A DNA stretch of 64,000 nt from Macrostomum lignano (taxonomy: Eukaryota), in contig NIVC01003727.1 in assembly GCA_002269645.1 (NCBI GenBank), positions 53,172-117,171 on the forward strand, given 5' to 3'. Made by a program: the position numbers and the translations under genes. The notes beneath the pieces were generated by a model. It ran no database searches. It saw nothing but the letters and a program-made list of their open reading frames with translations, and was not told the origin of the DNA. How positions within the stretch are numbered: the first letter of the stretch is position 1; the number at the start of each line of letters is the position of its first letter. Positions 1 through 64,000 of this stretch are shown in pieces.

Positions 1-300
1 GCCAATCTTGCGCCGCATCGACCTGTTGTTCGAGCGATTCCGTCAGCATTCAGGTCTCGGCGTTGTACAATAGGGACGGTCTCGATCATCGCCTGGAACA
101 ACGCCGCCCTCTGGCGGTCAGGCAGGGCCTCGGATTACAGGACAGCCCTCACGGAACGGCAGGCAACCCAGGCAAGTCCACGGCGAAGTCGCAGATCCTC
201 GCGAACGTCAGGCATCAGACCGCCGAGGTAGACGAACTGCTGATAGCGCGGAAGCTTCTTCACCTGCCCGTCAGCGCCTCGGCAGAAAATAGTACCCAAT
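1..300 (-). mobile_element. Degenerate RTE-like non-LTR retrotransposon fragment (region C-terminal to the RT domain)
   Basis: Minus strand reads QQFVYLGGLMPDVREDLRLRRGLAWVACRSVRAVL*SEALPDRQRAALFQAMIETV, then a frameshift, then LLYNAET*MLTESLEQQVDAA. This matches the F.YLG...D...R...AW...LLY.aETW.LT signature of RTE-type LINEs. Two stops and one frameshift. Confidence 0.8.
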
Positions 301-584
301 CTGCCCACCGTGCCAAAAGGTGGGGGCAGTTGTAGAGGCACAGACATTACTGCTAGCGATGCCAATGTAGGCTGACTTTGGAGATAACAAACAATAACAA
401 CAACAAAAAACCACGTTGTCAGACAGTCACTCGAGTCATGAGAGGTAAAAGACAAAGTCACTGGATGTAGGAGAAGGCTTGGCCACTTCACGGCTTTGAT
501 TGTCAATGCATTTTAATTAATCGATATTTGGGTGGAGTGGAGTTGCGCCTGATAAAAGAGAAAGGTCCAAGCTGATTGGCTACA

Positions 585-850
585 AGGACAACTTACTCGT
601 AAGTAGAAGGACGCTACACTCGAAATCTATGGTAAATGTTTTGACGGCAAATTTTCGCCGAAAAATACATTACAGAGATAGGAGGTTTTAATTTTTTCAG
701 CACAAAAATTGTTATTGCTTTTGATAGGAGGCAGATCCAGTGTTCATCTTTTGATATGTTGTGCCTTTCTTATTGCTCTATTTATCATTCATAAAGCTTT
801 TCCTTCAGAAATAGTTTTAAAGGCAGGTTTCACCGGAAAAATACACTATG
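585..850 (+). mobile_element. Partial copy (one arm) of the MITE at 17421-18150
   Basis: AGGACAACTTA...AAGTAGAAGGACG...CTCGAAATCTATGGTAAATGTTTTG...GCACAAAAATTGTTATTGCTT aligns closely with 17421-17630. Confidence 0.8.
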
Positions 851-1012
851 GAGATAGGAAATTTCACGATTTTCAACACTAAGACAATGATTGGGTCTCT
901 TAACAGTGTAATCACACTATTTTGTGCCTCACATGCTGCTCTAACGATTAAATCATGGCGAAAAAATATTAGGCTCGTTTAAACGCATTGTTCTGCGGCC
1001 AATCGTTATAGA

Positions 1013-1211
1013 AGCTTTATACTCGTATATTAGATTTTGAGCTGCAAAACTCAAACTGTAAGTAGCATTACTAAATGCCGAAATGTTTCCATAAAAGTTA
1101 ACTGATTTTTTTTCTGCAGTTCGCAGCTCAATACGCACTCTGCCAACGGAGTGAGAGGGTGTGCGGCAACCGCTGCTACATCCCCATCGGCAAAGGTGCA
1201 CAGGTAAATAA
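1013..1211 (+). pseudogene. Broken tandem copy of the small Cys-rich secreted peptide gene
   Basis: Same donor (GTAAGTAGCATT at 1058) and acceptor (CTGCAG, 1119) as the intact copy. Exon 2 reads FAAQYALCQRSERVCGNRCYIP. Exon 1 has an in-frame TAG (1031-1033) and no in-frame ATG. A 1-nt deletion precedes the ancestral TGC ACA GGT AAA TAA (C-T-G-K-stop). Confidence 0.7.
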
Positions 1212-1504
1212 TTAACCCACCATCTCATTTACTGTTCAGACTATGCATATAAAATTATTTATGCAAAGCCCAATGACAGAAGCTTCTTTTCCCCAAGTCT
1301 TAGTCTAGTTCCCTCTAGTGCCCTCCCAAACTCGAAATTTCACATGTTCGGAATCGCAGTTATTCAATATCCGTGAGACTTCAAGACTTCATTATCACAA
1401 TAGTCCTAAGTAAACGTGTTAGCCTGTTATTATTACTAGGTAAAATTTCATCGTCACTCAAAGATAACAACCTCTTCCAGCTATATTTGAGCACTTGAGG
1501 AGCA

Positions 1505-1738
1505 ATGAGACTCGCTATTACACTGGGACTTGCCTCTCTGGCTGTCATGTTGTGCGGCCAAACCCACACTGTAAGTAGCATTGCTAAATATGTTTACATA
1601 AAATTTTATACATACATGTAGTCTAGTGAACAGAATCTTTTGCTGCAGATCGCATCTCACTACGTCTGCCAACGAGGGGAGGCGCTATGTGGCAACCGCT
1701 GCTACAACCCTTTTTATCGCATCTGCATAGGCAAATAA
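1505..1738 (+). CDS. Small secreted Cys-rich peptide, 51 aa (exons 1505-1570, 1649-1738): MRLAITLGLASLAVMLCGQTHT-IASHYVCQRGEALCGNRCYNPFYRICIGK
   Basis: ATG plus hydrophobic signal-peptide exon. Canonical 78-nt phase-0 GT-AG intron. Four Cys in exon 2 and a C-terminal Gly-Lys. The paralog upstream conserves the Cys, GNRCY and GK. Confidence 0.75.
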
Positions 1739-2147
1739 CCAACCGATGATTTTTTCCCGTTCAAAGACGATGCGAAAAAAATTATTGCATGCAAAGCTCA
1801 ATGACTGATGCTTCGTTTTACTAGGGTTGTATTTCACAAGTTTGCAATCACAGTTATTCAATAACTGCAACAATTCATGACTTCATTATCACAATTGGTC
1901 AAAGCGTGTTTACTTTTATACGCTCGTAACTGGATAATATGGGTCTAATTTTATTCTTGAGCAAAGAATTGAACACTTCAGTTATTGTCGCGTCAAGACC
2001 GGGGGGACAGGGGGGGGGACATGTCCAGCAGTAAAAGTTATGGGAGACATTCCAAGGCTTTGTCCTCCCACCTTTGTTGACCTCTTATGGAAATCAAAAA
2101 TTTTGCTTCAGGGCGATAAAACAGCGCCTACGGCACGGCACCAAAAT

Positions 2148-2545
2148 GGTGCCTGCGGCGCCAAAATGAGTGCCTGCGGCGCCAAAATGAGTGCCTGCGG
2201 CGCCAAAATGAGAGCCTGCGGCGCCAAAATGAGAGCCTGCGGCGCCAAAATGAGTGCCTGCGGCGCCAAAATGAGTGCCTGCGGCGCCAAAATGAGAGCC
2301 TGCGGCGCCAAAATGAGAGCCTACGGCGCCGAAATGAGAGCCTGCGGCGCCAAAATGAGAGCCTGCGGCGCCAAAATGAGAGCCTGCGGCGGCAAAATGA
2401 GTGCCTGCGGCGCGAAAATGAGAGCCTGCGGCGGCAAAATGAGAGCCTGCGGCGCCAAAATGAGAGCCTGCGGCGCCAAAATGAGTGCCTACGGTGCCAA
2501 AATGAGAGCCTGCGGCGCCAAAATGAGAGCCTGCAGCGCCAAAAT
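2148..2545. repeat. 21-bp minisatellite (GCCTGCGGCGCCAAAATGAGA/T), about 19 copies
   Basis: Direct tandem repeats; explains the ACGAKMR, APQALIL and RRLSFW ORFs. Confidence 0.95.
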
Positions 2546-2911
2546 GATCGCTGAAAACACGGATTCTGAAAATAATGTACCTTAAGGTACATGTAGGAAT
2601 TTAAGTACAAAAGGAAAAATTGCAACAAAAGTGCAATTCAGCATAAGCTTCTTAGAACTCGAGAAACAAGCAAAAACCACAGCGAAATTTTGCGTGTTAG
2701 ATTGCAATTCTTGATCATTCTGCGCAATTTTGGTCGTCTAGTGCAGGAAACAAGCGCTGCGCAGTCACGCAACGATAAGGACAAAGTCTAAGCGATGTGT
2801 TCGCATAAACAAAATGAAAATTGCATCCTGGCTTCAAATCAGGGTTAAAAGCACATTCGGCAGCTTCTTTCACAATAAGGAATTTCTCGAGCCGCTTGTC
2901 ATATAGCTTCA

Positions 2912-5587
<2,676 letters not shown>

Positions 5588-6016
5588 TTCCTCGATAATT
5601 CTGTGAGACATGTTAAAAGAGAGAAACCTCTGTTAAAACAGAGTAAGTAGATGAAGTTAAACGTTTCTGTATTCATAGTTTAGTTTTTATACTAAAAACT
5701 TTTTGCGAAAAATGCTGTGAGGGGCAGTGAGACAATAAATAATGACAAATCGTGGCAGTCTTTTGGTTACTGCAAATGTTAAATGGTTTTTAGTAAAGCA
5801 TTCTAGAGAAAAAATTTCTTTGCGTGGAACGCTACAGAAACTGCACCCTTTGGCTGTTGAAATGAAGGAACAGTTTTTTGTTTGTATGAGAGAAGGATAG
5901 CTGAGATTTGAGTAAATTTAGCGACCGATCCTGAGCTTAGCGGTCAGCAAATCCAAGCGTACGTCATAATTACAACAAATCATTTCGTTCTCACGTCTCC
6001 CTCATGACGGCATCAG

Positions 6017-7840
6017 GCGGAATTTCAGCAGAATGGATGCAGCCCAGTGCGTCTGACGCTTGACTCTCGCTGCAAACTGGTTGGCTTCGTTTTTTTCTTC
6101 GTCATCGTGATGCTGGCGTTCGTGGTGGAGGTGCGGGCCTACGATGAGGACCAGAAATATGAGAACGAGCATCAGACTGGAAAGCGGAGACGGAAAATCT
6201 GCTTGGACTGCAGGGTGTCAAGACTCCTCTTCGTTGCTCTGGCTGTGATTTCAATCCTCTTGCTTGAGTGCTGGGTGCTCAAGTCTGGCCGAGCACGGCT
6301 GGCCTATGTTGGAGCAGTCAGAATTTCGAATGTTCCCGCTAGTATTTCCGCTCCTGCGGAACTGTGCAACCTGCCATCAGTTCTGTTTGCTTCTGCTTTT
6401 CTATTATTTTCTATTCTAAGCCTCGTTTTAAAGGTGCTCGGAATCGTCTGCGGTGCAATGGAAATCCGATTCGTGGATTTGTCAGGACTGGACTACACTC
6501 CACACGGCATTGTCGTGGTCATTAGACACGCGTTTTTATTCGTCTTTACTGTGCTGCAAACGCGCTTCTTTCTAAAGTACTGCAAAGCGTCCATTCAGCT
6601 TAGGCTTGGCAGATCCTGGCTGCTTCTCTCCATTGTGATGGCAGCGAATATTGGTGTGTGGTTTACCACAGTGGGCTTTGAGCTGCAGGATATCGGCAGA
6701 CCGGACAAAGCAATCGCTAATGGCACCTATTGCTATGATAAAAAGATAAACAAAATCAAGGAGTTCTTGTACCCCTTCGAAATAGAATACTACGTCATGT
6801 CATCTCTAATGGCCTACATGCTGATGTCCAACATGGGCAGGCTGGCAGAATTCCTGCACCGTCAGGTCCGCTCGGGGCCCGTTAAGTCACAGGAAATCGT
6901 TCTCAGAGTCAAGCGCATCATGCTGCGGAGTGGAGGCGCGCAAGGCGGCAGTCACGAAGATCAGGCGCAGTCCGAATTCGCTTCGATCAGAAAGCACTCA
7001 TGGATGATTTCGATTGGCGCCGTGGCTGTGGTAGCTTCGCTAACTGTCGTTGCATTCGTCCACTTCGACGACGAAAATAATCCAGTCCTCAGAATTCTGT
7101 TATTCTCGCTGCAAATGGTGTTGCAAGCAGTTTCTATGCTGGTTCTCGCCGTGCTTTTCTGCTATTTTCGAGTCGCTAAGAACCGGCGCATCGGCTCCGA
7201 CAATCTGGTCGACCGGCTGCTGCTGTGGCTTGGCGTCATCGCTATTGTAGGCAACAACGCTCACAATATTTGGAAAAATGTTAATCAAATTGAAAATGAT
7301 CTGCCAGTTGATTTTGCGTCAAATCACACGAAGGTGAGAATTGAGCTCTCTGAAAACTTTTTCGGCGCCGTTCAGTCAGTTTTGCAAGCGGTGTTCCTGG
7401 AACTGATGCTCGTTGGCGCGTTCACGCTGGACAACAAACTGCACGAGGCGTTGAAAAGGTTTTTAGTCCGATGCTTTTCAAGCGGGACCCAACCTGAAGA
7501 AGCGCAACGCCACCGTCTACGGAATTTTGTCATTGCCATGCTGAACTTTCTGATTCTGCTCAACTTTTCCGAGTGGGTCCTAAGCGCCCTCTGCTTTCCG
7601 TTGTTTTTCCAAAGAGAAGAAGACAAACACGACAATTTGTCCCTAATGCTCATGCCGCTGAAGGTTTTCTACAGGTTTCACTCGGTCATGAGCATTCAGG
7701 ACTTCAAGAAGCACCATCTGAGAGTGGAGACTGCACGAAACTCGGCAGCCGGATGTGAGTCAGACGATGAAGCGGGAGCTGACGCCGTGCTGATCCATTT
7801 CACTGATATTGAGAATGGCGAACTTGAAACCAATGGGTAA
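6017..7840 (+). CDS. OTOP: Otopetrin-family proton channel, single large exon; 5-prime end uncertain
   Basis: About 12 hydrophobic segments. Otopetrin motifs FLYPFEIEY (cf. LYPFNIEYSL), AANIGVW, VLQTRFFL and MPLKVFYRFHS. No suitable in-frame ATG before TM1; in-frame phase-0 acceptors at 6016, 6028 and 6031. Confidence 0.9.
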   Translation, partial: AEFQQNGCSPVRLTLDSRCKLVGFVFFFVIVMLAFVVEVRAYDEDQKYENEHQTGKRRRKICLDCRVSRLLFVALAVISILLLECWVLKSGRARLAYVGAVRISNVPASISAPAELCNLPSVLFASAFLLFSILSLVLKVLGIVCGAMEIRFVDLSGLDYTPHGIVVVIRHAFLFVFTVLQTRFFLKYCKASIQLRLGRSWLLLSIVMAANIGVWFTTVGFELQDIGRPDKAIANGTYCYDKKINKIKEFLYPFEIEYYVMSSLMAYMLMSNMGRLAEFLHRQVRSGPVKSQEIVLRVKRIMLRSGGAQGGSHEDQAQSEFASIRKHSWMISIGAVAVVASLTVVAFVHFDDENNPVLRILLFSLQMVLQAVSMLVLAVLFCYFRVAKNRRIGSDNLVDRLLLWLGVIAIVGNNAHNIWKNVNQIENDLPVDFASNHTKVRIELSENFFGAVQSVLQAVFLELMLVGAFTLDNKLHEALKRFLVRCFSSGTQPEEAQRHRLRNFVIAMLNFLILLNFSEWVLSALCFPLFFQREEDKHDNLSLMLMPLKVFYRFHSVMSIQDFKKHHLRVETARNSAAGCESDDEAGADAVLIHFTDIENGELETNG

Positions 7841-9370
7841 ATTAATTTTTAAACTGATTTTTAAGCCATTGTGAGAGGATGGCAATTGGACTATTGCCTG
7901 TCCTTTTGTCTTTGTTTGCATGCTGGTATGTTTCACGTTGCTGACCCTGCATATCCGCTTGTGCAAAGTAAAAGCAACAGACAGGGAAGCCGGGCAAGGA
8001 GTTGGAACAAAGGGTTCGTGCAGAAGCATTGAGTCATCTCATCCAGGTCCATTCCTTGGGCTCCCAAAAGATAAAATGATAATGAAATCGGGATTTTATG
8101 GTTGACTTATCGATTTCAGTTGGCCCGGAGCTGTACTTCGGGCTCCATTCAAGTGTTTAGGCTGAGATAAATTAAGTACATTCACTAAAGTGCATGGCCA
8201 CATACTGTACTCAAGTAGTCTAAAGTGAAAATTAGTGATGGAGTTAAGGGTGCTTTCGTTTGTTTGCTATATTGGAAACTTATTTAACTTTGCACTAAAC
8301 AGATTTACATGCACCGCAAGTTGAGTTTTTCCGAATCAACGTCTTTTTAATGATTTTTTTATCAGCCATGAAATATAATTCTTTGATAGCTGTCTCTAAT
8401 TATTCCAATAAATATATTAATCGAGCTTATATAATACTCGTACTCAAGTGGTTAGAAAATATTCAACAGATGTTTTCTGCGGATCGCAGCTTGTCTTTTA
8501 ATTACCCGCATGATTAATAGATTTTCGCAAAGCTTCATTTGGTTCCTTCTCCTACCACTTTGAATCCATAATACTCCAATTTATTATTGTACACCAAAGA
8601 GCGTGTTTAGAGGCTTTCTCAGAAATTTTTTAATATTGTTAAAGGAATAACAAAATAAATGATAGAATTTTGTCCAACATGTAGACAGTTTCTTGTGCGT
8701 TCAGTTATTCCGGAATTTTCCGAGTGATATTTTAAAAAAAATTCATTCGTACTGATCATACTGCTCACACTAATAAATAAATTTAACTGAAGCAGATCGG
8801 CCACATTCGGCTGAGGACTTCCGTTTCATCTCTTTCTTCGAAATAAAAAATGATCGCAAAAATCCATGTTCTTAGGTAAAGTAAACTTAGAACAGACTTG
8901 CTAATCTACAGAGGCTGCGGAACAGGGAGCCAGAGGGGCAGGAGGGCGGTGTCTATCCTCCTAATGCTAGGAGGGCAGCTGCTTCAGTTCTTGAGCAAAA
9001 AATGCAATCAGGAACCTATCTAAGGGAGGTCAAGGTGGTCATTGGCCCCTAGGCAAGAAAAAGTGTCTCGCGGAAGCACCGGCAAAATATTTTACAGAAA
9101 ATGATAAGAATTCAAATACAGTACACAATAGTCAATAGATGATTACGTTAATCAGAAATAATTTACGTAATGAGAACTTGCGTAATAAGAAGAGAATGTT
9201 AAACTTAATTGTAACAATTGATCCGCTGTTTCATCTGATAGGTGATTGGTCAGTCAGAGCTTTCGACCTGTGACTGTACGGTCAGTCATGTGCATTGTGT
9301 TGAAGTTGGGCCCGTCGGCAGCTGACGAACTTGGGTGACCCGCCGCTGCTATGCAGGACTGCCGCTGCTG

Positions 9371-10605
9371 GGCTCCCACATTAGCGTCCTTGGAGTGTCC
9401 ATGACAGTGGCGCCCTGCAGCTCGCCATTGGCTAGTAGAGCAGAGTCAGTCCTGTCTGTCCGGGGGCCCAGCTCGCTATTGGCTAGTAGAGCAGAGTCAG
9501 CCCTGTCTGTCCGGGTGCCGCAAGTTGCCGCGCTTCAAGCAGGACGCGAGTCCAGAGCATCTGGGGCAGAAGTTGCAGCAGCAGGTGCCAGCAATCGCAG
9601 CCGAAGCGAGCAGGACGCAGAGCAGTGGCATCAACCAGTAGTTTCTATCAGTCAGCTTGACTTCCAGCATTTGAGCATCGTTGTTGCGATCTGCAGTCTT
9701 CTCTGGCGCTCTGTCAGTTCTGTTGCTGTCCAAAACAGCGTCTGCAGAACTCAGCCTGGTCCGTCTGCATCGGTCGTTGCTTAAGAGTCGAATTTCAGAA
9801 TTTTCAGAATCTTCGTGGCCACTGGTTTCGCTCAGCTGATTTGGTGCCACCTTGACATCGGGCTGGTCTGTCAAAAATGTGAATAGAAGCCAGCTTTCTA
9901 GAGTCAGGTTGCACTTTGAAATTCTTTTTGTTTCTATAAATAGCTCGTGCAGGTACGGGTAATTTCCACGGGTTTTCCTTAGAAATATGGAACTATTTTT
10001 TAAATCTGAATTTTAATTGGAATTCTCTTATTATAATGATTTAGGCTACTTTAAACTTCGCTAAATCAGATCTAGTACGCTGACGATTAAACAGAATTGG
10101 GCCTTGCGGCTAAGGGACACAACTCTTTCACGGAAATTCCATGGAATTTTCATGCCAACATGGAACCGTGAGCTAGAAATGCTTTATCTCTGATGCACGG
10201 AAATTAATCAAGATAATCAGAAAAGTCTTCTTAGAATTGTCTGGATCTGGGCCTCTTAAATTTTAGAGTGGTTGTTCTTGCTTTCAGAAGAGGGACTTTA
10301 ATATCTGCTTTCGGCTTTGCACTACTCCTGACATCTAATCAAGTTTATACAGAAAATTCGTCATTAAAGAATGGCGACCTCACCCGAGACGGTAGTCGCG
10401 CGGCCTGACGGGTTCGCACATTCTGGGTGCGCCAGAGAAAACGACTTTAAGAACGCGACAGAGCGGACGTGGGACCTGGACAGGCAAGGCAAAGCCCTGA
10501 GTTGGTGTCAGGGTATTCTCCAGGCTGGCAGTCGCTGACGGGAGTGCAGTCCGCGGCAAGGAGGACCGTCAGAGCCACAGCCAAGTGCAGCACGAAGTGC
10601 TTCAT
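9371..10605 (-). pseudogene. Receptor paralog A (TNFR-like single Cys module), frameshifted as assembled (exons 10605-10384, 9867-9497 or about 9371)
   Basis: MKHFVLHLAVALTVLLAADC...CQPGEYPDTNSGLCLACPGPTSALS, then a 1-nt gap near 10452, then FLKSFSLAHPEC. Phase-1 intron. Exon 2 has a TM helix (YWLMPLLCVLLASAAIAGTCCC). A possible second shift near 9512 precedes a duplicated RTDRxDSALLAN tail. Confidence 0.7.
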
Positions 10606-11260
10606 ATTGTCTTGCGCATTGCTTTCAGACAGATTTATCAAGAATGCGCTGCGACATTGGGCCTTTTCATATTACCAATTCCATAACCAGAATCGGTTCG
10701 GAATTCCAAGAAAAACAGCAGTATAACTATTAAACTCTGTTAATATTTGACTGCCTTAACAACCTAACTTAGCACGATTTTTCACTTTCTTCTTGGCGAT
10801 TGTCATTCAATAATAAAAACTTTATAGCACGTATCTCCCTCTAGTTATGGAGACAAAAAGTTATACTTCACAAATTGGTTCTGGTTCTGGAACCAGAACA
10901 AGCAATATGAAAAGGCCCATAGAGCTGGGCGGGGTACAGATACAGAAGAATGAATAAGGGGAATCTACGGAAAAACCATGGAATGAACGGACGGAATCTA
11001 AAAATAGACATTAGCAATCTTGCTATTTTTAGATTTTGTACACTTGGACAATTCAGAACTTACAATAAATAATTTTTCTAGAGGTGAAAGACCGTGCAAA
11101 TCAGAAAGGGAATGCTGGCCTTATATACACCAGTAACATAATTCGGGATTTTGGAAAGCGAGCTCATTAATTTGACATTCCAGCTATGGAGAGCCCAGCA
11201 TGGAGATCAAACCCTCCACAGCAATGTTTTTATACGACAGAAACGCGGGCTGAGTCTCGA

Positions 11261-12492
11261 CTATCGGCATCTGGGGCTGGTGGTGCTCTTCAGCCCCACC
11301 AGCAGCGCCCGAGCTTCCGGCTCACTGGCGGGCGCCACTGCAGCCTCCGAAGTGTCGGCTTTGCTGTCGCATGCGAGCATCTTGCGACACACCGCAGGGC
11401 GCAGTGCAGATGCGATGCCGCATCCAGCCAGCAGCAGCAGCAGTAGGGACAATGCCACCAATACTACAGCAGCCCATGATGGCAGTGTCTGTGCCGGGTT
11501 CTCGGTGGACGAGCTCACAGTCGACAGTTTTGAGGCTGCTGGGCTCGAGGCTGCAGACAATTGTATTCAGACTTTTCGATTAGTTTAGTTGTATTGTAAA
11601 TAAAGTCAAGTCAGAACTTTATTGTGACACAGTAAAGCACAACCAACATTGCAGGCTAAAATGCCTGTTTTATAGAGAAACTGTTTATTTTCGATCGTCT
11701 GGCTCACCCATCCCCACCCCGCGCTAGCAAAGTACATTCAGCGAGAGAGTGAGGGCATCAAAACAACTTAACCCAGCACCCGCCCCCGGCGCGCACGCAG
11801 GCAAATTTACCACTGCACATATTGCATGTGTACTCAGCAACACCGAAAAGTCGCCACCACAGAAGATTCCATCTGTGGGTCGCCACTTTTGAGAATGCAA
11901 GTAAAGAGTCTCTTAATCTTTGCGAGAGACGCAGCTCAGCTACGCCGCGGCAGACTTGAGTTGAGGAATGATGAAGTGGGGGGAGCGGTGTGCGAGGGTT
12001 GGACGGATTAAAGCTACCCCGATCAGTTTTCTCGTATCGATTATTCCAGAATAGTCCATGAGAAATTGCTCACTGGCGCATAGAGTGGCGACTGTTCAAT
12101 GTTGCTGAGTATAAATACAGCAATATGATTATTGCTGTGCACGCATGCAGTTTCTACTCACCGTCAGACCTTACGGTGCTTGCAATCCAGTCTTTAAGAG
12201 AGGCTGTGAAACCAGCTGTACCCGTTGAGTCACTGAATGACGGCGACGGCGTGAATGCAGTTGACGTGATTGACGCAGAAGTTGCTGCTGATTTGTCCTT
12301 ACATCCGGGATGCAACTCCAAGAAATCAGTTTTGAAGTCCGAAGCGGGGAGCTCAGGGCAGGTGGCGCAGCCAATGCCAGCCAACTCGTACTGGCCTGCG
12401 GGGCAGTTCAGCTTGCTGGCTAGGGCTGCTCCCACCGCCGGCCACAGCGTCAGCAGGACAATCAAAGTGGACGGAGCGATAGCAGAACGCAT
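11261..12492 (-). CDS. Receptor paralog B, 206 aa (exons 12492-12162, 11550-11261)
   Basis: Signal peptide, CPAGQYELAGIGCATCPELPASDFKTDFLELHPGC, Ser/Thr stalk, G|GTGAGT donor, TCTGCAG acceptor in matching phase 1, TM helix (WAAVVLVALSLLLLLLAGCGIA) and short tail. Confidence 0.8.
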
Positions 12493-14055
12493 GTTAGTGC
12501 AATACTAGCGGCTTCCGCTGCAAAAGATACCCATCAATCTACACGCAAGCAATCCATTTGGAAGAAGTTATTGCTATAAAACTTTAGGGTCAGTCCACGT
12601 TTTATCCAGGGAATTCCCAAGGACCGCCCACAGAAGTTCCGAGATAAAAAATAAATGTACATCTGGTCTACGATATTACAAGCGTACATAGTCCAGCTGT
12701 GTACATTGGGTGTACACTGGGTGAACCAGTTCAGAAAACAGCCCGAAAGCCTCTTCAGACGAAAGCTCATGAAAGCAACAATAAGATTGTTTATTATGAC
12801 AACCAATGGAAACAGAAATTAAGCAAATATCTTAATTTGAAACTGCAGCGAAATCGGAAAATCGCCAACGAGGCAGAACGCAGCCCTTAAAACACTGCGG
12901 CTGGGTGAGGCCTACGATCTCAAACCAGCTCTAACCCCCACAGAGCATGAGCACCAAGCAAGCGTGCGAGGCGGAGTAATCACTAAAGCCGGTTTGCAAA
13001 GTTGTAAACCAAGTCATTAGTGAATCAGTCCAGGGGACAACGAGCAATTGGCTGAGCAATGACAGCACGCAAAAGCCTCGAAACCAGGGGTCTGCAAATT
13101 CCGTCCATCGGGCCACCTGCAGCCCGGAAGTTTCCCTATCCGGTCCTGGGGTCCTTTGAAACTTCAAAATAGCAATTCGGCCCGCTCAAGGTTTGTGTTT
13201 CTTCTCGGCTCTCTGTTTGGTTCTTTCCGCTCTCCCTTCTCCTCTCATCTCTCCCCTCACCTCGTCTCCTCTCTTCTGTCATCTCTTCTTCGTCCTCTCC
13301 CTCCCCTCTCCTTTACTCACTCATCTGGCTCGCAGCAGATTTAGATTATTTTTCTGGTCCTTGAGATAAAAATTTTTCCGATCTTTGCTCCAAGTCCAAA
13401 CCGAAGCAAACAAAGAGAGGGAGTCAACAGCAGCGTCTTTCACTTTAAATACAACTCTACCTGATCGGTCAACTGACTGGGTAACGCCTGCGTCTTGCTG
13501 CTTCTGCTTCAGCTCGGGCACCACAGCGGGCTCCTGCAGCACAGCCTTCTCTGACCAAAACTGACCACAGGTAAATGAGCATTTTAATTTATAAAACTTT
13601 TCTGAAGCAAGTCATGTATGATTTTGGCGAAGTGACTTTTCTAAAAAACGGCCTGTATTTTACACAATTTTACACACTTCATAGGGTAATATGTGCGATG
13701 CCAGACAATTGTAAAACGGTATTTTACAGCGTAACAGGGGCAAAGTTCGGAGCATACAGGCGATTAAAGTGCTTGTGTTCGCATATTTTTTTGCTATCCA
13801 TAGCTGATTGGATCACTGGATCATCTCTGTAGAAAGTTCCATTTTCAGATAGATCGTATTTTCGCTTCATCACAGGGTGAAACTCGAATCCGCTCGCGCT
13901 TCGTCAACTCCCCGATGTCGCGTCAGAAACTCTGAATCGTCTGGCACTGGACTTCCGGTTGGATTTTCAAAAAGCAGCAGTCAGGTGGAGCCGTAACGAG
14001 TGTGAAGTATCTGGAAGTTTCGTCTATAGACGGTATCTATCTAGTTAGCCACTGC

Positions 14056-15838
14056 TTACACTGTAGCAAACTCTTCCTTTTGTTCGAACCTGTAGAGCCT
14101 GGGATTTTCTATCATACTGGGTTCAGTGCGAGCAGCCTGGCCTAAGTCTTGGTCCTGGTCCTGGTCCTGGTAATGGTGCTGGTCTTGGTCCTGATCCTGG
14201 TCCTGGTCCTGGTAATGGTGCTGGTCTTGGTCCTTGTCTTGTTCCTGGTCTTGATCCTGGTCTTGGTCCTTGTCTTGTTCCTGGTCTTGTTCCTGGTCTT
14301 GTTCCTGGTCTTGTTCCTGGTCTTGGTCCTTGTCTTGTTCCTGGTCTTGGTCCTGGTCTTGGTCCTTGTCTTGTTCCTGGTCTTGATCCTGGTCTTGGTC
14401 CTTGTCTTGTTCCTGGTCTTGTTCCTGGTCTTGTTCCTGGTCTTGTTCCTGGTCTTGGTCCTTGTCTTGTTCCTGGTCTTGGTCCTGGTCTTGGTCCTTG
14501 TCTTGTTCCTGGTCTTGTTCCTGGTCTTGTTCCTGGTCTTGGTCCTGGTCTTGTTCCTGGTCTTGGTCCTGGTCTTGGTTCTTGTCTTGTTCCTGGTCTT
14601 GTTCCTGGTCTTGACTGTCTTGGTTTCGGTTCTCCCGATTGAGAGGCATCATCTCACTTGTCGGCGTGCTACTCTTGTTTTCGTGCCTAAAACAAGCAGT
14701 CAGCCTTTGGTGCACAAGACCAATGAGACAGACGGCAACGATGACCAGGATTAATGACAGTGGCATCAAGACTGGCCAGGGAAGTTGGTTAGCCGAACCT
14801 TCGCCATAGCTAGCTGCTGTAAGAACTGAACTCGACTCCGGAGCATTAGTTGTATGCGCGTCTGTATTGGTTGAAGCACCGATAGGATTAGGTTTAGGAT
14901 TAGCATTAGCACCAGCGCTAATTGGTGTTTTTGGCGGCACCTTGTCTTCGGTGTTGTGAAGCTCCGTTGAACTAACTGCAAGGGCATTTAAAGTTATATT
15001 TATATTGTAACTAAAAATAGTTATTGTATTTGTTCACGGGGGACACCCGTGGATTTTCCTTACAAACATGGATCCAAAAGACAATGAAACCAAAATTGTA
15101 CACTTGTACACTTCCAGTGACCTTGAATTGTATAGTGCTGCATTTGATATGACCAAATTAAGTTTCGGGTAACGAAAAACCAGATGATAGAAACGATTTT
15201 ACTAAATTTAACTTGACTGCTCGCTTCTGTTTAACTCCGGTTTCTACCAACATGGAACCAAAATTTACCCACTGTAGTAACTGCAGAATGCCCACAGAAT
15301 TTACATACTGCCAGCATGGAACCAAAATCTTCAAGTTTTACCTGCACTATAGCAACTGCAGAATGCCCACAGAATTTACATACTGCCAACATGGAACCAA
15401 ATTCTTCAAGGTTTACCCACTATAGCAACTGCAGAATGCCCACAGAGTTTACATACTGCCAACATGGAACCAAATTCTTCAAGGTTCACCCACAATTAGC
15501 AACTGCAGAATGCCCACAGAATTTACATACTGCCAACATGGAACCAAAATTTTGAATCAAAAATGGAACCAAGGGAGCAAATACAACAAAGAAAGCTCAC
15601 CCTCGGTAGTGGCAGTCCAGGTGGCCGGAGGCGGATACGGGCACTCCTTGTGCTGGTTCGCGAATGTCTTCAGATAGTCTTCCGTATTTCCCTCCAGGCT
15701 GGGGCAGTCCAGGCAGTCAACCAAAGCATCTGGATATTCGCCAAGCTCGCATTTCGGCCTGACGACCGGTGCGCCGAGTGTTTGAATGGCTGAGCAGGCC
15801 AGTAGCATAAATAGCAGCCGCACTTTGGACAACTGCAT
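14056..15838 (-). CDS. Receptor paralog C, 385 aa (exons 15838-15601, 14975-14056), with Q/D/E-repeat cytoplasmic tail
   Basis: Signal peptide, CELGEYPDALVDCLDCPSLEGNTEDYLKTFANQHKEC, phase-1 intron, stalk, TM helix (PWPVLMPLSLILVIVAVCLIGLV), (QD/QE)n, then MIENPRLY...EFATV*. Confidence 0.8.
14150..14612 (-). repeat. Coding hexamer repeat (CAAGAC/CAGGAA/CAGGAC) encoding (QD/QE/KD)n
   Basis: In-frame in exon 2 of paralog C; the opposite-strand LVLV and SCSW ORFs are by-products. Confidence 0.9.
15245..15550. repeat. 73-bp tandem repeat, about 4 copies, in the intron of paralog C
   Basis: AACATGGAACCAAA...CTGCAGAATGCCCACAGAATTTACATACTGCC recurs with a 73-bp period (e.g. 15388 and 15461). Confidence 0.9.
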
Positions 15839-16749
15839 ACTTCAATTCTAGTAGATATCTCGTGGTTGAACAGAGAGGAGAGAAGATAATATTCGAAAGC
15901 TTTAATTGGTAGCGCACGCTCGCGCGATTCAGCCTAGTTATAATTTGCACATAGAATTTCCATTGAATTTCCGTGGAACAGCAACGGAAATGCCAAGATT
16001 TTCAAGTTTTGTAAGTTATAAAAATAGCCAATGCGTGTGTTGAATGTTAGCTTCTAACTAAAGAAGGCTAACGTAACTGTTTACTATGAAACAATCCATT
16101 CAATTTAGAACGGTAAAGATATGCCCCTGCTCGTGCATGTCCCCCCCCCCCCCCAAGAAATTCTAAAGACTGCACACTAAATAGCAGAAATGAAATGAAA
16201 ATTGTATTTCGCTGTAGGACAGATAATTATTTAAAATAGAGAATGATTAGAAAATTAAGCATTTTCTATTTTATGGTTAATCAACAATAATAATGATTGA
16301 TAGTACATCTGCTTACAGAAAATGCATGAGTAGCTATTTACAAGGAAAGATTTGGAATGAAGTTAATGTTTGAATCTTCATAAATAATGACACATTCAAA
16401 TATTTATTAGAATTATTATAAACACATGACGAGCGCAATCCTGGTATGAAACATTTTTGTTTATTTGGATGAATGCTCGCTGCTAGGAAGTTGATGAGCA
16501 CGATTCACATTTTCTTTGTAAGGAGAAACTCGAACTCCAACGAACCAACCGGCTATGCAGACTGTCGTTAAAGCCAGGCTTCGATTTCAGAGTCTTGCCA
16601 GAATGGGATTTGGTGTTACAAACTCTGAATCGCTTTCGCATTGACCTTCAGCCAAAAGACGACCACTCGCGGAGCCGCAATGAGTCAATTTTTTCAAATT
16701 ATTCCTCTGTGAACGCAGTCGAATGAGCACTACTTGTAACTCGAAAAGT

Positions 16750-18750
16750 TTAATCCCTTTCAGACTCGAAAAGCTTGGGATTTTCTGTCATGTTGGGATT
16801 CTTGCGATGAGGCTGTGGGTCTTGATTCCGTCTGTGGCTTCGGTCCGGGTCTTGGTCGTTGCTTGGGTCTTGGTCGTTGCTTGGGTCTTTGTTGTTGCTT
16901 GGGTCTTGGTCGCGACTGTGGCTTAGGACTTGATTTAGGCTTTGACTCTGTTCTCTGTCCAGCTGATTGGGGGGAGCATTCTCACATTTCAGGCGTCTGC
17001 TCAGCCGTTTTAAACAAGCCCGCAGATATCGGCGACAGATGTAGCACACAATGGCGAGGAAAAAAGCCAATATGACGACAACTGAAGCAATGAGCAAGTG
17101 TCTTTCCACGACTCCACCATTTCTAACAGTTGTATCAACTGGGCTCGATGCTGGAGGTTGAGTCGTAGACGCTTCGGTTTTGGTTGAAGCACCAACAGTA
17201 GGAAAGCTGCTGCCGCCTGCTGGCGTTGTTGGCGGCACTTGGCTTGTTTTCGAAACTGTAAGGCAGTTGAAGTCATATGTTCTTGTTTCTAAAAATAGAC
17301 TTTGTGCACCCGTGGGATACCCATGGATTTCCCTTCGCCAACGGGGTTCTAATGACTAATTAAAATGAATCGATATGTTTAACTCTAATATCATACTAAG
17401 TTCCGGGGATACAGTTTACAAGGACAACTTAAGTAGAAGGACGCAACACTCGAAATCTATGGTAAATGTTTTGAAGGCAACTTTTCTACACTACAGAGAT
17501 AGGAGGTTTTAATTTTTTCAGCACAAAAATTGTTATTGCTTTCGATAGGAGGCAGACACAATGTTCATCTTTTGATATGCTGTGCCTTCCGTATAGCTCT
17601 ATTGGGATTCACAAAGCATTTTTTCAGAAATTAGGATTCTATGTTCAATTATTATTCTACGTACATTTGCATGTCTAAAATGTCTAAAATGACACGGCTC
17701 AGCTCATTGGTTTTATGAATCCATTTTATAATTCTTAGCTGACTGTGTAACAATATGTGTAACCGAGATGATAAAATAAATTCACAAAACCAAAAATTCG
17801 AGCTGTGTCATGCATTTTTATGATATTTAGGTACAGGAAATATACGTAGAATAAAAAATTAGCATAGAATCCTAATTTTCTGAACAAGAAGCTTTATGAA
17901 TATCAATAGAGCTATAAGAAATGCACAACACATCAAAAGATGAACACTGGGTCTACCTCCTATCGAAAGCAATTCTTGGCTCGAAAGATAATCTTTAAAG
18001 ATTTTCTCACGTTTTATTCATACGGCCCAATAACAGTTTTTGCGCTGAAAAAAATTAAAACCTTCTGTCTCTGTGTATTTTTTCAGAAATGACTGCCTTA
18101 AATTTTTTTCCAAGAAACGAGGTTTCCGGTCCTTCTACTTAAGTCGTCCTCGGCTCTTGTATCTAAAAATAGACTTGTACACCCGTGGGATACCCATGGA
18201 TTTCCCTTCGCAAACATGGATCTAATGACTAATTAAAATTGATCAATATGCTCAACTCTAATATCATACTTTCCGGGGAAACAGTTTATCGAAAGAGTGA
18301 CCCCTAAGATATTAGAGTTGTTCAGGTAAAGAATTTCAATTAACTTGTGACGTAAACGTAGAATATGACCAACAATAACTACACAATGTCTACAGGGCTC
18401 CCATACCAGCTACATGGAACCAACAGCTCAGAGTGTAGCCAAAAATACGTACACAATGTTCACATGGTTTCCCATGGCATGAACTCACCTCTGACAGTCG
18501 AAGTCATGGTGGTCTCGACCGGAGTAGGCGGCGGCGCATACGGACACTCGGGGTGTACTGATGCGAACGACTTCAGATAGGACTCCGGGTTTTCAAGAAG
18601 GCGGGGGCAGGGCAGACAGCCAGCCAGGTCCTCATCGAAATACTTACCCGGCTTGCATCTGTGCTGCTTAATCGGATTGGCCGGTAACGGACTGGCTGAG
18701 GAGACCAACAAAACTAGCAACAGAAAGCTGCGTTTGTCTTTTAATCGCAT
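16750..18750 (-). CDS. Receptor paralog D, 255 aa (exons 18750-18489, 17255-16750)
   Basis: Signal peptide, CKPGKYFDEDLAGCLPCPRLLENPESYLKSFASVHPEC, Pro/Thr stalk, phase-1 intron, TM helix (LLIASVVVILAFFLAIVCYIC), (DQDPSN)-type repeats, then MTENPKLFESERD*. Confidence 0.8.
17421..18150. mobile_element. Palindromic MITE/foldback element, about 730 bp, in the intron of paralog D
   Basis: Termini AGGACAACTTAAGTAGAAGGAC and GTCCTTCTACTTAAGTCGTCCT are inverted repeats with 1 mismatch. Internal arms (17500-17640 versus 17870-18070) are also inverted homologs. Another copy lies at 585. Confidence 0.85.
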
Positions 18751-19212
18751 TGTCTTCAATTTGTAGTGAGTGAGCTAGCGCAGAAGAGGGCGTGGGCGTT
18801 GCAAATCGTGGGCGAATCGTTTTATGCTCATGCGTAGACTTTCCGTGGAAAGACTATGGAATTGCAGCGGGAAGGCTTTCAAGGCTAAGTGTACATTTTT
18901 AGTTTCTAAAATAAGCAACTACGAGTATTCGTTTTCGTACGTAAAATGCATTCCCTTAGCAGACAAAATTCAAAACTGGCATCGTCTTTGTACTATATTG
19001 CTAATCTGAAGACAGCACTTATCTACAGACTTTCAATAATATAGGAATAAGTTTTAAGACCAATATCAATATTGATGAGGTAAAATTTTGCTAAAACAAA
19101 CTGTAAAATCGATCAAGTTTTCGGATTTTTTTATCATTGTTGAATTCAGCTGAAATTTGATACCCATTATTAGGAACCTAAGCAGCAGGTTTCTCAGAGC
19201 ATACAGTCATTT

Positions 19213-19950
19213 TCATCTAGTTACCCTGGCATTTGGCATTCTCTGGAACCACGAGTTGAAGCAAACCCTTAGATAGGCTTCCTGAAACGGGTCCAGGATA
19301 TCTAGGAGCTCCTCCCTAGAGTCAAGCCGCCTTACCTTCAAGTTCTTCTCCATTTTGGGAAAGTCGAGCGACTAAGTTAGATGCGGCAGCTGCTGAAGCT
19401 GCGTTGTCTGCGTTGTCGTGGTGAAGGAAGATGCGCCTTCTCCCCCGACCATGCTCACTGTGGCACTATGCTCACTGTGGCACTATGCTCACTGTAGCAC
19501 CATGCTCACTGTAGCACCATGCTCACTGTAGCACCATGCTCACTGTGGCACCATGCTCACTGTGGCACCATGCTCACTGTGGCACCATGCTCACTGTGGC
19601 ACTATGCTCACTGTGGCACTATGCTCACTGTAGCACCATGCTCACTGTAGCACCATGCTCACTGTGGCACCATGCTCACTGTAGCACCATGCTCACTGTG
19701 GCACCATGCTCACTGTGGCACCATGCTCACTGTGGCACCATGCTCACTGTGGCACCATGCTCACTGTGGCACCATGCTCACTGTGGCACCATGCTCACTG
19801 TGGCACCATGCTCGAGCAACACTGGCTGCAAAATGCCGCAGGCCTCGCGACGAAGCTTCAGCAGCGCATCCTCGTCACTGGTGACCCACTGACGGCTCTG
19901 CTCTCCAATCTCCGGGTTGTAGAAGTAGACCCGGTTTTCATTATCCGTGG
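19213..19950 (-). mobile_element. Degenerate mariner (Tc1/mariner) transposase fragment interrupted by a minisatellite
   Basis: Reads TDNENRVYFYNPEIGEQSRQWV (cf. TGDETWVYxYDPExKxQSxQW), GILQPVLLEHGATV, then the array, then RRRIFLHHDNA, then DFPKMEKNLKVRRLDSREELL...SWFQRM. Confidence 0.85.
19449..19813. repeat. 17-bp minisatellite (CCATGCTCACTGTGGCA), about 21 copies
   Basis: Direct tandem repeats inside the mariner relic. Confidence 0.95.
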
Positions 19951-20734
19951 GGCTGTGAGGTTATCGTCCACCAGTTCTACAGCGCATTTTGGTGGCCAAT
20001 GGAAGCAGAAATGTTGCACGCAAGCAGAGAGCATTCGTCTGAGAAAATTAGTGTAAAATTTCGCTGCCTTGCTTCATTTTTAATTGCATATTTCTAAAAA
20101 ATTAATACTCGCAAGCACCCCTCATATGATGAAAAATAATTTTAAATACAAACTAGAAAGAATATTAATAACTTGAGACTTGAGCTTAGATACAATGTAA
20201 TGAGTAATTTTAGCACTGGCCATCCAGCTTCAATGATGACGCACAAAAAATTGTGAGCACACGAGCCAGCACAAATCCTAGCCAATAAAACACAATTAAA
20301 AGCTTTAATATGTAACTCACCTGCCGCACTACAACTGTTCATTGAGTTAAACAAAACGAAGTTATACAGAGCCTTTAATTCAAACAACAAAATCTCTTTT
20401 CTTTCCATTGGCATAGCTCGCAGTCTGCCTGAGCTACTGCCATTTTGCTTCTTTTCTGCCTGAGCATTTATCTGAAACTGCAGAGCTGCCCGCGGGAAAA
20501 TGTACACAATTTTCCAGGAAAAAAAACAAAAAGCAAAGCTATAGACAATGTGAGTATGAGTTGCCGTGAGCAATGTGAGCAAGACTCCGTTTTTAGCTAG
20601 CAAAAACTACATGACTATTTTCGGGTGCTCGCTGAGCAATGGCTATTTTTAGATTTTGGAAATGCCATGGAATTTCAGGGAATTTTGAGCTGCTGTGGAA
20701 TTGACTGAGCCCGGCTGTTAACTAGCCTATTCAG

Positions 20735-22920
20735 TCTATCAACCAGTCTATCCCATTTATCAACTAATCTATATCTATCAACTAGTCTATCCCATATATC
20801 AACTAGTCTATTCCATCTATTAACTAGTCTATCCCATCTATCAACTAATCTATCCCATCTATCAACTAGTCTATTCCATCTATCAACTAATCTATATCTA
20901 TCAACTAGTCTATCCCATCTATCAACTAGTCTATCCTATCTATCAACTAATCTATCCCATCTATCAACTAGTCTATCCCATCTATCAACTAGTCTATTCC
21001 ATCTATCAACTAATCTATATATATCAACTAGTCTATCCCATCTATCAACTAGTCTATCCTATCTATCAACTAATCTATCCCATCTATCAACTAGTCTATT
21101 CTATCTATCAACTAATCTATATCTATCAACTAGTCTATCCCATCTATCAACTAGTCTATTCCATCTATCAACTAATCTATATCTATCAACTAGTCTATCC
21201 CATCTATCAACTAGTCTATCCTATCTATCAACTAATCTATCCCATCTATCAACTAGTCTATTCTATCTATCAACTAATCTATATCTATCAACTAGTCTAT
21301 CCCATCTATCAACTAATCTATCCCATCTATCAACTAGTCTATTCCATCTATCAACTAATCTATATCTATCAACTAGTCTATCCCATATATCAACTAGTCT
21401 ATTCCATCTATTAACTAGTCTATCCCATCTATCAACTAATCTATCCCATCTATCAACTAGTCTATTCCATCTATCAACTAATCTATATCTATCAACTAGT
21501 CTATCCCATATATCAACTAGTCTATTCCATCTATCAACTAGTCTATCCCATCTATCAACTAGTCTATTCCATCTATCAACTAGTCTATCCCATATATCAA
21601 CTAGTCTATCCAATATATCAACTAGTCTATCCAATATATCAACTAGTCTATCCCATACATCAACTAGTCTATCCAATATATCAACTAGTCTATCCATCTA
21701 TCAACCAGTCAGTCCCGTCTATATATAAACTAGTCTATCCCATCTATCAACTAGTCTATCCCATATATCAACTAGTCTATCCAATATATCAACTAGTCTA
21801 TCCCATCTATCAACTAGTCTATCCCATATATCAACTAGTCTATCCCATATATCAACTAGTCTATCCAATATATCAACTAGTCTATCCAATATATCAACTA
21901 GTCTATCCAATATATCAACTAGTCTATCCAATATATCAACTAGTCTATCCCATCTATCAACTAGTCTATCCCATCTATCAACTAGTCTATCCAATATATC
22001 AACTAGTCTATCCCATATATCAACTAGTCTATCCAATATATCAACTAGTCTATCCCATCTATCAACTAGTCTATCCCATCTATCAACTAGTCTATCCCAT
22101 ATATCAACTAGTCTATCCCATCTATCAACTAGTCTATTCCATCTATCAACTAGTCTATCCCATCTATCAACTAGTCTATCCCATATATCAACTAGTCTAT
22201 CCCATATATCAACTAGTCTATCCAATATATCAACTAGTCTATCCAATATATCAACTAGTCTATCCAATATATCAACTAGTCTATCCAATATATCAACTAG
22301 TCTATCCCATCTATCAACTAGTCTATCCCATATATCAACTAGTCTATCCCATCTATCAACTAGTCTATCCCATATATCAACTAGTCTATCCAATATATCA
22401 ACTAGTCTATCCCATCTATCAACTAGTCTATCCCATCTATCAACTAGTCTATCCCATATATCAACTAGTCTATCCCATCTATCAACTAGTCTATTCCATC
22501 TATCAACTAGTCTATCCCATCTATCAACTAGTCTATCCAATATATCAACTAGTCTATCCCATATATCAACTAGTCTATCCCATCTATCAACTAGTCTATC
22601 CAATATATCAACTAGTCTATCCCATCTATCAACTAGTCTATCCCATCTATTTATCAACTAGTCTATCCAATATATCAACTAGTCTATCCCATATATCAAC
22701 TAGTCTATCCCATCTATCAACTAGTCTATCCCATCTATCAACTAGTCTATCCCATCTATCAACTAGTCTATCCCATATATCAACTAGTCTATCCAATATA
22801 TCAACTAGTCTATCCCATCTATCAACTAGTCTATCCCATCTATCAACTAGTCTATCCCATATATCAACTAGTCTATCCCATCTATCAACCAGTCAGTCCC
22901 GTCTATTTATCAACTAGTCT
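20735..22920. repeat. 21-bp minisatellite (TCAACTAGTCTATCCCATCTA), about 100 copies
   Basis: About 2.2-kb tandem array; source of the RLVDRWD ORFs. Confidence 0.97.
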
Positions 22921-23439
22921 ACACCTGCTTTAATAATCTATCCATCATATAATTATAATTATAGAAAACTATAACTATGCTACTTGAATAAATTTAGTAA
23001 CAATAAACAAAAAATTATTTATGGTTTTATGTTATAAAGTTAAACGCTGCTGAGCGAATTGGCACAAACACTTAGACATATGAATAAAAATGTTTATTCA
23101 TAGCATGAAAACATTTTTTTTTATTATAAAAACAAATAAAATTCATAATTACTACATAAATTGACAAGTAAAAAGTACACCGCGGACATTAAAAAATGCA
23201 GGCAGCAATACGGTTAAGTGAAAAATGCTTAAATATGCTTAAATTTCCCTCGCAAAAATGAATCAATTTTCGATAATAGCAACTTACAGGCACGCATTGA
23301 AAATGACTGGCTGTCAATCAAAATGCTTGCAAAAATTTTCAAGCAGCTGACAAGCAACGGGTCCCCGAGTGGGTCAATCGCAATAGAAATAAACGTATTT
23401 GAGTCTAAGTACGGGTCGGTACGTAAGTCAGTCAATAGA

Positions 23440-23682
23440 TGGGTCAGCAAGTACAGCAGGTGGGTCAGCACACAGCAGGTGGGTCAGCACACAGCAGGTG
23501 GGTCAGCATACACAGCAGATGGGTCAGCACACACACACACAGCAGGTGGGTCAGTATACACACACAGCAGATGGGTCAGCACACACACACTCAGCAGGTG
23601 GGTCAGCACACAGGTGGGTCAGCACACAGGTGGGTCAGCACACAGGTGGGTCAGCACACAAACAGCAGATGGGTCAGCACGA
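23440..23682. repeat. Imperfect CAGCAGGTGGGTCAGCACA(CA)n repeats just 3-prime of the LRR1 stop
   Basis: Variable-length tandem units. Confidence 0.85.
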
Positions 23683-25258
23683 GAAGTAGCGGCACAGCTC
23701 GAACCGCCGCTCGAAGCACGCAGCGGAGCAGAAGTGCAGCATGACGGGCACCGTAGCGACGCCGCCGTTACCGTCAGAGTCGACGGGCGCGGGCAGCTCG
23801 TAGCAGGCGGCCAGGTGCCGCGGGTGCACGGGCAGCGGGCAGGGGGCCACCCGCGGGTCGCAGTGACGCCTGCAGGCGGCGCAGGCAGGCATTGCGGCCA
23901 GGTCGTCCAGGAGGTGCCACGGCAGTGGCGGCGGCGACTTTGAACGAAAATCGACAACCAGCCGACGAACGACGGCCAGACAGAGCGAGGCGAGGTCGGG
24001 CACGGGCAGGCGGACGGGGAGGCGGCCGGGGTCGCGGCAGCTGAACGGCTGGCCGGAGCCAATGGACAGCCGGTCGAGTCGGACAGCCGGCCGAGGCAAA
24101 AGGCGAAGGCGGTTGCCGTCGAGGGCGAGGGAGCGCAGCAGCGGCACGGCAGGCAGGCAGTCGGGCAGGCGGGTCAACCGGTTGCCGCAGAGGTCGAGGC
24201 TTCGCAAGGCGGCGAGGCGGCCGAGCTCAGAGCCGAGCCAGGCCAAGCAGTTGTCGCGGAGGTCCAGCACCGCCAGACTGCTGGCAAGGGGGCCGGCGGC
24301 ACGGAGTTCGAATCCTGGAAATGTCACCAGGCGATTGCCAGGCAGGCTGAGCTCCGTTAGCGGCAGACGATTGATTGCGTCCGGCAGAGACTCGAGCTGG
24401 TTGCCATGGATACGTAGGACGCTGAGCTGGCCCAGCCGGCAGAGGCGGGCGTCGAAGCGACGCAGGCCGATCGGACCGACGCTGAGCTGCACCAGGTGAG
24501 GCGGGAAGTCGCCGGCGGAGGGGTAGGCCTCCCGGCTGGACACCTGGCAGGGCGGGCGATGAATTAATTGATTCACTGTATTGGCTCGCGAGCTTTTGTT
24601 CGGGTCACCCGAGGGGGGGGGGGCAGAAGAGCTAGTCCATATACTAAATCTTCAGTTAGGAGGGGGTCGCTTTAGTCGTGTGGGTTAGTGCTGCAGAGTT
24701 AAGCATAATTGGCCGTGGTTAGTATACAGTTAATTAGGCCTGCCAAGGTTATCTCCTTAGGCAGCAATGCCAAATTAAGCGGAGCTCCAATTCAGCCCAC
24801 AGAGCAGCAGCTCCGACCTGTCCTGAACTCACCGTCAGCTGAGTTTGTGTACGCGCCCGCACCCGTCGCTTGTCCAACGACGTCAGCGAGGAGTAATCCA
24901 AGCCGGAGCCTAGCAGCAGGCGTCGGTCAACCCCACGACCTCCGGCTACGTCGCCGAGAAGGCGAGCCAAGCCGGCCAGCTGGCGGGGCTCGGCGCCGCT
25001 AATGAGCAGCTGCACGTGCGGCCCGGTCAGGCACAGGGTGAGCCGGCCCTCGGACAGGAAGCGGGTGTGCAACCGCTCAATGTTGGCGGCGGACACCGGC
25101 CAGGCCTGGCAGCCGCTGCCGCCCCACTGGCAGGCGAGTCGATAGCGACCGTCGCGGCCGCACAGGCTCAGCAGCGCCCGGCGGGCTCGCGGAGGCGGGC
25201 CGCCACCGCAGCCGGTGCCGCCGGTGAGCAGCACGGCTAGCTGACAGTCGATTCGCAT
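23674..25258 (-). CDS. LRR1: Leucine-rich repeat protein 1 (CRL2 substrate receptor, PPIL5/LRR-1), 431 aa (exons 25258-24833, 24543-23674)
   Basis: N-terminal MRIDCQLAV...RFLSEGRLTL (PIF1/LRR1 PH-like). Junction QLT|VSSREAYP aligns with the LRR1 ITSKKDYP..FP region. LRRs, a BC-box-like VPDLASLC, and C-terminal CAAC...FCSAAC. Confidence 0.8.
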
Positions 25259-25479
25259 TGCGCCGTTCGCCCCCAGCTGTTGCGCTGAATGAATCAGGGC
25301 CAAGGACTTTTATAATTTCTTGCGGGAAAAAAGGACTACTAAGTGCTTAGTGCTAGGCAGCTGTTCAAGCTCTATCAAGGATTACTAAACAAATAATATG
25401 TAACCTACGAGACTTCCTGCGGTGCGTTTTATGAGCGGAACTTATCTTAATCTGTCCTGAATATCATAAAAAATGCGCC

Positions 25480-26141
25480 AGCTACAGATGGGGCGACAGC
25501 TACAGATGGGGTGACAGCTACAGAGGAGGTGACAGCTACAGAGGGGGAGACAGCTACAGAGGGGGCGACAGCTACAGATGAGGTGACAGCTACAGATGGG
25601 GTGAAAACTACAGATGGGGTGAAAACTACAGAGGGGGTGACAGCTACAGATGGAGTGACAGCTACAGATGGGGTTACAGCTACAGATGGTGTGTGACAGC
25701 TACAGATGGAGTGACAGCTACAGATGGGGTGACAGCTACAGAAGGAGCGACAGCTACAGATGGGGTGACAGCTACAGATGGGGTGACAGCTACAGATGGT
25801 GTGTGACAGCTACAGATGGAGTGACAGCTATAGATGGTGTGTAACAGCTACAGATGGGGTGACAGCTACAGATGGGGTGACAGCTACAGAGGGGGTGACA
25901 GCTACAGAGGGGGAGACAGCTACAGAGGGGGTGACAGCTACAGAGGGGGAGACAGCTACAGAGGGGGTGACAGCTACAGAGGGGGAGACAGCTACAGAGG
26001 GGGCGACAGCTACAGATGAGGTGACAGCTACAGATGGGGTGAAAACTACAGATGGGGTGACAGCTACAGAAGGAGCGACAGCTACAGAGGAGGTGACAGC
26101 TACAGAGGGGGTGACAGCTACAGAGGGGGCGACAGCTACAT
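25480..26141. repeat. 18-bp minisatellite (GACAGCTACAGATGGGGT)
   Basis: Tandem array; source of the TATDGV and VAVTPS ORFs. Confidence 0.95.
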
Positions 26142-27417
26142 AAAGCCTCATTCGAAGGTACTATGAATGTCCTGGTGTAGCAAAAAAACAAAAAAGCAGT
26201 CAAGTCTCGACATTTCTTTATATAAAACAAAAGCCAATGAAGGATTGATCGATTTTATTTAGCAGCGGGACAAGATATGGAATATGGATATGGAATATAT
26301 AGATTTATACAAATAAAATTGTAATTTTAATTTTAAACTACAACGCGTCGGGGTTGTGTCGCGGTCCCGGGTTTGAATCCCGTGGCGACAGTCGATCCGC
26401 AGCCAGTGAGTATCTCTTCTCACTGGCTCCACACACGCTCACGCAGGGTGTACAGCATGTACACTTCCTGTGCCTTTGCGGGCTGGCCCTCAAAGGCGGG
26501 AATCGCGGGGAGTTCTAATTCCCGGGCAACATCAATAAATATTTCAACGAAACAAAGAACACAGATTATAAAGAAACAAAATCAATTGATTTGAGTGAAA
26601 ATGGAGACATTAAAAAGCTACTGACATATCTCCAGTTATTTTAAATACTAAGTAAGTGGCATAAAAAGCAACATTAAGTGAGGAAAAAATAGCACACGAA
26701 TTTGATCAGCCAAGGTAATCAGCAAGAACAGTGTAAATTCAAGACAGGTTTAGTGTTATAAATAGAGATACGGTACACAGGGGTGACCTAACCAATTCTG
26801 GAATATAGAAGAGGTTTCATTCCGCATGTACAGGTGATGTACACGTCTCAATACATACGGAATAATTCCCATGTCGAAAGGAGCAAGCGAGGCCATGGCA
26901 ACTGCATAAATGTAATAATTTATATTATTGTGATCTATTATTGTCTAACAGAAAGTCAATTAAGATTACAATGTCCGTTTTCGCCTACTGCGAGTAGAGA
27001 ACATTGAGAATATTGATTAAATTTTGAATCCTAATTTGGTAGATCATAAAAATCTAATTTAAAAAGAACAAAATATAATTTCTAGATAAAGCGATTTTGA
27101 TAACAATACTGGGTACGAGCTCTCATTTCTGAGAGATAAGAGCTAAGAACAGACTGTACATAGGATCTGGATTCGCTATAAAACTTTAACAAATAAAACT
27201 GCTTTTCACGGAAGTCTGCAGACCGGTGATATAGTATAAATACACAATATCAGTAATTAGTAAATTTAGCACTCCAGTAGCGCTGCCGCATATTAAACCG
27301 GGTGTTCGGGGCTTGAAAGAGAGACGTGGAAATTCGTTTGGCAAACACGCTGCCATCAATTCATAAATCATAATTCATTAACAATTATCAGGTCACACTA
27401 GCGACACACAACAATAG

Positions 27418-27950
27418 AGATACCGGTTATACCTGTTACTACAATCCCACAAGAGATCCCGGTTATACCTGTTCCTACAATCCCACAAGAGATCCCGGTT
27501 ATACCTGTTCCTACAATCCCCGTAAAAGATCCCGGTTATACCTGTTCCTACAATCCCACAAGAGATCCCGGTTATACCTGTTCCTACAATCCTAGAAGAG
27601 ATACCTGGTCCTACAGTCCCAAAAAGATACCTGTTCCTACAATCCTAGAAGAGATACCTGCTCCTACAATCCCAAAAAGATACCTGTTCCTACAATCCTA
27701 GAAGAGATACCTGTTCCTACAATCCCAGAAGAGATACCTGTTCTTACAATCCCATAAAAAGATACCTGTTCCTACAATCCCAGAAGAGATACCTGTTCCT
27801 ACAATCCCAGAAGAGATACCTGTTCCTACAATCCCATAAAAAGATACCTGTTCCTACAATCCCAGAAGAGATACCTGTTCCTACAATCCCATAAAAAGAT
27901 ACCTGCTCCTACAATACCCTAAGAGATACCGGTTATACCTGTTCCAGCAA
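27418..27950. repeat. 27-36-bp minisatellite (GATACCTGTTCCTACAATCCCAGAAGA)
   Basis: Tandem array just downstream of the RhoGAP stop. Confidence 0.93.
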
Positions 27951-27995
27951 TCCAAAATCAGAATAAATGGCATATTTAAACTAGAGTTAAACAAA

Positions 27996-30900
27996 TCAGT
28001 CAGTAAACAGAAACTCGGTCTCCAGCAGGATGTACTCAACCACCTGATTTTGGAACATCAGGTTGGAGGTCAGGCAGAGGCCGCCATCCGCATCGCCACT
28101 GGCCGGCCAGACCAGATTCGGGCCCATCATCAGGGCGACATTCTGGGAGCTCATCTGGTTGCGCTCGCTGCACTGCACAACCCGGGTGAGATGGTGGAAC
28201 AGCAGGCGCAGGGTGTTGTAGTGCGCCGGTGGCAGCGTGCGCAGCACCTGCCGGATTGACTCGCGTTTGGCGCTGGGCTTGGCGCTGGACTGGTAGTGCT
28301 CGGTGATCAGCTGCGGGTGGACAGGTGTCTACTCCGATGGACAGGTGTCTACTCCGATGGACAGGTGTCTACTCCCGATGGACAGGTGTCTATTTCCGAT
28401 GGACAGGTGTCTATTCCCGATGGACAAGTGTCTATTCCCGATGGACAGGTGTCTATTCCCGATGGACAGGTGTCTATTCCCGATGGACAGGTGTCTATTC
28501 CCGATGGACAAGTGTCTATTCGCGATGGACAAGTGTCTTAATGGTGCACAGTGAACAGGTGTGTTTTCACAGTGAGCAGGTGTGTTTTCACAGTGAGCAG
28601 GTGTGTTTTCCACAGTGAACAGGTGTGTTTTCACAGTGAGCAGGTGTGTTTTAACAGTGAACAGGTGTGTTTTCCACAGTGAACAGGTGTGTTTTCACAG
28701 TGAGCAGGTGTGTTTTCACAGTGAACAGGTGTGTTTTCCACAGTGAACAGGTGTGTTTTCACAGTGAGCAGGTGTGTTTTCCACAGTGAGCAGGTGTGTT
28801 TTCACAGTGAGCAGGTGTGTTTTCCACAGTGAACAGGTGTGTTTTCCACAGTGAACAGGTGTGTTTTCACAGTGAGCAGGTGTGTTTTCCACAGTGAGCA
28901 GGTGTGTTTTCACAGTGAGCAGGTGTGTTTTCACAGTGAGCAGGTGTGTTTTCACAGTGAACAGGTGTGTTTTCCACAGTGAACAGGTGTGTTTTCCACA
29001 GTGAACAGGTGCCTTTATAAGGATGGGCGTGTCTATTCAGGGTGGACAGGTGTCTATGGTGGAATGTGTTTGCTCAGTAAAATTAGCTGTCTAAATAAAC
29101 TGTAGACAGGTGTGACAGTGGACATGTTTGTTGACCTCAGAAAACCTTAGCCTTGTAACAACGAACCTGAAAAGTCGCTGACGGAATCAGTGGCTCTCTC
29201 AGCTCTCTTAGAAAAGTTTTCAACGCCGAGGTGAGCACGAAGATGTCCCAGCCGGTGGTCAGGTCGTAGTCCTCAGTCTGGTCAACCAGCAGCCGCAGCT
29301 TCTGCACGGTGGCCGCGTTGCCGCCCAGCCGGTAGATGCCCTCAGTCTCCAGGCCGTGGCCCTCGATAGCTTCAATGCAGCGGCTTAGAAAGCGAGGCGC
29401 GTCCGAGCGCTCGTGCGCGCAGATCTGGCGCAGGGTGGAGCCGAACACGGGCTCGTTCCGCACGATGCCTTTCTTCTCCAGCTCGTCCAGCGCCGGCCTA
29501 CGCCTGAAAAAATCGTTCAGCCTCTGGGCTATGGACACTCGCTGCTTGCTCTCGCGGGGCTTCGGCTGCGGCGGAGTCTGCGACTGCTGCTGCTGCTGCT
29601 GCTTGCCCCAGCCAGAGTGCGATGAGGCCGACTGCTGCGGAGTCTGCTGCTGCTGCGAGCTAGGCTGGTACATGCGCTTAGTTGCCAAGTCCTTGGCGTA
29701 CCTGTGTATGCGGAATTGAAACACACTCGTGAGTGCTGTGTGCTGCCTTACAGAATTGGATCTCCAACTACACTACAGGATCTACCCTAACCTACAGGAT
29801 CTACCTATCCTACAGGATCTACCTATCCTACAGGATCTACCCTATCCTACAGGATCTACCCTACACTACAGGATCTACCCTACACTACAGGATCTACCCT
29901 ACACTACAGGATCTACCCTACACTACAGGATCTACCCTACACTACAGGATCTACCCTACACTACAGGATCTACCCTACACTACAGGATCTACACTACACT
30001 ACAGGATCTACCCTACACTACAGGATCTACCCTACACTACAGGATCTACCCTACACCACAGGATCTACCCTACACTACAGGATCTACCCTACACTACAGG
30101 ATCTACCCTACACTACAGGATCTACCCTACACTACAGGATCTACCCTACACTACAGGATCTACCCTACACTACAGGATCTACCCTACACTACAGGATCTA
30201 CCCTACACTACAGGATCTACCCTACACTACAGGATCTACCCTACCCTACAGGATCTACCCTACCCAACAGGATCTACCCTACCCTACAGGATCTACCCTA
30301 CCCTACAGGATCTACCCTACACTACAGGATCTACCCTACACTACAGGATCTACCCTACACTACAGGATCTACCCTACCCTACAGGATCTACCCTACACTA
30401 CAGGATCTACCCTACACTACAGGATCTACCCTACACTACAGGATCTACCCTACCCTACAGGATCTACCCTACACTACAGGATCTACCCTACACTACAGAA
30501 TCTACCCTAGTCTACCCTGCCATACACGAACTACCGTAATCTAGAGAATCCATTCTACGATTTCATTTCAATCTCCAGAAACGTCAAGAGCTACTCACTC
30601 CAGCGCCAAGCTCCACTGCTTGCGGGCCCCTGGTTCATCCCAGTAGAGCAGCATGTCGCAGTCGGCGCTAGGATACAGATCCGCCTGCCGCCCAAGCGAC
30701 GAAGAGTCGTAGCCGGCACTGTCGCCACCGACGCCGCCACCGCCAGCGACGTAGCGAAGCCTTAGCGGTCCCGTCGAAGGATCGTCCGATGGAAGCGGCG
30801 GAGGCGCTGGCGGGCCGCCAGACGGGTCCACCTCGACGGCGGCCACGGCCAGGGCCAGTTCCGGCCGCTTGTCCGAGCGGGACCGGTAGAACAGCAGGTC

Positions 30901-33900
30901 CGGGCCAGTCAGCACCAGGTGGTAGGCCTGCCGCTTGCCGCTGGGTGACTTGGCCGAGGACTTCTTAGACTCCTATGGGATGGCGGAAAGAGAGTTCAGA
31001 TTGAGGGGTTCAGGAAGGAGGGAAAAGGATGGGATCAGGAGGGACGGGAATGGGGAAGGAGGGAATAGGATGGGATCAGGAGGGACGGGAATGGGGATGG
31101 AGGGAATAGGATGGGATCAGGAGGGACGGGAATGGGGAAGGAGGGAATAGGATGGGATCAGGAGGGACGGGAATGGGGATGGAGGGAATAGGATGGGATC
31201 AGGAGGGACGGGAATGGGGAAGGAGGGAATAGGATGGGATCAGGAGGGACGGGAATGGGGAAGGAGGGAATAGGATGGGATCAGGAGGGACGGGAATAGG
31301 GGAAGGAGGGAATAAGATGGGATCAGGAGGAACAGGGAATAGGGAAGGAGGGAATAAGATCATATTAAGATGGGATCAGGAGGAACAGGGAATAGGGAAG
31401 GAGGTAATAAGATCATATTAAGATGGGATCAGGAGGAATAGGGGAATGGAGAAGGAGACAATACGATGGGATCAGGAGGGACAGTGGGATAGGGAATAAG
31501 CTGGGATCAATATGAGAACAAAATGGGATTTAAGAGCGACATCTATTAGGATCAGACAGGGAAAGAGTCTCGAATAAGAAGGCATTGCTAGGAGCTTTAA
31601 GAAGGAAATCGCATTCAAGCAATACCATTAGAAAATGGAAACACAGCGGCCCTCACCTTGCACCAGCCCCTGCCGTCGGCAGCCGAAGGGCCTTCACGGG
31701 GCTCTCCTTGCGCGTCTCCTGCAGCCGGCCACCCACCGGCAGGGAGATCTCCAGCTTGGGCCGCTGTGGCTGCTGCGACTCCGGCGTCTGCGCTGGAGCA
31801 GCCGGCTCCGCCGACCTCTCCAACTCGGCGATGACCGCGGCCGATTTAGCCGACGAAGAAGGCTGCTGAGATAGCAGAGCCTGAGACTGCTGGCCCTGCG
31901 CCAGGAAGCCCATGTTCATTGAGGGCTCGCCGAATAGGAATTTCCTGGGCTCGCCGGACCCGCCCTCCTCAACCCGCCAGCCGGGCAGGCCGGGCGGCAG
32001 CGTCGCTGATGAGGTGGCCGGAATCTGAGGAGAAGCGGTGTAAAAGTACAATAGGTACTTCTCTCGGATTTACAGTACAAGAAGTACTTTTATGACATTT
32101 AAAAGTGCACGAAGTACTCTTTTAATGAGCTAACTACAAGATCATTTTTCGAGGAAAAATGCGCACCAAACTACTTATAATAGCACTGTTTGATTGTAAT
32201 GAAACCAATTTAAATACGACGTTAATTTCATTAAGAAAAATCGGCACTTCAGTTAACATGCGACAACATTAAATGCTAGCGCAGCTATATACGATTTCAC
32301 ATGACCAACAGACTGCTAATGGCATTTAAGATCGTAAAATAACAGAAACATTGCTACTACGCAGCTGCCAGCTCCCAGGCCTGGCACTGGGCAGAGTCAA
32401 CCAGTCACCAAAAGCCTTTATAAACGAATTACTAGAATTGGCTACATGCGGAATATACACTTTGAATATTATTAATAGTTCCCTGAATAAACTGCAACTG
32501 TGCGCATGCAAGCCAGCGACAGGTAGGCGGTAAGGTGAATTATGAAGGCTAGCAACACCAATACACACACGGATATCAACCACTCAGCGCACCTAAATCA
32601 CTGTAAATCTTTCTACAACCCTAATACTGAAAACATAATTAAAGTAAACAGAGAACTCTGTAAACCTAATTAAAGTACACAGAGAACTCTGTAAACCTAA
32701 TTAAAGTACACAGAGAACTCTGTAAACCTAATTAAAGTACACAGAGAACTCTGTAAACCTAATTAAAGTACACAGAGAACTCTGTAAGCCTAATTAAAGT
32801 ACACAAGAGAACTCTGTAAACCTGATTAAAGTACACAGAGAACTCTGTAACCCTGATTTAAGTACACAGATGACATTTTAACCTTAATTAAAGTACACGG
32901 GAAACTCTGAGTCTCTGCAACTCAGTTTAAAGTGCTTGGGGAACTCTTTAGTTCTGAAAAGTACACTAGAAACTGCTTTCACACTAAGACATTTCTAATC
33001 ATGCAGTGTGGATGATTTTTTCTAGCACAACAAAAACAAATTTATGATAAATTGAAATACATTCGGCAATCCAGGTACCAGTGCTGACATTAGCGATTGT
33101 GCAAGGTGCTAAAAAATTAATAAACAATAAATTTACCGCGCATCTCAAAGTCGGTCGCCAGTTAAGATCAGACTTTACCAACTGAGGCTTTCTATTATTG
33201 GTCTGCAAAGTGGGAGATAATTTAATGCAGATTGGGGATTGTTGAAAAATTTGGGAAGAGAACCGATGAAAGATGAGGAAACTGATGAGGAAATTGGGAA
33301 GAGACACCTGATGGAACTGGTGAGGGATCTGGGAATTCGGGAAGAGACACCTGATGGAACTGGTGAGGGAACTGGGAATTTGGGGAGACACCTGATGGAA
33401 CTGGTGAGGGGTCTGGGAGGGATCTGGGAATTCGGGGAGACACCTAATGGAACTGGTGAGGGATCTGGGAGATCGAGGAGACACCTGATGGAACTGGTGA
33501 GGGATCTGGGAATTCGGGGAGACACCTGATGGAACTGGTGAGGGATCTGGGAAATCGGGGAGACACCTGATGGATCTGGTGAGGGATCTGGGAATTCGGG
33601 GAGACACCTGATGGAACTGGTGAGGGATCTGGGAAATCGGGGAGACACCTGATGGATCTGGTGAGGGATCTGGGAATTCGGGGAGACACCTGATGGAACT
33701 GGTGAGGGATCTGGGAATTCGGGAAGAGACACCTGGTGGAACTGATGAGGGGTCTGGGAATTCGGGAAGAGACACCTGGTGGAACTGGTGAGGGATCTGG
33801 GAATTCGGGAACAGACACCTGATGGAGCTGGTGAGGGATCTGTGAGGGATCTGGGAATTAGGGAACAGACACCTGATGGAACTGGTGAGGGGTCTGGGAG

Positions 33901-35506
33901 GGATCTTGGAATTCGGGAACAGACACCTGATGGAACTGGTGAGGGGTCTGGGAATTCGGGAAGAGACACCTGATGGAACTGGTGAGGGATCTGGGAATTC
34001 GGGAAGAGACACCTGGTGGAACTGATGAGGGGTCTGGGAATTCGGGAAGAGACACCTGATGGAACTGGTGAGGGATCTGGGAATTCGGGAAGAGACACCT
34101 GGTGGAACTGATGAGGGGTCTGGGAATTCGGGAAGAGACACCTGGTGGAACTGGTGAGGGATCTGGTAAATCGGGAAGACACCTGGTGGATCTGGTGAGG
34201 GATCTGGGAATTCGGGAAGAGACACCTGGTGGAACTGGTGAGGGATCTGGGAATTCGGGAAGAGACACCTGATGGAACTGGTGAGGGAACTGGGAATTTG
34301 GGGAGACACCTGATGGAACTGGTGAGGGGTCTGGGAGGGATCTGGGAATTCGGGGAGACACCTAATGGAACTGGTGAGGGATCTGGGAGATCGAGGAGAC
34401 ACCTGATGGAACTGGTGAGGGATCTGGGAATTCGGGGAGACACCTGATGGAACTGGTGAGGGATCTGGGAAATCGGGGAGAGACACCTGATGGAACTGGT
34501 GAGGGAACTGGGAATTCGGGGAGACACCTGATGGAACTGGTGAGGGGTCTGGGAGGGATCTGGGAATTCGGGGAGACACCTGGTGGAACTGGTGAGGGAT
34601 CTGGGAATTCGGGAAGAGACACCTGATGGAACTGGTGAGGGGTCTGGGAATTCGGGAAGAGACACCTGATGGAACTGGTGAGGGATCTGGGAATTCGGGG
34701 AGACACCTGGTGGATCTAATGAGGGATCTGGGAACTCGGGAAGAGACACCTGGTGGATCTAATGAGGGATCTGGGAACTCGGGAAGAGACACCTGGTGGA
34801 TCTAATGAGGGATCTGGGAACTCGGGAAGAGACACCTGGTGGATCTAATGAGGGATCTGGGAACTCGGGAAGAGACACCTGGTGGATCTAATGAGGGATC
34901 TGGGAATTCGGGAAGAGACACCTGGTGGATCTAATGAGGGATCTGAGAATTCGGGAAGAGACACCTGGTGGATCTGATGAGGGATCTGGGAATTCAGTAA
35001 AAAATTTGAAGCACTTTGACTGAAGCAAAGAATAAAAAGATACTAAAAATGCTTTCCAAAACGCAATGCCATTCTAAACAATAGTGAGTATAACATAGAA
35101 GCAGTAATTATCTTAATAATTAGACCCTAAGCTTAGCCTTTCTCACCTCAGGCCCGCGTTGAGTTTTAATGGAATTCTCCAACTGCCGCAGGAAGCCGCT
35201 GTCCATTGAGGAGCCGCCCGCCACAGTGTGGTGCAGACTGGTATGCTTTGAGCCCTGCTGCTGCTTGGCGCCCTCCGATTGCTGCTTCCGCGGCGCCGGC
35301 CGAGGCTTAGCCGGCGTTTGCGATCCACCGGCGTCGGGCGATTCGCCGCCTTGTCCGGCTTCGTCCAGCTCGATGATGGCGGACGCTCCGCCGGCCCGAG
35401 TCTCCAGCAGCTGAGTCATCCGGCTGACTGCCGAGCCGCCGCCGGCAGCTGCCTGAGGCCGGGTGCGGGGAGTCGGCGCCGACTTCTCAGTTGTTGGCGT
35501 TGACAT
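27996..35506 (-). CDS. ARHGAP9/12/15/27-like PH-RhoGAP (exons 35506-35147, 32024-about 31657, 30972-30599, 29701-29167, 28310-27996)
   Basis: RRPALDELEKKGIV..EPVFGSTL, GLETEGIYRLGGN, LTSALKTFLRELREPL and N.MSSQNVALMMGPNL are RhoGAP motifs. PH-like YHLVLTGPDLLFY. Three junctions match in phase; exon 2 to exon 3 has a phase conflict. Further upstream exons are possible. Confidence 0.85.
28318..29010. repeat. Two adjacent intronic minisatellites: 21-bp (GATGGACAGGTGTCTATTCCC) and 20/21-bp (CACAGTGAGCAGGTGTGTTTT)
   Basis: Tandem arrays sharing a CAGGTGT core. Confidence 0.93.
29760..30510. repeat. 19-bp minisatellite (CTACACTACAGGATCTACC), intronic
   Basis: About 39 copies. Confidence 0.96.
31020..31480. 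repeat. About 41-bp purine-rich minisatellite (GATGGGATCAGGAGGGACGGGAATGGGGAAGGAGGGAATAG), intronic
   Basis: Tandem copies that decay toward the 3-prime end. Confidence 0.9.
32635..32900. repeat. 31-bp minisatellite (AATTAAAGTACACAGAGAACTCTGTAAACCT), intronic
   Basis: About 8 copies. Confidence 0.92.
33290..34995. repeat. 41-43-bp minisatellite (GAGACACCTGATGGAACTGGTGAGGGATCTGGGAATTCGGG) with higher-order structure, intronic
   Basis: 1.7-kb array; the variant block 33300-33560 recurs at 34263-34530. Confidence 0.95.
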
Positions 35507-37939
35507 GGCCGCGAAGTGTAGCTCGCTGAACTCTGTGATAGTCAGTCACTCAGTCGGGGCCGGCATGTGTTCAATGGGGAAGACATGAAGTATTGACAGA
35601 TGTCTCATGCACTACTCTTAGCAACAGTTTTGTAAGTAGTACAAAATTAACTTTTGTTACCTTTGCACATCCCATATTAGTAAAAATTTCCAAATTAAGT
35701 CATGATATTTTTTCATTTTTCTGCAAATTTCTATGACAAAATAAGAGAAATTCCTAGAACACCATTATTGTCTATAAATATACACCAGGCAAACTCAGCT
35801 AATAAACAACTTTTTCTGATTTCTTGGCATTCAATAGCAAAGCTAATATGAATTACCACTTTCAAGCCTTAGTTATTTTGCCTACAGAGAAACTGTATTA
35901 GAGAATTTATTTTTTTGCAGGCTTAAAACAAAAAAATTATGAGTAATAAACAAATATTAAAATAAATATTTACTAAACAATGTCTACAAAAATCTATTGT
36001 TGCATAGTTTCACTTCTCTTATATATTTCACTGAAAGCAAGGGTAGGCAAACTCTGGCCAATAGGCAACATGCAGCCTATATACAAAGCCTATTTATCTG
36101 GCCCTTGGGTCCTTTAAAACTTTACAACTTTACAATCTAATCCACTCAAATTTTGTTTGCTTTCTAATATCCTCTCTAATCTATTTTCTTTTTTCTCTCT
36201 TTTTTTCTCTTCTTGTCTCCTTTCTTTTCTTATTTCCTTACCTTGTCTTTCTCCTAGCTATTTCCTTTCTTTACTACCTCTCCTTTCCACGTCCTTTGCA
36301 TGGCTTATAGTCATGCATCAGGTCTGCTATCTGGCCCAAGAGGCAAAAACATTTGCCAACATGTGGCCTAAAGTAATAAAATTTAGCAAATCTAATACAA
36401 AAATTAAAAAGACAAAAGAGTAAGAATGAGAAATGCTTTTAGGAGTCAATGTTAACACTAAAGATGAATAGTCAAATAATAATAAAAAGGCATCTGTGAA
36501 GATATCTTAGTCAATAAAGAATACCAATTGGCAAAGAAAATCTGGGCAATTAGATATACAGAAATTTAGGCCACCTTTGGCATTTGGGCCTGGCCTGAAT
36601 TTGGGCCTCATTCTTATCATTAGGCATATCATGATTAAAGTTGGCAATTATATTTTATTATATCTATAACCAACTATATTCTAACTACAATGGTTCTGAT
36701 AGACATAGAAAGAACAAAAGAAAGATAGAAAGACTCAACTGTCAAGACCCTAGCAAAAATTGAGATTATTGCTTATGTTTGTGTTTATCTAGGCCTAATT
36801 GAGGAAGACATCAATATCATAAGGTTCTAGTCCATGACTTGTAGCTCAAGCATGTTTTAGCTAGGTGGCCATGAGTATCTTACTTGCTCATAGAAGAAAA
36901 CTGCAAGGACTGCATATGCTATGCTTAGGAGTAGGACTAGGACTTCTTTTGCATAATACAAAGTGAGTTAGGCTTTCTAAAGGGAATAATCACTGCTGAT
37001 ATTTAGTGATAAAATATGGCTTTACTATGTAAATATAGAAACCAAGAACCAATCCAAGCAGTGTGTGCCAATGGTTGTTAATGCCCGAACAAAAAAAGTG
37101 TTCAGGTGTTTGTTTAAAATATATAGGGCCCAGCACCTATCCTATATTTTGCTAGATATCCTTTGTATACACTTTTAGAAATAGAGACTTTTACTAAACT
37201 ATAAAGCATTCATTTTTATAGAAAGTTTTTTATTTACTTTACTTTCATTTTCTTTGTAAATTGCATACTGTTTTCATTTTGAGTTTCTATTGATTGTTAA
37301 AATAGCTTTCTTTGATCAAAATTTAGTTACAGTTGGAATTAAGACATAAAGATCGAGATCTTTTAGACTAGGCCTATCTAGTCATAATGAGTGGATCTGG
37401 AACAGGCTAGGCCTAGGCCTAATAATGTAGTACTGTTGTTGAATGTTGGACGCATGATACAGCAAACAATACAGCTAACATATTTAGTAATTAGTAGAGT
37501 TATTAAAATCACATTAATAATGATAATTTTTCCATACAAAAAAACTGAACTTAAACAATGATGCACAAGCCGTACAAAAATAAAAACAACATTTCAACTA
37601 AAATAAAAAATTTACAGACAAATACTTCATTTCAAAAATACGAGTACCTATAATCAAAAAATACTTTGATAAAACTCGTAGTTCTTAAACTTTTATGTCT
37701 TTAAAATCGCAAGGCGAACAAGTGTGCCGGTGTTTGTATGTACTAAGTTCTCAACCATGCAAATTTAGACAAAACAAACAAGAGACGTGAAACAAGAGCG
37801 CCGGTACTAAGGACTACTAATATAATAATGGTAATAAACGATGCTGACCTTGCGACCTTGCGACGACATCATCGAGCGACCTCCATGACTACTATATTGT
37901 ACGCTATACATGTATGTATGTACATTAAATTGCTAAAGC

Positions 37940-38220
37940 CAATAATAAATAATAACTACTGATTACACCTGCCCCAATGGGCAGACATGCAATCGACAGC
38001 TATTGCTGGTGGTGCCAATTTTACAGATCATGGGTGAACCAAGGACAACAAAAACACTCAAACCGATTTTTAGTGCGGTTTTAGTTGACCCTGGGTGAAC
38101 TGCAAAAGAAATGTAGAGTTTGTCTTGCTCACCGCAACTGTTCCGAGTGGGTCGAGAATCGATAGAACCCAACCGGTCAGACCTTCCTAATCGTGAGTCC
38201 GATGCTCTAACAATGCACTA
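37940..38220 (-). mobile_element. Diverged copy of the tRNA-derived CORE-type SINE
   Basis: Minus strand GTTAGAGCATCGGACTCACGA...GAGCAAGACA...CTGTAAAATTGGCACCA...CTGCCCATTGGGGCAGGTGTAATCA...TTATT matches the head, core and tail of 42098-42419. Confidence 0.75.
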
Positions 38221-38968
38221 TACATGTACATGTACATTTTTCTATAGGCAGCAACCTCCATGCAACTGCAACATCCACATGTACATAAAGCCAACAAAAC
38301 ATGTATATTATAAACACGAACTTGCATCAAACTACCTTTGTGTTTACCATTCTTCTGATGTAAAATTTGGAACCCGATAGAAAACTGTTATTATGGCGCC
38401 CAGATTTCAGGAAAAAAGTCGCACAATTACAGAACTGAATCACAAAATTTGTCTTTAATATCGAGCACAGGCGAAATTAATCTTTGCTGGTCATAATATC
38501 CAGAGTGCATCGATGAAAATTTATTTAATCAAGCAGTTATTCACGCCAGTCAAGATGCGCAACCACAAAAGTAACGAGTATTAATAATAATAACAGAAGC
38601 AATTATTGAGAAAGCTACACAGCCCGAAGGCCAATTGCAAGTCGGCTGAGTAAACAGTTTAAAACACCGTTGAAAACAAAAGCGCGCATTCTGTGCTGCC
38701 TACGCTAATAAGCAAATTTAAGCGACGCAACACCTGGTTTGATAGTTAAATAGGAAATATTGAATATTGAATGACACTGTCTGACAGGACCGCAAGATGT
38801 GAATAATGGTTTTGTTTTCAAGGTTTGTTTGTTTTGTTTTGACTAAAATACCAACTAAACATTAATAATTATCAAAGCGCACTTGAACGCGTAAAAAAAA
38901 CTATTTTATGATTTATTGAGTGTCACGATTGAGGCTCCGAATTCGAGCTGAAGAGATCAACCTGAAGC

Positions 38969-40763
<1,795 letters not shown>

Positions 40764-42097
40764 TTCGTTTTGATATGTTGTAAGTGGAGTTTACGAAAAG
40801 ATATGCAGATTGGCGCTTAGAGCAATAAACAAGCTAGCGTGCTAACTGTGGAGGAGAAAGCAAGTAAGACAATTTTGTTTCAGCAAAAGCGCACACGTAT
40901 ATATAGAAGAAAAATAGGTCAATTAACAAGAAGTTCGTAGCAAATTCTCAAATATTAAAAAGATATAAAGAATATAAAATAGTTTTTTCTTAGCAATTTC
41001 TGCAATAAGATACTTGTATATAACTAAGTACTAATGTTTAGCGTAAATTTTCTTATAACCTTTTAAAACAGGCACACAAAATCCGGCGTATTTTTGCATA
41101 ATAAAAATTCCCATAAAATTGTATGCTTTCTAAGCAATAAAATTTTATATTTTTCTTGAGCATTGTTTTGAGTTTTGTCGATAAACGCATGTAGTTATGT
41201 GCACATTTCATTTTTCGATAAATCAGTAAGTAGTTCGTATCCAGTTGGTTTTATTTCGTGCTGCGGTAACTTTTCAAATTGAGCAATTTACGAGAAAATT
41301 TAAAGAGACACTCTGAAGAAATAGATATTTTTATGTAGTACTACAAGGTTAAAGAATCGATTCCTTGTAATAGTTTGTCTACCTATTCACCTATACTAAA
41401 TATCTAATTTCCAATAACTGTATCATTTATTTTGTTATCAAATTTAATACAATCATTGTGTTGCAACTGTAGTATGCTACTAGCATGCCTACTGCCCCTT
41501 GCCCCATGGCCATGGCCCATGTCATGGCGAATGCTAACAATATTGCAAGAGAAAGAACTTCACTAACAATTATGCAATGTATTTAGTATTATTGTAAATA
41601 TTTTTAGATGCAATGCAATAATATAAATGATTCAAGTATTGCGCATACTATTAAAATAGCCATTCAAATAATACTAAAACTAAAAGCCTTTTTTTAGAGT
41701 TATTATATGCTACTATGTGGATTCTTGGTTTAAAAAATTGCTACTTTAAGTTTTGGTATAAAATTAATTCCCATTAATGTATATACAAGTTAAATTTAGT
41801 TATATAGATTGTTAAATATAATGAATTAAGTATATTTTTATATATACTTATTATATTGTTTTATATTGCCTAGATATTTTTATGAATTTATGTATTTAAC
41901 TATAGGCAATGGCCTATGCTGTTTAGTTTTATATGGCATCAAAAAAACAATTAATAAATAGTTTTGTATTACCATTTTTAATAAAAGGCTAATATAATCT
42001 TAATGTTGATAAGAACTAAAGTAAATATAAACTAGAATTCTAATTAGTTTAACTTATTTAGTTTTTTAATTAATTTTATGTTAGTTTCTTGTTTTTG

Positions 42098-42419
42098 GGG
42101 GTTGTAGGCTAGGGGGTTGTAGCCTAGTGGTTAGGGCGTCGGACTCACGACTTGAAGGTCGGGGGTTCGATTCCCGATCCCTCTGCAACAATTTGTGTCC
42201 TTGAGCAAGACACTTAACTCTGCGTTGCTTCAGTTTACCCAGCTGTAAAATGGGTACCAGCATTAGCTGGGGTAATTGAGGGTGTGTGTGGCGACCCCCC
42301 AGTCCTTGGACTGAACAGCCGTACGCAGCCTTCAGATGCGCCGCGCAATAGCTGCGGCTGAGCTGTCGGTTGCACATCTGCCCATTGGGCAGGTGTAATC
42401 AATTATATTATTATTATTA
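42098..42419 (+). mobile_element. tRNA-derived CORE-type SINE with 9-bp target-site duplication
   Basis: A box TAGCCTAGTGGTTAG and B box GGTTCGATTCC. CORE-like GTGTCCTTGAGCAAGACACTTAAC...CAGTTTACCCAGCTGTAAAATGGG. (TTA)n tail. TTGTTTTTG at both 42089-42097 and 42420-42428. Confidence 0.88.
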
Positions 42420-42748
42420 TTGTTTTTGAATTCAAAATAGCAAATTATAAATAAAATCTACTGTATATTCTATAGTATAATAAACTATATGTGTTATGAG
42501 TACTGTCACTATTATTGTTACAGTGTTTATTATATACTTTTTTCACAGAATAATAGTTTATTATTTTGTTTTTATTGTTTTTATTATATCTAACCTTACA
42601 TTTCTAGGCTGCTTAAACTATAAATTTGCTTATATCAGCTTATTGATTAAAGTATTCAAGTCTGTAATAAACCACACACATTTTCTGCAATGGATGTGAT
42701 TGCACATTACCTGTCTAGACTTGAGAATGAGTAACCCCCTCCCCACAG

Positions 42749-43263
42749 TCGCCAAGCCCAACCAACTGCACAGGAGCTGGCAAGCCGAGCAGTCCTCAAA
42801 CTTCCAGCCCAGCTCCATCTGCCTCAGTCAAGGATGCTTTAGAATTGTCGCAGACGCAGGTCTTTGTTGTGGTGCTGTGCGTTGGGCTGCTGGTGCTGTT
42901 CCTGCTGGTGCTGGACACCGTGCTGCGGCGGCGTCGGCAACCCCGGTGCTGCTGTCGGTACCGCCTCTGCTGCCAGTCGCCCGTGGCCTCCTCGCCGAGC
43001 TCCTGCCGTCTGGTGCCGTCACAGGCGGCTGTCGCAGCAGCAGCGGCGGCCGCTGACGAAGACTTCGAGCAGCGGGAGGTGGCGAGCTCCCCCGCCAGTC
43101 CGGCCCGTCCGTTTCCACGTGCTCGGCGGCTGCGGCTGCGGCGGCTGCGCTGGCGCCGACAGGTAGCGGCGGCGACTCCACGCCGCCCTGGATAGAGGAG
43201 AACTCAACCACCTCGCCGCCTTCGTACGCCTCCTGCATGCAGCCTGAGCGGACTGCGTTGTGA
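42749..43263 (+). CDS. Single-pass membrane protein with Cys-rich juxtamembrane region and C-terminal PPSY motif (frameshift near 43112 as assembled)
   Basis: Acceptor CCCCACAG at 42748 opens SPSPTNCTG...VFVVVLCVGLLVLFLLVLDTVLRRRRQPRCCCRYRLCC. Adding one T at the TTT run (43112-43114) gives ...FSTCSAAAA...SPPSYASCMQPERTAL*. No in-frame ATG found. Confidence 0.55.
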
Positions 43264-43369
43264 CTGCCGGCTGACACGCCCTGGCATTCGCATGGGGATT
43301 TTTATCCTAAAGGGAATTCTGGAGTCCTGACAGCAAATAGCTCCCTCATGCGTTCTGAAACTCTGGAAT

Positions 43370-44050
43370 CTCTAATTGACAATCCGGGAATCCCCAATTG
43401 AGAATTCTGGAATCCCTAATTGAGAATCAGGAAATCCCTAATTGAGAATCAGGGAATCCCTAATTGAGAATCAGGGAATCCCTAATTGAGAATCCGGGAA
43501 TCCCTAATTGAGAATTCTGGAATCCCTAATTGAGAATTAGGGAATCCCTAATTGAGAATTTTGGAATCCCTAACATACAAAATCTCATCAATTAAAGTCT
43601 GCTTGGATACCATATCTCCCTTCATTGAGAATCAGGGAATCCCTAATCGAGAATCCGGGAATCCCTAATTGAGAATTAGGGAATCCCTAATTGAGAATCC
43701 GGGAATCTCTAATTGAGAATCCGGAAATCTCTAATCGATAATTCTGGAATCCCTAATTGAGAATCCGGAAATCTCTAATCGATAATTCTGGAATCCCTAA
43801 TTAGAATCCGGGAATCCCTAATTGAGAATCCTGGAATCTCTAATTGAGAATTCTGGAATCCCTAATTGAGAATCCTGGAATCTCTAATCGATAATTCTGG
43901 AATCCCTAATTGAGAATCCGGGAATCTCTAATTGAGAATCCGGAAATCTCTAATTGAGAATTCTGGAATCCCTATTTGAGAAGTCTGTAATCCCTATTTG
44001 AGAAGTCTGTAATCCCTATTTGAGAAGTCTGGAATCCCTAATTGAAAATT
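43370..44050. repeat. 22-bp minisatellite (GGGAATCCCTAATTGAGAATCA)
   Basis: Tandem array with one short interruption. Confidence 0.93.
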
Positions 44051-44694
44051 GTTTAGTCCTGATCCCATACTACGAAATATCTCTTTGCTGACTCTAAGGG
44101 CCCCAAATCAGAAAATTTTTAATAAACAGCTAATCAAGTGTATCTCTGGTCGACTTCTTGTGCATTTCTCGATAGTTGAAGTTTCAGCATGTTAGTGCAG
44201 TTGTCTTCATAAATTATCACGCGTCGTTTATCAATAATCAGTCGTGGCTTATTTCGTATTGCTCAATATATTAAAGCCTTGTAGTTCGGTGTTTATATAA
44301 TTTATACTTATTAACCTGACTGCAATACTTCAAACCTTGGCAGTTGAACAATTTCTATATATTTTTGTTGTACATAGCTAGCGCATGCTTCTTTTGCCAG
44401 AGTGTTGCCTGCACTAATATCCGCTTCTAGTCTGTTTGGCGCAGTTCCGTCTAGTCAAGTTTTCGCTTTCATTTATGATTTTTCCCACTTGCATATTTAA
44501 TGTAGATAAATACAAAGAAATATTGAGCTTTGTTTATTACCAAATGCTACTGCGCAGGGTGAGCAAAGAAAACAACAACTAATCAGTTTATGGTTTTATG
44601 GTGTTCGGTTATTTTGCCTACTTGTGTGACTGTTAGACTGGATCAATTGGATTGCTAATCCAGCCAACAGGGATTTACCAGTAATGTACATGTT

Positions 44695-46062
44695 TAGAAT
44701 GGATTGCTAATCTATGCGCAGGCATTGGATTAAGGAGTAGAATGGATTGCTAATCTGTGTGCAGTCATTGGATTAAGGAATAGAATGGATTGCTAATCTG
44801 TGTGCAGTTATTGGATTAAGGAATAGAATGGATTGCTAATCTATGCGCAGTTATTGGAGTGAAGGAATAGAATGGATTGCTAATCTGTGCGCAGTTATTG
44901 GAGTGAAGGAATAGAATGGATTGCTAATCTGTGCGCAAGTCATTGGATTAAGGAATAGAATGGATTGATAATCTGTGCGCAGGCATTGGATTAAGGAGTA
45001 GAATGGATTGCTAATCTGTGTGCAGTTATTGGAGTGAGGAATAGAATTGATTGCTAATCTGTGCGCAAGTCATTGGATTAAGGAATAGAATGGATTGCTA
45101 ATCTGTGCGCAGTTATTGGAGTGAGGAATAGAATGGATTGCTAATCTGTGCGCAAGTCATTGGATTAAGGAATAGAATGGATTGCTAATCTGTGCGCAGT
45201 CATTGGATTAAGGAATAGAATGGATTGCTAATCTGTGCGCAAGTCATTGGATTAAGGAATAGAATGGATTGCTAATCTGTGCGCAGGCATTGGATTAAGG
45301 AGTAGAATGGATTGCTAATCTGTGTGCAGTCATTGGATTAAGGAGTAGAATGGATTGCTAATCTGTGCGCAGGCATTGGATTAAGGAGTAGAATGGATTG
45401 CTAATCTGTGCGCAGGCATTGGATTAAGGAATAGAATGGATTGCTAATCTGTGCGCAGTCATTGGAGTGAGGAATAGAATGGATTGCTAATCTGTGCGCA
45501 GGCATTGGATTAAGGAATAGAATGGATTGCTAATCTGTGCGCAGGCATTGGATTAAAGAATAGAATGGATTGCTAATCTGTGCGCAGTCATTGGATTAAG
45601 GAGTAGAATGGATTGCTAATCTGTGCGCAGGCATTGGATTAAGGAGTAGAATGGATTGCTAATCTGTGCGCAGGCATTGGATTAAGGAATAGAATGGATT
45701 GCTAATCTGTGCGCAGTCATTGGAGTGAGGAATATAATGGATTGCTAATCTGTGCGCAGTCATTGGATTAAGGTATAGAATGGATTGCTAATCTGTGCGC
45801 AGGCATTGGATTAAGGAATAGAATGGATTGCTAATCTCGCCAATGGGGATTTACCGTTAATGTAAAAGTATAGAATGGATTGCTAATCTGTGCGCAGTCA
45901 TTGGATTAAGGAATAGAATGGATTGCTAATCTGTGCGCAGTCATTGGATTAAGGAATAGAATGAATTGCTAATCTGTGCGCAGTCATTGGATTAAGGAAT
46001 AGAATGAATTGCTAATCTGTGCGCAGGCATTGGATTAAGGAATAGAATGGATTGCTAATCTA
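44695..46062. repeat. About 43-bp minisatellite (GAATGGATTGCTAATCTGTGCGCAGTCATTGGATTAAGGAATA)
   Basis: About 31 copies. Confidence 0.95.
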
Positions 46063-46899
46063 GCCTTCTAGCATTTCATTCACAATATTTCCGCGGCCCT
46101 GGCGCAAGGCCACTGGTGACGCAGGACTTGCGCCGGCCCCCAAAGCATTGAGAAATTTGCAGCCAGTCCTGCTAACTTCGCGCAGCAATGCCGCACTGCA
46201 CTACTGCGCGTGCGAGCGCGGCGGAAACTTCCAAGTCTTCTGCTGCCGGCCCACCTGGCTTGGGCTGCTCTCTTCCCTTGCCGCTATCTCGTTTGGCCTT
46301 GACAGCTTTACACGGCCTGCTCCGGTCTTATCCGTTATCAGCGGCATGTACAGCACTGGCTGCGTATTCAATAGAAACACGAGGAGATAAGCTGGACTGG
46401 GCATTGCGACTGACTTTAACCCGATTATGCATTATAGGGGGTCATTGTAGCTGCCTGGTTATACGAGTAATTCCCAGTTTTGAGTAACTTTAATTGAATT
46501 TGTCGTGAGACAATTTTGTTCGAGGATTGTTAATATTGATGTCGTGTTTGTTTAAATTATATCATCCATTCTGGTTAATGAAAAACATTGTATAAGTTTT
46601 GATAGTTTCAGTGTGTTAAACAATTTTTATTACATTTGTTTATCATGATCGGCTGTGAGAAGTACGAGTAGCAGAGTCGGGTAAACACGGCTGATTCACA
46701 AAAATTGAACGTAGCTGCTATAAACAAAACAAATTGCCAGAAACCGGTTATAAAGTGGCCAAAACCGGTTTGTTGTATAGTGACCAATGACCTAAGTTTT
46801 CAAGGTTCTTAACTAAACTCATGTTGGCGTTGTCTCAGGTACATTATTAGCAACTTTCCTGATTTTAAAAGTAGTTCAAATGAGTTTGAAAGAAACTAA

Positions 46900-47527
46900 A
46901 TTCTGTCACTCTCCACTCCTCATTTCTGTCACTCTCCACTCCTCATTTCTGTCACTCTCCACTCCTCATTTCTGTCACTCTCCACTCCTCAGTTCTGTCA
47001 CTCTCCACTCCTCATTTCTGTCACTCTCCACTCCTCAGTTCTGTCACTCTCCACTCCTCATTTCTGTCACTCTCCACTCATCAGTTCTGTCACTCTCCAC
47101 TCCTCATTTCTGTCACTCTCCACTCCTCAGTTCTGTCACTCTCCACTCCTCAGTTCTGTCACTGTCCACTCCTCAGTTCTGTCATTGTCCACTCCTCAGT
47201 TCTGTCATTGTCCACTCCTCAGTTCTGTCATTGTCCACTCCTCAGTTCTGTCATTGTCCACTCCTCAGTTCTGTCATTGTCCACTCCTCAGTTCTGTCAT
47301 TGTCCACTCCTCATTTCTGTCACTCTCCACTCCTCATTTCTGTCACTCTCCACTCCTCAGTTCTGTCCCTGTCCACTCCTCATTTCTGTCACTCTCCACT
47401 CCTCAGTTCTGTCACTGTTCACTCCTTATTTCTGTCACTCTCCACTCCTCATTTCTGTCACTCTCCACTCCTCATTTCTGTCACTCTCCACTCCTCATTT
47501 CTGTCACTCTCCACTCCTCATTTCTGT
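46900..47527. repeat. 23-bp minisatellite (TTCTGTCACTCTCCACTCCTCAT/G)
   Basis: Tandem array. Confidence 0.95.
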
Positions 47528-48294
47528 CGCCTTGCACTTCCCGCTAATCACCCTTCACTCCATACTTTGTCATCCTCCAATCTTGCTGGGATGAGAAATT
47601 GCTGTGATTTCATGGCTCATCGGGAAATTGCTGAGATTTCATGGCTCATCGGGAAATTGCTGAGATGCTGTTTCTCAAGGGGATGCTGATATCTTAGACT
47701 AGACTAATCTGGCTTTTAGGGCTGATGCTTTTTTGCTGTAAAAATCTTTTTTCTTTAGAGATCAACAATGGTGACTATGCAAGGTCAGAAACTAAATGTA
47801 TCGTTTATTTTAAAAATTGCAGATTGCTAGACTGCTAGTAGTAATTCCATATTTTGATTAAAAGTTCAAAGTTTTTTCTACCAAGAAAAATAATTCAAGG
47901 ATTCCCCCTTTCCGACCGTCATCGCTCATTCTTAGCGATGGAATTTTCCACGTTCACTGCCACAAGGCGGCAGGCTGGCCCGGCCGGTGGAGATTCCCCC
48001 AGCTTGGGGTCTGGGAAAGCCCCGCCCCGAGTGTGTCTAAAAATAGATTGGGCGTGCACTCCGGCGCAACCCCTCTCCGTTGAAAGTGAAATCCATGCAG
48101 TTTGTGACGAAAAGTTTTTTAAATTAGACTGGAATATTTTCCAGCTTTACATGTAACAGGACAGTTTCTACAGAAGAAAATTAATCAAGCTAAAACTTTG
48201 TTCACGCGTTAAACTACACTGTGTTACCACTTTTCGTTAGACTTTTGATCTGCGCCACGAGTGAGGTATTACAATACATTTGAAAATATTTCTT

Positions 48295-48905
48295 TCAGTG
48301 TCAGGAGAGACAGTGAGGTGTCAGGAGAGACAGTGAGGTGTCAGGAGAGACAGTGAGGTGTCAGGAGAGACAGTGAGGTGTCAGGAGAGACAGTGAGGTG
48401 TCAGGAGAGACAGTGAGGTGTCAGGAGAGACAGTGAGGTGTCAGGAGAGACAGTGAGGTGTCAGGAGAGACAGTGAGGTGTCAGGAGAGACAGTGAGGTG
48501 TCAGGAGAGACAGTGAGGTGTCAGGAGAGACAGTGAGGTGTCAGGAGAGACAGTGAGGTGTCAGGAGAGACATTGAGGTGTCAGGAGAGACAGTGAGGTG
48601 TCAGGAGAGACAGTGAGGTGTCAGGAGAGACAGTGAGGTGTCAGGAGAGACATTGAGGTGTCAGGAGAGACAGTGAGGTGTCAGGAGAGACAGTGAGGTG
48701 TCAGGAGAGACAGTGAGGTGTCAGGAGAGACAGTGAGGTGTCAGGAGAGACAGTGAGGTGTCAGGAGAGACAGTGAGGTGTCAGGAGAGACAGTGAGGTG
48801 TCAGGAGAGACAGTGAGGTGTCAGGAGAGACATTGAGGTGTCAGGAGAGACAGTGAGGTGTCAGGAGAGACAGTGAGGTGTCAGGAGAGACAGTGAGGTG
48901 TCAGT
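48295..48905. repeat. 20-bp near-perfect minisatellite (GAGGTGTCAGGAGAGACAGT), about 30 copies
   Basis: Only three copies carry a G-to-T variant, indicating a recent expansion. Confidence 0.97.
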
Positions 48906-49299
48906 TAGGCCAGGCCAGTGAGATGTCAGGAGTAGTAAGATGTCAGTGGAGGCGTCTTCAAAGAATTAGTTTCTGCTTCAAGTGCATTAAGAAAATAGAA
49001 GGCTTATTCCTACGCATTTTAATTATTACATTTTCACACGCTCTACTCGCAGTAGCAATAACAATTTTTTAATATTTACAGTGAGGTAAAAAAAAACACA
49101 GGCTATCCACATGTTATAGAGCCATGGAAACTACCGGTACTACCGGGTGCCTTAATCAAGGACAACTAGAAAAAAGCTATTGATCTCTTCTTTGAAACAT
49201 CTTCTGGGGTACTTGAGGGAGATGCGCTGGTGCCATTCGCTGGTGCCGTTCGGGTTTGTCCAGGGGCTTTGACTGGGTGCTACCGACTGCTCTTCTCAA

Positions 49300-49960
49300 C
49301 CTGTGACCCTCTCTGGGGACAGTGACCTTAGCAACCGCATAGGCTCAGTGACCCCCACTAGGGACAGTGACCCTAGCAACCGCATAGGCTCAGTGACCCC
49401 CACTAGGGACAGTGACCCTAGCAACTGCATACATGTAGGCTCAGTGACCCCCACTAGGGACAGTGACCCTAGCAATCGCATAGGCTCAGTGACCCCCACT
49501 AGGGACAGTGACCCTAGCAACCGCATACATGTAGGCTCAGTGACCCCCACTAGGGACAGTGACCCTAGCAACCGCATACATGTAGGCTCAGTGACCCCCA
49601 CTAGGGACAGTGACCCTAGCAACCGCATACATGTAGGCTCAGTGACCCCCACTAGGGACAGTGACCCTAGCAACCGCATACATGTAGGCTCAGTGACCCC
49701 CACTAGGGACAGTGACCCTAGCAACCGCATACATGTAGGCTCAGTGACCCCCACTAGGGACAGTGACCCTAGCAACCGCATACATGTAGGCTCAGTGACC
49801 CCCACTAGGGACAGTGACCCTAGCAACCGCAAACATGTAGGCTCAGTGACCCCCACTAGGGACAGTGACCCTAGCAACCGCATACATGTAGGCTCAGTGA
49901 CCCCCACTAGGGACAGTGACCCTAGCAATCGCATAGATTCAGTGACCCCTTTTAGCGACA
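49300..49960. repeat. 45/51-bp minisatellite (GTGACCCTAGCAACCGCATACATGTAGGCTCAGTGACCCCCACTAGGGACA)
   Basis: About 13 copies; two length variants differ by TACATG. Confidence 0.95.
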
Positions 49961-50207
49961 GTGAACGTCATGTCTTAAGAAAGGTCTAATTATGTATGAT
50001 GATTTTCTATCCGTGCTATACAAAAAAGGTATAGGAATTAGGGGGTGGGTGCTGGGGTTGCTGTTGTGGGGTGGCTACCTGCAGGTACAGCTGCAGTGCA
50101 GCTAGCTTGTATACAGTATATATACACATATTTGCGCCACAAAGCTAACCTTCTCGATTCCATTGTCCGAAAACTGTTCTCATAAAACTTTGCACATATA
50201 CGTAGAA

Positions 50208-53200
50208 ATGGCACAATCCAATGCTGAGTTTAGCAAACCTTTTGTAGGCAAATTGTTGCAGAATTTGTTTGGCCACGAGACCTCAACTAAACTGCAGTCG
50301 GCGAGTGTCAAGGGCGTCGATGCTGGGTCTCTGCAGGCCTACATTGTTGGTAAGCTCAAATCCATTCTGATTTAGTTCTGAAATGGAGCGTTCAGATTAA
50401 CATTAGAGAATATTAGTCTAATTTTGGTCTAAATCATATATGAGAAAAATCATCTAAAATTTAGTGCTTAGAATATTGAAAACGCTACAAATCTTTTTGG
50501 AATATTTCAAGTCGTAAAAAGTGTAGAATGAATGTTTATTAAAACTTTAATGTTAAAAAATTTCGGTTCCATGTTCAGATTTAGGCTGTCTCTCAGTGTG
50601 CACTAGCTCTTTTACGAGCTATTATTGTCAACTGTGCAATTGCCATACTGAAGTACCCTGTGAGTCTGCCTGACTGCTGCTATTGAATTCAACAGTGCTG
50701 TACGCGCCTACAATGGAAGCTAAGGAGGCTTTAAGCAAGTATCTGGAGTGCCCATTCTCCCCCAAATGGCCATTTTTATGAGGCACCTCAAGCACGTTTA
50801 AACAAAAAACACCAACTGCGTATATAAGTTTTTTTATAAGCCTTAGAAGTACCGCGTTTAAAGCCCAAGCTAACCAACTCTTTGCTAATAAGATATCCCT
50901 TTAAAGTATCCCATCTGTCCAATCAGCATTTCAATACTTTGAAAGATCCAACAGTACCCCTTACAGAACCCTTTACAGTACCCCTTACAGAACCCTTTAC
51001 AGTACCCCTTACAGAACCCTTTACAGTACCCCTTACAGAACCCTTTACAGTACCCCTTACAGAACCCTTTACAGTACATGTACCCCCCCCCCACAGTACC
51101 CACTACACACAACAGAACCCACCACAGAACCCTTTACAGTAAAATCTACAGAAATCCCCACAGTACCCTACAATATCTTACAGTACGATCTACAGAACCA
51201 TTTACAGTAACCCCTACAGAAATCCCTACAGTACCCCCCGTACAGAACCCTGTACAGAATCCACTACAACACCCTCAGGAAACGCTTGTCTGGCTGTCGC
51301 TTCCTGTGAATTTCCCAAATTCGCAATCTACGAAGACAGACTGCGAGCATTGCAGTTGCAGTCTGATTATTTCAACAAAGACAGCAGCAAAGAGCATTTG
51401 GAACTGCTGGCTGTCGCGGGTGCCATCGAGCTGGCGGCTTCATCAATGAAGGGCGAACCGCAAGAGCAGCAGCAGCGCTGCTTCTGCTGCGGCAGCGGAG
51501 CTCCCTGTTGCTCGGACGCCTGTCCGGTGGCTCGGCTGCTCCGCCTGCTGCCCGCAACTGCGTTGTCAGGCGAACATCTGCATAGTAAATTGTTTTACTA
51601 TGTTTCTGTAAATTTTGTGGAGATCCCATAGAATCAAGGTTTGCTGGGGGCTGAGGTCTACGCTGTCTAAAGTGTCCTAAAAAAAGTTTAGATAACATAC
51701 AGCACTGCAAGGCTTGAGGCGGAACACACGGCGTACAAGGGCACGGCGGCGCCTAGAATAAGCATTGATTCCTTAAACTGCAGGATTTGAAGCTCCCAAT
51801 CTAATGCTTTGTCCACTGGAGCTTGTGTTGCAACGTTCCGTTACGTTGATTTAAACTAAGGATGAAACAATAAAATATTAGAGGTTTTCGTATGTTCCTA
51901 GAGACGCGAAAATTGTGCAAGCAGTTGCAGTTTACAAACCACAGAATGCGATGGAAATGTAGAAAGGTTCGCTTAAGTGCAACCATAAAAAATAAGGTGC
52001 GTTTACCAGAGTTGCTAGTTGGGTGATACTGACTACTTGGCTCATTTTTGCAGCAGTAGCCAGTAGTGGGCCTAAACCACTCGTATATCAAGTATCTCAA
52101 CTATCAGCCCTTAATTGTACTCGTATTAGTTGTGCTTAAGAAATCCAGACTTCTACTAATAAGCTATGCCTCCGATACTACGCGCTCGTAGTAAGATTTC
52201 CTCGATTTTGATGAGGACAGCTCACTGCACTATGAAATTCAAACACTTTGCAGGAAAATCACCAGAAGCTACAACAGCAGCAGCTGTGGATCAGTTCTGC
52301 CAGCTGCTGGCTTCCATCTGGCACCGGCTGCAGGACTCCATAGCGGCGCGGATAGCTGTCACCTTTGGGTTCGAGATGCCTGACCTCCTGCTTGCGGTTC
52401 TGGCTCGGTGCTGCAGCCAGCCAGGCAAAGAGGGATCAGTGGAAGCTGGTCAGATCGGTCCGCTGGTTGACCAGCTCCAGGCCGGGGACCTGATCAGCAG
52501 CGTCTATCAGTATTTGACAGACGGCGGGTACTGCGGTGAGGTCTGGGCGACACTCCGTTGGAAGCTCCTGCCTGACGCTGTTGACGCCCTGCTCGGCATG
52601 GGAAAAGCTGACAGGTAAGTCTTGCACGATTCGGTAAATTGATCTTCGGAATCACTATCACGTCCACTGTCACCTTTTTAGTGAAGTAGTTGCATGCCCG
52701 CTCACCTAAATCTGTCATTTTCTCCAACCTAAATCTGTGGTGTTCTCCAAACAAAGCCTGTCATGTTGTCCAACCTAAATCTGTGGTGTTCTCCAAACTA
52801 AGCCTGTCATGTTCTCCAACCTAAATCTTTGATGTTCTCCAAACTAAGCCTGTCATGTTCTCCAACCTAAATCTGTGATGTTCTCCAAACTAAGCCTGTC
52901 ATGTTGTCCAACCTAAATCTGTGGTGTTCTCCAAACTAAGCCTGTCATGTTCTCCAACCTAAGCCTGTCATGTTCTCCAACCTAAGCCTGTCATGTTCTC
53001 CAACCTAAATCTGTGTGTTCTCCAACCTAAATCTGTATGCTCTCCAACCTAAATCTGTGATGTTCTCCAAACTAAGCCTATCATGTTGTCCAACCTAAAT
53101 CTGTGGTGTTCTCCAAACTAAGCCTGTCATGTTCTCCAACCTGAATCTTTGATGTTCTCCAAACTAAGCCTATCATGTTCTCCAACCTAAACCTGTCATG

Positions 53201-53964
53201 TTCTCCAACCTAAACCTGTCATTTTCTCCAAACGAAACCTGTCATTTTCTCCAAACTAAACCTGTCATTTTCTCCAAACTAAACCTGTCATTTTCTCCAA
53301 ACGAAACCTGTCATTTTCTCCAAACTAAACCTGTCATTTTCTCCAAACTAAACCTGTCATTTTCTCCAAACTAAACCTGTCATTTTCTCCAAACTAAACC
53401 TGTCATTTTCTCCAAACTAAACCTGTCATTTTCTCCAAACTAAACCTGTCATTTTCTCCAAACTAAACCTGTCATGTTCTCCAAACTAAACCTGTCATGT
53501 TCTCCAAACTAAACCTGCAATGTTCTCCGATCTAAATCTGATATGAAGTCCAATATGAATCCGTCAAAATCTGTCAAATACGTATTGCACTTGTGCGCAA
53601 ACTCGCCATCCCACGAATGAAACGATGCGATTCCACCACCAACGATGCGATTCCACCACCAATGTCTGTTTCTCCCAGATCGTTGGGTCTCTCTAGCCTA
53701 CAGCGGACACCCGAAGCCGCTGCACCGGCAGCAGCGGCAGCAGCGGCAGCAGCAGAAGCAGAATGCTCACCAGAGCAACGCTCTGAGCAGGACACCGACA
53801 AGCCAGACTCAAGCGCATGCAGGGCGTGTCAGTCCAACCAGGTGAACAGAGTCTGCCTGCCCTGCAGACACCTGGTGATTTGCTCGCGATGCAGTACGAG
53901 TCGGAGTCAATGCCCGAGGTGCGGAGGAAGTGTGCTGGCCTTTCTCCCGGCCTTTCTTACCTAA
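50208..53964 (+). CDS. IAP-like protein with divergent BIR, UBA-like segment and C-terminal RING, about 360 aa (exons 50208-50349, 51279-51584, 52254-52614, 53679-53964)
   Basis: BIR-like PKFAIYEDRLRAL...LAVAG...RCFCCG...CP. UBA-like SIAARIAVTFGF (cf. cIAP AVEMGF). IAP-type RING CRACQSNQVNRVCLPCRHLVICSRC...CPRC. Intron phases 1, 1 and 2 are consistent. Confidence 0.72.
50950..51262. repeat. 24-bp minisatellite (ACAGTACCCCTTACAGAACCCTTT), intronic
   Basis: Five perfect copies followed by decayed copies. Confidence 0.9.
52705..53540. repeat. About 21-bp minisatellite (CTCCAAACTAAACCTGTCATT/G), intronic
   Basis: Tandem array with alternating variants. Confidence 0.93.
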
Positions 53965-54827
53965 CTGATATTTTGTTACTGTTAGTATTTTTTTTATTTC
54001 TTGTAATACAAAACTTTTAACAAATTTATTGTCTCACTCTTCTCTCTCTCAGTTGAAACCGTCTTGCTAGTGGTGATTGTAGGCTATATTATTGATATTA
54101 ATACTTTGTTATGATTAAGATAATAAATAACTTAAAAACGTAATATATTTACTTGCTTGTTTGTTAATTTCTCTAATTCATTCTCTAACGTCGCAAGATA
54201 TGTATAACTATGTATATAACTATAAGGATACAAATAGATCAATAGTAGCATTATTAAATTTGTATTATTAATTAGTTAAACGATAATGCCTTAGACTTAT
54301 CACATACGCTTATAGGTTTGCTTTATTATGCATTCGCACTGATAACTGAATGCACTTTGTATAGCTCACAACTCCTGTACTCATGAGCGGGCCTTCATTG
54401 GAGTAGGAAGCTCCAAATTCGTGCAACCACTTTGCGGAGGCACACCCGCATCGAAGTTGTACTTGGGTTACTTCGACTCCACCACAAGATAGCCTCGATC
54501 CTGATTGGCCTACATGTATTTATCAACCATTTACCGGTGCAAAATCGAAATATATTGGCCTTCACTAAGATAAGTAGCCTTAAAAAGTATCTTTTTATGA
54601 GCACATAATAACGTTGGTTCTTCTGATCAACTGAAACGAATTCCCATTTGTTGCAAATTTTATCAACTTTTGTCCCGGCCACAGGTAAACTTAATAAAAA
54701 CTGGGTATCAGCATTGTCTTCGAAGGTTTTCGGTATATTTTTATCAAGCAGACGAAAAAAAGCCTTCTATTACCTCACAAGGTTACTCATATAGATACAA
54801 TACGCCCGTAGCTCGCATGCTTCTTCC

Positions 54828-55148
54828 TCACGAAGCTGGATCCTCCTGAGACCCCGACTGCTCAGAAGTTGACTCAATCCTGGAGTAATACTGGCCGTTA
54901 TATCTCCAGCGGCTCTTGCTCATGGACGCCTGGAACACCTGGGATCCAGGTGGCACCGGTCGCTTCTTAGCCGCCGTCCGCGGGCTGAGGATCTGATCGC
55001 TGCCGTCCTGCAGCGTCGGCTCGACGGTTGACTGGCGGTGCACAAAGGAGAAGCCGGGCAGGGCCCTCAGGTCCACGGCTGACTGCCCGCTTGCTGGCAT
55101 CTCCACAGCGTCAGCTGCAGCCTCGTAGCTGCCGCTCTGCGACTCCAT
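54828..55148 (-). CDS. Hypothetical 106-aa ORF or exon of an unknown gene
   Basis: GC-rich non-repetitive ORF with an acceptor-like CGGCAG 10 nt upstream of the ATG and a possible donor near its end. No recognisable domain. Confidence 0.3.
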   Translation of the reverse strand: MESQSGSYEAAADAVEMPASGQSAVDLRALPGFSFVHRQSTVEPTLQDGSDQILSPRTAAKKRPVPPGSQVFQASMSKSRWRYNGQYYSRIESTSEQSGSQEDPAS

Positions 55149-55604
55149 GCTTCAACTCCTGCCGACACAGGCTGCAGACTGCATTTGAGATTTTGCTCTC
55201 TGAATTTATGCTTTTGTTGTGCGACGAGTCTTTTACAAGGCCTCCCACGGCTCAATTAATTTGATTGTCTTGGTCATACCCTGTCTGTTGTTTTAACGAC
55301 CTGGCACAGCTCGCGCTGAGCACGGCTCACAGCCTGCATATTTTTGCAATTGTTGTATTTTATGCTTTTTTCACTGCGCAACCCAGTTTTACGATCTGCA
55401 TTTATGGGAGACCTGCCTGGCTGTTTTTTATGGCATGGACGAGACGGAGGGGCGGATCTGCTCAAGCTCTGTCAGCTTATTACGTCTCCATCAAACTTCT
55501 GGTTGTAACAACCAGAGGGTTTGACCGTGCTTTATTTATTGCCTCCGATGCCTTTGTGTTTTACTCTCACCCCATTCGCCTTCATCTCCAATGCAAATAT
55601 GCTA

Positions 55605-55825
55605 CTCCGTCTCCATGTCACTCTCTCCCTCCGTCTCCCTGTCACTCTCTCCCTCCGTCTCCCTGTCACTCTTCATCCGTCTCCTTGTCACTCTCCCTCC
55701 GTCTCCCTGTTACTCTTCACCCGTCTCCCTGTCACTCGCCCTCCGTCTCCCTGTTACTCTTCACCCGTCTCCCTGTCACTCTTCATCCGTCTCCATGTCA
55801 CTCTCCCTCTGTCTCCCCTGTCACT
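55605..55825. repeat. Pyrimidine-rich CCGTCTCCCTGTCACTCT repeats; related copies at 57841-57970
   Basis: Imperfect tandem units. Confidence 0.8.
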
Positions 55826-58800
55826 CTTCATTTTGATGAGGACGCACTTTTTCCCAAATCCCGCGCTAGCACATGGGCTCTAAACTTACTAGACTACTGA
55901 CAGCAGGCTAAGGGCATTTTTATTCTTTTTCTGCGAATTGTCATAGAATCTATACTAGATATAATGTTTGGTCATACTAGTAGTCATAATAACATAGGCG
56001 CAGCTTTTTGGGTCATAAATCATCGCTTTCGAAGCTGGTCTGACAGCCACCTGCGCCTCACTCGGTGTTGAGGCTGGCGCCAGATGGTCTGAGAGGATGC
56101 GGGCAGCAGGTTTTTTCTCATCATTTTGACAGGCCATCAAGATTTATGAGGTCAGAGCCTATTGTTCGTGTTCACTCAAGCGTGTGACAGCTTTGACAGC
56201 TATGCGTTTTACCCCTAAAAGTACTTTGGGATTAGCGATTAGCGATTTCTCTTCATTATCTTCAATTTCTATTTAGTAAGAGCTTTCTAATGTATATTTT
56301 TTCATTAATTTCTGTCAATCCTACGCGAAAAGTCATAAATCATTTTGTTGCGATTTTGATTGATTTATGGCCGCACCTGTCATCTTTTTACGATCCTGTG
56401 GGAACTGATAGGATCTCCCGGTCACGTGATTCTGGGTAGCAACAAGCTTAGCCAATCAGAAAATTCGGCGCTCATTTTAACAAAACGGCTCAGCCAATCA
56501 GAATCGACGTGTTCCATTATAACAAACTGCGGTCCAGTTGGCGGCTATTTAAACCGGAGTTTTTGGCCCGCTCGGACTCGAACCTCCGTGGAACCTCCTG
56601 GGAACTTGGCCTAGCTTGAGACCTCCCGGAGCCTGACCGTCGTTTCTTGATCCCCGGATTGCGACTTCCCCCCCCCCCATCATCATCAAGGACGAGTCCC
56701 CCGGTCATCAGCAGCGAACATCAAGTGAAGAGCATCACCTGCTAGCTAACAGCGAAGATTGTGACAGTATCATCCCGAGTCTACAGCTGCAGAGCATCAA
56801 GCCGATTCGGTCACTGTGGATTACCTGGTCTCCGGCTGTTGAGTTTCTGATTGGTTGGGTGAGAGGCTGCCTAGACTTGCTTGATTGGGTGATCCCTCAT
56901 CTGTCTCCTGTTTCAGTAGCTGGATTAGGCGCACACTTTTGCTCATTTTGTTCAGTAGTGCTGTAATCGAGGCAGAAGTCATTCAATAATACTGCTAGTA
57001 GTCTAAAACTCCAATTCAATCTGAAGTGTGAAGTGATCTAAGGAGGTTAAATCTAACAGTTATTTTTATCGGTTTTATTTCTTTGTTCGCCGATGGCTCA
57101 GATGAGTAGCTAAGCTAGTAGGCGCCGGTCACAGTGGACCAATGGCAAGGCAGTTCTCAGTCGATCAATCTATCAAATCAGTGAGCAAAGCTGCCAGGAG
57201 TGCAGAATCGGCTCCAGAGGTGTACTCTGTGCACTCTAGGTTCGCCAAGCGGCTCGGGTGATGAATCATGCGGTCTCTGAAGTTCGAGTTAGTCTATCAT
57301 CAGCGCTAGGAGAGGCTAGTTGGCGCGTTGAAGGCCAAAAGTACAAACCTTCGTATTTAGCAATGTAATAGTACATGTAGCTACCCCATAGACTCGCCAC
57401 CGCAAGAATCCCCTGCACAAGTCCCCTCTGTGTACCTGCATGGCCAATGCGATCTAGTCCCAGCAGTGTCCCTTATCATCGGCTATGACTTCGAGATTGA
57501 CAGCAAAAAGACACTAGTTGGCAGGTAAGTGCAAAGCCCCTTCTAGTCGGAAGCCCGATTTCGAGAGTCCCGGTGTGGTGAGCCAGGGCGCACAGTCTGG
57601 TGGCAGCAAGTTAGTTGATCTGCGGATTAGCTAATTTCTACCTTCGAAATTCTCCCTGCTCGTCTCTCGCTTAGTCCCTCTCTTAGCTATAGGACCTAGA
57701 CTGCTCGCCACACGATCAAGCTACCATGGGGCTGACCATCTGACAGGAGTGGGGGGCCAGGTCTCTAATTGATTTATTTCTGAGCCTGAGGCCCGAAGGC
57801 TTCCCTAACAAGGAGCCCGAAGGTCGAAACCCATCAATTTCATCCGTCTCCCTGTTACTTTTCACCTGTCTCCCTGTCACTCGCCTCCGTCTCCCTGTCA
57901 ATCTGACAACGTCTCTCTGTCGATCATCTTTCGTCACCTAATTATCACTCTCCTGTCTCGCTGTCACTCTGCCCCATCTCCTGATCAAAATTCCGAGCTC
58001 TTACAAATGTCTTCCTCCAATGTGTCTTATGATCACAAGCGAAAATTGCTTGTTTGAGCATTGTTATCGACTAATAGTCATGTCACGTGGTCTTTGCTAA
58101 TAGTAAAGTAGAATGCACTTCGTTTAAATTTTAATAAGTCTGCATGAATCTTAGATATATACATGTAATTATTATCGAATGGACCATCTGATTTGCAATA
58201 GCCATCTCTAGCTATAAACAGATTATGAACAAGCCAAAACAGCTCTCTTTTTAAACATGTAGTCAACTCAACTGCCCCGTGATCGATCATCTATTTGATC
58301 GCGCCCTGTTGCCATGGTCCGTTCAACATGTTAGCAACCTGACTTTTGAAAATGGCTTGGACGCCTGAGTTAAAGCTGAATTAACCGCCTGTGGTTGGTT
58401 AGCGGACGTGACACATAAGTGACTGCAGGGAGACGCGGAGGAAGAGTGACGGCGACGGATGGAGAATGCCCTGCCTAGGAATCTTTTTTAAATTAAAATC
58501 GATAAACTCGCAAATAAGCAAATACGAGCGTATCGGCTGTGTTCACTTCACTAAAATAAAAATTTTTGGTCTGAATATTCAGCTTTGAACAAATTGAAAT
58601 TTATACCTTCGCTGCTAATTCAACACGATTGAAATTAAAATTGAAGCGATTAAATTAAAATTTCGAAATATTTCTCAACAACTAGGGCTTCGCATCACAA
58701 GAAGCATAATTTCCAAGAACCAACCTTACATAACATCACCATAAAGCATTTTACCAAGGACTACTCAAGTATTCCTTACATTTTACATGTGGAGGTTCCA

Positions 58801-59822
58801 CCTATACATTTAATTACATTACATTAGGTCGCATTATCAGTACAAGTACACTCTGTGTAATTGTGCATGCGTGGTTCTGTTCTATTATAGATGCTGCTGA
58901 CGACTGCATGATGATACATTTAGTAGGTAGGGCCGGGCCTAGCAATGCATGGGCCTAGACGAACATAGCCGTTGAGTTGAGTACAGAAGGTCAGAAACAT
59001 TTATTTTGTTTTCAAGATGTAGTCCTAAAGAAAAGAAAAGCAGCAATCAACAATAGTTTTAGTCATTCTTAATTTAGATCTTTGCTTTTTTGCAATAATT
59101 TACAAGTGTGTTTGCTATAGCCTATATTAACATAATAGAAACTGCTAAGTAACACAGTAGGACTAGCAATGCATGCAGTGCCCAATATTGATATAGGCCC
59201 CTAATGCTGAATAAATATTATGAAAAAAATTGGACCATCTTCTTAATTCCAATGTAGGCCTATGCAAAGCTTGTATGGCCAATGCCTAAGCTAGTATAAA
59301 CCAACCTGATTTATTTAAATTCATTAGGCCCTAGGCCTATTTATTATTATTTAACTTTTGTTTAAAAAAACAAACAAATTGTTTCTTTATTTTTTATTAT
59401 TAGGACTAACATTATATTAAATTTAGGCTTTTAAAAATAGATTGCCATTATTATTTATTACTAGGCCTATATATTAGCCTTAGTAGATTATTATACTTAT
59501 ATGCCTAGTATTAATTATACTATTATGTATTAATATTATTCAGTTATAATTTTAATATAATAGCTATAATGGCTATATTGGGTCTTAGACTTAGTGCACT
59601 TTTAGGCAACATTGTCATGTACTTAGTAAGAGGCATTATTGAATATTGTATATTTTGCTTACTCTTCTAAATTGGCATATAAAATAATATATATACATAT
59701 AAAATGATATAGATATATGATCATGTAAGAATATATAGGCTTATAATATCATCAAAGTATTAAAATAGAAGAATAAAATAACTTTGTTATTCCATGCAAT
59801 ATATGCATAAGATATTAATCTA

Positions 59823-60566
59823 TATACAAAGGGTGCTAGCTGGGATAGTGATCATTTGGGCACTACTTTCTACAATAGCATCTAAATTGCCTAAATGAGT
59901 AGGTAGTTTGAAGAAAAACTATTAATGGTCTAGATGAGTGTTGATTTTTTTTCTCTAGCACTTTTATTAGCTGAGTTATAGCCCATCACGTGGTTATATC
60001 TACAGACATAAATTGCAATTTTCACCAGCTGCTAAAAGATAAAAGTCTAAAGCCACTAGGATTGGAGGGTCAGGGGTCAAACAGGGACACAATCGTTCTT
60101 GAAAAATCTTAAGCAAAAGAATCAAATGTCATCACAATCATCGCAATCTTCCTCTCAGCGATCACCTTTGCCCACTTCTTCGAGAGCTTGTTGATAGCCT
60201 GCCAATACATGGAGCAGAATTCCTGCGAGCAAATCAGATGCATCACCTTAGCTTCCACTTGCACATGGTCGCTGCCAAGCACTCAACCCTGCATGAGCTG
60301 CTTAAATGCACCAAATACTCTGTAGTTGCAGGGTGATATACCTGGTGATATGTCACCCGCAACTAGTGAAATTGCAATTTATGGCCATAGATATCACCAC
60401 GTGATAGGCCATAACTCAGCTAATAAGTGCTAGAGAAAAAAATCAACACTCATCTAGACCATTGATAGTTTTTCTTTAAACTACCTGCTCCTTTAGGCAA
60501 TTTAGATGCCATTGTAGAAAGTAGCATGCCCAAATGATCACTATCCCAGCTAGCACCCTTTGTATA
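59823..60566. mobile_element. Mariner-derived foldback element: about 220-bp inverted arms around a transposase C-terminal relic, TA-flanked
   Basis: TATACAAAGGGTGCTAGCTGGGATAGTG...CACTATCCCAGCTAGCACCCTTTGTATA. The centre (60345 to 60130, minus strand) reads PGISPCNYRVFGAFKQLMQG*...INKLSKKWAKVI, the mariner SPDLxPxDYxLF...KLxxRWxKV region. Confidence 0.88.
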
Positions 60567-61689
60567 AGATAGTATAGGCCTACTATTGCTTTAAAGTACA
60601 AAAACTTACTATATAACTATATACTATAGACTACCATATACTGTATACCAGGCAATTGGCTATAGACTATGGTCAAGACTATGTCATTTAAGAGACTTAT
60701 TTATTATAGACTAGAAAATTATTTAGTATAGGGGCCTAGTATTGCCATTTAGTTTTATTTTAAATGTGTAGTTGATAGCTAAATAAATCATTTTAAAATC
60801 ATTTTAATAAATCATTTAGTGCATCTACTCAATGATTGCAAAAATAGTTTTTTGGTTGCCTATAAATTACCTATAAACCCTTGAATTACTAACTCTATAA
60901 AAGCCATGACTATTGTTGCTCTATTGCTTAGATTAAAAGTTAGAAAATAAAGTTGCTTTGCTTTCTTTGTTTTAGTGCTTTATGATATTTGCTTAATAAG
61001 CTTTTGAATTCTGTAGATACAAATAATCATATTAACAACAAGAAAATAATTTAATGAATAGTTCTGCAATATAGTCTTATATATATACACACTCCATTGT
61101 GCCTTGGGATTGGCCTTCAAGAGCATTCTTTAAATCTACAAGATAAAGGGATAAAATATATAATCCTAATTTCTAATGTAGCAATATAGAAATGGTTCTA
61201 TTTTCTTATATTTTTATCTAGATTCAACTACTTAGAAATATATAGAAATGGCATAAATGATTGACAAGCATAAATAGCTCTATAGACATTTAAATAACAT
61301 GGCAATCAGGTCCTAAAGGATTTGGCCATAAAAGTCTAATAAAAATTGTATTTAAAAAGACTAAAGGTACTATGCTAATAATGCTTTTTAATTCAATTCA
61401 ACTTGTCTCAGTTTGACTTAACTCAATTCCAATGATGCTATAGGCTTGGCAGACACCAATATTATACATTTGCAGTCTCCCAAATTTATGCTGGCTATTT
61501 GACTTAGTTTTAAACAAAAATACTAATTTAGTTGGCTCCAGTTGCAACTCAGCTCTAGTTATTTATTTTTTTAGTTAGCCATAATGATTTGATTTTAAAT
61601 TCATACCTTCACCCTGAAAATGGTTTAAAATAATAATAACTAACCTTTGAAAATACTGCATGAACTAGAAGTTAACAAGCAAACATTAA

Positions 61690-63257
<1,568 letters not shown>

Positions 63258-63309
63258 AGGCACTGTCTGATCTAGTCACACTGGGCTTCATTTAGCTTCT
63301 TGTTATGGA

Positions 63310-64000
63310 TTTCAGTTGCTGTGAGATCCGCAACTGAGATGGGGATTTCAGTTGCTGTGAGATCCGCAACTGAGATGGGGGATTTCAGTTGCTGTGGGAT
63401 CCCCTACTGAGATGGGGGATTTCAGTTGCTGTGAGATCCCCAACTGAGATGGGGGATTTCAGTTGCTGTGAGATCCCCAATTGAGATGGGGGATTTCAGT
63501 TGCTGTGAGATCCCCAATTGAGATGGGGGATTTCAGTTGCTGTGAGATCCCCAATTGAGATGGGGGATTTCAGTTGCTGTAAGATCCCCAATTGAGATGG
63601 GGATTTCAGTTGCTGTGAGATCCCCAATTGAGATGGGGGATTTCAGTTGCTGTGAGATCCCCAATCGAGATGGGGATTTCAGTTGCCTTGAGGTCCCCAA
63701 CTGCCATGGGATTTCAGTTTCTGTGGGATCCCCAATCGAGATGGGGGATTTCAGTTGCCTTGAGATCCCCAACTGCCATGGGATTTCAGTTGCTGTGAGA
63801 TCCCCAACTGCCATGGGATTTCAGTTGCTGTGAGATCCCCAACTGCCATGGGATTTCAGTTGCTGTGAGATCCCCAATCGAGATGGGGGGTTTTCAGTTG
63901 CCTTGAGATCCCCAACTGCCATGGGATTTCAGTTTCTGTGGGATCCCCAATCGAGATGGGGGATTTCAGTTGCCTTGAGATCCCCAACTGCCATGGATTT
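63310..64000. repeat. 38-39-bp minisatellite (GGGATTTCAGTTGCTGTGAGATCCCCAATTGAGATGGG), runs off the window end
   Basis: Tandem array downstream of PQLC1. Confidence 0.94.

Follow-up and report, generated by a model that had tools for sequence, protein, structure and literature searches.

A Macrostomum lignano gene predicted to encode a secreted mini-protein made of one unit of a four-cysteine, CBM52-like repeat

CBM52 (Pfam PF10645, Carb_bind) is a beta-1,3-glucan-binding module that was first defined in S. pombe Eng1 and that also occurs in the secreted M. oryzae GBP MGG_05232, for which binding has been inferred (PMC6980582; bioRxiv 10.1101/2025.07.03.663104). Modules of this type share with the small peptide described here a predicted secreted location and a cysteine-rich CG..CY.P..C repeat signature, and the Magnaporthe GBP, too, joins a signal peptide to the module without an enzyme domain. 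They differ from it in being fungal and in being described by a 49-position Pfam model, whereas the peptide is a single animal unit of ~25 aa. A second described system, the galaxin repeat (PF24748, Galaxin_repeat), resembles the family to which the peptide belongs in being rich in cysteine and arrayed in tandem with a similar period, and in occurring in secreted proteins of invertebrates. Tachyplesin and gomesin, amidated beta-hairpin defence peptides with two disulfides, offer a third point of comparison. Our own search of the literature for the cysteine-spacing motif of the peptide found no paper describing it.

We analysed a window of 64,000 nucleotides of M. lignano DNA, in which a 51-aa precursor without annotation is encoded by two exons. 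Translation of the window exactly reproduced the gene as it had first been read, with the following parts.

1505..1570, plus strand: coding part of exon 1, with the ATG at 1505; 22 aa, MRLAITLGLASLAVMLCGQTHT, the predicted signal peptide
1571..1648, plus strand: intron of 78 nt, phase 0, GTAAGT...TTTTGCTGCAG
1649..1738, plus strand: exon 2, phase 0, 29 codons, IASHYVCQRGEALCGNRCYNPFYRICIGK, then TAA (1736-1738)
1471..1480, plus strand: pyrimidine-rich CCTCTTCCAG, read from the sequence, 24 nt upstream of the ATG

The initial annotation had proposed an intact small open reading frame with a predicted signal-peptide exon, a canonical intron and a four-cysteine mature part, and each of these elements was borne out by translation. 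Exon 2 holds one complete C-x6-CG-x2-CY-x-P-x5-C module, its cysteines spaced C-x6-C-x3-C-x7-C. Because an in-frame TGA lies at 1496-1498, three codons 5' of the ATG, the ATG at 1505 is the earliest possible start in the exon. The N-terminus of the precursor shows the n-, h- and c-regions of signal peptides (MR, then a hydrophobic core of 14 residues whose Kyte-Doolittle means over 9-mers reach 2.5, and finally CGQTHT), and phmmer aligns exon 1 with the signal peptides of the small relatives P0009, P0011 and P0032 from query positions 11-13 onward. Alignment with relatives and the hydrophobicity profile place the predicted signal peptide directly against the first unit, as in the repeat family. 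The tract CCTCTTCCAG may serve as the acceptor site of either a spliced leader or an exon of the 5' UTR; a spliced leader could be joined there, given that trans-splicing affects 38.8% of the genes of M. lignano (PMC5730564).

A word-indexed protein search with the 51-aa product gave no match. Using phmmer against 1.84 billion representative proteins at E <= 1e-3, we obtained 36 matches, the best at E 1.8e-30 and seven at E <= 1e-10. Matches P0012, P0013, P0027 and P0038 were dropped as low-complexity repeat noise that does not belong to the family. Nearly all of the remainder are secreted proteins composed of 2-21 tandem units of C-x6-C-G-x2-C-[YF]-x-P-x5-C, and the spacing is exactly C-x6-C-x3-C-x7-C in 101 of the 162 repeat units. 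The peptide keeps the consensus positions C7, C14, G15, C18, Y19, P21 and C26. We built a family HMM from the 162 repeat units, which come from unrelated proteins, with the query left out. Exon 2 scored 40.1 bits on this model (E = 5e-11 among 4365 six-frame pieces from the window and three loci), a score that matches those of genuine units in multi-repeat proteins. Judged by sequence, the match of exon 2 to the repeat family is far beyond chance, and the predicted mature peptide represents a single unit of a four-cysteine module of ~25 residues that is widespread.

Members of the family come from the tardigrade Hypsibius exemplaris, the springtail Folsomia candida, the bdelloid rotifers Adineta steineri and Rotaria socialis, a EukProt protist and metagenomic contigs, one of which is clearly bacterial (TatC, SerRS and SurE lie near P0036). 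No glycan-active enzyme was found near P0036 on that contig, so its surroundings do not hint at a function. The animal members carry either no name or a wrong one. Counting the flatworm, the spread of these CBM52-like repeats over bdelloid rotifers, tardigrade, springtail, flatworm, protist and bacteria is patchy, which could reflect an ancient origin or horizontal transfer among soil or sediment micro-organisms.

The nearest relatives are small proteins of 80-126 aa (Adineta steineri P0043, Rotaria socialis P0016, P0009, P0011, P0032 and P0036, the metagenomic ones being both eukaryotic and bacterial). Like the peptide, they carry a signal peptide directly before units with the identical C-x6-C-x3-C-x7-C spacing, and P0011 has in common with it the string ...LLMCGQ... 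at the end of the signal peptide. They are uncharacterised and differ in having two to three or more units; the rotifer genes have no intron, whereas in the Macrostomum gene a phase-0 intron separates the signal peptide from a single unit. The same module recurs in Hypsibius exemplaris OWA54156.1 (automatically named 'Tenascin-X') and Folsomia candida OXA55783.1, which with 8-21 units each are, unlike the peptide, large multi-unit proteins. All relatives detected have at least two units, and single-unit relatives would fall under the significance limit of the search, so that a lack of them among the matches carries no information. The Macrostomum peptide does not form such an array, as each gene copy encodes a single unit that ends in the linker Gly-Lys and a stop. 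No additional unit was found in the 64-kb window or in a 35-kb M. lignano locus on contig NIVC01002778.1 (hereafter L001). A profile of whole small proteins gave only 13 matches, among them no Macrostomum member.

The link to CBM52 comes from Pfam searches with these relatives. PF10645 was matched by 20 of 40 relatives at E <= 0.01 (best 5.5e-11), and of ten scanned individually three lay over its 25-bit cut-off (P0004 at 40.4, P0005 at 32.0 and P0007 at 30.8 bits). The peptide alone reached 14.8 bits (E 0.035), under the 25-bit gathering threshold; a low score is expected when one unit is set against a 49-position model. The loose resemblance to cysteine repeats from fungal glucanase carbohydrate-binding domains that was suggested early on has turned out to be real homology, with relatives over the PF10645 cut-off. 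The peptide is probably a glycan binder, glucan binding being known for fungal CBM52 only. The galaxin resemblance suggested alongside did not hold up. The peptide has no di-cysteine, and PF24748 is matched by one of the 40 relatives at 18 bits against a cut-off of 28, with no match in the peptide or the other 39. Galaxin membership was rejected on the missing CC pair and the missing PF24748 match in the peptide. Weak matches of relatives to the IGFL, ECR1_N and zinc-ribbon families of Pfam were set aside as cysteine-pattern noise, and a profile search of PDB sequences found no relative; its one match, 'CYDPET' in a Kelch protein made by design, is spurious.

We modelled the peptide with AlphaFold2 from 37 aligned units, using a 31-aa exon-2 construct whose first two residues are intron-encoded. 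The model (pLDDT 80) has a single beta-hairpin at ALC-GN-RCY, construct residues 14-21, and termini of lower confidence. P0026, a relative with three units, was modelled with pLDDT >90 across the repeats as a stack of beta-hairpins, two per unit. The second hairpin of each unit crosses the unit junction, with the Cys4-bearing end of one unit paired to the Cys1-bearing start of the next. The positions of the strands point most plausibly to intra-unit disulfides C1-C3 and C2-C4. On these models a single unit could form both disulfides and could not form the junction hairpins, which makes its stability or full binding function doubtful. As Foldseek against the PDB gave nothing significant for either the peptide model or the three-unit relative, no solved fold can be named for them.

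The peptide ends in G-K-stop, which had been taken as a C-terminal amidation signal. In alignments with multi-repeat relatives its Gly falls on the conserved Gly of the inter-repeat linker, C-x-x-G-x-[IV]-C, so that G-K-stop can be read as a truncated linker and amidation is not needed to account for it. C-termini in the family are varied and generally basic, and relative P0014 also ends in CTGK. These comparisons lend no support to the claimed amidation signal, and nothing points to the neuropeptide or toxin product that was suggested with it. Amidation is chemically possible and unsupported by any comparative evidence. On such a reading the terminal Lys would be trimmed and the Gly converted to give an Ile-amide, yielding an antimicrobial, toxin-like or neuropeptide-like product. 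It draws on the presence of G-K-stop at the end of a sequence with a predicted signal peptide, on the mildly cationic mature part (pI 8.9, net +2.8), on a fast-evolving exon such as defence peptides often have, on the same C-T-G-K end in P0014, and on the modelled, disulfide-pinned hairpin, whose shape recalls tachyplesin and gomesin by analogy. The likeness to those peptides extends to size class, two disulfides, predicted hairpin, mild cationicity and a Gly-basic C-terminus; there is no sequence relationship and the cysteine spacing is different. Set against this reading are the linker Gly that explains the Gly of the peptide, the varied and basic ends of other family members, the lack of dibasic processing sites in the peptide and the lack of any known neuropeptide, antimicrobial peptide or toxin among its sequence relatives. 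We regard a processed, amidated product as quite improbable.

Just upstream of the intact gene lies a second, degraded copy, which we call copy A (the intact gene being copy B).

1034..1895, plus strand: tandem duplication (~513 bp), unit A 1034-1401 and unit B 1547-1895, from blastn and MAFFT
1034..1057, plus strand: 3' remnant of exon 1 of copy A (ILSCKTQT), the last 24 nt of the exon; no ATG
1058..1119, plus strand: homologous intron of copy A, 62 nt, GTAAGT...TTTCTGCAG
1120..1211, plus strand: pseudo-exon 2 of copy A, FAAQYALCQRSERVCGNRCY, then a 1-nt deletion and the shifted frame PHRQRCTGK with stop

Units A and B are 70-83% identical. The exon-1 remnant of copy A has a TAG 8 codons before the donor, and the 1-nt deletion in its pseudo-exon sits after TGCTAC. 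The first 19 nt of the intron (GTAAGTAGCATTGCTAAAT) are kept at 18 of 19 positions in copy A and at all 19 in the copy on contig NIVC01002778.1. On the family HMM copy A scores 22 bits, the match stopping at the frameshift, and the L001 copy about 16-17 bits. The degraded neighbour reported earlier is real and does conserve cysteines and a GK; the GK first pointed out (in IPIGKGAQ) belongs to the wrong frame. The fourth Cys, GK and stop of copy A are conserved yet out of frame because of the 1-nt deletion. The locus is a tandem gene duplicate in which, among the three known copies, only unit B is intact; the other two, copy A and the copy on contig NIVC01002778.1, are defective.

This arrangement bears on whether exon 2 belongs to a longer repeat gene, a concern raised by the initial annotation itself. 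The homologs are indeed longer, multi-repeat proteins, and the copy A exon as it stands (1120-1203) is 84 nt long, begins and ends in phase 0 and has immediately behind it a donor, GTAAAT at 1204, that could be spliced to 1649. The remaining part of that concern is not upheld, as each copy here has a signal exon or its remnant, an intron and a stop. Copy A lacks a start codon and a signal exon, a TAG breaks its exon-1 remnant, and the GTAAAT that could act as its donor originated in sequence homologous to the stop region of copy B. In copy B the frame opens with a separate ATG-signal exon and is closed by the TAA at 1736-1738, and neither the 64-kb window nor the 35-kb M. lignano locus contributes additional units. 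The start, signal-exon and donor evidence from copy A led us to reject a two-exon 'A+B' gene model, and we consider it very improbable that exon 2 is a repeat exon of any longer gene.

The peptide gene occupies a stretch of ~2.3-2.4 kb between a minus-strand ORF that ends near 506 and, near 2794, the first plus-strand feature that has a match in L001, the Ala-rich ORF itself starting at 4181. Neither of these neighbours has a Pfam match. Introns of the GT-AG type are present in the window, and its other recognisable coding features are listed here.

6047-7840, plus strand: otopetrin-like ORF, uninterrupted over 597 codons; Pfam Otopetrin, 35 bits
14056-14940 and 16750-17238, minus strand: two paralogous ORFs, each rich in Ser/Thr/Pro at the N-terminus, with a single hydrophobic segment and an acidic tail
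23674-24576, minus strand: exon of a leucine-rich-repeat protein
29137-29724, minus strand: RhoGAP domain exon
38969-39919, minus strand: S-adenosyl-L-homocysteine hydrolase, the C-terminal 316 aa in one exon; AdoHcyase_NAD, 271 bits
53593-53964, plus strand: C3HC4 RING finger exon

The most conserved gene of the window is the S-adenosyl-L-homocysteine hydrolase. The otopetrin-like ORF shares 83% identity with BOX15_Mlig033405g1 of M. lignano. The annotated M. lignano otopetrin homolog, P0001, is modelled as 947 aa across 15 kb, and the UniRef entry A0A1I8ITR4 ('I/LWEQ domain-containing', P0002) overlaps the start of the otopetrin homolog, which suggests that the public annotations contain gene models that are fused or mis-joined. 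The acidic tails of the two paralogous ORFs, (DQ/EQ)n or (DPSN)n, derive from 12-bp and 18-bp minisatellites, and these ORFs have just sub-threshold Pfam matches (Zip, Ctr). Tandem repeats are prominent throughout. TRF reports 68 rows, and a rough sum of the main mini- and microsatellite arrays comes to ~16 kb of the 64 kb, or about a quarter, more than the 15% genome average for M. lignano (PMC5730564). Examples are the arrays at 20720-22906 (21 bp x 105), 33292-34995 (43 bp x 39) and 44695-46061 (43 bp x 31). Many of the arrays yield long spurious ORFs in the ORF list.

A further copy of the locus is found on M. lignano contig NIVC01002778.1. Positions 1-6031 of the window are collinear with L001 in reverse orientation, in blastn segments of 93-96% identity, which suits the redundancy of a genome in which blocks of at least 95% identity add up to 180 Mb and tandem repeats make up 15% (PMC5730564). 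By this collinearity L001 is a homeologous or allelic copy of the peptide locus. Its peptide copy reads LAAHYTICQRGKALSGNRCYKPFYRSCMGK followed by a stop. We searched L001 for exon 1 and copy A and found no homology; in place of exon 1 and unit A it has unrelated sequence of ~1 kb, in which lies a 14-bp minisatellite, CTGACAGTCCCTAG. The L001 copy has lost its second cysteine to Ser, a derived change when polarised with copy A, and the intact window copy retains every ancestral Cys.

The surroundings of the peptide copies also vary. A 21-bp minisatellite, CGGCGCCAAAATGAGAGCCTG, with 19.7 copies lies just 3' of the peptide gene at window positions 2136-2547, and the corresponding array spans ~1.5 kb in L001 (3368-4893), a several-fold difference in length between the two locus copies. 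Within L001, positions 1-7376 (the region of window 1-6031, inverted) adjoin two further and more diverged copies (~86%) of the I/LWEQ-like and otopetrin region, at 14669-15901 and 22107-26020. These copies represent a local duplication, inverted or segmental, unless they are perhaps an artefact of the assembly.

Between the window and L001, exon 2 differs by 8 non-synonymous and 1 synonymous changes and by one codon indel, giving a dN of 0.128 that exceeds the dS of 0.055. Mismatches number 9 in 90 exon positions against 11 in 389 positions of the 3' flank (Fisher p = 0.005; the numbers are small). On this alignment no purifying selection is evident in the exon, and relaxed or diversifying evolution would fit either way. 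The excess of change in the exon over its flanks is greater than neutral decay alone would give and suits diversifying selection at least equally well. The peptide mini-family is turning over quickly, so that function of its last intact copy is plausible yet unproven.

We found no transcript or protein record for the peptide gene in a protein collection that includes transcript-derived assemblies. The peptide is missing from protein collections: look-ups in the collection of 15 billion proteins with transcript-derived assemblies gave no entry for the spliced product, for the unspliced ORF of exon 1 or for the ORFs of exon 2. This absence is a weak negative because gene callers rarely call ORFs of 51 aa. 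Neither AATAAA nor ATTAAA occurs within 400 nt 3' of the stop, where there are just an AATAAC at 1860 and an AGTAAA at 2030. These results have to be weighed for the possibility that the gene is a non-functional relic, that is, the last open copy of a decaying tandem mini-gene family, intact by chance or recently silenced and making no stable peptide. Several observations would agree with such a relic: copy A has a frameshift and lacks a start codon, the L001 copy is missing exon 1 and has lost Cys2, dN is above dS with the exon outpacing its flanks, no canonical poly(A) signal was found, the product is absent from the protein and transcript-derived collections, and one unit is unable to form the junction hairpins of the multi-unit fold. 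Yet the ORF, start codon, both splice sites, phase and stop are all intact, the four cysteines and the consensus G, Y and P are kept at a score of 40 bits that is level with genuine units, and the change in the exon over that in the flanks is more than neutral decay alone explains and at least as compatible with diversifying selection. We view a relic as the main competing explanation, a real possibility that we nonetheless hold to be somewhat doubtful.

The locus is best read as a small two-exon Macrostomum gene, or as one that was functional until very recently. There is, in our estimate, about an even chance that it encodes a secreted mini-protein of a single glycan-binding or surface-binding module. 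In this scheme cleavage near T22/I23 would release a 29-mer from the 22-aa signal peptide. The 29-mer would fold as one beta-hairpin around CGNRCY, pinned to the N- and C-terminal tails by two intra-unit disulfides, of which C1-C3 and C2-C4 would be the most plausible pairs, with the terminal Gly-Lys as a truncated inter-repeat linker. As a small extracellular binder of glycans (beta-glucan-type) or of surfaces, the peptide may then act, for example, in the gut, in mucus or in defence. A more specific version, in which a single-unit CBM52-type derivative was co-opted as a fast-evolving, possibly amidated, secreted defence or recognition peptide against beta-glucan-bearing fungi, oomycetes or diatom prey, seems to us unlikely. 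If it were true, the non-synonymous excess and the birth and death of copies would reflect diversifying selection and not decay, and the peptide would be the smallest natural form of the CBM52-type carbohydrate-binding fold.

What the locus means depends on whether it is expressed. If it is not, there is nothing unusual in such a young cluster of pseudogenes, given a genome that is rich in repeats and was recently duplicated. If it is expressed, it would be a minimal natural version, with 29 residues and two disulfides, of a widespread and almost unstudied cysteine-repeat module whose sole characterised relatives bind beta-1,3-glucan, and it would provide an example of a repeat unit that survives as a stand-alone secreted peptide. 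Such a peptide would also make a handy synthetic probe for the ligands of the animal and bacterial members. The family itself takes CBM52-like repeats well beyond fungi, to rotifers, a tardigrade, a springtail, a flatworm, a protist and bacteria.

What the first reader, a model, noticed from the sequence alone, without database searches (positions are those of the whole stretch)
9371..18852. Tandem cluster of four divergent TNFR/BCMA-like single-Cys-module receptors
Seen: four co-oriented two-exon genes (A 10605, B 12492, C 15838, D 18750), each with a phase-1 intron at the same architectural point. Each encodes signal peptide + C-x2-G-x-Y-x(6-8)-C-x2-C-x(11-13)-F-x3-H-x-x-C + S/T/P stalk + TM helix + tail. 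Known: small TNF receptors (BCMA/TACI/BAFF-R, Fn14, Drosophila Grindelwald) use one short Cys module; paralog D YFDEDLAGCLPC resembles BCMA YFDSLLHACIPC. Unusual: only 4 Cys plus a YLKSF...HPEC helix-like segment I do not recognise from any TNFR fold, low identity between paralogs, very different tails and no death domain. Inference: a rapidly diversifying lineage-specific immune or recognition receptor family.
Basis: partly seen in the sequence, partly recalled or inferred. Interest (0 to 1): 0.88.

Follow-up and report, generated by a model that had tools for sequence, protein, structure and literature searches.

The report
Flatworm cluster of mini TNFR-like receptors
Four neighbouring genes in the flatworm Macrostomum lignano encode small membrane proteins with a tiny cysteine-stapled knob that resembles the ligand-binding hairpin of TNF-receptor-type domains. 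They look like a species-restricted offshoot of that fold, not proven TNF or BCMA-type receptors.

Summary
Four co-oriented minus-strand, two-exon GT..AG genes start at 10605, 12492, 15838 and 18750. Each encodes leader + C-x2-G-x-Y-x6-7-C-x2-C-P-x11-13-F-x3-H-x2-C + stalk + TM + tail. Gene A is the exception: as assembled it has a 1-nt frameshift in a CCC run (~10471-10473) and stops at codon 53.

The window is Macrostomum lignano. UniProt models of C-like and D-like copies use the same splice junctions, and the D-like model is auto-named "TNFR-Cys domain-containing protein". An exhaustive HMM scan of 1.84 billion proteins finds the whole module only in M. lignano.

Only the first half (hairpin + CxxCP) has relatives, namely TNFR-clan repeats:
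- Ephrin_rec_like units: hhalign 95%.
- BCMA/TACI: hhalign 40%.
- Pfam TNFR_c6 and BCMA: sub-threshold, E 0.02-0.05.

AlphaFold (pLDDT 74) predicts a hairpin plus helix. The top Foldseek PDB hits are BCMA, but none is significant. There is no death domain or TRAF motif, and the DxL motif occurs in only one paralog.

Verdict: a lineage-restricted family with a reduced TNFR-clan module. TNF binding is plausible, since M. lignano has about 10 TNF ligands, but untested. "Rapidly diversifying immune receptor" is unsupported, because dS is saturated and pN<pS.

The parts
10384..10605 (-). Gene A exon 1: leader plus Cys module. The module is split between two frames (10530-10471 and 10468-10418) by a 1-nt deficit in the CCC run at 10471-10473. 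As assembled, the ORF stops at codon 53.
9497..9867 (-). Gene A exon 2: charged stalk, TM (9637-9569), Cys-rich juxtamembrane region with LASCLKR (9550-9530), and a short tail. The last codons lie in a 51-nt x2 tandem repeat (9418-9519).
12162..12492 (-). Gene B exon 1: leader, Cys module (12405-12301), and a long S/T-rich stalk. The donor is GTGAGT, phase 1.
11261..11550 (-). Gene B exon 2: stalk, TM (11476-11402), juxtamembrane MLACDSK (11380-11360), and tail.
15601..15838 (-). Gene C exon 1: leader and Cys module (15751-15641). This is the only paralog with a D-x-L (DAL) at the hairpin tip. Phase-1 donor.
   Evidence: junction shared with P0001
14056..14975 (-). Gene C exon 2: S/T/P/N stalk, TM (14778-14713), and LTACFRH (14703-14683). 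It also carries a ~165-aa (DQ/EQ/DK)n tail encoded by a 12-nt microsatellite (about 14631-14137) and a C-terminal SMIENPRLY motif (14118-14092).
18489..18750 (-). Gene D exon 1: leader and Cys module (18657-18544), which includes YFDEDLAGCLPC. Phase-1 donor.
   Evidence: identical to P0003
16750..17255 (-). Gene D exon 2: mucin-like stalk, TM (17097-17038), LRACLKR (17025-17005), DPSNDQ repeats, and a C-terminal NMTENPKLF motif (16794-16768). The CCCCCC run (~16975) is where P0003 changes frame.
14976..15077 (.). Conserved block at the 3' end of the C intron. It contains CTAAAAATAG (15011) and GGAAAATCCACGG (15047-15059). It is 73-75% identical to the D-intron blocks at 17254-17335 and 18157-18225. 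A has the same composite at 9934 and 9964-9978.
17256..18488 (-). D intron (1233 nt), enlarged by a nested inverted repeat (17408-18163). That repeat is flanked by a 125-nt direct duplication of the conserved block (17272-17397 and 18146-18270).
15949..15993 (.). C promoter-proximal motif cluster, GAATTTCCATTGAATTTCCGTGGAAC...GGAAATGC, next to a TATA-like element about 110-155 nt upstream of the ATG. Counterparts lie upstream of D (18837-18876) and B (GGGAATTCCC, 12606-12640), and related GGAATTCC-type sequences (by eye) lie upstream of A (about 10670-10720).

Best explanation
This is a real family of small type I membrane glycoproteins, restricted to Macrostomum as far as public data go. It arose by old tandem duplications.

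Each protein displays one reduced TNFR-clan cysteine module on a flexible stalk that is S/T/P-rich in B, C and D and charged in A. The module is an A1-type disulfide beta-hairpin (C1-C2) followed by CxxCP and an amphipathic helix pinned by a second disulfide (C3-C4).

Most likely mode of action:
- The hairpin-helix knob is the ligand-binding surface, as in the minimal TNF receptors BCMA, TACI, BAFF-R, Fn14 and Grindelwald.
- The leading candidate ligands are the expanded M. lignano TNF-family trimers.
- Ligand-driven clustering would act through a conserved juxtamembrane L-x-[AS]-C motif, a probable palmitoylation site.
- It would also act through disordered acidic repeat tails and, in C and D, a shared C-terminal ENP[KR]L[YF] motif.
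- Death domains and TRAF sites are not involved.

Shown: the gene structures, the motif, the topology, the restriction to M. lignano, and the clan-level hairpin similarity. Inferred: the disulfide pairing, ligand identity, palmitoylation and signalling.

Gene A is either a recent pseudogene or carries a homopolymer assembly error.
For: - Gene models and motif.
- Leader and TM hydropathy.
- Exon/intron GC contrast.
- Independent UniProt models with the same splice junctions, and the source name 'TNFR-Cys domain-containing protein' for the D-like copy.
- The exhaustive HMM scan finds whole-module hits only in M. lignano. All partial hits are repeats that Pfam calls Ephrin_rec_like, TNFR_ELAPOR1, NCD3G or TNFR_c6.
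- Weak Pfam TNFR_c6 and BCMA-Tall_bind hits.
- hhalign to TNFR-clan units gives 95.5% and 90.8%, and to BCMA/TACI 40.5%.
- Two AF2 models (pLDDT 74) both give a hairpin plus helix, and both retrieve BCMA as the top PDB match. For D, hairpin rmsd is 0.4-0.8 A over 17-18 residues. Fn14, TACI, Grindelwald and BAFF-R also appear in the D list.
- M. lignano is reported to have about 10 TNF ligand sequences but one recognised NGFR-like TNFR (PMC7519573).
- pN<pS in all paralog pairs.
- A shared cis-element architecture suggests co-regulation.
Against: - No family-level threshold is reached. TNFR_c6 scores 15.5 bits against a cutoff of 29.4, and BCMA-Tall_bind 14.2 against 27.
- B and C give no Pfam hit at all.
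- No Foldseek hit has E<=0.001, and a PDB sequence-profile search found nothing at E<=10.
- Similarity is confined to about 20-28 residues of a very common disulfide hairpin. It is stronger to non-TNF-binding Ephrin_rec_like repeats than to BCMA.
- The second half of the module has no relative anywhere.
- DxL is present only in C.
- There is no death domain or TRAF motif.
- No transcript evidence could be reached.
- A and B have no counterpart in the protein databases.
Confidence: 0.45

Rival explanations
1. The module does derive from the TNFR clan, but it is a single Ephrin_rec_like/GCC2_GCC3-type unit. In that case the proteins are surface or glycocalyx molecules that bind something other than TNF ligands, for example in adhesion, as a co-receptor, or in microbe or mate recognition.
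For: - The best single-unit HMM scores (up to 17.6-18.2 bits) and the best hhalign result (95.5%, P 1.4e-8) are to Ephrin_rec_like units, not to BCMA (10.2 bits, 40.5%).
- Some of those units share the same four-Cys spacing, C-x13-C-x2-CP-x~16-C.
- The stalks are mucin-like and the tails are low-complexity repeats with no TNFR signalling motifs.
Against: - The four proteins themselves do not hit PF07699 even at E<=10.
- The comparison units were chosen because they matched the profile, which inflates the hhalign values.
- The predicted second half is a helix, as in BCMA/TACI, not a second hairpin.
- Ephrin_rec_like units normally occur in tandem arrays, not singly.
Confidence: 0.33
2. This is an orphan family specific to the lineage. 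Its C-x2-G-x-Y...C-x2-C hairpin arose independently (convergence), so no function can be transferred from TNFR-clan proteins.
For: - The whole module is found only in M. lignano among 1.84 billion representative proteins.
- All external matches are short, Cys/Gly/Tyr-driven and individually insignificant.
- There are no significant structural matches.
Against: - Several independent weak signals point to the same clan: the source name, Pfam, HMM hits, hhalign, and the Foldseek ranking, where BCMA comes first of 350,542 chains for two different paralogs.
Confidence: 0.15
3. The cluster is decaying or non-functional. It would consist of pseudogenes or mispredicted ORFs, not expressed receptors.
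For: - Gene A is frameshifted as assembled.
- Database models of C-like and D-like copies (P0002, P0003, P0001) also carry frame changes.
- A and B have no annotated protein.
- No transcript evidence was obtained.
Against: - B, C and D have intact ORFs across both exons, with canonical splice sites.
- pN<pS.
- There is a strong exon/intron GC contrast.
- Cys, Gly, Tyr, Phe and His positions are invariant after saturation of synonymous sites.
- All the frame changes sit in C homopolymers, as expected of long-read assembly errors.
Confidence: 0.07

Closest known systems
BCMA (TNFRSF17), with TACI CRD2 and BAFF-R: minimal single-CRD TNF receptors
   Same: - A single tiny CRD on a single-pass membrane protein.
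- C-x2-x-x-[YF]-x7-C-x2-C hairpin of the same length. D and BCMA share 8 of 18 residues, YFDEDLAGCLPC against YFDSLLHACIPC.
- The hairpin is followed by helical structure.
- BCMA is the top Foldseek hit for both models.
- No death domain.
   Different: - Only one disulfide follows the hairpin, where the D2 module has two.
- The DxL ligand-contact motif is present only in paralog C.
- Cleavable-looking leader (type I), whereas BCMA is type III (my knowledge).
- Long stalk.
- No TRAF motifs.
- Pfam BCMA-Tall_bind 14.2 bits against a cutoff of 27; hhalign 40%; full-length superposition is poor, rmsd 6-8 A.
Ephrin_rec_like / GCC2_GCC3 repeats (PF07699) and related TNFR-clan repeats (TNFR_ELAPOR1, NCD3G)
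   Same: The C-P-x-G-x-Y-x6-8-C-x2-C-P core. This gives the best profile and hhalign similarity. Some units have the same four-Cys spacing.
   Different: - Those domains occur as tandem arrays in large proteins, with a second hairpin after CxxCP.
- Here there is a single unit followed by a conserved [YF]LK[ST]F...H-x2-C helix that has no match.
- PF07699 itself does not hit the four proteins.
Fn14 (TNFRSF12A) and Drosophila Grindelwald: single-CRD TNFRs
   Same: A small type I receptor with a signal peptide, one CRD and a short unstructured tail. Both appear in the Foldseek list: Fn14 with TMq 0.39, and Grindelwald with TMq 0.44, the highest whole-domain TM.
   Different: Both have three disulfides, and both signal through TRAF or a defined intracellular motif (my knowledge). 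The Foldseek E-values of 2.7 and 4.5 are not significant.
The canonical platyhelminth NGFR-like TNFR (PMC7519573)
   Same: The same species encodes it. It also has a TNFR-type Cys hairpin and type I topology.
   Different: That receptor is reported as NGFR-like, with several conserved CRDs and a predicted death domain, and as single-copy. The family here has one reduced module and no death domain, and an SmTNFR-derived HMM would not be expected to find it.

Membership tests
TNF receptor superfamily (TNFR_c6 / TNFR-Cys repeat) | A1-type start of a CRD: C-x2-[G/E]-x-[YF]-x5-9-C-x2-C, forming a disulfide-bridged beta-hairpin | tested here: met
   The motif is invariant in all four paralogs. AF2 predicts a hairpin, E9-12/E17-20, in D. 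The disulfide itself was not checked, because no coordinates were available.
TNF receptor superfamily (TNFR_c6 / TNFR-Cys repeat) | Score at or above the curated family threshold | tested here: not met
   For Pfam TNFR_c6, D scores 15.5 bits (E 0.023) and A 14.3 bits (E 0.056), against a cutoff of 29.4. B and C give no hit. A source names the D-like P0003 'TNFR-Cys domain-containing protein', presumably from a PROSITE profile. I could not rerun that.
TNF receptor superfamily (TNFR_c6 / TNFR-Cys repeat) | Second module completing a roughly six-Cys CRD (B2/C2/D2) | tested here: not met
   Only one further Cys follows CxxC, so the module has four Cys in total in all four paralogs. One-disulfide second modules do exist in some TNFR CRDs (my knowledge), so this is atypical but not excluding.
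TNF receptor superfamily (TNFR_c6 / TNFR-Cys repeat) | Structural match to solved TNFR CRDs | tested here: inconclusive
   There are no hits with E<=0.001. For D, the top 12 hits are all BCMA (E 0.6-1.5), with Fn14, TACI, Grindelwald and BAFF-R lower in the list. For C, the only 3 hits are BCMA.
TNF receptor superfamily (TNFR_c6 / TNFR-Cys repeat) | Binds a TNF-homology-domain trimer | not testable with these tools
   No complex prediction or ligand sequences were at hand. PMC7519573 reports about 10 M. lignano TNF ligand sequences.
TNF receptor superfamily (TNFR_c6 / TNFR-Cys repeat) | Cytoplasmic death domain or TRAF-binding motif | tested here: not met
   There is no Death-domain Pfam hit at E<=10. 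No tail contains [PSAT]x[QE]E, PxQxxD or PxExx[FYWDE].
BCMA/TACI/BAFF-R subgroup | DxL motif at the hairpin tip | tested here: not met
   C has D-A-L. D has D-E-D at the equivalent positions, A has D-T-N, and B has no Asp (alignments).
BCMA/TACI/BAFF-R subgroup | Family profile match (BCMA-Tall_bind, TACI-CRD2, BaffR-Tall_bind) | tested here: not met
   BCMA-Tall_bind scores 14.2 bits (E 0.049) against a cutoff of 27, for D only and for profile positions 1-17 only. hhalign against a BCMA/TACI alignment gives 40.5% over 22 columns.
BCMA/TACI/BAFF-R subgroup | Type III topology (no signal peptide) | tested here: not met
   All four start with a hydrophobic leader.
Ephrin_rec_like / GCC2_GCC3 (PF07699) | Family profile match and tandem repeat organisation | tested here: not met
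   There is no PF07699 hit at E<=10, and there is one unit per protein. hhalign to units from retrieved PF07699 proteins gives 95.5%, but over 25 columns and on a set selected by the profile.

The most novel reading that the evidence does not exclude
These are genuine additional TNF-ligand receptors. They would be a Macrostomum-specific family of minimal, BCMA/Fn14/Grindelwald-style receptors with a new hairpin-plus-one-disulfide-helix CRD and a non-TRAF, non-death-domain signalling tail. They would partner the expanded M. lignano TNF ligands and overturn the published view that platyhelminths have a single TNFR.
Probability: 0.2. Interest if true: 0.7.

Novelty: new variant of a known kind. 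Interest (0 to 1): 0.5.

Why it matters
Published surveys report one NGFR-like TNFR per flatworm, but several TNF ligands in Macrostomum (PMC7519573). That leaves ligands without known receptors.

A tandem family of minimal TNFR-clan receptors that standard Pfam thresholds miss would supply candidates. It would also add a new, even more reduced CRD architecture to the known set of TNF receptor modules. M. lignano is a transgenic and RNAi-tractable regeneration model, so the idea can be tested directly.

If instead the module binds something else, the family is an example of a single Ephrin_rec_like-type unit used as a stand-alone receptor head. That is of narrower interest.

Tried and rejected
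- Transcript evidence. P0001, P0002 and P0003 are not on record in the contig index.
- Word-indexed homology searches returned only M. lignano C-like and D-like models, and nothing for A.
- A PDB sequence-profile search found nothing at E<=10.
- The viral fold library gave nothing significant.
- Rfam found no RNA family in the cluster.
- dN/dS as a test of rapid diversification was abandoned because dS is saturated or undefined.
- The idea of a fifth copy near the promoter-like motif at 20643-20677 was rejected. tblastn and the motif scan find none.
- Avoiding A's frameshift by alternative splicing was rejected. The two frames overlap by only ~55 nt and the shift lies inside the module.
- Literature searches for Macrostomum with TNF receptor or NF-kB found no description of this family.

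Full report
**What is in the sequence**

Region 9300-19000 holds four genes on the minus strand. Their ATG codons are at 10605 (A), 12492 (B), 15838 (C) and 18750 (D).

Each gene has a first exon encoding a hydrophobic leader and a short cysteine module. It ends at a GTGAG donor. A 516-1233 nt intron ends in AG. The second exon encodes a stalk, one transmembrane helix and a tail.

Coordinates:
- A: 10605-10384 and 9867-9497.
- B: 12492-12162 and 11550-11261 (206 aa).
- C: 15838-15601 and 14975-14056 (385 aa).
- D: 18750-18489 and 17255-16750 (255 aa).

The introns of B, C and D are phase 1. Exons have 50-63% G+C against 36-46% for introns and spacers.

The pattern C..G.[YFW].{4,10}C..C occurs four times in all six frames of the 64 kb window, only in these exons. 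tblastn with the four proteins finds no further copy.

Nine module positions are invariant: C, G, Y, C, C, P, F, H, C. Module identity is 28-51%.

**Correction for gene A**

As assembled, A's exon 1 is 222 nt. MKHF...CLACPGP is in one frame and VRSVAFLKSFSLAHPEC...TTVS is in another. The first frame stops at codon 53. One extra base in the CCC run at 10471-10473 restores the family spacing (CP-x8-FLKSF, as in C and D) and a phase-1 donor.

The public D-like and C-like models P0003 and P0002 also change frame relative to the window, at a CCCCCC run and a CCCC run respectively. A homopolymer assembly error is therefore as likely as a true pseudogene. The tools could not decide between the two.

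It has two extra ectodomain cysteines, and its stalk is charged, not S/T/P-rich.

**Origin and independent models**

A profile of the four exon-1 products retrieved only Macrostomum lignano UniProt entries. The D protein retrieved P0003, which is 100% identical over 72% of the query.

P0001 (C-like) and P0003 contain exactly the exon junctions I derived. That is independent support for the introns, though possibly only from a gene predictor.

UniRef names P0003 'TNFR-Cys domain-containing protein'. A and B have no counterpart in the databases.

**How far the family reaches**

An exhaustive hmmsearch of 1.84 billion representative proteins with the 49-position module profile gave whole-module matches only to P0001 and P0003.

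The other 19 hits are proteins in which several weak stretches add up; the best stretch covers only part of the profile, mostly positions ~4-25. Of the ten scanned, eight are called Ephrin_rec_like by Pfam, five of them also TNFR_ELAPOR1_6th and NCD3G, and four of those TNFR_c6 as well. From memory, these families belong to one Pfam clan; the co-occurring hits are consistent with that.

No single unit is significant on its own. The best reach 17.6-18.2 bits. The second half of the module, [YF]LK[ST]F-x3-H-x2-C, has no relative anywhere.

**Tests against the named families**

- Full-length proteins give no TNFR-type Pfam hit at E<=10.
- The bare modules give sub-threshold hits. D scores TNFR_c6 E 0.023 (15.5 bits, cutoff 29.4) and BCMA-Tall_bind E 0.049. 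A scores TNFR_c6 E 0.056. B and C give nothing. All hits cover only the first 17-18 profile positions.
- BLASTP of D against human BCMA aligns 18 residues at 44% identity. The BCMA sequence was verified against PDB chains.
- hhalign of the family against BCMA + TACI gives 40.5% probability over 22 columns. The TACI CRD2 sequence was verified against PDB chains; the TACI CRD1 sequence is from memory.
- hhalign gives 95.5% against Ephrin_rec_like units and 90.8% against a four-Cys 'FFD' subtype. Those sets were picked by the profile, so the values are inflated.
- BCMA scores 10.2 bits with the family HMM, below the best Ephrin_rec_like units.
- A PDB sequence-profile search found nothing.

**Structure prediction**

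AlphaFold2 on shallow alignments gave pLDDT 74 for both D and C. The predicted structure is a beta-hairpin between C1 and C2 and a ten-residue helix before C4.

Foldseek against 350,542 PDB chains gave no significant hit. For D, the first twelve hits are all BCMA (E 0.6-1.5, hairpin rmsd 0.4-0.8 A over 17-18 residues). After these come metabotropic glutamate receptor CRDs, Fn14, TACI, Grindelwald (best whole-domain TMq, 0.44) and BAFF-R. For C, the only three hits are BCMA. Whole-domain superposition on BCMA is poor, with rmsd 6-8 A.

The viral library gave nothing useful. Model coordinates are not exposed, so disulfide pairing could not be checked.

**Other features**

- All four share a juxtamembrane L-x-[AS]-C-[LFD]-[KRS] motif just after the TM. 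It is a plausible palmitoylation site.
- C and D share a C-terminal M-x-ENP-[KR]-L-[YF] motif.
- C carries a ~165-residue (DQ/EQ/DK)n tail encoded by a 12-nt microsatellite, and D has DPSNDQ repeats.
- No death domain or TRAF consensus is present.
- The BCMA/TACI/BAFF-R DxL motif is present only in C (D-A-L).
- All four have a leader peptide, unlike type III BCMA.

**Evolution**

Synonymous differences are saturated. C-D gives dS 1.27, and A-B, A-C and A-D give dS above 2. For B-C and B-D dS could not be calculated. The duplications are therefore old, and 'rapid diversification' cannot be assessed. pN is below pS in every pair, which argues for constraint, not positive selection overall.

**Interpretation**

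The best reading is a Macrostomum-restricted family of type I membrane glycoproteins. Their head is a reduced TNFR-clan module: an A1 hairpin plus a helix held by one disulfide.

By analogy with the minimal TNF receptors, the hairpin is the likely ligand-contact element. M. lignano is reported to have about ten TNF ligand sequences but one recognised NGFR-like receptor, found with an SmTNFR-derived HMM that would miss this family (PMC7519573). TNF ligands are therefore the leading candidates.

That step is inference. The hairpin is equally or more similar to Ephrin_rec_like units, which do not bind TNF.

A later preprint counts up to 19 'wengen-like' receptors in one platyhelminth (10.1101/2024.07.27.603686). 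I could not tell whether these proteins are among them.

**Seen in passing**

A composite non-coding element recurs in the cluster. It consists of CTAWAAATAG, about 25-30 nt, then GGRAAAYCC/TTCCRYGG.
- It lies 33-66 nt from the acceptor in the introns of A, C and D. It is also upstream of A and at 20643-20677.
- Related TTCCGTGGAA or GGGAATTCCC sites sit next to TATA-like elements upstream of B, C and D.
- CTAAAAATAG occurs 7 times against 0.26 expected in the window.

Its survival between paralogs whose synonymous sites are saturated suggests a shared enhancer.

Neighbouring genes are ordinary: otopetrin-like, LRR1-like, RhoGAP and adenosylhomocysteinase.

Noticed in passing
window 9934-9978, 10969-11032, 15011-15059, 17289-17333, 18163-18206, 20643-20677: A composite non-coding element: CTAWAAATAG (fits the MEF2 consensus YTAWWWWTAR, from memory), about 25-30 nt often including TGTACAC, then GGRAAAYCC(R)YGG. 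It lies at the same place near the acceptor in the introns of A, C and D, although synonymous sites between these paralogs are saturated. CTAAAAATAG occurs exactly 7 times against 0.26 expected. GGAAAWYCCRYGG (<=2 mismatches) occurs 38 times against 11.9 expected, 23 of them inside the cluster.
   Followed up: partly
window 12606-12640, 15949-15993, 18837-18876: Palindromic TTCCGTGGAA or GGGAATTCCC sites (Rel/kappaB- or STAT-like by eye) lie next to TATA-like elements, about 90-155 nt upstream of the ATGs of B, C and D. This suggests that the cluster is co-regulated.
   Followed up: partly
window 17272-18270: The D intron is twice the length of the others. It contains a 756-nt nested inverted repeat (17408-18163), a foldback-like element, flanked by a 125-nt direct duplication of the conserved intron block.
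   Followed up: partly
window 15259-15564: A fourfold ~74-nt tandem repeat in the C intron. Each copy carries ACATGGAACC. Nine of the ten (<=1 mismatch) window matches to that 10-mer lie in the cluster's introns.
   Followed up: partly
window 19260-20060 (minus strand): A degenerate mariner/Tc1-like transposase remnant. By eye it contains FSDEC, VYFYNPEIGEQSRQWV, LHHDNA and a C-terminal FQEAYLRVCFNSWFQRM. It is interrupted by a 16-nt satellite, (GTGAGCATGGTGCCACA)n, at about 19450-19800.
   Followed up: no
window 12493-12520 and 13440-13570: An AG acceptor-like site lies 26 nt upstream of the B start codon. It could be a spliced-leader or 5'-exon acceptor. A GC-rich exon-like block with splice-like borders lies between B and C. 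The 'two-exon' models may therefore lack UTR exons.
   Followed up: no
window 6047-7840 (+), 23674-25303 (-), 29137-29724 (-), 38969-39919 (-), 42113-42182 (+): Neighbouring genes: otopetrin-like, LRR1-like (PH_LRR1 + LRR), a RhoGAP exon, adenosylhomocysteinase, and one tRNA. None is immune-related.
   Followed up: partly
window 2040-2628, 21719-22657, 29729-30544, 32999-34792, 46880-47689, 49296-49989, 62021-62925: Many long satellite arrays that read as open frames on both strands. ORF lists in this genome are dominated by such repeats.
   Followed up: no
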